NCBI GenBank assembly: GCA_964016885.1
Contig: OZ024743.1
Span: 2,294,001 to 2,358,000, forward strand
Length of the DNA: 64,000 bases
Reading direction: 5' to 3'
Source of the DNA: Eledone cirrhosa
Lineage: Eukaryota
Below are positions 1-64,000 of the stretch, in pieces. The position numbers and the translations under genes are program-made. The stretch's first letter is position 1. Each line of letters begins with the position of its first letter. The notes under the pieces were generated by a model. The model ran no database searches, was not told where the DNA came from, and saw only the letters and a list, made by a program, of their open reading frames with translations.

Positions 1-667
1 TGAGGACATGTTCATACAGTTGCTCGGCCTAGTAGAATTAGCAGCTAAATGACCCTCAATTCATAGTCTACCATATTTTTTTTAAAAAGGGGCATATTAG
101 ATAGTTTTGGGACCGAGATATATTTATCATCATCATTATCACCTTCATCGTTTAAGGTCTGCTTTCCCTGCTAGCAAAGGTTGGAAAGATAATGAGTAGT
201 GCTTTTCGTAATTTTTGGCAGGGATTTTTCTGGATGGATGCCCTTCCTATCACCAACCACCTTACAGCATGGGCTGTGTTCATTTTATCATGCCACCAAC
301 ACAAGAGATATTGTCTGGGAGGACTTAAGGGTCCTATCTACCCTGTATCAGTATTTTTTCAGAGAGGTTCCTCTCCTAGATAGGTTGCCTTCTCTAGAGC
401 TTATGGAGCCTGTATCTACCCAATACTACATCTGAAGGAAAAAAATGTGTGGTCATATCTCAGAAAACCTTTTTGATTATAGGTCAACTTTGGCTGACCT
501 GGAGGTGAATCACAACAATGATGACAACAACAACAACTGCAGAGAAATCTCCATCTTTCTTTTCTTATGATCATTATTTAGAGACCAAACAAATAAAAAT
601 CTGGTTTCATTTCATGTACCTGTGTGTGTGTGTGTGTGTGTTAACTTATACTCTAAGGACAAGCACC

Positions 668-2335
668 CATTGGTATTGTTGTTATATAACCCTAGGTCAA
701 CCTTGAACCAACATTGGTATTGTTGTTATATAACCCTAGGTCAACCTTGAACCAACATTGGTATTGTTGTTATATAACCCTAGGTCAACCTTGAACCAAC
801 ATTGGTATTGTTGTTATATAACCCTAGGTCAACCTTGAACCAACATTGGTATTGTTGTTATATAACCCTAGGTCAACCCTGAACCAACATTGGTATTGTT
901 GTTATATAACCCTAGGTCAACCTTGAACCAACATTGGTATTGTTGTTATATAACCCTAGGTCAACCTTGAACCAACATTGGTATTGTTGTTATATAACCC
1001 TAGGTCAACCTTGAACCAACATTGGTATTGTTGTTATATAACCCTAGGTCAACCTTGAACCAACATTGGTATTGTTGTTATATAACCCTAGGTCAACCCT
1101 GAACCAACATTGGTATTGTTGTTATATAACCCTAGGTCAACCTTGAACCAACATTGGTATTGTTGTTATATAACCCTAGGTCAACCTTGAACCAACATTG
1201 GTATTGTTGTTATATAACCCTAGGTCAACCTTGAACCAACATTGGTATTGTTGTTATATAACCCTAGGTCAACCCTGAACCAACATTGGTATTGTTGTTA
1301 TATAACCCTAGGTCAACCCTGAACCAACATTGGTATTGTTGTTATATAACCCTAGGTCAACCCTGAACCAACATTGGTATTGTTGTTATATAACCCTAGG
1401 TCAACCTTGAACCAACATTGGTATTGTTGTTATATAACCCTAGGTCAACCTTGAACCAACATTGGTATTGTTGTTATATAACCCTAGGTCAACCCTGAAC
1501 CAACATTGGTATTGTTGTTATATAACCCTAGGTCAACCTTGAACCAACATTGGTATTGTTGTTATATAACCCTAGGTCAAACCTGAACCAACACTGGTAT
1601 TGTTATATAACCCTAGGTCAGCCTTGAACCAACACTGGTATTGTTTTATAACCCTAGGTCAACCCTGAACCAACATTGGTATTGTTGTTATATAACCCTA
1701 GGTCAACCCTGAACCAACATTGGTATTGTTGTTATATAACCCTAGGTCAACCCTGAACCAACATAGGTATTGTTGTTATATAACCCTAGGTCAACCCTGA
1801 ACCAACATTGGTATTGTTGTTATATAACCCTAGGTCAACCTTGAACCAACATTGGTATTGTTGTTATATAACCCTAGGTCAACCTTGAACCAACATTGGT
1901 ATTGTTGTTATATAACCCTAGGTCAACCTTGAACCAACATTGGTATTGTTGTTATATAACCCTAGGTCAACCCTGAACCAACATTGGTATTGTTGTTATA
2001 TAACCCTAGGTCAACCTTGAACCAACATTGGTATTGTTGTTATATAACCCTAGGTCAACCCTGAACAAACATTGGTATTGTTGTTATATAACCCTAGGTC
2101 AACCCTGAACCAACATTGGTATTGTTGTTATATAACCCTAGGTCAACCCTGAACCAACATAGGTATTGTTGTTATATAACCCTAGGTCAACCCTGAACCA
2201 ACATAGGTATTGTTGTTATATAACCCTAGGTCAACCTTGAACCAACACTGGTATTGTTTTATAACCCTAGGTCAGCCTTGAACCAACACTCATTGGTATT
2301 GTTGCTATATAACCCTAAGTGAACCCTGAACCAAT
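668..2335. repeat. 44-bp minisatellite, ~38 copies
   Basis: Unit CATTGGTATTGTTGTTATATAACCCTAGGTCAACC(T/C)TGAACCAA with period 44 (668, 712, ...); it degenerates at the right end into SINE-like sequence. Confidence 0.97.
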
Positions 2336-2499
2336 ACATCTAGGACCATTCCAGTCATGATGGCCCATGTACTACTTTCTCTCAGTTAAAATATGTCCAG
2401 GAAAGATGATAGTGTGTGATTTAGAGGAAATTTGAAACCTGGTATAACATTGATGTAAGGTTTCTGTGTTGATAGTGCAGTAGATTGAAGTGGTTATAG

Positions 2500-2970
2500 T
2501 AGTCAGAGGTGAAATGGGAGAAGTAGTTCATGTTTGAGAGGGAAGGTATAGTGGTCCATTGACATGGTGGTGGTGATGTGATTGGTGGAAGTTAGGAGGG
2601 GGGGGGGTGCACTGACATGATTATGGTGGTGGTAATGGTGGTGATAGGGTGTGTTTGTGGATTGGGAGGATAAAGTGTTCTCTTGACACAGCAGTAGTGA
2701 TGGTAATGGTGGTGTGTTTGGTGGAAGTGGTGGTGGTGGTGATGGTGTTCCTGCATTTTGTGGAAGGGAGATTGTACATTGCTTTCCTGGTGTGGTGGTG
2801 GTGGTGTATTTGGTGGAAGTGGCATGTTTGGCAGAGGTGGTGTGTTTCTGAAGTTGTAGAGGGAAATGTAAATGGTAGTGATAATGGCATTGAATGATCC
2901 AAGAGTGTTCCAATAACCACAATTGTGATTGATGATGATGATGGTGGTGGTAGTGGTGGTGGTTGGTAGA
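2500..2970. repeat. Degenerate (GGT/GTG)n low-complexity tract
   Basis: Runs of ggtggtggt/gatgat; source of spurious His/Thr/Val ORFs. Confidence 0.85.
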
Positions 2971-3289
2971 GCATCTGAGTCATGTTTCTACTGACCTTTA
3001 TACATTAAAGCCTGACATGGCCTAATTTATGCTAGATTTGTTGTTGTTGTTTTTAGGGCAGGATTTATAGTATATTGGAGTGAGTGCATGGTACAGGAAG
3101 TAAGGAAGGAGGAAGTATAGAGCTTGTCACACTTGGAATAGAATAGACATATTGTGTGACTTGATTATATCTTGGATTTAAATAATACATACACTGTCTA
3201 TAATACATGATCTATAACAACAATAACATTGTTTTCTAGAGAAAAGAGGGAACACATATGTGATTGCTCACTCTACTGGAAATAGCTGT

Positions 3290-3525
3290 ATAGAGAGAGG
3301 GGGATATATAGTGAGCGAGAATGGGGGGAATATGGAAAGAGAGAGAAAGTGAGGTAGGTAAGGAGTGGCAGGGAGATAAGAGGAGGAACAGAGAGAGGGG
3401 AGAAAATGAACAGAGAGAGAGAGGAAGTGAGGGTAGGAGAAACAAGAAGATAGAGAGTGAGAGAGGAAGAAAGAGGAAGAGGGAGAGAAGATGAGAGAGA
3501 GAGAGTGTATGTGGGAGAGAAGAAC
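3290..3525. repeat. Purine-rich (GA)n low-complexity tract
   Basis: gagaga/gaggaa runs. Confidence 0.85.
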
Positions 3526-3529
3526 TAAC

Positions 3530-3790
3530 TCTCAGTACAAGACTATACTTCATTGACTCTGAAAAGATGAAAGGCAAAGTTGACCTTAGCAGAATTTAAA
3601 CTCAGAGTGCAGAGAGCTGGAACATAATACTACAAGGCACTCTGTCCAAAACATTAACAATTATTCCAACTGAGGAGACTGGAGCAATGTGAAATAAAGT
3701 GTCTTGCTCAAGAACATAATGCAATGTCAGGAATCAAAATCATGGCCTTATGATTGTAAACTGAACACCTTAACCCCTAAGCTATGTATC
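3530..3790 (-). mobile_element. Two adjacent decayed tRNA-derived SINE fragments
   Basis: GATGAAAGGCAAAGTTGACC...GAATTTAAACTCAG matches the family at 62625-62821; CTGGAGCAATGTGAAATAAAGTGTCTTGCTCAAG matches the head of the family at 24295. Confidence 0.7.
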
Positions 3791-3963
3791 TTCACTATTA
3801 ATAATTCTTTCTAATTTAGGTACAAGGCCATCAAATTTGGGGGTAGAGCAAACTTGATTAAATCAACTGACTTATATTTTATTTTACTAATCTGGGAAAG
3901 ATGATAATAATGAACTCATCATTTTGTAAGAGCACACAGCTTTAACCTTTTAGCATTTACATT

Positions 3964-6553
3964 AAGAAATGAAGAAGGAGTGAGACTTCTTGAATTTTGT
4001 GATGCAAGTACATTGACTATTTGCAACACAAACTTCCAGAAACCTGCCAATCACCTAATAACCTACAAATCTGGTGAGCACATAAGCCAGATTGACTTCC
4101 TGCTAGTTAGGCAGCGGGACAGGCAGATAGTGTCTAATACCAAGGCATACCCTGGGGAAGAATGTACCCCACAGCATAGGTTAGTTGTTAGTGATATCTC
4201 AGTAAGCAAGAGATGGAATGAGACATATAGGAAGGTGTGGAGAAGAAAGGTCTGGAAGCTAAAAGACCTTTCATTAAAATTCAAATTTAGGAAAGCCCTT
4301 CAAGATGTATATGACGAAAAAGAAGACGATTTAGAGACGTATGACATAGATAATAACTGGAAGTTCTTACGTGACAACTTGCTGAAGGCTACTGATGAAA
4401 CCTGTGGCTGGAGCAGAGCTCCAACCAGACAGAGAGTGACCTGGTGGTGGAACAGCAGTGTAGATAAGGCTATTAGAGACAAAAGACTAGCATGGAAGGC
4501 TTGGAATAAGGGTGGGAGTAGGGAAGAATATACAGCCACTAAGAGAGAAGCTAGACGTCAGGTGTACTTAGCACGCAGGGAGGCAGAGAGTAGGAGGTTT
4601 GCCAATGTTCTGCGACGGGAAGATCAGAGGCGTGCGGTGTTCCACATTGCAAGGCAGTGTGTCAATGCAAATCAGGATGTTGTTGGTGATAAATGTGTCC
4701 GGGATGATGCCGGTGTACTTAGTGTCACGAATGACCAGAAAAAGGAGGCCTGGAAATGTCATTATGAGAGACTGATGAATGTGGAGAACGAATGGGAGAG
4801 AGAGAAATTACCCTTGGTAGATCCGACAGAGGGACCAGCTATTGAGATTGACGAATATAGGGTCCAAGAGGCGATTAGGGAAATGAAAAATGGTAAGGCG
4901 GCCGGACCATCGGGAATAGTTGCTGAGATGCTGAAGGCATCAGGGGACGTAGGCACTAAACTGGTTGCACGCATAATCAATCAGGTTATATATGGTGGTG
5001 TCATACCCAAAGACTGGTGCAGCAGTATTCTCATAAATTGCTACAAAGGTAAAGGGGATGCTTTGGAGAGGAGCAATTATAGGGGTATAAAACTGATAGA
5101 TCAGGTTATGAAAGTGGCAGAAAGGATTTTAGCACAACTAATTAGAGAAAGGGTCAAACTAGATGAGATGCAGTTTGGTTTTGTGCCTGGGAAGAGTACA
5201 ACAGATGCCCTCTTCTTGGTGAGACAAATGCAAGAGAGGTTCTTAGAGAAGAATAAGCCACTATACTTAGCCTTTGTTGACCTAGAGAAGGCCTTTGATA
5301 GGGTACCCCGATCTGTCATCTGGTGGTCCCTAAGGAAGCTGGGTGTTGAGGAATGGCTTGTAAGGACAGTGCAAACTTTGTACAGAGGTACTCTCAGTAA
5401 AGTCAGGGTAGGAATGGAGTTTAGTGAGGAATTCCAGATACAAGTAGGAGTACATCAGGGTTCGGTCCTCAGCCCGCTCTTGTTCATTATAGTCCTCCAA
5501 GCCATAACAGAGGAGTTTAAGACTGGCTGTCCATGGGAACTTCTCTATGCTGACGATCTGGCTCTTATGGCAGAATCAGTAGAGGAGCTAGAGAATAAAT
5601 TCCGGCTATGGAAACAGCAGTTGGAAGCAAGAGGACTGAGAGTAAATCTAGCTAAGACAAAAGTGTTGATGAGTAGAAAAGAGGACAAAACCCTGATTCC
5701 GTCAGGGAAATGGCCATGTTCGATATGCAGAAAAGGAACTGGCATAAATTCTATAAAATGCACACAATGTAGGTCCTGGGTACACAAGAGATGTAGCGGG
5801 ATAGCAGGCAAACTAACAGGTAGGGAGAAATATGTATGCAGTAGATGTACAGGGAAGTTAGACAGTAGAAGTCGCACTGATAGACACATTTTTCAAATGC
5901 GAGAGGGCGCTATAGAAGTGGTGGATAGCTTCCGGTACCTAGGAGATCAGATTAGCATGGGAGGAGGGTGTTCCGAGGCCATAGTATCTAGAATAAGGAC
6001 GGGTTGGAAGAAGTTTAGGGAGCTGCTTCCTCTGTTGACGAAGAAGGGTTTCTCCCTGCGTACGAAAGGCCGGTTGTATGATGCCTGTGTGAGGAGCGCG
6101 ATGCTGCATGGTAGTGAGACATGGGCAGCTACCGCAGAAGATATGCGACGGCTGGAGAGAAATGAGGCAAGCATGCTCCGTTGGATGTGCAGTGTAAATG
6201 TGCGTGAACGACCCAGCATAAATGTGTTGAGAGAGAAACTGTGTCTGAGAGGGATAGAATGTAGTGTACGGGAGAGGAGACTGAGGTGGTATGGACATGT
6301 GATGCGCATGGAGGATGACCGATGGGTGAAGAAGTGCCAGGAAATGCCAGTTGAAGGAAGACGTGGTAGAGGTAGACCACGAAAAACATGGGCGGAGGTG
6401 GTGAGAACAGACCTCAGATCATTGAAGCTCACGGTGGAGATGACGAGGGACCGTGACGAGTGGAGAGATGCTGTGCTGAATAAGACCCGTCCCACCCTTG
6501 CAAGCAGGGAAAAGCGGACGTAAAATGATGATGATGATGATAATGATGATGAT
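3964..6553 (+). mobile_element. RTE-clade LINE family A, 5'-truncated
   Basis: Begins inside the APE domain (RNEEGVRLLEFC); ends CCCGTCCCACCCTTGCAAGCAGGGAAAAGCGGACGTAAA followed by an (ATG)n tail. Confidence 0.95.
3980..6523 (+). CDS. RTE ORF (APE C-terminal part + reverse transcriptase with C4HC3 insertion); uninterrupted but lacking its N-terminus
   Basis: 847 aa open frame with [54 protein letters not shown] and RGRPRKTW. Confidence 0.9.
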   Translation: MRLLEFCDASTLTICNTNFQKPANHLITYKSGEHISQIDFLLVRQRDRQIVSNTKAYPGEECTPQHRLVVSDISVSKRWNETYRKVWRRKVWKLKDLSLKFKFRKALQDVYDEKEDDLETYDIDNNWKFLRDNLLKATDETCGWSRAPTRQRVTWWWNSSVDKAIRDKRLAWKAWNKGGSREEYTATKREARRQVYLARREAESRRFANVLRREDQRRAVFHIARQCVNANQDVVGDKCVRDDAGVLSVTNDQKKEAWKCHYERLMNVENEWEREKLPLVDPTEGPAIEIDEYRVQEAIREMKNGKAAGPSGIVAEMLKASGDVGTKLVARIINQVIYGGVIPKDWCSSILINCYKGKGDALERSNYRGIKLIDQVMKVAERILAQLIRERVKLDEMQFGFVPGKSTTDALFLVRQMQERFLEKNKPLYLAFVDLEKAFDRVPRSVIWWSLRKLGVEEWLVRTVQTLYRGTLSKVRVGMEFSEEFQIQVGVHQGSVLSPLLFIIVLQAITEEFKTGCPWELLYADDLALMAESVEELENKFRLWKQQLEARGLRVNLAKTKVLMSRKEDKTLIPSGKWPCSICRKGTGINSIKCTQCRSWVHKRCSGIAGKLTGREKYVCSRCTGKLDSRSRTDRHIFQMREGAIEVVDSFRYLGDQISMGGGCSEAIVSRIRTGWKKFRELLPLLTKKGFSLRTKGRLYDACVRSAMLHGSETWAATAEDMRRLERNEASMLRWMCSVNVRERPSINVLREKLCLRGIECSVRERRLRWYGHVMRMEDDRWVKKCQEMPVEGRRGRGRPRKTWAEVVRTDLRSLKLTVEMTRDRDEWRDAVLNKTRPTLASREKRT

Positions 6554-7014
6554 TACTCTGTATTTGCTATTGTATTTTCGCAGTAGAGGCTTTACCTCAC
6601 ATAATATCAAATCTATGAGATTTTGATATTATCTATTTTGAGAACAATACCTTAACATTAGTATGAGTGTCCAGTTACGGCCAGTTTAAACAGAAAGAGG
6701 TGAGAGAATTCTGGCCAGATATGGCTGGTTTAAATCCTAAAGGGTTAATCAGTCAGTACAAATTCAATGGCTTATTGTATTCACTTGTTCCTGCCAGCAA
6801 CACCACTGAGATCACTTCATTTAGTGATCAAGATTTTACACATATACCAGCTAATCAAATGCAACCAACTGCTTTTCTGGAATGTTCAAGATATGAAAGA
6901 GGAAATATAAATTGAACTAAGAAATTTTGAAATAAACTAAGTAGTTGTGGAGTGTTTTAGATAAGGTGGGGATGTGGGGGTGTGCTGTTACTGTTTTCTC
7001 CTATGATTAATAAT

Positions 7015-7240
7015 TAACTCTTAACATCCTGTAATGATTTCTAGAAAATATCTAAACACAGGTTTGTTAATTCAAATGTTTATAGTACTTTTACTAGTGG
7101 ACAGATCGTTTTTGAACATTTGTAGGATTAAATCTTAACATATTGTAATAATTTAACTGAAAAGATCTAAAAATAAATATAATCAAATGTTTACAGAATC
7201 TTTGCTTGTGAGCATATCGTTGTGAACATTTGCAATATTA
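7015..7240 (+). repeat. Degenerate ~110-bp-subunit interspersed repeat (also ~14990-15460 + and ~17450-17940 -)
   Basis: Recurrent TTCAAATGTTTATAGTA..TACTAGTGGACAGAT.GTTGTGAACATT motif. Confidence 0.6.
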
Positions 7241-7826
7241 AGGTAGCAGTTTTAATTTTTAATGTGATGCAGTCGTAGAACTGTTTTGTACTTTTTAATA
7301 ATGTCATGATAATGTGGTTTCAATGTGTTGACTTTATTTAAGAAAAGCAAACAAAATGAAAATTCAACTTGCTAAAAATTAGCTGTCAATTCTCCCTCAA
7401 TTCAGACCCTACCAACTTTGAAAATGATACACTGAGCAATGTAGTCCTAGATTCATTTTGTTTGAAAGAAAAAGACTAGAGGGTCATTGTTGAATGATCT
7501 TTAACCATAGGCTTGGTTGATCAGGACTATTCTGAGGCTAAACAAGCACAACAACAACATCTTAGCCCTTTTGTGGCCACATTTCTAATATGGAATATGC
7601 TGTATTTGAATTAACTAATGAAGAATTTGGAGAGATTTACTAAAATTAATAATCATTTCATTTTTAAACTGGTATTTCTAACATAACCTATCAAAATGGT
7701 TCTTATATCAATTATGTTGGAAAATTATGATTTAGATATGAACTCTTGTGTGGGTGGGTTTGTCTCATAAAACCAGGCAAAGTTTTGGGTGGGTTAGTCA
7801 GAAAAGAATAAATTCCATCAAACAGA

Positions 7827-8042
7827 TTAACACTTTTGTATTTATATTACTCTATATTTACTATTGTATTTTCACAGTAAACATTTTACCTCACATAATA
7901 TTGAATCTATAAGATTTTGATATTATTTATTTTGAGAACAATACCTTAACATCGGTATGAGAAAGCGGTTACGGCCGGTTTGAACAGAACGAGGTGAGAG
8001 AATTCTGGCTAGATACGGCTGGTTTAAATGCTAAAGGGTTAA
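7827..8042. mobile_element. piggyBac-type MITE copy
   Basis: TTAA...TAAATGCTAAAGGGTTAA; body matches the other copies. Confidence 0.8.
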
Positions 8043-8346
8043 ATGAATGTGTAACATCTCAGAATCTCTCCAATGAGTGTTGAACTTCTCACTGAGTTAT
8101 GTGTTCTGTTAAGGATTATGTTGCTTTTTCAAAACAAGTTATAAAGAAAAAGAGAAGTTTGAAGTGTAAACTGGAATTGCAACTACACCTTCTTCAGTTG
8201 TTTAGCAACATAGCTCACAATAACAACTTACTCATATTCTGAATAAACACCAATTGACATAGAAGATATTACCAGCAAAAAAATTACTAACAAAAGTTAT
8301 GCATAATAGGTGTGTCCCATAGTAACATACAGCATGTCTTAGATAT

Positions 8347-8579
8347 TTAACTCTTTAACATTTAAACCAGCCGTATCTGGCCAGAATTTTCTCACCTCTT
8401 TCTATTCAAACTGGCCATAACCAGCTGATCATACAGATGTTAAGGTATTGTTCTCAAAATAAATAATATCAAAATCTCGTCGATTTGATATTATGTGAGA
8501 TATTTATGCGAGATAAAGAAAGCCTTTAATATAAAAATATAATAGTAAATATAGAGTAACATAAATGCTAAAGGGTTAA
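8347..8579. mobile_element. piggyBac-type MITE copy (opposite orientation)
   Basis: TTAACTCTTTAACATTTA...TAAATGCTAAAGGGTTAA. Confidence 0.85.
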
Positions 8580-8814
8580 ACCTGGTGGAGCCCATCTCTC
8601 TCTTATCTGATCAAAGGCATTCTAGTAGATATTTAAATAAATTAAACATTTTTCTGAACTACATATTTCTCATATTTCTGCTGTGATATTCTATGCTTAA
8701 TCATTTTATTACCATATGTCCTTAGCCTTTTGTTAACATATTTCTAATCAAAAACACTGCTTCTCATTAAGCCTTTCATTAGCATATTTCTAATGAAAGA
8801 GACTGCTTACGTGA

Positions 8815-9307
8815 TTAACCCTTTCAATACTATACTTCTAATGAAAAACACTTGAAAATAATCAAGAATTTTGTAGGTTTTAGTAATATAACTAACTTTT
8901 TCAATATTAAGGTGGTGTTTCGAACATAACTTAATGAATATTTTTACATAAAATATATGATGGAATATGATGGAATGTTTTACAATAAATATAAGTACTT
9001 TAACCCTTTAGCATTTACATTACTATATATACTATTATATATAATACTATTATATTTACTATTATATTTTCACGGTAAAGGCTTTTTACCTCACATAATT
9101 ATCTCACATAATATCAAATCTATGAGATTTTGATATTTATTTTGAGAACAATACCTTAACATCAGTGTGAGTGGCCAGTTACAGCTGATTTGAACAGACA
9201 GAGGTGAGAGAATTCTGGCCGGATACAGCCGGCTTAAATGCTAAAGGGTTAAAATATCTTTGTATCATAAAACCAGTTTTCAGCTGGTTTCATTTGAAAA
9301 GGGTTAA
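8815..9307. mobile_element. Second TTAA-CCCTTT MITE family, hosting a nested MITE
   Basis: TTAACCCTTTC...GAAAAGGGTTAA ends; related bodies end at ~14697 and occur at ~16839-17070. Confidence 0.65.
9000..9252. mobile_element. piggyBac-type MITE nested at a TTAA
   Basis: Perfect TIR CCCTTTAGCATT/AATGCTAAAGGG with TTAA on both sides. Confidence 0.9.
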
Positions 9308-9681
9308 TGCATTATGTAGAATATTTTTTCCCATACCTTAGTCTTCTATTTTAATGTTATTAGACATTTTATTCAGGTGTTTCAGACAGTGGACACCTGT
9401 CACTTTCTATGTCTTCCTTCTTTACTAAAACAACTTGTTTGCTTCTACTAAACCCATGTTAATACAATATTATGAAGACATTGAAGATGACAGTGGTTGT
9501 GATGGTTTTGGTAGTGGTGGAGGTGGTGTTACACCATTACCACCATCATATTCTCCACCACCACCATGCTTTAATAAAACAGGTAAGGTGCAAGTGAACT
9601 AGTACAACTTACTATAACTATTCAATGTGCATATATATACATACATACCCATACTTACATACACATACATATATACATTAC

Positions 9682-9687
<6 letters not shown>

Positions 9688-9755
<68 letters not shown>

Positions 9756-9756
9756 A
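9688..9756. repeat. (TG)n / (TATG)n microsatellite
   Basis: Seen directly. Confidence 0.95.
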
Positions 9757-9760
9757 TTAT

Positions 9761-10600
9761 GTCAGGTCACCAGTTGGTGCTACTGATAACATGTATCCCA
9801 GTACAACCTGTCTCATGGTCGGGTCGTTGGCGACTAAACTGGCAACCCCACCAAGGTTTCTTGGTGAGGGGGGTGACTTTGGACATCCTGCAGGACTAAA
9901 AACAAAACCTGTCAAAGGGCAAAGGAGCTCTTAAGAGTCAATGGCCATCCAAAATCACCGGGAGAGATGACCCCTTAGCCTTTGTCAAGGCAGAATTCTA
10001 GGAGAAGGAAAACTCTGATATAACACCTGCAACTCTGATGGTATCCAATGATGTTGACTTGTTCTTCTTTTTGGTAAATATCATCTTGGTTAAGAGAGTG
10101 GGATTGGCTTTGTGCAGTGCCTTTGCTCACTATAAAAGCTTCACGGCACAGGCATTGCTTTATATCTGGAGATCTCTCTGCACTTGTCGTTACATGGTAC
10201 CATGGGCCCAGCACTATGTGTCAATAATTGTCACAAGTGTAGTGTTTGTACCAGAGTTTTCAAGTCGCTGGCTGGACTAAAAAGTCACACTCGTTCAGCG
10301 CATCGGTAGGGGTTCTCCTACATGGATATAAAGTAGTGGCCGTACTCGAAAATGAGTTAGCAGCCACCATGTATGTATGTATGTATGTATGTGTATATGT
10401 ATGTATATGTGTATATATGTATCTATGTATGTATGTATGTATATATATATGGATGTATGTATGTATATGTGTATGTATGTATGTAATGTATGTATGTATG
10501 TATGTATGTATGTATGTATGTATGTATGTATGTATGTATGTATGTATGTATGTATGTATGTATGTATGTATGTATGTATGTATGTATGTATGTATATATA
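9761..10600 (+). mobile_element. Internally deleted (bipartite) RTE element: 5' UTR joined to the 3' end, with an (ATGT)n tail
   Basis: RTE-like 5' UTR motif CTAGGAGAAGGAAAACTCTGAT (homologous to ~23575-23730 minus) joined at ~10137 to a C-terminal Zn-finger remnant CSVCTRVFKSLAGLKSH and a ~230-bp (ATGT)n tail. Confidence 0.6.
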
Positions 10601-10604
10601 TATG

Positions 10605-10831
10605 TTCACGGCACAGGCATTGCTTTATATCTGAAGATCTCTCTGCACTTGTCGTCACATGGTACCATGGGCCCAGCACTATGTGTCAATAGTTGTCACA
10701 AGTGTAGTGTTTATGCCAGAGTTTTCAAGTCGCTGGCTGGACTAAAAAGTCACGCTCGTTAGGGGTTTTCCTACATGGATATAAAGTAGTGGCCGTACTC
10801 GAAAACGAGTTGGCAGCCACCATGTATGTAT
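10605..10831 (+). mobile_element. Second copy of the same RTE 3' end
   Basis: Closely similar to 10140-10370 with scattered differences; CSVYARVFKSLAGLKSHAR; short ATGT tail. Confidence 0.7.
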
Positions 10832-10832
10832 A

Positions 10833-11224
10833 TACCAAGCACCCACGTGAAGCGCGAACCCAGAGACCCTCCCCTACGAGTGTCGACAAATGCCCAAAAC
10901 TCCGAGTTGGTACCATCAATGTAGGCTCAATGAAAGGAAGAGCAGGAGAAATCGTAGAAATGCTAGAGCGAAAGGAAGTTGATGTATGCTGTGTGCAAGA
11001 GACTAGATGGAGAGGAGGGTCTGCTAGAGTCCTTGTAGGAAAAAGCCAGTGCTACAAATTTTTCTGGGTGGGAAATGACGATGGGATGGGTGGTGTAGGT
11101 ATACTATTAGCTGACAAGTGGGTAGATAAAGTAATCTCAGTGTACAGGGTAAATGCAAGAATCATTAAACTCAGACTAGTCCTGAATAAGACAATTACCA
11201 CAATAATATCAGCTTACGCACCCC
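10833..11224 (+). pseudogene. N-terminal APE fragment of RTE family B
   Basis: Near-identical to ~33218-33610 (GTINVGSM, CVQETRW); has no 3' end. Confidence 0.9.
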
Positions 11225-13082
11225 GTTATTTACTGTCATTTCATCAGAATAATATTACTGAGGACTTGTTTGGTTTTTATAGAGAATATTAGGAGGGAGG
11301 GGTGAAGTTGTTAGAAGAATAGTTGAGGGAGTGGTTTTTTGATAGCAGTGAGAATTTTTGGTGGCAGTGAGTAATTAGATTCCCATCTGTTGTTTTGACA
11401 TTTTTATAGAATATATTATTGGTTATTTTTCTAAATCTATAGAAGGATTAGAGATAGTAAAGATATGCGTGGTTGGTTTTGTGTTTGCACTTAATTAACA
11501 TTCAGACTTAAATTTATCCTATCACCCACGCATTCACACACAAACATATTTGCACACCTCTACAAAATACATATACTCACATTCACATAGTAACATGTTC
11601 ATACTTACATACATATACACATGCATACATATATATATACACACATGTATTCATGTACATACATACGCGTTCATGTGTATACATTTTCATACTCAACTTA
11701 TCTTTATATACACACGTATAGACACACACATATATACATACATACTCTAGTCTATGTGTATATATATACATATACATATATATTTATATATATATATATA
11801 TATATAGATATATATATATATATATATATAAGCACTTTAATACATGAATACACTTACATCTAACTATACACATCAAACATATATATATATATATATTTAC
11901 TTATTTATATACATTTTCACATATATATACATACTTATGGTCGCTTTTAGACACATTCATTATCGCATTTTTGCACCTATTCTCATCAGCATATCTTTCC
12001 ATTATTAGTGTGGTAATTTGAGGTTATTAATATACATATATATGTTGAGAAGAGATTGTTTTTATATTTTTCTAACTAGATTGAGGTTTATATAGTTGGG
12101 GGGATGTCCCTCTTTTATGTAATATTCGGCTTGTAGTGGGAAAAAAGGGTTTTAGTTCGGTGACGGCAGAATAATGTTCGTTCAATTCTGTTATTCAGCA
12201 ATTTCTTCTTGTGTGTGATTATGTAATAAATCTCAAGATTACACAATTTGCAGAAATTTTGGCTCCTGGAAAAGCTTTGGGTTTTAGCTAATTTCTCCCA
12301 TTTTAGGGTAAACTTTTGATCGCTATCCCTGAGCGTCCAAGCTTTTTCTGCTAAAGTTGTTACATTTCTTTGGCTCTGGTGTTTTATTGAGTAAGAATGC
12401 CTATATAATTGAGATTTAAACGATGTTGCCGTTGATCCCACGTAATACCACTCGTTGCCTCCGGATTTAATGGTACACTTATAAATAATATTTTTTTCCA
12501 GGCAGTTATTGCCGAGGGGGCAGTTGTCAGGATAGGTGCAGTTACAGTTGTGTACGTTGGGTTTTCTCTGGAGTAGTATTGCGGAGGAACTTAGGTGTGG
12601 TTTATTTATCTCTAATCCTTCTATAGATTTAGAAAAATAACCAATAATATATTCTATAAAAATGTCAAAACAACAGATGGGAATCTAATTACTCACTGCC
12701 ACCAAAAATTCTCACTGCTATCAAAAAAACCACTCCCTCAACTATTCTTCTAACAACTTCACCCCTCCCTCCTAATATTCTCTATAAAAACCAAACAGGT
12801 CCTCAGTAATATTATTCTGATGAAATGACAGTAAATAATAACATTGAAATATTGAATGTCTGCATAACTAATACTTTGTAGATAGCAGCTGTTTTCAGGT
12901 TATGTAACTGTTATAGAAACACGTGTCAATAAATTCCTTTCAACTAAACTGTATCCATTCAAATCTTTCTATTTTTCTCCGGATTACTTTTGGAACTACA
13001 ACTGGAACCGTCGAGCAAACTCTACGTGAGCTGTCAATCTACTGTGTGTAATATTTATATTACAACACAACGGAAAATACTG
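11225..13082 (-). mobile_element. 5'-truncated Penelope-like element (GIY-YIG end + 3' region) with an inverted terminal copy
   Basis: 12115-12560 minus encodes CNCTYPDNCPLGNNC..IIYKC..YVGST..CKLC; 11225-11455 is the reverse complement of 12608-12842; ends in (TA)n at 13082. Confidence 0.85.
12115..12560 (-). pseudogene. GIY-YIG endonuclease remnant (Naiad-like PLE)
   Basis: CxCx5C linker, IY..YVG motif and C-terminal CxxC/H residues; paralogous to the C-terminus of 25673-26782. Confidence 0.85.
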
Positions 13083-13185
13083 TATATATATATATATATA
13101 TATATATAGTAGAGAGAGTAAGAGTGAGAGGGAGGGAGACCAAGTGGATTTACTTTACAGAAGAGGGTTAAATCTGCAGCAATAA

Positions 13186-13320
13186 GCACACACACACAGA
13201 CACACACAGATACACAGACACACACGCACAGACACACACACGCATGCACACAGACACACACACACGCATGCGCGCGCACACACACACACACACACAGACA
13301 CAGACACACACACACACTCT
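13186..13320. repeat. (CA)n compound microsatellite
   Basis: Seen directly. Confidence 0.95.
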
Positions 13321-14334
13321 GTGTCAAAATCTAAGTCAGGTAGCGGAAGCAAGCACAGCAGAAAATATTTGATAAATATCTTATGTCAGAGTTCTGCTAT
13401 TTTTACTATTATACTAAGTGATATTTAGATTTTTAATTACAGAAGTGTAAAAAAATATCTGGAAGGTATTATGGCATTATTACAGGTGGGTATTAATGTA
13501 TTAATGACAAAGGAGAAATATCAAAATATCACGGATTACATGAGCAAAATCAAAACCCAAAAAGATAGAATAAAATAAAAACAACTTAATTTAACTCTTC
13601 CTTTAACATATTTCTAATGAAAGACATTGCCTGTTGATTTCAAATTATTTTGAGAATGATAAAAAATTTGAAGAGATTTGGTAATTTAATTAACTTTCTC
13701 ATTATTAAGCTAGTGTTTGAAACTTAAATATTCTTACATAAAATTATGATGAAAGGTTTTTAGATAAATATAAATACTTTAACTCTTTCATTACCATATT
13801 TCTATTGAAGGACATTGCTCATGATTTTTAAATCATTTTGAAAATAATCAAGAATAATCATTATTAATCCTTTGGAGACGGAGCTCTTTTCACAAGCCCT
13901 ACAGAAGACACGGACTTACTTTTCAAAAAAAATTATTAAATAAATAAAGTGCATGATAAATAAATCACAGAACACAGAAAACTATCATAGAATCCACCAT
14001 TGAAAGGCCCAGATGTGCAAGATGCAATCTGATTGGCTGGTACGAAGACCAGCCAGCTAATCTCGAGGCTTGTATTATCAGGCTGATAGATCGGCCCTGT
14101 CGGGTCCTAAGGGTTAAAGTCGATAAAATAAAGGACCAGTAACGCACTGGGGTTGATTTAATCGACTTTCCCCTCCCCCCAGATTGTTGGAATTGTGCCT
14201 AAATCAGAAACCATTATTAAACTAGTTTTTTTAAAATAACTTAACAAATATCCTTACATATAATTATGAGGGAAAGTTTTTAAGTAAATAAAAACACTTT
14301 AACTCTTGTTATTAAGCTGATGTTTTGAGGGTGA

Positions 14335-14550
14335 GAGGGATTGGAAATATTAGTAGAGTGCTGTCAAAATACATTGCAATATTTGTTACAACTTTCTACG
14401 TTCAGAGTTCAAATCCCACCAAAGTCAACTTTGCCTTTCATCTGTTTGGGGTCAATAAAATAAAGTACCAGTAAAGAACTGTGGTTGATATAATCAACTT
14501 TCCCTTTCTCCCAAATTGCTGGTCTTGTGCCAATGTTATAAAGAATTATT
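14335..14550 (+). mobile_element. Decayed tRNA-derived SINE
   Basis: B-box-like GAGTTCAAATCC and CAACTTTGCCTTTCATC...GGGGTCAATAAAATAAAGTACCAGT. Confidence 0.7.
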
Positions 14551-15919
14551 AAGCTGGTGTTTGGCACCTAACTTAACAAAATCTGTTAAGATAAAATTAT
14601 AATGGAAAGTTTTTAGATAAAAATAAACGTTTTAAAATAAACAGATTTGTATCATAGATCCAGGTGGTTTCAGGCAGTTTTATATCAAAGGGGTTAAAGC
14701 CTTATTAACTCTGTAATATATTTTGTTTATTTACATTGCTAATAATGCTAATCAGATAATATTAATCCCTCATAATATAATTTCCAAGTTACACTATGTA
14801 ATCCATTTTAAGTTGTTGTTGTACAACCACAGGTCAGCTCTCATAGAGCAGCAGACATATGATCAAAGACAGGGCCGGATTTAATGGGGGACAAAGGGGG
14901 CAATTGCTCGGTGACCCTGCAGCACGAGGCCCTGCCAGCAACAGCCATAGCAATTTATTTGTGTCCTCTGCTAGGCTTTTTAGTTTTATCCCTTTGACAA
15001 TGAGAACTATATTTTTAACAAGTTTGGTAGAATTTCTAGCAAATCAAATAACCACAGAGAATGTGCAGAAGTGAGTCTTTACAATGTTGAAGATGTTGGG
15101 AAAATATGCAATTACTGATATAAAATGAGGTTACATTGTGATGATTTAGCAGAAAATATCTAAAAACAGCTTTGTTGTGTCTGAACTAATGGACAGATTG
15201 TTGTGAATATTTACTGTATCATCACTTAACATTCAGTAATGATTTAGTAGAAAATATCTATAAATGAATTTGTTAATTCAAATGTTTATAGTATATTTAT
15301 TAATGGACAGATTGTTGTGAAAATGTATAGTATCAACTCTTAACATCCAGTAATGATTTAGCAGAAATAACTAAAAACATATTTGTTCATTCAAATGTTT
15401 AAGTATCGTTACTAGTGGACAGATGGTTGTAAGAGTTTGCGGTATTAACTCTTAACATCCTACTGTTTGCTTTTGTTCAATTTTATTTTGTTTTGCTCTT
15501 AGCAATTATACATTCAAAGATAAATTTGCTTGCGATAAGCTGAAAAAATGCTCTTTTACCTTGAGAAATATTTTTCAGATTTTAATGATGGTGGTAAGAA
15601 TCTAACACTAACAAAGCACAGAGAAAACAGTTCTACTGCTACTACTAAATTACCAGGAAGTATTAAAAACTGCTTTACTTATATATATATTTGTGTGTGT
15701 GTGTGTGTGTGAGTGTATGTGTACATATAGATTAACGTTTCAGGAAGATTTCCAAAAAAAAAAAAACGGTTACCTGTCAAAGATAAACTACTTTCCACTG
15801 ATAAAAATGGAATGGATAACTCAAAGATTGGAAACATATGAGAAAAGTATCTTACTGCTATTAACATTCATTGTATTTTCCTGAGTTCTTCTTTAGTCTG
15901 GGTGACCATGTAACATCCT

Positions 15920-16660
15920 CACTAGTGCTGGTGCCATAATAAAATGCTTCCAGTACATGCTCTAATGAGGTAGCGCTAGTTCCACAATAAAAAGGCTTCC
16001 AGTACACATTGTAAGGTGGTAGTGCTGGTGCCACTACAAAATGCTCCCAGTATACCCTGTAAAGTGGTACTAATGGTGCTACAATAAAATTCACACAGTT
16101 CACTTTATGGAATGGTCGTGCAGGCAGCATGATAAAATGTTCCTAGTACACCTTGTAAAGTAGTAGTGCTTGTGCTCCGATTAAAACACCCCCAGTCTAT
16201 TATGTAAAGTGCTAGTGCCATGATAAAATGCTCTCAGTACACCCTGTAAAGTGATAGTGCTGGTGCATGATAAAATGATCCTAGTACACCCTGTAAAGTG
16301 GTAGTGTTGGTGCCTTATAAAGCACCAATGCTGATGTCATGATAAAATGCTCACAGTACACATAATGTGGTAATGTTGGTGCCATGATTAAAAGGGACCC
16401 AGTACACTATGTAAAGTGGTAGTGCTGATGCCACAATTAAAACACAGTATATCCTGTAAAGTGGTAGTGCTGGTGTCACGATAACATGCTTTCAGGCCAC
16501 TCTGTTATCTGGTTGGTGTTAGGAAGGACATCCAGCTGTAGAAACCATGCTACAATGGAATGTATGAGCAAGGTATGGTCATCTGACCTATCTAACTTCA
16601 GAACATGACATGTCTAACCAAATAGACATTAAAAGGTTGATGATGATGATAACGATGATG
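15920..16660 (+). mobile_element. Old RTE-B-related 3' end with its ~40-bp unit amplified ~14x
   Basis: Repeats of AGTGCTGGTGCC..AAAATG..CCAGTACAC.CTGTAAAGTGG followed by GGTTGGTGTTAGGAAGG.CATCCAGCTGTAGAAA and a (GAT)n tail. Confidence 0.7.
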
Positions 16661-18494
16661 TATATCTGTAGCAGGAGACCAGAGATTGATAAGCTATCAA
16701 GTTTTGTAGCAACACAAATTATTATATGACTAAGATCACAGAAATAATTCGCTAATGAAAATGTTATTTCAAATAAATTGCAAAGAGGCAAAATTGTTTG
16801 GTAGATGATGATGCTAGATAACTACTGGCCACATGAGTTTAACCCTTTTATACCAACCAACCCAAAACCAACTGGTTTTATAAAACAAAACCACCCATTT
16901 TAAAGAGTTCTTATCTAAATTTAAATCTTCCAATATAAGTTCATATAAGAAACTTATGTTAAGTTACTATCTTAGTAATGAAATAATTAATTTTAATAAA
17001 TTTCTCAAAATTCTTCATTAATTAATTTAAATAGAGTGTATTTCATTAAAACTATGCTGAAGAAAAGATTAAACTGTAGCTAGTGTTGTGTCCTTGACAC
17101 TGCTTCCAAAATCTTGTTTACTTCAGTTTACTTGACTTAAATAAAATAGAACCAACTTGTTATTTTACACTTGAACGGTTAAGAAGAGAAAAGCACCCAA
17201 CCGGACCAAAATAACAAGCTCAATAATGCAAGCATAGAACAGCAAACAAAAAGTTATGACATATAAATATAATTAAATGTAGTGAAATGGGTAGTTAAAA
17301 AGTTTGATTCAATAAAATTCAATCCAACTTAGGTTTTAAGCTTCATAGTCAAATGAATTATCTAACTTGTCACAACCTATTTAATAAAGACTTTATATTT
17401 TAAAAAAAGCAATAAAAATGCCCTGAATTTCTTGAACAAGATATTCTTGAATTTAACAATGCAATACTGTGACTGTAGTATATTCAAATGTTCACAATGA
17501 TCAGCCCATTTGTAAAGATACTATAAACAGATAAACTAACAAACAACATGTAACCATACTGGCAAAACATTCTTGAAATGTACAAAACAGTACTTTGATT
17601 GTATCACATTAAAATTAAAGTATTTACTCTGCAAATGTTCACAAGGATCTGTCCACTTGTAAAAATACTATAAACATTTGAATTGACAAACATTTTTTTT
17701 TTAGTTATTTTCTGCTAAATCATTACAAAATGTTAAGAGATGGTATTGTAATTTTCACAACAATCTGTTTACCAATAAAGATACTGTAAATATTTGAATG
17801 AACAAACTTCTTTTTCAGCTAAATCATTTCAAAATGTTAAGAGATAATTCAACAAATTTTCATGACAATCTGTTCATCAATAAAGACACAATAAACAATT
17901 GAATCAACAAACTTCTTTTTAGATATTTTATGCTAGTAACTCTTGCATTTAAGAGGTTCTTGAGTGTTTATAATGGTTTGTTTTTGTGCCATTGTTTAGC
18001 TCCAGATCAGCTTACAGCACATCTATAATTACAGTCATGACCATCACATCTTTTGTTTCCCAGGTTCAAGACTGTATCTAAGACTGTTGACACAGGTATG
18101 GCTAAGTGATTAAAAAGTTTGCTTTACAATAATGAGATCCCAGATTTGATTCCACTGCATGGCATCTTTTCCCAGACCTTGTGAGTGAAATTGGGTAGAT
18201 GGAAACTGTGTGGAAGCCTGTTCAATGGACTGTACCTGTAATACAATAGTCCAGCCATGTCACATACTGTGTCACACTGACTGTACCTGTAATATAATAG
18301 TCCAGCCTTGTCACATACTGTGTCACCATAATTCAGCTTGGGAATTACATTAATAGTACACGTGTCTGTGGAGTACTCACCACTTACATGATAATCCACA
18401 TGTTTTGTTATCTAGATTAACTAATTATCAGTGGTGGTGTGTGTTTAGAAATCATAATCACCAGTGTAAAAATTAAATGGAAAAAGTTCAGAAT

Positions 18495-18850
18495 GTTATT
18501 ACATCTGGTAGTTATTACCTCTAGTAGTTATTACATCTGGGAGTTATTATATCTGGTAGTTATTACTTCTAGTAGTTATTACATCTGGTAGTTATTACCT
18601 ATGGTAGTTATTACCTCTAGTAGCTATTACATCTGGTAGTCATTACTTCTGGTAACTATTACCTAAGTCAGGTATTACCTCTGATAGCAACATTAGGTCC
18701 TGGGAGTTATTAACTCAAGAAGTCATTACTTCCAGCAGCAACAAAAAAAATCAAGGAGTTATATCTGGTAGTTATTAGTTCTTGTAGCAACAAAATGTTC
18801 TAGAAGTTATTACTGCCAGTAGCAATAAAAGGTGAGAAAGTTGTTACTTC
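18495..18850. repeat. Degenerate 16-bp minisatellite GTTATTACATCTGGTA
   Basis: About 10 clear units, then decay. Confidence 0.8.
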
Positions 18851-19311
18851 CTTTCATTATTATTACCATGTTAACATATGACTCACAACCCTTTCGTAGC
18901 AATATTTCTAAGGAAATACTCTATTTCAATTAATTAAGGAAGAATTTTGATAGATTTACTACAATTATTTATTATTTCATTACTAGGATAGTAACTAAAC
19001 ATATGGTTCTTAACCCTGCTGTGACCATATTTCTAATGAAATACTCTATTTCAATTAATTAAGGAAGTATTTTGAGAAATAAACTAAAATTATCAATTAT
19101 TTCATTACTAAGATAGTAACCTTATGTAAAATTATATTTGAAAATGATTTGCTGCTGTTGTCTTAAGTTGTTGTCATTCACCTCATGGAGAGAGTGAGTG
19201 TCCCTGTATTGGCTATGCACAAGTGTTGGCTGATTCTATGCAGCTATACACCACTGGGGGCTGCATCCATCAGCAGCTTGCCAGTGTGGCTTGCCAGAGC
19301 AGACTGCTCAA

Positions 19312-19597
19312 CATCATCATCATCATCAACGTTTAACGTCCGTGTTCCACGCTTGCATGGGTTTGGACGGAGGTTTTCCCACTTGAGGCAAGAGTGATTG
19401 TCTTGCTCGCATAGGGCTGTCTGGCGGGTTTTCTATAGCTGGATGCCCTTCCTAACACCAACCACATTTACAGTGTGGGGCTGGGAGGTTTTTACCGTGT
19501 TGCCTACACGGCCACATTACAGCGTGGACTGTGTGTTTTTTTGTCGTGACACCTACACGATCTCATTTGTTTCGGCCTGGATGTTGTGGCACCAATA
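19312..19597 (-). mobile_element. 3' UTR-only copy of RTE family C
   Basis: Closely matches 37261-37550; (CAT)n tail. Confidence 0.9.
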
Positions 19598-19876
19598 CTA
19601 AGTAAGTGCCCATCTTAGCCCACCTGCGAATATGGTACTCATACACCCTTATCCCACTACTGTAGGCTGGTTACAACACCTGGGGGACATCACATAATTG
19701 CAGCTGTCTCATACAAAAGAAGAAGATATAGGAAGATTTTAATTTAAATAGGAACTCTTTAAAATTTTTGGGTTTTTTTTTTAATAGAACCAGAGTTGGC
19801 TTTGAGTGGGTTGGTATTGAGTTATAAGTGTATGTGTCAGCTTGTGAATGTGTGTGTGTGTGTGTGTGTGTTAGAG

Positions 19877-20025
19877 CAGTGGCTGCCAACCTTTCGGATC
19901 TCACAGACCACTAAATTCATAATTTTAAATTACACAGACTAATATGATTTAAAAAAAAAAAAATACATCAAAATTTTTCTGCAGACCACAAAATATTCTC
20001 GTGGACCACTGACTGACAACAGCTG
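19877..20025. mobile_element. hAT (Charlie/Buster-type) MITE
   Basis: CAGTGGCTGCCAAC...GACAACAGCTG ends with a perfect 8-bp TSD TGTTAGAG (19869-19876 and 20026-20033), NNNTANNN pattern. Confidence 0.8.
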
Positions 20026-20799
20026 TGTTAGAGAATGTCTTTATTGTCTAGTTGACTAACATACTGTTGGATAACACTACAACAAATATTAACCCTTTTG
20101 ATACAAAGCTTCCTGAAACTGCCCCTGATTCTATGATATAAAACTGTTTGATTTATAGTGTTTATATTTATCTAAAAACTTGCCATCATAATTTCATCTA
20201 AGAACATTTGTTAAGTTATGTTCCAAATACCAGCTTAATGGAGAAATATATTGATCTCAATACTTAACTGGTATTTTATTTTATCTAACTCAGAAAGATG
20301 AAAGGCTTTTGAACCTAATTTGGTGGCAAATTTGACAGAAAAAAAAATCAAAGTCTGTTTTTATTGGTTATGTATAATACAAAAAAAAACTAGATAGCTT
20401 GTTAGAGCCCCTTTTACATGCCAATTTAGGACAGTTAGAAATCATCATCATCATTGTTTAACGTCCATCTTCCATGCTAGCATGGGTTAGACTAGAATAT
20501 GATCTGAGGGAGATTTGGTTGCTATTCCTAGCAAGCTGAGCAAAATTTATAGCCCCCACCTTTCCCCACTCATATGGTTTGTCAATTTCACTTGAAGAAA
20601 TTGAGTAACTCTTAAAAATCTCAAAGCCATTCAGGGTCAAAATATATGTTGTTACATGAACAACAAAGAATTTCATTTTTCAAACTTTCACAGTAGACTA
20701 AACAGTTCACCTCACCCATCAACACATTTTGAAAAAATATAGATGTTATTACTGTCAACACCATATTTACTTATATCTGTGTTCTTTTAATGTCCAGTA

Positions 20800-21128
20800 T
20801 ATCATCATCATCAGTCCCTTGACCTCTGTAGTCGTCGGGAGGGAGGGGGCCCTACTGCAAAAGCCTCACACACTCAAAATACTCTGTCAACAGTAGCCGT
20901 CAACAAATCTGGTGTCATCATTTGTATCATTTTTTTTACATTGTCCAACCAGTTTTTTGCGTTGGTGTCCCCTCCTACGGCCACCTTCAATGGTGCCTTG
21001 CATGATGGTCTTGCACAGGCTGTCATGTCATGTGACATAGCCAAACCACGCCAGTTTCCTCCTCTTGACAGTGACAGGGAGAGGTCCCTGGTGACCCACA
21101 AAACTTTTAACCCTACTCCACACGTATA
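20800..21128 (-). pseudogene. Decayed RTE/BovB-like 3' fragment
   Basis: Minus strand reads TVKRRKLAWFGYVT*HDSLCKTIMQGTIEGGRRRGHQRK..WLDNVK; (ATG)n tail. Confidence 0.8.
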
Positions 21129-21164
21129 TGAAATACAGTAAAAACAATCAAAACATCTCCAGCG

Positions 21165-22292
21165 TCTGTATATATAAAAAGAAACATTTGTTTGTTTGTT
21201 TCTTGTTTGTTAATTTGTTACCTATAGAATAAGAAATGGTTGACCTTACAAATATCAAAATACTTTCATAATAACCATTTCTTCACAAGAAAATTAATGA
21301 TGCTATTTATGTTATATTTGGTGAAGTATTTAATAACAGAACTGACATTAAATGCATTATTTTTAACATAATGAATAAATTCAGGCTGCCAGTAAACCTT
21401 AAATTATTTTCCTTGTCCAGAGAAAGTTTAAAAATACATTCACCAAGTATTTTTAAGTAGAACATTCAAATGTAAATGTTCATTTTCCATTTCAATTATA
21501 AATAAGCATATGTAATCTCTTTTTCCTAACAGTTGAATTTGGAAAGTTCCTAATTGAATTTATGGATTTCCAGGTCAGAGTTAAAAACTTAACACACAAA
21601 TAATATGTTGATATAATGCACTATTTCTGCCAAAGGATACATGGTTCTGAGATCCTTTAATAATTATTTAAATCCATTATTAGGAAAGATAAAATGCTAT
21701 CATTTTACAGGAAAGTAAATTGTTTTTCATGTATTTGATTTTAATCAATCTAACTCAACTCTATTAACATTCAATACACTTATGTAATTAATAACCATAC
21801 TTTCTCGTATCAATTACAAACATAATAAAAATATTTGGTGAATAAAACTTCAAATAATGACATCATCACACAGAATGCTTTACAGAATGTAACCAGTCCT
21901 CTATTGTCTGAAAAAAAGCTTTCATTATATTTATAAAGATAAACACTTTCACTTTGGAAATTTAAGTTTTATCCATAAAAATAATGATTTCTACTTTAGT
22001 CACAAGGCCAACTATTTTGGGGGAGCGGAAAGTCGATTAAATCGACCCCCAGTGTATTACTGATGCTTTATTTTATCGACCCCATAAGGATGAAAGGCAA
22101 AGCTAACCTCACTGTTTGTTTGTACAATTTAATTAATTTTTTGGAAAAAAAACACCTACACACATAAGACTTTTTTTAAACCTATCTCCATTATAAAGAA
22201 TATAAATGTTGTGTTTCAAACATTATATTTATGCTGAATTGTCATTCTTTTCTAAGATTTTTTTCCCATGCAATGCCAGGTATAACTGCTAG
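21165..22292 (+). mobile_element. Probable non-autonomous Helitron
   Basis: 5' TC(TG)TATATATAAAAA + (TTTG)n start; 3' degenerate hairpin CCCATGCAATGCCAGG then CTAG|T; SINE fragment nested at ~21990-22110. Confidence 0.5.
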
Positions 22293-22494
22293 TACAAAAA
22301 AAAAATGAAAGCAAACAGGCAGAAATGCTACAGTTATTGCAGTTATTGCTGTTAACACAAGAAATATACTGTGAATGTTGTTTCAAGAATACAATGAAAA
22401 TTTATGGAAATATGTCATCAAGTCAAAAGAATTACAAGAAATAAGTTAAAGACTCACTCACCAATAGACTGCAACCTATGAACTAGCTAACTGA

Positions 22495-22735
22495 ACAGCA
22501 CCAATACCACCACCAATAACAACAACAACACTAGTGCCAACAACAACACTAACACTAGCACCAACACCACCAACAACACCATCAACACCACCAACAACAA
22601 CACTAACACCAGAACAACCAACAACAACACCATCAACAACAACACTAACATCAACAAAACCAACAAGAACACTAACACCACCAACAACACCATCAACAAC
22701 ATCACCACTACCACCACCACTATCAACAACACCAT
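22495..22735. repeat. (CAA/CCA)n low-complexity tract
   Basis: Seen directly. Confidence 0.85.
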
Positions 22736-23145
22736 TTCCCAAGCTCACTCGACACACCCCAGCTTCCTTTCTTTCATCACTCTCTTTGACACTCCAGTCG
22801 ATTAAAATTAACCCCTTCATACAGTCCTTCCTCCCCAAACAGAACTACATTCCTGAATTCCCACTTCTGTCAACATATTTCACCCACACTACATACCTGA
22901 AACTTAACAGCAATAACTGGAAAGGTCATGAATACATACACTCCACCTGACTATCACACACACACACACATAATTCCACCTGACGTGTACACACATATAA
23001 TTCCACCTGACGTGTACACACACACACACACACATTCACTTCCACCTGACTTACACACACACACACACATACACTTCCACCTGACTTACACACACATATA
23101 CATACATGATAGCTGCAATTTCAAGTAATGCTATCGTTTTGATAC

Positions 23146-23374
23146 TTAACCCTTTAGCATTTAAACTGGCCATATCCAGCCAGAATTCTCTCATCTCTTT
23201 CTGTTCAAACTGGCCTTAACCAGCTGCTCATGCTGATGTTAACGTATTGTTCTCAAAATAAATAATATCAAAATCTTGTAGATTCGATATTAGGTGAGAT
23301 AATTACGTGAGATAAAGTGTTTACTGGGAAAATACAATAGTAAATTTAGAGTAATGTAAATGCTAAAGGGTTCA
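23146..23374. mobile_element. piggyBac-type MITE copy
   Basis: TTAACCCTTTAGCATTTA...TAAATGCTAAAGGG. Confidence 0.9.
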
Positions 23375-23740
23375 GCATGAGCAGCACACGTGTGGCTTTT
23401 TAATCCTGCTAGGGACTCGCAGTAGCAGGATGATGATCAGGCCCAAGCTGCAGTGCTCTGGGACACCTGCTGGGCCAGACCTTTTCACTAACTGCTCCAG
23501 AGCCCAAAGCCAGCCATACGATGCTTCGCAAAAGATGTCACATATCAAGCAAAGTTTTTTTAAATGAGGAAAGGCTTTGCATGGAGCCAATCCCACTCTC
23601 TGAACATCAAATATATTCAACCAAAAAGTAGAACTGGTCTACATCATTGGATGCAAACGAAGTCACAGGTTTTATATCAGAGTGACCTCCTAGAGAGATG
23701 TCTTAAATGACAACTAGGGGTCTCTCACTCCACTGCCTCC
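23375..23740 (-). mobile_element. Decayed RTE 5' UTR-like fragment
   Basis: Reverse complement of ~23575-23730 aligns by eye to ~9958-10130 (ACTCTGATATAA..ATCCAATGATGT..GAGAGTGGGATTGGCT). Confidence 0.55.
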
Positions 23741-24039
23741 CTCTAAAAAAAAAAACATACACTTCCACCTGATTAACACATACATGCATACATACATACA
23801 CACACACATATACAAAGTCATTTCCATCTGACTAGCACACACATACAGTCACTTCCACCTGACTAACACACATATACAGTCACTTCCACCTGACTAACAC
23901 ACATACACATAGTTATTAACACACATACACATAGTTACTTGCACCTGACTAACACACACAGAGTGTCAGAATGGTTATCAGACTAAAAAAGGCAAACTGT
24001 CCATCAACCATTCAACCATCATTTTAATATCCTGTAAAC

Positions 24040-24121
24040 AGAAGGTTGTTTATATATTGTCAAAGCTCTTTAGTCACACATTCTGTGACAAGGAGCTTTG
24101 ACAATATATAAACAACCTTCT
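24040..24121. repeat. Palindrome with perfect 29-bp arms
   Basis: AGAAGGTTGTTTATATATTGTCAAAGCTC ... GAGCTTTGACAATATATAAACAACCTTCT, with inner GTCACA/TGTGAC. Confidence 0.95.
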
Positions 24122-24254
24122 AGTTATCGAACCAACCAAGCAACCGGAAATATATAATAAATTGAAATGAAAACCAACAGGTGCGTGTGTTTTTATTAGC
24201 AACATGACCCTCCCAAAGTATAACAATATCTGTTTCAACACACGATTTCACGAA

Positions 24255-24294
<40 letters not shown>

Positions 24295-24296
<2 letters not shown>

Positions 24297-24620
24297 AGGC
24301 ACATGGCTTACTGGTTGGAGCATTGGCCTTGCAATCGAAAGGTTGTGAGTTCAATTCTCAGACCGGGTGATGTGTTGTTTCCTTGAGCAAGACACTTTAT
24401 TTCACATTGCTCCAGTTTACTCAGCTGTAGAAATGAGTCCCTATCATTCCACTGCAAAGTGGTCGTGGAGGTGCCACGGCAAAAAAGCACCCAGCACTCA
24501 CTGTAAATGAGGTTGGTGTTAGGAAGGGCATCCAGCTGTAGAAATCAAGCCAGAATCAGTTCCCGTCCCACCCTTGCAAGCAGGGAAAAGCGGACGCAAA
24601 ATGAAATGAAATGAAAATGA
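24295..24620 (+). mobile_element. Chimeric tRNA-derived SINE with RTE-derived body and tail
   Basis: A-box-like TGGCTTACTGG, B-box-like GAGTTCAATTC, CCTTGAGCAAGACAC box, RTE-B 3'UTR segment and RTE-A terminal stem; (TA)n on both sides. Confidence 0.9.
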
Positions 24621-24759
24621 ATATATATATACTTCGTTTTTTAATTTGTTTTTCAAGATTTCTTATCTGAAAATGTGTGTTGAAACAGATATTGTTATAC
24701 TTTGGGAGGCTATATATTTATATATATATTTATATATATATAAATATATATATAAATAA

Positions 24760-24940
24760 CTGTTTCTACTTTTGGCACAAGGCCAGCAATTACCCGTGCA
24801 TTACTGGTGCATTGTTTTATCAACTCCGTAAGGATGAAAGGCAACGCTAACTTTGATGGGATTTGAACTCAGAACGCAAAGGGCAATAACTCTATACTGC
24901 TAAGTATGGTCTATGACGCTCTACCGATTCTGCCAATCCA
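24760..24940 (-). mobile_element. tRNA-derived SINE (same family as 62625-62821)
   Basis: TTTCTACTTTTGGCACAAGGCCAGCAATT...GGATTTGAACTCAGAA...CTGCCAATCCAC. Confidence 0.8.
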
Positions 24941-25081
24941 CATATATATAATGTAAGAAACTCAGACACAGAAATAACTGTAAATACAGTCAATTGATAG
25001 AAATGATAACTTGATGGAAAATAGTGGGCTGTGGCCACTATAAAAACCAAATTTCTTATATTTCAGACACCAGCTGACTAG

Positions 25082-25118
<37 letters not shown>

Positions 25119-25209
25119 CATATATATATCCACCACGCCACTCTCAAGAGCGTGAAACTAATAAACCTTTGTTCGTACTGCCTCTCTGTTTTGTTCCCGT
25201 TCAATTTTT

Positions 25210-25280
<71 letters not shown>

Positions 25281-25377
25281 CATATATATATACATACATA
25301 TATATATACATACATATATATATATATACATACATATATATATACATACATATATATATACATACATATATATATAT

Positions 25378-25420
<43 letters not shown>

Positions 25421-25427
<7 letters not shown>

Positions 25428-27206
25428 TAAAATAACAGATTAAAGTTTAAGCAAAGAATCGCTGCTTTCACGCTTAACGGGATCTTCTGAAACTAACAAA
25501 GTCAATCTGTAAACGCAGAAGTGGATATTTCAAAAACCGTTGCAACCGGAGGAAGACAGGAAGACGATACTTTGGTTCGTGGAAACGTTCCCTATGCAAA
25601 TAAGTAATGGTATAAACAAAACATATAATTAGCTACCACATCAAGACGTAAAATATCCACGTATAGACCGTACTATCCGTTAGGGTATAACGTGGGGCTG
25701 TAATACAGGACAGTTTTGTGCAATTTATGTTTACAAGCTGAAATTGTCTTAGATTTTTTGTTTAAGATGTGGTCTGTGGCGGAGAGTATTTCCAGGGCCT
25801 CAGTGGCGCAGAAGTCACATGGTCTTTTATTTCCATTATATGATCTAGCCCTAGCTAAGATCTCCCAGTGTAACTTATATTGGGTGTGGTTGTCTTTTAG
25901 ACTCCAGATATAAGCTGAAAGTGACGTCATATTCCTTCTTAGAGAGTAACGAAAAGAATGGGTATGCATGTAAAGACGCTGCTTGAATCTATTGGCGGTT
26001 AACCCTATGTAGGCCCTACGGGACGTGGGTGTTTCAACCTTACATTTGTAGACAATGTTACTAGAGAGGCATTTCCCAGATAGGGGGCAATCAACCCGAT
26101 TCCTACAATTACAGTTATTACTAACTACAGGGTTGCACGTGTTCCTATGGCTAGGTAGATTAACTAAATTTGAAGCTGTGATGTTATGTGCAAGGTTAGG
26201 AGTCATAGAGTAAGAAATTTTAATAGTATTTCTATTAAAAATTTTACTATATTTATATGTAGAGGGAAAATGCTTCGTAATAAGGGAAAGAAAGATCTTA
26301 GCTAATGGTGTGGCCACCTCCATATTATATGGTGGGTTATACCAACAAATGCGACGGAATCTATTTCTTCTAGGTCTATTTTCGTACTCTGTATATGCTA
26401 CCTTATCGACAAATCCACTCCGAGCAAGAGCTTCATTGTAATAAGTGGAATGGTCGTTGAAAATATGCTCGTTAGTAGATAGACGGGAAAGCCTCAACGA
26501 AACATTTCTTACCAGGTTCTTGGTTATGCTGGCAGGATGGTTGGAATGCTTACTTATGTAATTAAGCGTATCATTCGGCTTTCTATACGGGTAATACAAC
26601 CCATTCGATAAATTGAGGGTAACGTCAAGGTAATTAATGACCGAGATATTGGCCTCAACCTGTATAGAGAGGTTGAAGCCTTTAAAGAAGGCTGTGAGTT
26701 CTTTTCTGAATCTGTCGCAAGCAGGAGGTCCGCACTTAGTCATGGTCAAAAGACCATCGTCACGGTACAAACCACCGCCCACATTGGGGAATTCATCCTT
26801 GATAGAGAAAAGAAGGAAAAGGCCGATAAGATCAGTAACCTACGCAGAATCTGGCGCCCATACTCACGTCGAATGGGGTACTATTGGATTTTTTAATCCA
26901 AATAGAGTCGTCGTAATTAATCACTGACTTACGGGCATTGAGGATGACATCAACTTCGAAATCCTTAACCACTGTGAGTGTTTTAGCGAAATTGATAGCT
27001 CTAAGGAGAAGTGGTAAAGTGATGGAGGAGGAGTAATTGTTGATGTCGAATTGGATAAAACGGCAATGTTCTTTGTTGCATATGCCGTTGAACCAATCAA
27101 TCACCGCGAAAGAATTGTTCCACAGTGCAAGAGGGGCCAAACTTCTAATTTCTGGTATAATTCTATCAAGAATCCTTTTACTAAGTCTACCTACTAAGTC
27201 TACCAA
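25421..27206 (-). mobile_element. Penelope-like element (Naiad-like), left arm, 5'-truncated and frameshifted
   Basis: RT motifs QFDINNY, FDVSMG, GLYRDDG and YLDVTL, then CNCRNRVDCPLSGKC + GIY-YIG (IVYKC..YIGLT); 3' end abuts (TA)n. Confidence 0.92.
25673..26782 (-). CDS. PLE RT C-terminal half + GIY-YIG endonuclease (open segment of a disrupted ORF)
   Basis: 369-aa ORF; the upstream part 26832-27206 is in another frame. Confidence 0.75.
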   Translation of the reverse strand: MGGGLYRDDGLLTMTKCGPPACDRFRKELTAFFKGFNLSIQVEANISVINYLDVTLNLSNGLYYPYRKPNDTLNYISKHSNHPASITKNLVRNVSLRLSRLSTNEHIFNDHSTYYNEALARSGFVDKVAYTEYENRPRRNRFRRICWYNPPYNMEVATPLAKIFLSLITKHFPSTYKYSKIFNRNTIKISYSMTPNLAHNITASNLVNLPSHRNTCNPVVSNNCNCRNRVDCPLSGKCLSSNIVYKCKVETPTSRRAYIGLTANRFKQRLYMHTHSFRYSLRRNMTSLSAYIWSLKDNHTQYKLHWEILARARSYNGNKRPCDFCATEALEILSATDHILNKKSKTISACKHKLHKTVLYYSPTLYPNG

Positions 27207-28662
27207 CCGGTGGTTTGTACCGTGATGATGGTCTTTTGACCATGACTAAGTGCGGACCTCGTGCTTGCGACAGGTTCAGAAAAGAACTCACAGCCTTCTT
27301 TAAAGGCTTCAACCTCTCTATACAGGTTGAGGCCAATCTCTCGGTCGTTAATTACCTCGACATTACCCTCAATTTATCGAATGGGTTGTATTACCCGTAT
27401 AGAAAGCCGAATGATACGCTTAATTACATAAGTAAGCATTCCAACCATCCTGCCAGCATAACCAAGAACCTGGTAAGAAATGTTTCGTTGAAACTTTCCC
27501 GTCCATCTACTAACGAGCATATTTTCAGCGACCATTCCACTTATTACAATGAAGCTCTTGCTCGGAGTGGATTTGTCGATAAGGTAGCATATACAGAGTA
27601 CGTAAATAGACCTAGAAGAAATAGATCCCATCGCATTTGTTGGTATAACCCACCATATATATGGAGGTGGCCACACCATTAGCTAAGATCTTTTTTTCCC
27701 TTATTACGAAGCATTTTCCCCTACACATAAATATAGTAAAATTTTTAATAGAAATACTATTAAAATTTCTTACTCTACGACTCCTAACCTTGCACATAAC
27801 ATCACAGCTTCAAATTTAGCTAAACTACCTAGCCGTAGGAACACGTGCAACCCTGTAGTTAGTATTAACTGTAATTGTAGGAATCGGGTTGATTGCCCCC
27901 TATCCGGGAAATGCCTCTCTAGTAACATTGTCTACAAATGTAAGGTTGAAACACCCACGTCCCGTAGGGCCTACATAGGGTTAACCGCCAATAGATTCAA
28001 GCAGCGTCTTTACATGCATACCCATTCTTTTCGTTACCCTCTAAGAAGGAATATGACGTCACTTTCAGCTTATATCTGGAGTCTAAAAGACAACCACACC
28101 CAATATAAGTTACACTGGGAGATCCTAGCTGGGAGATCCTAGCTAGATCGTATGACGGAAATAAAAGACCATGTGACCTCTGCGCTGCTGAGGCCCAGGA
28201 AATACTCTATGCCACAGACCAACCACATCTTAAACAAAAAATCTAAGACAATTTCAGCTTGTAAACATAAATTGCACAAAACTGTCCTGTATTACAGCCC
28301 CACGTTATACCCTAACGGATAGTACGGTCTATACGTGGATATTTTACGTCTTGATGTGGTAGCTAATTATATGTTTTGTTTATACCATTACTTATTTGCA
28401 TAGGGAACGTTTCCACGAACCAAAGTATCGTCTTCCTGTCTTCCTCCGGTTGCAACGTTTTTTGAAATATCCACTTCTGCGTTTACAGATTGACTTTGTT
28501 AGTTTCAGAAGATCCCGTTAAGCGTGAAAGCAGCGATTCTTTGCTTAAACTTTAATCTGTTATTTTAATAAATATTCGCTCTACGGTTCTTATATATTTG
28601 ATATATATTTATCCTTATCGAGCCCTCTTTGGATTTTAGTCTTCAAATTTATTATTATTACT
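27207..28662 (+). mobile_element. Same PLE, inverted right arm
   Basis: Begins at GGLYRDDG; reverse complement of 25421-26778 with scattered substitutions/indels and ~85 extra 3' bases before (TA)n. Confidence 0.92.
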
Positions 28663-28686
28663 ATATATATATATATACATACATAT

Positions 28687-28723
<37 letters not shown>

Positions 28724-28754
28724 CATACATATATACATACATATATATATATAT

Positions 28755-28999
28755 AATCATCATCACCGTTTTACATCCGTTCTTCCACGCTAGCATGGGT
28801 TAGACGGGTTGTCCTGTTGTGGGCAGTGTCTGGTCGGCTGACCATGCCTTGCTCATACAGAAACTGATCTGGCTTGATTTCTACAGCTGGATGCCCTTCC
28901 TAACACCAACCTCATTTACAGTGAGTGCTGGGTGCTTTTTTGTGGCGCCTACACGTCCACTTTACAGTGTGGGCTGGGTGCTTTTTTGCCGTGGCACCT

Positions 29000-29002
<3 letters not shown>
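28755..29002 (-). mobile_element. 3' UTR-only copy of RTE family B
   Basis: Near-identical reverse complement of 36370-36615. Confidence 0.92.
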
Positions 29003-29038
<36 letters not shown>

Positions 29039-29043
29039 CATAT

Positions 29044-29132
<89 letters not shown>

Positions 29133-29135
<3 letters not shown>

Positions 29136-32100
29136 GAAGGTATTTTAGCCTACATATTGTCGTTAATATCATGATATTCCCTGCTGTATTAGCGTTAAAT
29201 TTTCCCTGCTGTATTAGCGATAAATTTTCGAGGGTTTCTCTTAGTAGTTTTTTCATGACGTTATTATTGTTAATTTTACGGATGTAGTATTAACTTATTA
29301 ACTTGGATATTTACCATGCGGTATTCTAATCCTATTGTATCTCTCTCAGTTATTTACCATGCGACCCTCAGTTCCTACCCCCCCCTCTCTATGCACTTCT
29401 TTAAGGCTTACTACCCTGTCTTTAAACTAATTCATTCAATCTGAAAATATTGAAGAGATAAGACACTTTCCCATTCTTCTCTGCTAAAATGTATCACTAG
29501 AGCTGATTCCAATTTTTCCAGCCATCCATCTAATCTACGAAGGTATTTTAGCCTACATATTGTCGTTAATATTATGATGTTCCCTGCTGTATTAGCGTTA
29601 AATTTTCCCTGCTGTATTAGCGATAAATTTTCGAGGGTTTCTCTTAGTAGTTTTTTCATGATGTTATTATTGTTAATTTTACTGATGTAGTATTAACTTA
29701 TTAACTTGGATATTTACCATGCGGTATTCTAATCCTATTGTATCTCTCTCAGTTATTTACCATGCGACCCTCAGTTCCTGCCCCCCCCTCTCTATGCACT
29801 TCTTTAAGGCTTACTACCCTGTCTTTAACCTAATTCATTCAATCTGAAAATATTGAAGAGATAAGACACTTTCCCATTCTTCTCTGCTAAAATGTATCAC
29901 TAGAGCTGATTCCAATTTTTCCAGCCATCCATCTAATCTACGAAGGTATTTTAGCCTACATATTGTCGTTAATATTATGATGTTCCCTGCTGTATTAGCG
30001 TTAAATTTTCCCTGCTGTATTAGCGATAAATTTTCGAGGGTTTCTCTTAGTAGTTTTTTCATGACATTATTATTGTTAATTTTACTGATGTAGTATTAAC
30101 TTATTAACTTGGATATTTACCATGCGGTATTCTAATCCTATTGTATCTCTCTCAGTTATTTACCATGCGACCCTCAGTTCCTGCCCCCCCCTCTCTATGC
30201 ACTTCTTTAAGGCTTACTACCCTGTCTTTAACCTAATTCATTCAATCTGAAAATATTGAAGAGATAAGACACTTTCCCATTCTTCTCTGCTAAAATGTAT
30301 CACTAGAGTGATTCCAATTTTTCCAGCCATCCATCTAATCTACGAAGGTATTTTAGCCTACATATTGTCGTTAATATTATGATGTTCCCTGCTGTATTAG
30401 CGTTAAATTTTCCCTGCTGTATTAGCGATAAATTTTCGAGGGTTTCTCTTAGTAGTTTTTTCCATGACGTTATTATTGTTAATTTTACTGATGTAGTATT
30501 AACTTATTAACTTGGATATTTACCATGCGGTATTCTAATCCTATTGTATCTCTCTCAGTTATTTACCATGCGACCCTCAGTTCCTACCCCCCCCCCCCCC
30601 TCTCTATGCACTTCTTTAAGGCTTACTACCCTGTCTTTAGCCTAATTCATTCAATCTGAAAATATTGAAGAGATAAGACACTTTCCCATTCTTCTCTGCT
30701 AAAATGTATCACTAGAGCTGATTCCAATTTTTCCAGCCATCCATCTAATCTACGAAGGTATTTTAGCCTACATATTGTCGTTAATATTATGATGTTCCCT
30801 GCTGTATTAGCGTTAAATTTTCCCTGCTGTATTAGCGATAAATTTTCGAGGGTTTCTCTTAGTAGTTTTTTCATGACGTTATTATTGTTAATTTTACTGA
30901 TGTAGTATTAACTTATTAACTTGGATATTTACCATGCGGTATTCTAATCCTATTGTATCTCTCTCAGTTATTTACCATGCGACCCTCAGTTCCTACCCCC
31001 CCCCTCTCTATGCACTTCTTTAAGGCTTACTACCCTGTCTTTAGCCTAATTCATTCAATCTGAAAATATTGAAGAGATAAGACACTTTCCCATTCTTCTC
31101 TGCTAAAATGTATCACTAGAGCTGATTCCAATTTTTCCAGCCATCCATCTAATCTACGAAGGTATTTTAGCCTACATATTGTCGTTAATATTATGATGTT
31201 CCCTGCTGTATTAGCGTTAAATTTTCCCTGCTGTATTAGCGATAAATTTTCGAGGGTTTCTCTTAGTAGTTTTTTCATGACGTTATTATTGTTAATTTTA
31301 CTGATGTAGTATTAACTTATTAACTTGGATATTTACCATGCGGTATTCTAATCCTATTGTATATCTCTCAGTTATTTACCATGCGACCCTCAGTTCCTAC
31401 CCCCCCCCCTCTCTATGCACTTCTTTAAGGCTTACTACCCTGTCTTTAACCTAATTCATTCAATCTGAAAATATTGAAGAGATAAGACACTTTCCCATTC
31501 TTCTCTGCTAAAATGTATCACTAGAGCTGATTCCAATTTTTCCAGCCATCCATCTAATCTACGAAGGTATTTTAGCCTACATATTGTCGTTAATATTATG
31601 ATGTTCCCTGCTGTATTAGCGTTAAATTTTCCCTGCTGTATTAGCGATAAATTTTCGAGGGTTTCTCTTAGTAGTTTTTTCCATGACGTTATTATTGTTA
31701 ATTTTACTGATGTAGTATTAACTTGGATATTTACCATGCGGTATTCTAATCCTATTGTATCTCTCTCAGTTATTTACCATGCGACCCTCAGTTCCTACCC
31801 CCCCCCCCTCTCTATGCACTTCTTTAAGGCTTACTACCCTGTCTTTAACCTAATTCATTCAATCTGAAAATATTGAAGAGATAAGACACTTTCCCATTCT
31901 TCTCTGCTAAAATGTATCACTAGAGCTGATTCCAATTTTTCCAGCCATCCATCTAATCTACGAAGGTATTTTAGCCTACATATTGTCGTTAATATTATGA
32001 TGTTCCCTGCTGTATTAGCGTTAAATTTTCCCTGCTGTATTAGCGATAAATTTTCGAGGGTTTCTCTTAGTAGTTTTTTCCATGACGTTATTATTGTTAA

Positions 32101-32962
32101 TTTTACTGATGTAGTATTAACTTATTAACTTGGATATTTACCATGCGGTATTCTAATCCTATTGTATCTCTCTCAGTTATTTACCATGCGACCCTCAGTT
32201 CCTACCCCCCCCCTCTCTATGCACTTCTTTAAGGCTTACTACCCTGTCTTTAGCCTAATTCATTCCCTCTGAAAATATTGAAGAGATAAGACACTTTCCC
32301 ATTCTTCTCTGCTAAAATGTATCACTAGAGCTGATTCCAATTTTTCCAGCCATCCATCTAATCTACGAAGGTATTTTAGCCTACATATTGTCGTTAATAT
32401 TATGATGTTCCCTGCTGTATTAGCGTTAAATTTTCCCTGCTGTATTAGCGATAAATTTTCGAGGGTTTCTCTTAGTAGTTTTTTCCATGACGTTATTATT
32501 GTTAATTTTACTGATGTAGTATTAACTTATTAACTTGGATATTTACCATGCGGTATTCTAATCCTATTGTATCTCTCTCAGTTATTTACCATGCGACCCT
32601 CAGTTCCTACCCCCCCTCTCTATGCACTTCTTTAAGGCTTACTACCCTGTCTTTAACCTAATTCATTCAATCTGAAAATATTGAAGAGATAAGACACTTT
32701 CCCATTCTTCTCTGCTAAAATGTATCACTAGAGCTGATTCCAATTTTTCCAGCCATCCATCTAATCTACGAAGGTATTTTAGCCTACATATTGTCGTTAA
32801 TATTATGATGTTCCCTGCTGTATAAGCGTTAAATTTTCCCTGCTGTATTAGCGATAAATTTTCGAGGGTTTCTCTTAGTAGTTTTTTCATGACGTTATTA
32901 TTGTTAATTTTACTGATGTAGTATTAACTTGGATATTTACCATGCGACCCTCAGTTCCTACC
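29133..32962. repeat. ~404-bp tandem array, 9 full units + 1 partial
   Basis: TACGAAGGTATTTTAGCC recurs at 29133, 29536, 29939, 30341, 30751, 31155, 31560, 31959, 32364 and 32767. Confidence 0.97.
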
Positions 32963-35900
32963 TCACAATTTCCCCCCACCCCCACCCCCACACACCATCA
33001 TAGTCTATTCGACCAATCAAACCTAGCATGCCATTTCCACTGCTGCTGCTACTACCTGCCTAACTAACTCTCTCCTCCTCTGGCGCATCCCAATACACCC
33101 TGCCATTACCCCACCACCACTGTTCTTCTAGCCCTCAATTTTCCCACCGTTATGGATGGATGAGCTGGGAATACACGAGCAACTCTGAATCAATAGATGA
33201 AATATGAATCTGCGAGCTACCAAGCACCCACGTGAAGCGCCAACCCAGAGACCCTCCCCTACGAGTGTCGACAAATGCCCAAAACTCCGAGTTGGTACCA
33301 TCAATGTAGGCTCAATGAAAGGAAGAGCAGGAGAAATCGTAGAAATGCTAGAGCGAAAGGAAGTTGATGTATGCTATGTGCAAGAGACTAGATGGAGAGG
33401 AGGGTCTGCTAGAGTCCTTGTAGGAAAAAGCCAGTGCTACAAATTTTTCTGGGTGGGAAATGACGATGGGGTGGGTGGTGTAGGTATACTATTAGCTGAC
33501 AAGTGGGTAGATAAAGTAATCTCAGTGTACAGGGTAAATGCAAGAATCATTAAACTCAGACTAGTCCTGAATAAGACAATTACCACAATAATATCAGCTT
33601 ACGCACCCCAATCGGGGCTGCCAGACGAACTTAAGGATAGGTTTTACGAGGTCCTAATACACACTACTGCTCTAACAGACGACAAGGACTTCCTAATCAT
33701 TGCAGGAGATTTTAACGGACACGTAGGTAAACACTGCGACGGCTTCAATAGAGTACATGGAGGCCATGGAGTTGGCACAAGGAATGAGGAAGGATTCAGA
33801 CTTCTAGAATTCTGCGACGCCAATGACATGTCGATATGTAACACAAACTTTAAAAAACCCGACAACCACCTGATCACCTATAGATCAGGGGAGCACTCTA
33901 GTCAGTTACATTTTATCCTCATCAGAGGACGTGACAGATGGACGGTCGAAAACACAAAAGCCTTCCCTAGTGAGGAATGTACATCCCAACATAGCTTAGT
34001 TGTCAGCGACCTCACGGTCAGAACTAGACGAGCCCTGAAACAGAGGCCAACCTGGAGAAGAAAGATCTGGAAGCTGAAAGTCCCCTCAACCAGTAACAGA
34101 TTTAAAGATATTTTACTCAACGCCTACGACAGTAAAGAAGAACAGATGCAGACATTTAACGTAGAAGAGAACTGGCAGTTCCTAAAAAATAACTTACTAG
34201 AGGCGACGGATGAGGTTTGTGGCTGGAGTAAGACCTCAAGCAGGAGGAGAGTGACTTGGTGGTGGAACAATAAGGTAGATGAAGCAGTCAAGGCCAAGAG
34301 ACAGGCATGGAAAGAATGGAAGAACGGGGGGAGCAGGGTACATTACATAGAGACCAAGAGGGAAGCTAGGCGACAAGTATACTTAGCTAGGAGGGAAGCA
34401 GAGGATAGAAAATTCAAGCATGTTTTACAACGTGAGGACCAGAAACAGGAGGTATTCAAGATTGCGAGGCAGTGTGTCAGAGATAGTTGTGATGTCATTG
34501 GAGAGAAGTGTATCCGGAATGATAAAGGTGAGCTTGCCCTCACAAGTGCTGAGAAGAAAGATGCATGGAAGAGTCATTATGATAGATTACTAAATGAGGA
34601 GAATGCATGGGAAGAAGAGACCCTACCCCACGTAGACCCTATAGAGGGACCAGCAGTACAAGTCAGCGGCAGCGTAGTAAGTAAGGCAATCAGAAATATG
34701 AAAATAGGGAAGGCAACCGGTCCATCGGGTATAGCTGCCGAGATGCTGAAGGCATCTGGGTCTGTAGGTCACACTATAACCACACGTATCGTTAACCAGG
34801 TAATACTAGATGGGGCCATACCAAAAGATTGGTGCAGTAGCATCATTGTCAACTGCTACAAAGGTAAAGGCGATGCACTAGATAGGGGAAACTATAGAGG
34901 TATAAAGTTGATGGACCAGGTCATGAAAGTAACAGAAAGAGTTATAGCACAGCTGATTAGGGACCGGGTGAATATAGACGAGATGCAATTTGGGTTTGTA
35001 CCAGGGAAAGGCACCACTGATGCCCTCTTCCTTGTGAGGCAATTACAGGAAAAGTACCTAGCTAAAAGTAAGCCACTCTACTTGGCATTTGTCGACCTTG
35101 AGAAAACCTTTGACAGAGTTCCACGTGCAGTAATCTGGTGGGCTCTTAGAAAACTAGGAGTAGATGAATGGCTTGTGAAAGCGGTACAAGCCATGTATAG
35201 GGGAGCAGTCAGCAAAGTTAGGATTGGCAATGAGTATAGCGAGGAATTTAGCGTACAGGTTGGGGTCCACCAGGGCTCTGTTCTTAGCCCTCTCCTGTTC
35301 ATCATAGTCCTGCAGGCAATAACGGAGGAGTTTAAGACCGGATGCCCATGGGAACTCCTGTATGCTGATGACCTCGCACTCATAGCTGAATCTATGGTAG
35401 AACTAGAGAATAAATTCCAAACCTGGAAGCAGGGACTAGAGAGAAAGGGCCTCAAAGTCAACATGACAAAGACTAAGGTCCTTATAAGTAGACGAGAAAA
35501 CAGAACCCAGATCCCCTCAGGGAAATGGCCTTGCTCAGTATGTAGGAAAGGTGTAGGTAGGAACTCCATTCTCTGCCCCAAATGCAAACAATGGGTACAC
35601 AAGAGATGTAGCGGGATCTCAGGAAGCTTAATTAAGAATGTAGGATTCACATGCAGCAGCTGTGCTGAAACAGCAAGCAAACAGCCACAGGAAACAAGTA
35701 CCACCAATCTCTGGGAGGGCCCTGTAGAAACAGTAGACAGCTTCTGCTACCTAGGTGACCGAATTAGCAACGGAGGTGGGTGCTCAGAAAGTACAATAAC
35801 TAGGGTAAGAACGGGATGGAAGAAGTTTAGGGAACTACTACCACTGCTAGCTGCAAAAGGCTTCTCCCTCAGAATGAAAGGCAGACTGTATGATGCGTGT

Positions 35901-36623
35901 ATCCGAACAGCGATGTTGCATGGTAGTGAGACCTGGGCGCTGAAGGTGGAAGACTTACGTAGATTAGAGAGAAACGAAGCCTGCATGCTCCGATGGATGT
36001 GTAACAGTAATATACGTGAACGACAAAGCATAAAGGAATTGAGAGAGAGACTGAGCATAAGAGGAATCAAATGCTGCGTGCAGGAGAGGCGGTTACGCTG
36101 GTATGGACATGTGATGCGTATGAAGGATGACAGCTGCATAAAAAGGTGCAGAGCACTAGAAGTTGATGGAAACCGCGGAGTGGGGAGACCCAAGATGACT
36201 TGGGATGAGGTGATAAAAGCCGACCTTACCCAACTACACCTCTCAAAGTCAATGACACACGACCGTGACTTCTGGCGTCACGCAGTAATACAGGGTACCC
36301 GACCTCCCATGGGTACATGCTGAAGCATATAAACAATATGCACCCCCCGCCCCACCGCAAGGTGGTCGTGGAGGTGCCACGGCAAAAAAGCACCCAGCCC
36401 ACACTGTAAAGTGGACGTGTAGGCGCCACGAAAAAGCACCCAGCACTCACTGTAAATGAGGTTGGTGTTAGGAAGGGCATCCAGCTGTAGAAATCAAGCC
36501 AGATCAGTTCCTGTATGAGCAAGGCATGGTCAGCCGACCAGACACTGCCCACAACAGGACAACCCGTCTAACCCATGCTAGCGTGGAAGAACGGACGTAA
36601 AACGGTGATGATGATGATGATGA
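32963..36623 (+). mobile_element. RTE-clade LINE family B with a complete ORF
   Basis: C-rich leader, 1039-aa ORF, ~280-bp 3' UTR ending CCCATGCTAGCGTGGAAGAACGGACGTAAAACG(GAT)n. Confidence 0.95.
33204..36323 (+). CDS. RTE ORF: APE endonuclease + reverse transcriptase + C4HC3 finger
   Basis: [50 protein letters not shown] and RLRWYGHV; no stops. Confidence 0.93.
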   Translation: MNLRATKHPREAPTQRPSPTSVDKCPKLRVGTINVGSMKGRAGEIVEMLERKEVDVCYVQETRWRGGSARVLVGKSQCYKFFWVGNDDGVGGVGILLADKWVDKVISVYRVNARIIKLRLVLNKTITTIISAYAPQSGLPDELKDRFYEVLIHTTALTDDKDFLIIAGDFNGHVGKHCDGFNRVHGGHGVGTRNEEGFRLLEFCDANDMSICNTNFKKPDNHLITYRSGEHSSQLHFILIRGRDRWTVENTKAFPSEECTSQHSLVVSDLTVRTRRALKQRPTWRRKIWKLKVPSTSNRFKDILLNAYDSKEEQMQTFNVEENWQFLKNNLLEATDEVCGWSKTSSRRRVTWWWNNKVDEAVKAKRQAWKEWKNGGSRVHYIETKREARRQVYLARREAEDRKFKHVLQREDQKQEVFKIARQCVRDSCDVIGEKCIRNDKGELALTSAEKKDAWKSHYDRLLNEENAWEEETLPHVDPIEGPAVQVSGSVVSKAIRNMKIGKATGPSGIAAEMLKASGSVGHTITTRIVNQVILDGAIPKDWCSSIIVNCYKGKGDALDRGNYRGIKLMDQVMKVTERVIAQLIRDRVNIDEMQFGFVPGKGTTDALFLVRQLQEKYLAKSKPLYLAFVDLEKTFDRVPRAVIWWALRKLGVDEWLVKAVQAMYRGAVSKVRIGNEYSEEFSVQVGVHQGSVLSPLLFIIVLQAITEEFKTGCPWELLYADDLALIAESMVELENKFQTWKQGLERKGLKVNMTKTKVLISRRENRTQIPSGKWPCSVCRKGVGRNSILCPKCKQWVHKRCSGISGSLIKNVGFTCSSCAETASKQPQETSTTNLWEGPVETVDSFCYLGDRISNGGGCSESTITRVRTGWKKFRELLPLLAAKGFSLRMKGRLYDACIRTAMLHGSETWALKVEDLRRLERNEACMLRWMCNSNIRERQSIKELRERLSIRGIKCCVQERRLRWYGHVMRMKDDSCIKRCRALEVDGNRGVGRPKMTWDEVIKADLTQLHLSKSMTHDRDFWRHAVIQGTRPPMGTC

Positions 36624-36627
36624 CATA

Positions 36628-36677
<50 letters not shown>

Positions 36678-36842
36678 TACATATATATATACATATATAA
36701 ATATATATACATATATATATATATATACATATATAAATATATATACATATATATATATATATACATATATATACATATATATATACATATATATACATAT
36801 ATATATATATATACATATATATACATATATATATATATATAC

Positions 36843-36875
<33 letters not shown>

Positions 36876-36908
36876 CATATATATATACATATATATACAT
36901 ATATATAC

Positions 36909-36943
<35 letters not shown>

Positions 36944-37030
36944 CATATATATATACATATATATATACATATATATATATATACATATATATATATACAT
37001 ATATATACATATATATACATATATATATAC

Positions 37031-37063
<33 letters not shown>

Positions 37064-37064
37064 C

Positions 37065-37099
<35 letters not shown>

Positions 37100-37108
37100 C
37101 ATATATAT

Positions 37109-37227
<119 letters not shown>

Positions 37228-37228
37228 C

Positions 37229-39427
<2,199 letters not shown>

Positions 39428-39428
39428 C

Positions 39429-39553
<125 letters not shown>

Positions 39554-39561
39554 CATACATA

Positions 39562-39641
<80 letters not shown>

Positions 39642-39644
<3 letters not shown>

Positions 39645-40068
39645 AATAAGGGTTGCTATCAGTCACAGTTGGGCGGGGTGCTGTCAACATATAGTTACAT
39701 ACAAGCATACACATGGATAAGAGAACAGACAAGACACATGGATAAGAGAACAGACAAGAGTAGATAAGATAATGGGATTAGGTAAGAGTAGGTAAAAAAT
39801 AGGTAAAAAATAGGTGAAAAACAGACTTATAATATATATAAAAAGAAATACAAAGAAATACATAACAAACTTACATATAAAATATAGGGTAAGGAATGAG
39901 ATAAAATAATATAAAATTAAAATTAAAAATTATATACATAGAACATAATATAATATAATCGTAAAATAAGATAAAATAAGGTAAACTAAAATCAAATAAC
40001 ATAGACTAAATTAAAATAATATAATATAAGATATAATTAAATGTGTAATTAAATGTAATTAAATGTAA

Positions 40069-40112
<44 letters not shown>

Positions 40113-41992
40113 AAATTAAATAAATAAGTAAAATTTAAATTTTAAAATTAAAATTTAAATTTAAATTTAAATAAATAAATAAATAAATAAATAAATGGAG
40201 TCAAGTAAGTAAATAAATAAAATTAGATAACATGAAATGAAATAAAATAAAATGAAATAAAGTAAATTGAGATAAGATATGTATTTTTTTAAGAATATAT
40301 CTCTTGAATATATCAGGGGCCCACGAAGGCACTAAGTGTCACAGTTATGTGTATCACTTGACCATTGCAAGGCAATGGAGGCGTCCCAGGTTGGGCAGTC
40401 TCGAAAGTTCACTCGAAAGTCATGGGTGTGCATTCACACAGTTGAGCGGTGGGGTAATCACAAACCGGTTCACACACGGGCAGGAGTCCAATGGTCAGAG
40501 AGAGGTGCATCGAAGGAGGTAGAAGAATTCACGTGCATTAGCAAGCGAGGTGAGGCGGGTTAAAGCAAGCAGACACAGTTGTAGCGCATACAAAATATAT
40601 ATAAAAAGACAGAAGATATATAAAAAATAGCTTCAAGAGCCATTAAGTCACCGCATTGGGACATCACAAGATTGTACACATCAATATGTTCAGCACGTAT
40701 ATGCACGTATACACACCACATGCATATGCAGAGACGGTATACATATATATATATATATATATATTTTTATATATACAGACACATATAACCACCTACACCC
40801 ATACACATATAAATGTATACACGGACACACACGCACACACACACAGCGTAGGACACCCGGGTCAAAGCCGATATTAAATACGATATTAAACACCGAAATA
40901 CCACATTAGACCAGACCCACCACCACAGGTAATATATTCAAAACAAATACATACGATGAGATGCTATGGAGATATTCATGTCTGCACGTGCCATTGACCG
41001 ATTCGAGTGTACACAGACCGTTAGTAACTACGGAGGGCCATCGGGGCCAAAACGTTACTTTCGGGATCATAAAAACGACCGTCAATATATGGAAGGCCGA
41101 TCGTGCTAGAAAGACTACAACCCCGGGTAAGAGCTCCCAGAGGTCAGCCTGTAGATCTTGAACCACAGAATATGAGGGCAACACGTATATGCGCCACGTA
41201 TCCACTGCTTACGGCAGGATGGCACGGGTCCGCCCACAGTTACAGGCTAAATTTCTACTAGTGCAGCCTAAATCGCAGTACACGCTTTACATAAATACAT
41301 TACATCACAACTCATGCGCATACAGAGGTACAGATCAACAAGATATACGTCAGGATAGGTCCACCAATGCACTAATGGTGGGTAGGCCAGCGTGGATGGG
41401 TTACATCCACTGTGCCAAACAGGGGTGCTTATTAACATACACTCCCCTGCACACCCCAATATCAAGATCAATATCCTCCCACAGGCATACGTATACATTC
41501 ACAGACTCGTATACATAGACGACCAACAATAGGAGACAGTTACACACAGTCAGAGACAGTTACACAAGACAGCCCAACTGGAGGAATAAGGACGTGCTAG
41601 CTAACAGGTTTAAAGTAGAAAAAAGTGCTTAATATTCGGTGGGGGCAAGAGGAAAAAATTTCAGACTTTCTATTTAGTAGAGGGCATTTAGCAAATATAA
41701 TAATTTTATTTTTACTTTTATTTTTATTCTTATCCTTTATCGTCTATTATTACCTTTCATTCTTCAATGTCTTGGATTTGTTATTGCTTGTATGGTATGT
41801 AATTAACCTTTATGCTCTGATGAGTCCCACTTATAGTGCGGATGAAACAATGTTAGCAAGTAAAGATATGCATATGCTATAAGCGTTCTTTGTTATTTAT
41901 TATATTACGGCTCTGTCCTCAGACATTGAGCTAACCTCATACTGCCTGCTGGATAAGTGGAGTGTTATACACCCCTGATCCTTTCCCTAGCA

Positions 41993-41995
<3 letters not shown>
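39642..41995 (+). mobile_element. ~2.35-kb apparently non-coding insert with a 3' hammerhead (putative non-autonomous PLE derivative)
   Basis: Bounded by TA tracts, no recognisable ORF, hammerhead ~130 nt from the right end. Confidence 0.55.
41808..41865 (+). ncRNA. Type I minimal hammerhead ribozyme
   Basis: CTTTA-TGCT CTGATGA GTCC-CAC ttata GTG-c-GGAT GAAA C aat G TT AGCA-ag-TAAAG; stems I, II and III all pair; predicted GUU cleavage after 41854. Confidence 0.8.
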
Positions 41996-42087
<92 letters not shown>

Positions 42088-42127
42088 TACATACATATAT
42101 ATACATACATACATACATATATATATA

Positions 42128-43047
42128 CATCATCATCATCATCATCATCAACGTTTAACGTCCGTGTTCCACGCTTGCATGGGTTTGGACGGGGGTAGTC
42201 CCACTTGAGGCAAGAGTGATTGTCTTGCTCGCATAGGACTGTCTGGCAGGTTTTCTACAGTTGGATGCCCTTCCTAACACCAACCACATTTACAGTGTGG
42301 GTCTGGGAGGTTTTTACCGTGTTGCCTACACGGCCACATTACAGCGTGGACTGTGTGTTTTTTTGTCGTGACACCTACACGATCTCATTTGTTTCGGCCT
42401 GGATGGCGCGGCACCAACATAACTTTACATAGAACGGGGTGGTGTGGATGGGGTGGGGGTGGCGGCGGGAGGGGTGTATTTTGTTAGATATGCCTACTGG
42501 CAAGGCGGGTCTTCTCTGTTACTGAGTACCGCCAAAGGTCACGGTCCAGTGACATTGTCTTGGAGAGGTGTAAGTGTGTGAGGTCGGAGTTTATCAGCTC
42601 ATCCCATGTTTTTCTAGGTCTGCCTATTCCGTGGCTACCGTCTATCTTTATTGCCCTGCACTTTGTAATACAGCTATCGACTTTCATGCGCATCACGTGT
42701 CCATACCAACGCAGCCTTCTCTCGAGTAAACAACATCTGATCCCTCTTATCTCTAATTTTTTCCTTAGTTCGTTTATGCTTTGCCGTTCACGTATATTAC
42801 TGTTACACATCCAGCGGAGCATGCAAGCTTCGTTCCTCTCTAGTCTGCGTATATCCTCTGCACACAATGCCCAGGTCTCACTACCATGCAACATTGCTGT
42901 TCGTATGCAGGCATCGTACAACCTGCCTTTCATTTTTAGGGAGAACCCTTTAGCAGCTAATAGTGGTATAAGCTCTCTGAACTTTTTCCAACCAGTTCTG
43001 ACTCTAGCTACAGTACTTTCAGAGCACCCTCCCCCACTGCTGATTTT
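42128..43047 (-). mobile_element. RTE family C, 5'-truncated copy 2
   Basis: C-terminal ORF ([10 protein letters not shown]...KTRLASRHI), 3' UTR and tail; lacks the ~27-bp segment present near the stop in copies 1 and 3. Confidence 0.95.
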
Positions 43048-43050
43048 TAC

Positions 43051-43099
<49 letters not shown>

Positions 43100-43458
43100 T
43101 ATATACATATATATATACATACATACATATATGTAATAATACATATATATATACATACATATATATATAATAATACATATATATATACATACATATATAT
43201 ATAATAATACATATATATATACATACATATATATATAATAATACATATATATATACATACATATATATATAATAATACATATATATATACATACATATAT
43301 ATATAATAATACATATATATATACATACATATATATATAATACATATATATATACATACATATATATATATAATACATATATATATACATACATATATAT
43401 ATATAATACATATATATATACATACATATATATATATAATACATATATATATAATACA

Positions 43459-43499
<41 letters not shown>

Positions 43500-43550
43500 A
43501 ATACATATATATATACATACATATATATATAATAATACATATATATATAC

Positions 43551-43677
<127 letters not shown>

Positions 43678-43700
43678 CATACATATATATATATATATAT

Positions 43701-46258
43701 ATGTGAATATAGACATAGAATATTCGAAAATATTCTGTATGTTTATAATAAACATTTTGAAGACCTAATCGCTATAGAATAGAATACGTCACGTATTACA
43801 ATTAGATTCTCGATAAAAGCAAGGGAAGTAATCTACGCGTTTCATTCTCGTTAGAAATCATCAGGACTACATATCCAGTGCTTTTATCGAGAATGACACA
43901 GCTAGAGACTTATAGAATACTTAGCTGTGTACAGGAACTGGTTTGAAAGAGCGGTTGCCGGTCCGGCAGAAATTAGAAATTGGAATAAATGCTCTGAAAT
44001 AGCGATATATATGTGAATATAGACATAGAATATTCGAAAATATTCTGTATGTTTATAATAAACATTTTGAAGACCTAATCGCTATAGAATAGAATACGTC
44101 ACGTATTACAATTAGATTCTCGATAAAAGCAAGGGAAGTAATCTACGCGTTTCATTCTCGTTAGAAATCATCAGGACTACATATCCAGTGCTTTTATCGA
44201 GAATGACACAGCTAGAGACTTATAGAATACTTAGCTGTGTACAGGAACTGGTTTGAAAGAGCGGTTGCCGGTCCGGCAGAAATTAGAAATTGGAATAAAT
44301 GCTCTGAAATAGCGATATATATGTGAATATAGACATAGAATATTCGAAAATATTCTGTATGTTTATAATAAACATTTTGAAGACCTAATCGCTATAGAAT
44401 AGAATACGTCACGTATTACAATTAGATTCTCGATAAAAGCAAGGGAAGTAATCTACGCGTTTCATTCTCGTTAGAAATCATCAGGACTATATATCCAGTG
44501 CTTTTATCGAGAATGACACAGCTAGAGACTTATAGAATACTTAGCTGTGTACAGGAACTGGTTTGAAAGAGCGGTTGCCGGTCCGGCAGAAATTAGAAAT
44601 TGGAATAAATGCTCTGAAATAGCGATATATATGTGAATATAGACATAGAATATTCGAAAATATTCTGTATGTTTATAATAAACATTTTGAAGACCTAATC
44701 GCTATAGAATAGAATACGTCACGTATTACAATTAGATTCTCGATAAAAGCAAGGGAAGTAATCTACGCGTTTCATTCTCGTTAGAAATCATCAGGACTAC
44801 ATATCCAGTGCTTTTATCGAGAATGACACAGCTAGAGACTTATAGAATACTTAGCTGTGTACAGGAACTGGTTTGAAAGAGCGGTTGCCGGTCCGGCAGA
44901 AATTAGAAATTGGAATAAATGCTCTGAAATAGCGATATATATGTGAATATAGACATAGAATATTCGAAAATATTCTGTATGTTTATAATAAACATTTTGA
45001 AGACCTAATCGCTATAGAATAGAATACGTCACGTATTACAATTAGATTCTCGATAAAAGCAAGGGAAGTAATCTACGCGTTTCATTCTCGTTAGAAATCA
45101 TCAGGACTACATATCCAGTGCTTTTATCGAGAATGACACAGCTAGAGACTTATAGAATACTTAGCTGTGTACAGGAACTGGTTTGAAAGAGCGGTTGCCG
45201 GTCCGGCAGAAATTAGAAATTGGAATAAATGCTCTGAAATAGCGATATATATGTGAATATAGACATAGAATATTCGAAAATATTCTGTATGTTTATAATA
45301 AACATTTTGAAGACCTAATCGCTATAGAATAGAATACGTCACGTATTACAATTAGATTCTCGATAAAAGCAAGGGAAGTAATCTACGCGTTTCATTCTCG
45401 TTAGAAATCATCAGGACTACATATCCAGTGCTTTTATCGAGAATGACACAGCTAGAGACTTATAGAATACTTAGCTGTGTACAGGAACTGGTTTGAAAGA
45501 GCGGTTGCCGGTCCGGCAGAAATTAGAAATTGGAATAAATGCTCTGAAATAGCGATATATATGTGAATATAGACATAGAATATTCGAAAATATTCTGTAT
45601 GTTTATAATAAACATTTTGAAGACCTAATCGCTATAGAATAGAATACGTCACGTATTACAATTAGATTCTCGATAAAAGCAAGGGAAGTAATCTACGCGT
45701 TTCATTCTCGTTAGAAATCATCAGGACTACATATCCAGTGCTTTTATCGAGAATGACACAGCTAGAGACTTATAGAATACTTAGCTGTGTACAGGAACTG
45801 GTTTGAAAGAGCGGTTGCCGGTCCGGCAGAAATTAGAAATTGGAATAAATGCTCTGAAATAGCGATATATATGTGAATATAGACATAGAATATTCGAAAA
45901 TATTCTGTATGTTTATAATAAACATTTTGAAGACCTAATCGCTATAGAATAGAATACGTCACGTATTACAATTAGTTCTCGATAAAAGCAAGGGAAGTAA
46001 TCTACGCGTTTCATTCTCGTTAGAAATCATCAGGACTACATATCCAGTGCTTTTATCGAGAATGACACAGCTAGAGACTTATAGAATACTTAGCTGTGTA
46101 CAGGAACTGGTTTGAAAGAGCGGTTGCCGGTCCGGCAGAAATTAGAAATTGGAATAAATGCTCTGAAATAGCGATATATATGTGAATATAGACATAGAAT
46201 ATTCGAAAATATTCTGTATGTTTATAATAAACATTTTGAAGACCTAATCGCTATAGAA
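43701..46258 (-). mobile_element. Tandem array of 310-bp hammerhead-containing monomers (retrozyme-like), 8 full + partial
   Basis: ATGTGAATATAGAC recurs at 43701, 44011, 44321, 44631, 44941, 45251, 45561, 45871 and 46180; units nearly identical. Confidence 0.9.
43828..43870 (-). ncRNA. Type I minimal hammerhead ribozyme (repeated every 310 bp)
   Basis: Minus strand GTAGTC CTGATGA T TTCT aacg AGAA T GAAA CGCG TA GATTAC: 6-bp stem I, palindromic ACGCGT stem III, GUA site; U-U at the base of stem II. Confidence 0.85.
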
Positions 46259-46616
46259 TATTCTATGTCTATATTCACATATATATCGCTATTTCAGAGC
46301 ATTTATTCCAATTTCTAATTTCTGCCGGACCGGCAACCGCTCTTTCAAACCAGTTCCTGTACACAGCTAAGTATTCTATAAGTCTCTAGCTGTGTCATTC
46401 TCGATAAAAGCACTGGATATGTAGTCCTGATGATTTCTAACGAGAATGAAACGCGTAGATTACTTCCCTTGCTTTTATCGAGAATCTAATTGTAATACGT
46501 GACGTATTCTATTCTATAGCGATTAGGTCTTCAAAATGTTTATTATAAACATACAGAATATTTTCGAATATTCTATGTCTATATTCACATATATATCGCT
46601 ATTTCAGAGCATTTAT

Positions 46617-46622
<6 letters not shown>
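46259..46622 (+). mobile_element. Inverted ~1.2 monomers of the 310-bp unit
   Basis: Reverse complement of the unit, running through the monomer junction; fold-back at ATAGAATATTCTAT. Confidence 0.92.
46421..46463 (+). ncRNA. Hammerhead ribozyme (inverted copy)
   Basis: GTAGTCCTGATGATTTCTAACGAGAATGAAACGCGTAGATTAC read directly; predicted cleavage after 46457. Confidence 0.85.
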
Positions 46623-46655
<33 letters not shown>

Positions 46656-46792
46656 CATATATATATACATACATATATATATAATAATACATATATATAT
46701 ACATACATATATATATATAATACATATATATATACATACATATATATATATAATACATATATATATATACATACATATATATATATAATACA

Positions 46793-46833
<41 letters not shown>

Positions 46834-47015
46834 AATACATATATATATACATACATATATATATACATACATATATATATATAATACATATATATATACA
46901 TACATATATATATACATACATATATATAATATAATACATATATATATACATACATATATATATATAATACATATATATATACATATATATATATATAATA
47001 ATACATATATATACA

Positions 47016-47096
<81 letters not shown>

Positions 47097-47414
47097 ATAC
47101 ATATATATATATATATATTATATATATATATATATATATTATACATACATACATATATACATACATATATATATACATACATACATACATATATGTAATA
47201 ATACATACATATATACATACATATATATATAATAATACATATATATATACATAATATATATATATAATACATATATATATACATACATATATATATATAA
47301 TACATATATATACATACATATATATATATAATACATATATATATACATACATATATATATATAATACATATATATATATAATACATATATATATAATAAT
47401 ACATATATATATAC

Positions 47415-47447
<33 letters not shown>

Positions 47448-47448
47448 C

Positions 47449-47479
<31 letters not shown>

Positions 47480-47484
47480 CATAC

Positions 47485-47515
<31 letters not shown>

Positions 47516-47520
47516 CATAC

Positions 47521-47649
<129 letters not shown>

Positions 47650-47674
47650 CATACATATATATATATATACATAC

Positions 47675-47705
<31 letters not shown>

Positions 47706-47817
47706 CATACATATATATATATATATACATACATATATATATACATATATATATACATACATATATATATATATACATACATATATATGTACATACATAT
47801 ATATATATATACATACA

Positions 47818-49218
47818 TCAGATATCTTGGACAGGATGAGAATGTCAGATATGATGACCCATAAATAAGGAGAGAACCAGAACTGAATACCTCAGAAGAG
47901 TAAAAAAATATGGTCATCAGAACTGTCAGCATACAACAAATACATTGCCCACAATACCTATGCTGTGCCAATTCTAACGCCAACATTTGGCCTACTGAAC
48001 TGGTCATTGCAAGAACTAAGTGAGATGGATGTTAGAACTCGAAAACTTCTCAGTGTTACTGGGAACTTTAACATCAATGGTGATGTGGATAGGCTATACT
48101 TCTCACGCAAGGAAGGTGGCCGGGGTCTAAAATCAATATTAACAACATATGAGACCCGGATAGTAACACTGAAGCAACACCTTCAACAGATAAAAAAGGT
48201 TGGCGACCATCTTGCTCAGGTTTATGAGCATGAAAAAAGAAATATCATTAGAATAGCGACTGATCTGGAGGAGAGATATGGAATAAAGCCTGATATAAAT
48301 CTCTCACCCAGAGAAATCGGAAGATCCTATTCAATGTTCAAACAAGAAAAAAAAATTGACCAATTTACAGAGAAAGTTGTGCATGGATACTTGAGGCGTA
48401 AAACACAGACCATAGAGGGGATAAACCACTCAAAAAGCCTGGCATGGAGTTCCGACAAGTTTATGACATCACACCTTGAGGGATATCTCTATGCAATACA
48501 GGAACAAGAACTCCCTACCAAATATCTGCTGCACAAAAGAGGAGGGCCAGCAGCTGACAATAAATGTAGGCTATGTAAAACAAAGATCGAGGATGTAAGC
48601 CACATTGTTGCCAGCTGCGAAAGAATGTCATCTCGCTACTACCTCCCCATGAGACACGATGGGATAGCTAGAACTATCTGGAACGCACTTCGGAAAACAA
48701 AATTAACAACAAACGAGGAAGAATATATTGAGACAGATGGCACTAAGGAATACTGGTGGAACCTGAAAATAAAAACTGCCACCAAATTAAAGCACAACCG
48801 GCCTGATATTGTAGTTTGGGACCACACATTGAAAACGTGTTCTGTTGTGGAGATCAGCTGCCCACTTGATGTAAACGTTGTCAGAAAAATACAGGAGAAG
48901 GAGGACATCTACGGACCATTGATGAGGAGCTTACAAATCCAGTATCCAAGATACACCTTTAGCTTCATACCCATCATTATTGGTGCTACGGGTTATATAC
49001 CAACCCGCTTGGACCAAAGTATGACCGAACTTGGATTTGCGGACAAAAAGCGCAGCTCCCTAATTCATAGTCTACAAATGGCTGCGATAGCTGGCACCTT
49101 CAAAATATGCAAAACATTCTTGCGATTCAAGGGATGACAATTTCTTTTCTTTTACAACCTTGCCACCAGGAAGGTGGCTGGTCAAAAAAATATACTCGAA
49201 ATTAAGAGAAAGAGAAAA
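47818..49218 (+). mobile_element. R4/Dong-type RLE non-LTR retrotransposon, 5'-truncated
   Basis: RYLG.., [21 protein letters not shown] knuckle CRLC..SHIVASC, RHD and RPDIVV..EISCP; TA tracts on both sides. Confidence 0.88.
47965..49137 (+). CDS. RT thumb + CCHC + restriction-like (PD-D/E) endonuclease, partial
   Basis: 390-aa open frame; upstream RT codons are frameshifted. Confidence 0.75.
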
Positions 49219-49292
49219 CATATATATATACATACATATATATATACATACATATATATATATATACATACATATATATATATACATACATA

Positions 49293-49741
49293 TGTCAACT
49301 CTGGATGTCGGTGAGCATGTCCAGCTAACCTCAGTCTCCTCTGTGTCACTTTTGAGCTGACTTTTGGGATGCTCCCATACAGCTCTGAGTTTTTCATCCT
49401 CAGTGTTTACTGATTAATGTTCAGAGCCATCCTCAGCATTCTCGTGTAGCACCCATCCACCATCTGAGTGAGTTTCTTGGTCAGTGTCCAAGTCTCAGAC
49501 CCATACAGCAGCACAGACTCCACTACAGCAATGACATTGCACTCAGTACTCCTTTGGGAGCCCCTAGATGGACACACTAGAAGAGGAAGACCAAGGTTAA
49601 CGTATGTTGATGCCCTAAGGACAGACACTGGTCTGTTGGAGACGCAGGACATCGCAGCGATAATGAGGGACAGAGATCGCTGGAGAGAACTCGTCCATGG
49701 ATCTCGGGAATTTTACCCGCCTTAGAATAGAAAAAAAGAAT
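49293..49741 (+). mobile_element. RTE-type 3' fragment with 5' inversion
   Basis: Minus part VESVLLYGSETW...RRLRLAGHAHRHPELT; plus part [24 protein letters not shown]. Confidence 0.85.
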
Positions 49742-49822
49742 ACATACATAGATATATATATACATACACATATATATATATATACATACATATATATATA
49801 TATATATACATACATATATATA

Positions 49823-49925
<103 letters not shown>

Positions 49926-50124
49926 ATACATACATATATATATATATACATACATATATATATATACATACATATATATATATATACATACATATATATA
50001 TATACATACATATATATATATACATACATATATATATATACATACATATATATATATATACATACATATATATATATATACATACATATATATATATATA
50101 TTCATACATATATATATATATATA

Positions 50125-52630
50125 TCATCATGGATGATTTCTTCCTATCCCAACTAGTGCTCGAACCAACGAGGTGCCACAAAAACGTCCTAGACTTAAT
50201 TTTCAGCAATCACACTGACAATATCCACAATATTGCAGTGGAGAAAACTCTACTCTCTGATCATGACATGGTTCTCTGTGATCTGAGTTTCCACCGTCCA
50301 ATATACAAATCCAATGTCATTTCTCCTGTCCATCCGTTTGACGCTATGGATTTCCACAATGCAAACTGGGAAGCGATCAGTCATGATCTTGCACATGTCG
50401 ACTGGTCCTTCACGCACACTCATACACCCACTAACATCAAAAAGTCCTGGCAGACATTTGTGGACACTGTTACAAACATATGTGCTAAACACACCCCATT
50501 AAGAACTATAAACAAATCTAAGAGCAGAATCCCTAGAAATAGAAAAACACTCATCAGAAAAATTAAGAGAACGAACAAAAAAATCAACAAGCTGAAATAC
50601 TGTCAGCAGCAACACATCAACTTGACTGCCATTTCATCACTAGAGATTAAAAAACATAACCTCCAAAACAACATAATGTCCCTCATCAACAATCAGAGAA
50701 GAGCTGAAGAGGCCTGGGCCATTGAGAAGATCAAACTCAATCCCAAAGTGTTCTTTTCATTTGCAAAAAAACACAAAATCACTGGCTCTACTGTTGGCCC
50801 TCTAATTGATGAAAATGGCACTCTTCAAGACAATGCTAAAACCATGGGTGAGATACTGCAGAAACAATACTGCTCTGTTTTCAGCAATCCTGATATGGCC
50901 GATCTGGGCTGTATCGGCGATGTTACTCCCCATTACACCTTATCGGACATAACGTTTGGCGCCCCTGATGTCTTGGCGGCAATAAAGGAAATCAAGCATA
51001 ATTCAGCAGTAGGTCCCGATAGGTTCCCTGCTTGTGTCTTGAAGGCGTGTCAACACCAACTTGCTTCTCCTCTTGCCAATCTGTGGCGGAACTCACTGGA
51101 TGCTGGATATGTGCCAGAAAACCTTCTATCCCAGTCTGTTGTCCCAGTTTTCAAAAAGGGAAACAAATCCCTTGCCGTGAATTACCGTCCAATCTCACTC
51201 ACCTCTCATATCATTAAGGTATTTGAGCGAGTGGTGAGATCGCGAATGACCCACTTCCTTGAGAGTAACAATATGCTGAACTCCAACCAGCATGGATTCC
51301 GTAATGGAAGGGATTGCCTGACGCAACTACTGCATCACTTTGATGACATTTTGAGAGCCTTGGGAGAGGGTTCCAACACTGATGTTATCTACCTTGATTT
51401 CAGCAAGGCCTTTGACAGGGTTGATCACAACATTCTACTGAGAAAGCTGTCCAATATTGGTGTCACTGGAAAGCTGCTGCAGTGGATCAAGAGCTTCCTG
51501 TCAAACAGAACCCAACATGTTGTAGTTGAGGGAGTCAAATCAAGCCCAGCCAAAGTCAGTAGTGGAGTCCCACAAGGCACTGTGTTGGGCCCACTTCTCT
51601 TCATCATCTATATTAATGACATCACTGACATCATCAAACACAGCAACATTAAAATTTTCGCTGATGATTCCAAGCTCCAAAAGGTCATCAATGGCGTGGA
51701 TGACCGGATAAGCCTTCAGTCAGACCTACTGGCTGTTACCCAATGGGCAGAAAAGAACAACATGTTACTGAACGAAGATAAATTCGAACTGATCCACTTT
51801 GGAAAAGAGGATGCTCTGAAACTCCCGTACTCCCTTCCCTCCGGGGAAACTCTCGTGGCATCTAACAACATCAGAGACTTGGGAGTAACCGTGGACAGCA
51901 ACATAAGCTGGACCACGCATATAAGCAGCAAAGTTGACATGGCCCGCAGAATGTGTTCCTGGATCCTCAGAACCTTCCAGTCGAGAGATTCCCGCACCAT
52001 TATCCTTCTCTTCTCTACTTTCGCCCGACCACACCTTGAATACTGTTGTCCACTGTGGTCTCCCCACACGAAACAAAGTATCATGAAACTTGAAGCTCCT
52101 CAAAGGGCAATCACGAAAAAGATAGATGGCATGTCAGACCTTGACTACTGGGGTCGATTGGAAAACCTGAAACTTTACTCACTCCAACGTCGCCGTGAGC
52201 GTTATATTATCTGCATGATGTGGAAAATGTTCCATCATCACTGCCCAAATGATGTTGGCATCGCCTTCAAGATACACCCAAGGCTTGGGCCCCGTGCTAT
52301 CCGTCCCATTCAAAAATCTAAATCGCAACTCATAACAACAATACGGCACAATTATTTCACCTCAATCGGCCCTGCTCTCTTCAACATCACACCAGGACAC
52401 GTCAAAACAGAAACTGACCACACAAAATTCAAGAAGTCTTTGGACAAATTCCTCCAAGTAATCCCGGACAAACCACCCACACCCGGATATGTCTCCGCAA
52501 ACAGTAATTCTCTTCTCGAATGGGCCATGGTGCCCAAATCCTGAATTGAAAGACTTCGCCAGGTGGTGCTATTAAGTTAGACATGGCCTGGGCCAATACT
52601 GGCCAAAACATTTCAAAGTTATTCAAAGTT
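50125..52630 (+). mobile_element. CR1-group LINE, 5'-truncated
   Basis: Short 3' UTR ending in TTCAAAGTTA x2; flanked by TA tracts. Confidence 0.9.
50130..52544 (+). CDS. CR1-type ORF2 (APE C-terminus + RT), uninterrupted
   Basis: [57 protein letters not shown] and SLQRRRER. Confidence 0.9.
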
Positions 52631-52812
52631 ATATACATACATACATATATATATATATACATACATACATATATATATATTCATACATATATATATATAC
52701 ATACATATATATATATATACATACATATATATATATACATATATATATACATATATATATATACATATATATATACATATATATATATACATATATATAT
52801 ACATATATATAC

Positions 52813-52853
<41 letters not shown>

Positions 52854-53114
52854 CATATATATATACATATATATACATATATATATACATATATATACAT
52901 ATATACATATACATATATACATATACACATATATACATATATATACATATATATATATATACATATATACATATACATATATGTATATACATATATGTAT
53001 ATACATATATGTATATACATATACATATATACATATATGTATATACATATATGTATATACATATACATATATACATATATGTATATACATATATGTATAT
53101 ACATATATATATAC

Positions 53115-53145
<31 letters not shown>

Positions 53146-53272
53146 CATATATATACATATATATATATACATATATATATATACATATATATATGCATAT
53201 ATATAAATACATATATATACATATATATATATACATATATATATATACATATATATACATATATATATATAT

Positions 53273-53612
53273 GGAGGCACATGGCTTAGTGGTTAGAGCA
53301 TTGGCCTTGCAATCGATGTGAGTTCAATTCTCAGACCGGGTGATGTGTTGTTTCCTTGAGCAAGACACTTTATTTCACATTGCTCCAGTTTACTCAGCTG
53401 TAGAAATGAGATGATAGGGACCCCAGTCCCTATCATTCCACTGCAAAGTGGTCGTGGAGGTGCCACGGCAAAAAAGCACCCTGCACTCACTGTAAATGAG
53501 GTTGGTGTTAGGAAGGGCATCCAGCTGTAGAAATCAAGCCAGAATCAGTTCCCGTCCCACCCTTGCAAGCAGGGAAAAGTGGACGTAAAAATGAGATGAT
53601 GATGATGATGAT
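53273..53612 (+). mobile_element. Chimeric tRNA-SINE, second copy
   Basis: Near-identical to 24295-24620 plus an ATGATAGGGA/TCCCTATCAT hairpin; (GAT)n tail. Confidence 0.92.
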
Positions 53613-53856
53613 ATACATATATATACATATACATATATATACATATATATACATACATATACATATATATATATACATATATATATATATACATATATAT
53701 ACATATATATATATACATATATATACATATATATATATACATATATATACATATATATATATATACATATATACATATATATACACATATATATACATAT
53801 ATATATATAAATATACATATATATACATATATATACATATATATACATATATATAC

Positions 53857-53893
<37 letters not shown>

Positions 53894-54302
53894 CATATAT
53901 ATACATATATATATATATACATATACATATATATATATATACATATATATACATATATATATACATATATATACATATATATATATATATATACATATAT
54001 ATACATATATATATATACATATATATATATATACATATATATATATACATACATATATATATATATACATACATATATATATATATATTCATATATATAT
54101 ATATACATACATACATATATATATATATACATACATACATATATATATATTCATACATATATATATATACATACATATATATATATATACATACATACAT
54201 ATATATATATACATATATATATACATATATATATATACACATATATATATATACATATATATATACATATATATATATACATATATATATACATATATAT
54301 AC

Positions 54303-54351
<49 letters not shown>

Positions 54352-54524
54352 TATATACATATACATATATATATACATATATATACATATATACATATAC
54401 ATATATACATATACACATATATACATATATATACATATATATATATACATATACATATATACATATACATATATGTATATACATATATGTATATACATAT
54501 ATGTATATACATATACATATATAC

Positions 54525-54555
<31 letters not shown>

Positions 54556-54580
54556 CATATATATACATATATATATATAC

Positions 54581-54651
<71 letters not shown>

Positions 54652-54746
54652 CATATATATACATATATATACATATATATATACATATATATACATATAT
54701 ATATATATACATACATATATATACATATATATACATATATATATAC

Positions 54747-54779
<33 letters not shown>

Positions 54780-54794
54780 CATATATATACATAC

Positions 54795-54847
<53 letters not shown>

Positions 54848-54876
54848 TATACATATATATATACATATATATATAC

Positions 54877-54945
<69 letters not shown>

Positions 54946-54946
54946 C

Positions 54947-54977
<31 letters not shown>

Positions 54978-55082
54978 CATATATATACATATATATACAT
55001 ATATATACATATATATATACATATATATACATATATATATATATACATACATATATATACATATATATACATATATATATAC

Positions 55083-55115
<33 letters not shown>

Positions 55116-55140
55116 CATATATATACATATATATATATAC

Positions 55141-55181
<41 letters not shown>

Positions 55182-55198
55182 TATACATATATATATAC

Positions 55199-55253
<55 letters not shown>

Positions 55254-55284
55254 CATATATATACATATATATATATATATATAC

Positions 55285-55327
<43 letters not shown>

Positions 55328-55546
55328 TATACATATACATATATACATATATATACATATACATATATACATATATATACATATATATACATATATATAT
55401 ATATATACATATATATACATATATATACATATATATATATATACATATATATATACATATATATACATATATATATATACATATATATATACATATATAT
55501 ATACATATATATACACATATATATATACATATATATACATATATAT

Positions 55547-57131
55547 CATCATCATCATCATCATCATCATCAACGTTTAACGTCCGTGTTCCACGCTTGC
55601 ATGGGTTTGGACGGGGGTAGTCCCACTTGAGGCAAGAGTGATTGTCTTGCTCGCATAGGACTGTCTGGCAGGTTTTCTACAGTTGGATGCCCTTCCTAAC
55701 ACCAACCACATTTACAGTGTGGGTCTGGGAGGTTTTTACCGTGTTGCCTACACGGCCACATTACAGCGTGGACTGTGTGTTTTTTGTCGTGACACCTACA
55801 CGATCTCATTCGTTTCGGCCTCGATGGCGCGGCACCAACATAACTTTACATAGAACGGGGTGGTGTGGATGGGGTGGGGGTGGTGGTGGTGGGACGGGGT
55901 GTATTTTGTTAGAGATGCCTACTGGCTGGAGTAGGTTTTACTATATATTTAGGTAAGGCGGGTCTTCTCTGTTACTGAGTACCGCCAAAGGTCTCGGTCC
56001 AGTGACATTGTCTTGGAGAGGTGTAAGTGTGTGATGTCGGAGTTTATCAGCTCGTCCCAGGTTTTTCTAGGTCTGCCTATTCCGTGACTACCGTCTATCT
56101 TTATTGCCCTGCACTTTGTTATACAGCTATCGACTTTCATGCTCATCACGTGTCCATACCAACGTAGCCTTCTCTCGAGTAAACAACATCTGATCCCTCT
56201 TATCTCTAATTTTTTCCTTAGTTCGTTTATGCTTTGCCGTTCACGTATATTACTGTTACACATCCAGCGGAGCATGCAAGCTTCGTTCCTCTCTAGTCTG
56301 CGTATATCCTCTGCACACAATGCCCAGGTCTCACTGCCATGCAGCATTGCTGTTCGTATGCAGGCATCGTACAACCTGCCTTTCATTTTTAGTGAGAACC
56401 CTTTAGCAGCTAATAGTGGTATAAGCTCTCTGAACTTTTTCCAACCAGTTCTGACTCTAGCTACAGTACTTTCAGAGCACCCTCCCCCACTGCTGATTTT
56501 ATCGCCCAGGTAACGGAAGCTGTCCACTATTTCTATAGAACCCTCTGCGCAATTGAAAGAGCTAGTATTTTGTGGGCACTTGCTGCTACTTATTGCACCA
56601 GAGCACCGGCCACATGTAAAATCTATGTTCTTAGTTAGCTTACCTGTGATCCCACTACATCTTTTATGCACCCATACTTTGCATTTAGGACATAAAATGG
56701 AGTTTCTACCTACGCCTTTCCTACACACCGAGCACGACCATTTCCCAGAAGGGACCGCCGCCTTGTTTTCTTTCCTACAAACTAGTACTTTGGTCTTAGC
56801 CAGGTTAATTTTAAGTCCTTTTGACTCTAGGCCGTGCTTCCATGTTTGGAATTTCTTCTCTAGCTCGGCCATTGATTCCGCTATGAGTGTCAGGTCGTCT
56901 GCGTATAGGAGTTCCCATGGGCAGCCTGTCTTGAACTCCTCTGTTATAGCCTGAAGGGCAATAATAAATAGTAGTGGGCTGAGAACAGAGCCCTGATGGA
57001 CGCCAACTTTTACGCTAAACTCTTCACTATATTCGTTGTTAATTCTAACCTTGCTGACTGTTTCTTTATACATGGCTTGTATAGCCCTCACAAGCCATTC
57101 GTCAACGCCTAGTTTTCTACGAGCCCACCAG

Positions 57132-57135
<4 letters not shown>
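55547..57135 (-). mobile_element. RTE family C, 5'-truncated copy 3
   Basis: RT from IWWA.. to KTRLT* (55949), 3' UTR and tail; near-identical to copy 1. Confidence 0.95.
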
Positions 57136-57218
<83 letters not shown>

Positions 57219-57259
57219 CATATATATATACATATATATATATATATACATATATATAC

Positions 57260-57326
<67 letters not shown>

Positions 57327-57603
57327 CATATATATACATATATATACATATATATATATATATATACATATATACATATACATATATATATATATACATA
57401 TATACATATACATATACATATATATACATATATACATATACATATATATATATACATATATACATATACATATACATATATATACATATATATACATATA
57501 TATATATATACATATATACATATACATATATATACATATATATACATATACATATATATACATATATATACATATACATATATATACATATACATATATA
57601 TAC

Positions 57604-57648
<45 letters not shown>

Positions 57649-57740
57649 TATACATATATATATATATATATACATATATATACATATATATATATATATA
57701 CATATATATACATATATATACATATATATATACATATACA

Positions 57741-57772
<32 letters not shown>

Positions 57773-57907
57773 CATATATATACATATATATACATATACA
57801 TATATATATATATACATATATATATACATATATATACATATATATACATATATATATATATAGATATATATATATACATATATATACATATATATACATA
57901 TATATAC

Positions 57908-57996
<89 letters not shown>

Positions 57997-58023
57997 CATA
58001 TATATATATACATATATATATAC

Positions 58024-58407
<384 letters not shown>

Positions 58408-58864
58408 CATATATATACATATATATATACATATACATATATATATACATATATATACATATATATATACATATACATATATATATACATATATATATAC
58501 ATATATATACATATATATATACATATATATATACATATATATACATATATATATACATATACATATACATATATATATATATACATATATATATATACAC
58601 ATATATATATATACATATACATATATATATATATACATATATATACATATACATATATATATACATATATATACATATACATATATATACATATTCATAT
58701 ACATATATATATACATATATATACATATACATATATATACATATACATATATATACATATACATATATATACATATACATATACATATATATACATATAC
58801 ATATATATACATATATATACATATACATATATATACATATACATATATATACATATACATATAC

Positions 58865-58909
<45 letters not shown>

Positions 58910-58968
58910 TACATATATACATATATATATACATATATACATATATACATATATATATATATACATAT

Positions 58969-59001
<33 letters not shown>

Positions 59002-59004
59002 TAT

Positions 59005-59069
<65 letters not shown>

Positions 59070-59112
59070 CATATATACATATATACATATATATATATAT
59101 ATACATACATAC

Positions 59113-59198
<86 letters not shown>

Positions 59199-59258
59199 AT
59201 ACATACATATATATATATATACATACATATATATATATATATACATACATACATATAT

Positions 59259-59289
<31 letters not shown>

Positions 59290-59321
59290 CATACATATAT
59301 ATATATATATATATACATACA

Positions 59322-59423
<102 letters not shown>

Positions 59424-59478
59424 CATATATATACATATATACATATATATACATATATATATATACATATATATACAC

Positions 59479-59603
<125 letters not shown>

Positions 59604-59873
59604 CAACATCCAGTCCGAAACAAATGAGGTCGGGTAGGTGTCACGACAAAAAAATACGCAGTCCACGCTGTAATGTGGCCGTGTAGGTAACACGGTAAAA
59701 ACCTCCCAGTCCACACTGTAAACGTGGTTGGTGTTAGGAAGGGCATCCAGCCATAGAAAACCCGCCAGACAGTCCTATACCAGCAAGACAACCAATCTTG
59801 CCTCAAGTGGGAAAATTCCCGTCCAAACCTATGCAAGCGTGGAAGATGGACGTTAAACGATGATGATGATGAT
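59604..59873 (+). mobile_element. 3' UTR-only copy of an RTE family C variant
   Basis: Reverse-complement similarity to 37261-37530; (GAT)n tail. Confidence 0.88.
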
Positions 59874-59883
59874 ATATATATAT

Positions 59884-60213
59884 AATAAGTATAAATCGAA
59901 GTTTTAGCTGTTTTACAGCTAGTACTATTCAATTTGTTTGAGGCAATCACAAAGCACTCAATGGAGCGAAAGTTAAAAACATTACGTCCAGAGTAAACAC
60001 AACAGTTATAAAGTGTGACACCAAGAAAACCGACCAAAGGTACTAGCCATACATATAACACAACCACGATAGATACAGAAAGGGTGAGAGGGAGAGAGGG
60101 ACGTGAAAAAGTACTCAATACCAGAGTAGACTTGAAACATTTATTTAATGACTAAGTGGGAGCCTTAGGAGTTTTACCTGCACACTCGCAGGCTCATCAT
60201 TTAGTCATTAAAT
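59884..60213 (-). mobile_element. Probable PLE terminal-repeat fragment with a decayed hammerhead
   Basis: 13-bp outer stem 60143-60155/60201-60213 enclosing aTGATGA GCCTGC gagtgt GCAGGT aAAAC. Confidence 0.45.
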
Positions 60214-60239
60214 GTATGTATATATATATATATATATAT

Positions 60240-60274
<35 letters not shown>

Positions 60275-60864
60275 CCCATGCTAACGTGGAAAATGGATGT
60301 TAAACAATGATGATGATGATGAAATATATAATATTTAAAGAATCCAAATTTACACTCAAATATATATGTTGCAAAGCACTGCATAATTCAGCAGTAATGG
60401 GATTCATATAAGACATATATCTCTATATTCAGGAAAATCGATAGAACTTTGAAATAAATCGAAGTGATATATATACCTTAATTGTAAATTAATTCAATAT
60501 AAAAATAATTTAAAAAAAATCTCTATAGACACTTAATTTTCTAATAAATCATTTTAAATTCATATTCATGTATATGTGTGTGTGTGAGTGTATATATATA
60601 TATATATAATCATATATCATATGCCATATATATATATATATATCAGTATATTTCAGGAGCACAAAATCTAATTCTTTAGTGTGTAGTGTGTAAAAGAAAA
60701 AGCTAGAATGATACTATAAATGACTTAAGATAATTAATCAAAACAACATTACAATATTGATTATATGATATCATCTCATTTTGTAATGAATACATTTTGA
60801 ATTTCATATCTATGACTATATACAATTGTTGAGATTTGCTCCCTTCTGGATTCTCTCAGGAACA

Positions 60865-61300
60865 GGATTGACATGCACAACCAGGTTGGATGTGGTATCA
60901 AGACAGATGGGTTTAGGATCAGTCAGCTTGAACTTGCAGAGGACATGGTACTACTTAATTCATAGGAAGGTGATTTCCGATATGCACTTCATATAGGTTT
61001 GTTGCTGAAATAAGAATCAGTGCTGAAAAGACCGAGACGCTCATCCTCTCAAGGAAGCCTGCACAGTGCACACATGTGAGTGGAGTTCTACTGAAGCTGG
61101 TAGAGAAGTTCAAGTATCTTGAGGCTATTTTCACAAGTGATGGAAAGCAAGAGGTTGAATTAAATGCAAGAATTGCAGGAACTTGTGCTGTAATGTGCCA
61201 ACTTCAGTATTCAGTATTAGAAGTAAGGAGGTAGGTGTTAAAGCCAAACTCACTATCTTTAATTCAGTATTCATGCCAACCCTTAACTATGGACTTATAA
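60865..61300 (+). pseudogene. Decayed RTE (Expander/Rex3-like) RT fragment
   Basis: ISQLELAEDMVLL..KTETL..VEKFKYLEAIFTSDGKQEVELNARI..KAKLTIFNSVFMPTLNYG with stops and frameshifts. Confidence 0.7.
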
Positions 61301-61370
61301 CTATGGACTATGAGAACTCTGCTTTCATGACCCTCTCAGGAATAAGTGGATAAAGAAGATTATACACACA

Positions 61371-61586
61371 TTAACCCTTTAGCATTTACATTACTCTATA
61401 TATGCTATTGTATTTTCATGGTAAAGGATTTATCTCACATAATATCGAATCTACAAGATTTTGATGTTATTTATTTTGAGAACAATACCTTAACATAAGT
61501 ATAAGCAACCGATTATGGCTGGTTTAAACAAAAAGAGTTAAGGGAATTCTGTCTGGATATGGCCAGTTTAAATGCTAAAGGGTTAA
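61371..61586. mobile_element. piggyBac-type MITE copy
   Basis: TTAA CCCTTTAGCATTTA ... TAAATGCTAAAGGG TTAA. Confidence 0.92.
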
Positions 61587-61987
61587 ATAAATTTATGCAG
61601 TATGACCAAATGATTAAGAAGTTCATTTTGCAATCATTAGGCCCCACTGCCTGGCATCTTGGGTAAGTGTTGTTTACCAAAACCTCAGGTCAACCCAAAG
61701 CTTTGTGAATGAAATGAGTAAACAGAAATTTTAAAAGGACCAATCTTGTCACACACACTGTGTCAAACTGAATCACCCTGGAATACTCAATCATTTACAC
61801 TATAGCACAAGATTGATTGTGCCTCTAATTCAAAGAGCTAGCCTTGTCATATATTGTGTCACGCCTCAGTATTCCACATATTTGTGGAATACTGAGGCAC
61901 ATACACTATAGAATAAGATTAACTGTGCTTATAATTCAGAGAGCTAGCCTTGTCAGACAATGTTATACTGGATTGCCCTGAAAGTTA

Positions 61988-62260
61988 TAAACCAGCTGTA
62001 TCCAGCTACAATTCTCTCATCTCTTTCTGCTCTAACTGGTTATTACTGGCCACTCATACTGACGTTAAGGTATTCTTCACAAAATAAATAATATCAAAAT
62101 CTCATAGATTCAATATTATGTGAGATAAAGCTTTTACTGCGAAAATACAATAATATATATAGAGTAAGATTCAATATTATATGAGATATTATGTGAGATA
62201 AAGCCTTTACAGTGAAAGTACAATAGTGTATATAAAGTAATGTAAATTCTAAAGGGTTAA
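61988..62260. mobile_element. piggyBac-type MITE copy with internal duplication, one end missing
   Basis: Body matches the family; ends AAAGGGTTAA. Confidence 0.7.
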
Positions 62261-62624
62261 GAGTATACATATCTGTGTAATGCTTACATAGCTACTTACA
62301 CAGTTACTTACACATTAATTTCACAAGTAGATTCTACTATTGATTGAACAGTAGCACTCACCATCAAAACCAACAGAGGCTCATTCATTAAATAAATCAA
62401 AGTTCTTTTTAACACTATTGCTTAAAAGAAAGCCAGTGATGTAATTTCAACGTATCGATTACTTTTACGGCTCTTAACAGGCCAATTTCTCGTCAACAAA
62501 CAAGTATCCATAAAATTGGGTACTTCAAGTTTAAGTCTGTAAATCTTTGAAGAAGTACATGCCAGAATAAAGATGTTCTGATGATAATTAGAGTGACAGT
62601 AGCATTCATTATTATCTGATTAAC

Positions 62625-62821
62625 GGCGGTGGATTGGCAGTATCGGTAGATGGTCGGACGCCATGCTTTGACGCAAAGAGTTACGGTCATTTCCATTCTG
62701 AGTTCAAATCCCCCCCCCCCCCCCCCGAGGTTAACTTTGGCTTTCATCGTTACGGGGTCGATAAAATAAAGTAGCAGTAAAACACTGGGTAATTGCTGGC
62801 CTTGTGCCAAAAGTAGAAATA
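62625..62821 (+). mobile_element. tRNA-derived SINE with 17-bp TSD
   Basis: B-box GAGTTCAAATCC; TSD ATTATTATCTGATTAAC at 62608-62624 and 62822-62838. Confidence 0.88.
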
Positions 62822-62867
62822 ATTATTATCTGATTAACCACTCAGCCATAGATAACAGAAGCAATTC

Positions 62868-63010
62868 AATGACGACCACGATGACGATCAAACAACAGTA
62901 ACAACAACAATAACAATGGCAACATCAATGACAACAGTAACAACGACAACAACAGCAGTAACAACATCAACAATAGTAGTAATAACAACAACAGTAAAAA
63001 CAGCAGCAGT
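62868..63010. repeat. (CAA)n-like trinucleotide tract
   Basis: Seen directly. Confidence 0.85.
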
Positions 63011-63039
63011 TCAATTCTATTGTCACCAATAGAGAAAGA

Positions 63040-63520
63040 CACCATTTTACATTTATTTTCCATATGCAGGCATGGGCTGGATGGGTTATCATGTTCTGAT
63101 ATTTCACAGGTCAGATAATCATGCCTTGCTCATATATTCAATTTTGGGATAGTTTTTATGAATGGATGCCCTTCCTCACAACAACCACTTTACAGTGTGT
63201 ATTGGATACATTTAATCATGACACCACTACTGTCACTTTACAGAGTGTACTGGGTGCTTTTTTTTTTTTTTTTGTATCATTAGAACTAGCACTTTGCAGT
63301 GTATACTGGGTGCTTTTTGTCATGATACTAGTGTACTACCACTTTACAGGGTGCCACCTGATAGTGTGGGCTGGGTGTGTTTCATCATGGCATCACTTCT
63401 ATCTCTTTAAAGAGTGGACTGGGTGCATTTTATCATGGTACAAGCACTATCATTTTATAAAACAGGCTGGATGTATTTCACCATGGCACCAACATTACCA
63501 CTTTACAACACTACGGCACT
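63040..63520 (-). mobile_element. Old RTE-B-like 3' end with amplified ~40-bp units
   Basis: TGGATGCCCTTCCT..CAACCACTTTACAG then repeated CTTTACAG.GTG.ACTGGGTGC units. Confidence 0.65.
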
Positions 63521-63724
63521 CTATTGTGTCTTCAGCCAACAATTCAGTAATCAATACAGCTTATCATTCACTGTGAAACACACCTTGCTATGAAAATCAA
63601 GCAGCTGAATCTATTTATCAGTCATGTTGGAGATAAATAAATATTGATTGATTGATTACCTGGTTACTATAGTAACTATAGTTCTATAGTTACTATAGAA
63701 ACTATAGAACCATAGAACTGTCTC

Positions 63725-63939
63725 TTAACCCTTTAGCATTTAAACCAGCTGTATCTGGCCAGAATTCTCTCATCTCTTTCTGTACAAACCGGCTATAAAC
63801 AGCTGCTCATACTTATGTTAAGGTATTGTTCTCAAAATAAATGATATCAAAATCTCGTAGATTCAATGTTATGAGTTTTAAGCCTTTACTGTGAAAATAT
63901 AATAGTAAATATAGAGTAATGTAAATGCTAAAGAGTTAA
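63725..63939. mobile_element. piggyBac-type MITE copy
   Basis: TTAACCCTTTAGCATTTA...TAAATGCTAAAGAGTTAA. Confidence 0.9.
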
Positions 63940-64000
63940 TCTAAGATTAGTACTTTTACTACACAGTGGACATACAACTGATTTCACTAATTCATGATCA

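What the first reader, a model, noticed from the sequence alone, without database searches (positions are those of the whole stretch)
46180..46622. Array ends and fold-back junction look like rolling-circle reverse transcription primed from both sides of a TA break
Seen: neither array end coincides with the ribozyme cleavage site. The left end falls exactly at the monomer's internal ATATATAT (..GCGATATATATGTG..), which merges into the genomic TA tract. At ~46258 the sequence switches strand at the palindrome ATAGAATATTCTAT and continues for ~1.2 monomers through the monomer junction, so both sense-strand 3' ends point outward into TA tracts. The PLE at 25421-28662 has the same geometry. Inference: a circular or multimeric template was primed via its AU-repeat patch, with a second priming event or template switch, probably by PLE machinery.
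Basis: partly seen in the sequence, partly recalled or inferred. Interest (0 to 1): 0.78.

Follow-up and report, generated by a model that had tools for sequence, protein, structure and literature searches.

The report
Double-primed, head-to-head ribozyme repeat insertions
This is one of an estimated 2,000 insertions of a 310-base repeat carrying a predicted self-cutting RNA motif; most sampled insertions consist of two head-to-head arms ending at two fixed sites about 35 bases apart, which likely means a Penelope-type reverse transcriptase copied one RNA from both sides of a cut in TA-repeat DNA.

Summary
Observation confirmed and generalised. The locus is a young 310-bp type I hammerhead retrozyme: 8.3 monomers on minus plus 1.2 on plus, head-to-head inside a TA tract. 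Of 71 loci examined, 64 are two-armed and 7 single-armed. In all 64, one arm ends at site A (monomer position ~130-139, the AU patch) and the other at site B (~165); none is A/A or B/B. Inner junction positions are scattered and enriched for microhomology. Both arms carry the same monomer variant in 51 of 56 loci (12% across loci). Either arm may be the longer (30 vs 31). This argues strongly against a chimeric read, a fold-back and two independent insertions. A sister retrozyme family and three Hydra-like Penelope families follow the same A+B rule. It matches the known PLE 'tail' and the two internal start sites shown in vitro for an Anolis PLE. Best model: a PLE enzyme primes both ends of a TA break on one RNA, and the two cDNAs are then joined. 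A monomer circle is the likely usual template, but two loci point to multimeric templates. Corrections: ends are fixed, not random permutations; the AU patch serves only one end; the palindrome is incidental. Partner PLE not found.

The parts
43051..43694 (.). Left TA-rich microsatellite tract (target)
   Evidence: shares exact blocks up to 89 nt with the right tract in direct orientation, so one interrupted tract
43695..46260 (-). Main retrozyme arm, 8.28 monomers of 310 bp; sense 3' end at site A (position 139), inner end at position 53
   Evidence: 2 single-monomer differences in 2567 nt
43695..43702 (-). AU patch (monomer positions 132-139) merged with the tract: site A end
46256..46260 (.). 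Head-to-head junction, 5-nt microhomology GAATA, inside the incidental palindrome 46253-46266
46256..46622 (+). Inverted arm, 1.18 monomers; starts at position 109, sense 3' end at site B (position 165)
46421..46463 (+). Predicted type I hammerhead: helix I GTAGTC/GATTAC, core CTGATGA...GAAA, 4-bp helix II, palindromic ACGCGT helix III; predicted cleavage after 46457. Eight more copies on the minus strand
   Evidence: motif scan; fold z = -4.3; no Rfam hammerhead hit; activity untested
46556..46573 (+). Hairpin GAATATT-TTCG-AATATTC just 5' of site A; the hairpin is kept with changed sequence in sister families
46588..46622 (+). 35-nt 'tail' between sites A and B, present at only one outer end
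46623..47815 (.). Right TA-rich microsatellite tract (target)
25420..27193 (-). Hydra-like PLE, 5'-truncated left arm, ends at the short site
27208..28664 (+). Hydra-like PLE, 5'-truncated right arm, ends about 90 nt further (tail); 13-nt duplicated stretch at the junction

Best explanation
The locus is a hammerhead retrozyme insertion with two head-to-head arms ending at two fixed sites, likely made by a Penelope-like (Hydra-clade) RT-endonuclease that cut both strands of a TA tract and primed reverse transcription from both 3' ends on one RNA. Shown: two arms, 3' ends outward, one ending at site A and one at site B about 35 nt downstream, the same monomer variant in both arms, scattered inner ends with microhomology or short insertions, TA target. 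Inferred: (1) the enzyme, probably a dimer, binds a platform conserved among sister retrozymes around A-B; (2) one target end starts at A, helped by in-phase pairing of the TA primer with the AUAUAUAU patch, the other at B with 1-2 nt of pairing; (3) both run through the monomer junction for several rounds, most often on a circular monomer; (4) the two cDNA 3' ends are joined to each other by microhomology-type end joining, which would also supply both second strands; (5) some arms later expand like ordinary satellites.
For: A+B pairing: 61 of 61 resolved two-armed loci, 64 of 64 after extending three edge cases, plus 6 further loci. In the subset not selected on an end, 9 of 10 consecutive loci were A+B and 1 single-armed. 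Genome-wide, 1013 exact B165+TA junctions. Same template: arm consensus identical in 51 of 56 loci versus 11.8% of cross-locus pairs; 45 of 48 when both arms cover a full monomer, across 20 haplotypes. Inner ends uniform over the monomer (chi-square p = 0.19), 2 of 116 within 5 nt of the cleavage site. Junction overlap mean 2.2 nt in 44 loci versus 0.76 for random joins, 0 of 20,000 resamples as high; 16 of 60 junctions carry insertions instead. 98 of 114 arms exceed one monomer. Monomer bottleneck: L133 carries three substitutions in 14 of 14 full monomers of both arms and is the only locus with that haplotype among the 37 genome-wide matches to 158G. Same rule in a sister retrozyme family (12 of 14 two-armed loci, 2 unresolved) and in autonomous PLEs: F5 6 of 8 two-armed loci, 2 unresolved; F3 3 of 3; the window PLE. 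Both arms of the window PLE lack the same ~730-bp GT..AG segment present in L081, which fits a spliced sense RNA template. PMC11167929 (parts 1-2 of 4 read): an Anolis PLE cleaves and extends both strands, starts at two internal sites bounding the 30-40 nt tail, and is predicted to be a dimer.
Against: No autonomous PLE sharing the retrozyme's A-B platform was found (alignment p 0.07-0.6 for four families), and the PLE tails seen here are 90, 113 and 137 nt, not 35. In L038 and L065 both arms share a variant in one monomer only, in register from the outer ends (0.003 expected by chance); a monomer circle cannot give this. L029 changes haplotype within one arm. In the Anolis system unprocessed RNA was the main substrate and ribozyme mutants still inserted (PMC11167929). 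No RNA evidence was obtained for expression, cleavage or circles (RNA runs held at most 6% of the words). 7 of 71 loci have one arm only (one of them abuts an assembly gap). Target-site duplication cannot be read in TA tracts, and no empty site was examined.
Confidence: 0.65

Rival explanations
1. Same double priming at A and B, but the usual template is an uncleaved linear multimer (or multimeric circle) transcribed from a young homogeneous array, with no rolling circle.
For: L038 and L065 share a first-pass-only variant in both arms in outer-end register. Ribozyme cleavage was dispensable in vitro (PMC11167929, parts 1-2). Hammerheads with a short palindromic helix III cleave poorly as monomers (PMC4209133, passages). 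Source arrays are homogeneous (76 differences in 176,473 nt), so shared haplotypes are expected either way.
Against: Only 2 of 43 variant sites in 52,104 nt of in-register overlap are shared. 20 haplotypes, nearly all fixed across every monomer, need repeated passage through one monomer. Gene conversion could explain L038.
Confidence: 0.22
2. One priming event followed by self-priming, fold-back or a switch onto the nascent cDNA (the antisense self-priming idea proposed for Penelope inverted repeats in PMC3846280).
For: The window junction is palindromic; a few junctions have near-mirror inner ends (4 of 58 within 10 nt); some have extra switched pieces (L012, L021, L029).
Against: A copy of the first arm cannot be longer than it, yet A is longer in 30 and B in 31 of 61 loci. 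A fold-back run to completion gives identical outer ends, seen in 0 of 64. 41 of 43 variant sites in the overlap are not mirrored. Both PLE arms are spliced in the sense direction.
Confidence: 0.04
3. Another retroelement (for example the abundant RTE-type LINEs beside TA tracts in this window) supplies the enzyme, by L1-like twin priming.
For: RTE-like ORFs with RT and AP-endonuclease domains lie in the window; no PLE partner was identified.
Against: The two-site tail rule and the TA target are shared with three PLE families here and with published PLE anatomy (PMC8557442, passages and section 11). No poly(A) or simple 3' repeat at either end. L1 twin priming has one fixed and one internal variable start (recalled; twin priming cited in 10.1101/2024.12.14.628481, passages).
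Confidence: 0.05
4. Two independent insertions into one TA tract, or ordinary satellite amplification with a later inversion.
For: TA tracts are insertion hot spots here. Long arms (28-47 monomers) show recurring mosaic variants typical of unequal exchange (L134/135, L139).
Against: It predicts random orientation, A/A and B/B pairs, mixed haplotypes and target DNA between arms. Observed: always head-to-head, 64 of 64 A+B, same haplotype in 51 of 56.
Confidence: 0.03
5. The inversion is a chimeric fold-back long read or an assembly artefact.
For: No short-read contig spanning this junction appeared in the listed pieces (the table was cut).
Against: A fold-back read mirrors the flank and the end. 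Here the two outer ends differ (139 vs 165), the flanks are different elements, and the pattern recurs in 64 loci with strict A+B pairing.
Confidence: 0.01

Closest known systems
Metazoan non-LTR retrozymes (Cervera and de la Pena 2020, PMC7229834; abstract, passages and Discussion read)
   Same: 170-400 nt tandem monomer, one type I hammerhead per unit, low GC, no ORF, dispersed arrays; that paper proposes RT of a circRNA into tandem cDNA and names PLEs as candidates.
   Different: The terms 'inverted', 'orientation' and 'microsatellite' do not occur in its main text; it gives no two-armed layout, fixed start sites or TA target. Supplementary Figure S9 was not seen.
Animal retrozymes as non-autonomous PLE derivatives (bioRxiv 10.64898/2026.07.22.740005; part 1 of 5, passages and Discussion read)
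   Same: Links retrozymes to PLE pLTRs by distribution and phylogeny.
   Different: Proposes local tandem amplification by unequal crossover and says the mobilisation mechanism is unresolved; 'orientation' and 'head-to-head' absent, 'inverted' only in a reference. Supplements closed.
EN+ Penelope-like elements, Hydra clade (Craig et al. 2021, PMC8557442; passages and section 11 read)
   Same: Inverted 5'-truncated copy, a 30-40 bp tail often at only one end, (TA)n targets. The window PLE family has RWR, DKT and CxCX5C motifs.
   Different: Described qualitatively and ascribed to endonuclease resolution of an intermediate; here it is a strict one-arm-each rule on a non-coding element, with tails of 35-137 nt by family.
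Poseidon PAc in vitro (Frangieh et al. 2024, PMC11167929; parts 1-2 of 4 read)
   Same: Both strands cleaved and extended, AT-rich target, two internal start sites bounding the tail, start sites downstream of the hammerhead, predicted dimer.
   Different: They saw no difference in start site between strands and did not propose paired use of the two sites on one RNA, a circular template, or cDNA-cDNA joining.
L1 twin priming (Ostertag and Kazazian 2001; recalled, seen only as cited in passages of 10.1101/2024.12.14.628481)
   Same: Both target ends extended on one RNA; inverted segments joined with microhomology.
   Different: In L1 it is a minority outcome with a variable second start and non-overlapping segments (recalled); here it is the main outcome, both starts are fixed, and both arms repeat the same sequence many times.

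Membership tests
Non-LTR retrozyme | Tandem monomer of about 170-400 nt with no ORF, LTR, PBS or PPT | tested here: met
   310 bp, 8.3 + 1.2 copies; no monomer-derived ORF of 120 aa
Non-LTR retrozyme | Type I hammerhead core in every unit | tested here: met
   9 of 9 complete cores in the window locus by motif scan and inspection; short palindromic helix III as described in PMC4209133 (passages). Rfam gave no hammerhead hit; T.T instead of G-C at 10.1-11.1
Non-LTR retrozyme | Dispersed multicopy arrays | tested here: met
   4225 exact core matches for one variant; 1013 B-end junctions
Non-LTR retrozyme | Expressed, self-cleaved and circularised RNA | not testable with these tools
   No host RNA run was offered
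PLE-mobilised non-autonomous element | 30-40 nt tail at one end and inverted 5'-truncated arm | tested here: met
   64 of 64 two-armed loci
PLE-mobilised non-autonomous element | (TA)n target as in Hydra-clade PLEs | tested here: met
   outer ends abut TA-type repeats
PLE-mobilised non-autonomous element | Sequence shared with the pLTR of an autonomous partner | tested here: inconclusive
   no match in four families or two motif searches; at least five further PLE-like fragments were not followed to full length
Hydra-clade PLE (element at 25420-28664) | Short ORF, RT plus C-terminal GIY-YIG, RWK-like, DKT and CxCX5C motifs | tested here: met
   709-aa ORF in copy L081 with RWR37, DKT115, YRDD346, CNCRNRVDC564, YIG598; no phylogeny run; Pfam gave no hit for the window fragments
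Hydra-clade PLE (element at 25420-28664) | Canonical hammerhead in the pLTR | tested here: not met
   no CTGANGA..GAAA core in 25420-28664; only a CAGAAGA..GAAA look-alike. Family F5 does have the core (window 12817)
Ordinary satellite DNA | Growth by unequal exchange, arbitrary ends, single orientation | tested here: not met
   fixed ends and two orientations; mosaic variants only in long arms

The most novel reading that the evidence does not exclude
Penelope-type integration is normally a paired reaction: an RT-endonuclease dimer uses its two start sites one per target end on a single RNA, and for retrozymes both subunits roll around one 310-nt ribozyme circle, so each insertion is a direct genomic record of twin rolling-circle reverse transcription whose two cDNAs are joined to complete the duplex. 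This would explain the PLE tail, the head-to-head inversion and second-strand synthesis in one step.
Probability: 0.45. Interest if true: 0.85.

Novelty: new variant of a known kind. Interest (0 to 1): 0.72.

Why it matters
How PLEs form their inverted structures and one-sided tails, and how animal retrozymes enter new loci, are described as open in PMC8557442, PMC3846280 and bioRxiv 2026.07.22.740005. This very young, high-copy family gives a countable rule (one arm per start site, one template, scattered microhomology joins). The rule argues against the published self-priming idea for this family, ties retrozymes to PLE machinery by insertion signature rather than by co-occurrence, and predicts a result that the existing in vitro PLE assay can test. 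If right, it is also a route by which a small circular RNA writes tandem arrays into a genome, seeding new satellites and long palindromes.

Tried and rejected
DNA search of the genome with the monomer returned nothing because common words are skipped; patterns were used instead. Rfam found no hammerhead at gathering or relaxed thresholds. Partner PLE: two motif-plus-ORF-start patterns (100 of 136 rows listed) returned mostly sister retrozymes, and the six candidate loci fetched held no PLE with the platform; upstream regions of four PLE families did not align better than shuffles. A similar hammerhead in L127/L129 belongs to a different nested element. Short-read contigs laid on the junction listed no spanning piece, but 531 pieces were not shown, and the 'opposite strands' joint there is only normal monomer continuity. 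Raw Hi-C reads of run X24 gave 0 reads, no test. 'Private' variants were not all private: 210A occurs at 327 places. A large target-site duplication in the window tracts could not be established. No empty-site allele was sought. Literature searches on the topic listed no paper that describes two-armed retrozyme arrays or paired use of the two start sites; only listings were seen for most hits, and subscription papers and supplements were not covered. Three look-ups of earlier findings were empty.

Full report
1. What is at the coordinates. The window lies at G000:C4:2294001-2358000 in a 3.0-Gb assembly of an unnamed eukaryote. A 310-bp tandem array runs from 43695 to 46260 (8.3 copies) and a 367-bp inverted arm from 46256 to 46622, between two TA-rich tracts that are parts of one complex microsatellite. 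Each monomer holds a type I hammerhead motif: GTAGTC, CTGATGA, a 4-bp helix II, GAAA, a palindromic ACGCGT, then GATTAC. Its sense strand is minus in the long arm and plus in the short arm. Rfam does not call it, so the assignment rests on the motif, the fold (z = -4.3) and the description of metazoan type I hammerheads in PMC4209133 (passages); cleavage is untested. Numbering the monomer from the predicted cleavage site, the outer ends are at 139 and 165 and the inner ends at 53 and 109. The palindrome at the junction is a by-product of a 5-nt overlap between two different monomer positions.

2. The layout is the rule for the family. An exact 32-nt ribozyme pattern has 4225 matches; the first 100 fall in 10 loci, of which 9 have a minus arm left of a plus arm. 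I fetched those 10, then 40 consecutive loci selected on the B end (1013 matches) and 20 selected on the A end and not already covered (1196 matches, some internal variants). With the window that makes 71 loci. 61 were resolved as two-armed and all had one end in 118-139 (site A) and one in 157-172 (site B) (values such as 118-126 and 157 mostly reflect haplotype variants stopping the exact match early). Extending three loci that ran off the stretch gave 64 of 64; six more loci met on the way were also A+B, one with its A end at 114. Seven loci have one arm, one of them beside an assembly gap. Comparing the lists by hand over the first 121 Mb of C1, 17 of 36 A130 loci pair with a B165 end, which puts the family at roughly 2,000 loci (estimate).

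3. Inner junctions. In 58 simple junctions the 116 inner ends are spread evenly over the monomer (p = 0.19), 2 lie within 5 nt of the cleavage site, and the two ends of a locus are within 10 nt of each other in only 4. With locus-specific monomers, 44 of 60 junctions are blunt or overlapping (mean 2.2 nt against 0.76 for random joins) and 16 carry 1-23 nt insertions, several copied from nearby monomer sequence; two complex loci were left out. This resembles microhomology-mediated end joining of two 3' ends (inference).

4. One template. In 56 loci with both arms of at least 150 nt, arm consensus sequences are identical in 51, against 11.8% of cross-locus pairs. 20 haplotypes occur among 48 fully covered loci. 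Within arms only 76 of 176,473 positions differ, so the family is very young. The A arm is longer in 30 loci and the B arm in 31, which no fold-back or copy-of-the-first-arm model allows.

5. Circle or multimer. For a monomer circle: 98 of 114 arms exceed one monomer; haplotypes are fixed across all monomers; L133 carries three substitutions in 14 of 14 full monomers and no other locus in the assembly has that haplotype, though its source could be missing from the assembly. For a multimer: L038 and L065 share a variant in a single monomer of each arm, in register from the outer ends. That also shows both starts lying in the same monomer of the same molecule. L029 switches haplotype inside an arm. 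I read this as mostly monomer templates with some multimers; it is the least certain step. Arms of 28-47 monomers show recurring mosaic variants and have probably expanded later like satellites.

6. Role of the AU patch. Among 34 A ends in B-selected loci, 10 keep the whole patch (139), 14 stop at 130 and 10 were scored at 118-128. An end at 130 fits a TA primer paired in phase over 130-139 with one mismatch at C131 (inference). B ends have only about 1-2 nt of overlap. So the patch helps one end and is not the general priming rule.

7. Link to PLEs. A sister ~320-nt family shares the segment around A and B, including a hairpin 5' of A with changed sequence, and shows A+B in 12 of 14 two-armed loci (loci chosen mostly for having matches on both strands). 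Autonomous PLEs with RWK-like, DKT and CxCX5C motifs, as defined for the Hydra clade in PMC8557442 section 11, follow the same rule with longer tails: the window PLE (about 90 nt), F5 (about 113 nt, 6 of 8 two-armed loci, 2 unresolved) and F3 (137 nt, 3 of 3). The window PLE arms are 96.8% identical and share 15 differences from the majority of 10 other copies, 5 of them seen in none of those copies; both lack the same GT..AG segment, consistent with one spliced sense RNA followed by divergence. It is probably not the retrozyme's partner (different tail, no shared motif), and no partner was found.

8. Comparison with print. Retrozymes, their proposed circRNA-to-tandem-cDNA route and the PLE candidate are known (PMC7229834 Discussion). 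Inverted arms and a one-sided 30-40 bp tail are known for PLEs (PMC8557442, PMC3846280 passages). Two internal start sites, cleavage and extension of both strands and a predicted dimer were reported for PAc (PMC11167929). PMC3846280 explained head-to-head inversions by self-priming on an antisense template. My searches listed nothing describing two-armed retrozyme insertions or strict one-site-per-arm use on one template; supplements and subscription papers, including Arkhipova 2006 on PLE tails, were not seen and may hold part of this. PMC9977147 (passages) added nothing relevant.

9. Verdict. A real feature, a member of a known class, with an insertion signature that is unusually clear and countable. 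Double priming at two fixed sites on one template is strongly supported (about 0.85). PLE machinery is likely (about 0.85). Rolling circle on a monomer as the usual route is more likely than not (about 0.6). New variant of a known kind; interest 0.72.

Noticed in passing
window 29133-32930: 403-bp tandem array, 9.4 copies, 98% alike, starting at a TA tract. No CTGANGA..GAAA core on either strand and no inverted arm.
   Followed up: no
window 12115-12849: Fragment of a second Hydra-like PLE family (F5) with a hammerhead core at 12817; the family has a 785-aa ORF and many 99%-identical copies, so it is probably active.
   Followed up: partly
window 25588-25603 and 28392-28407: Both arms of the window PLE lack a ~730-bp GT..AG segment of the 3' UTR that copies L078 and L081 retain: spliced and unspliced copies coexist.
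   Followed up: partly
window 3914-6523, 33201-36323, 37671-39231, 42484-43047, 55949-57133: RTE-like LINE copies, several cut off at TA tracts; 36625-38847 and 54901-57135 are 96.9% identical local duplicates.
   Followed up: no
window 47887-49137: 416-aa ORF with a zf-RVT hit and a PD..E-like stretch, likely a truncated restriction-like-endonuclease non-LTR element, directly right of the tract.
   Followed up: no
runs X4, X5, X10 laid on window 44150-44459 and 46208-46330: Three differently coded organisms each hold one 340-nt contig of the monomer at low depth (365, 6.7, 34), while organism A holds it at several hundred thousand and raw reads labelled organism B gave none. Cross-contamination is the simplest reading; horizontal spread is not excluded.
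   Followed up: partly
L127:1600-2700 and L129:1900-2400: Another two-armed hammerhead-bearing element nested in a PLE F3 locus, with the same T.T closing of helix II and a palindromic ACTAGT helix III.
   Followed up: no
L036, L052; G000:C1:105760988, 165008668, 169700719: Haplotypes with C131T in every monomer, which lengthens the AU patch; possibly a target-derived base taken into the element.
   Followed up: no
L044:8095-8620, L100: Sister retrozyme families with altered hammerhead cores (TTGATAAG, TTGTTGAA) still show A+B insertions, as short arrays.
   Followed up: partly
L134/L135, L139/L042: Arms of about 46-47 monomers with recurring mosaic variants: retrozyme insertions turning into satellite-like arrays.
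   Followed up: partly
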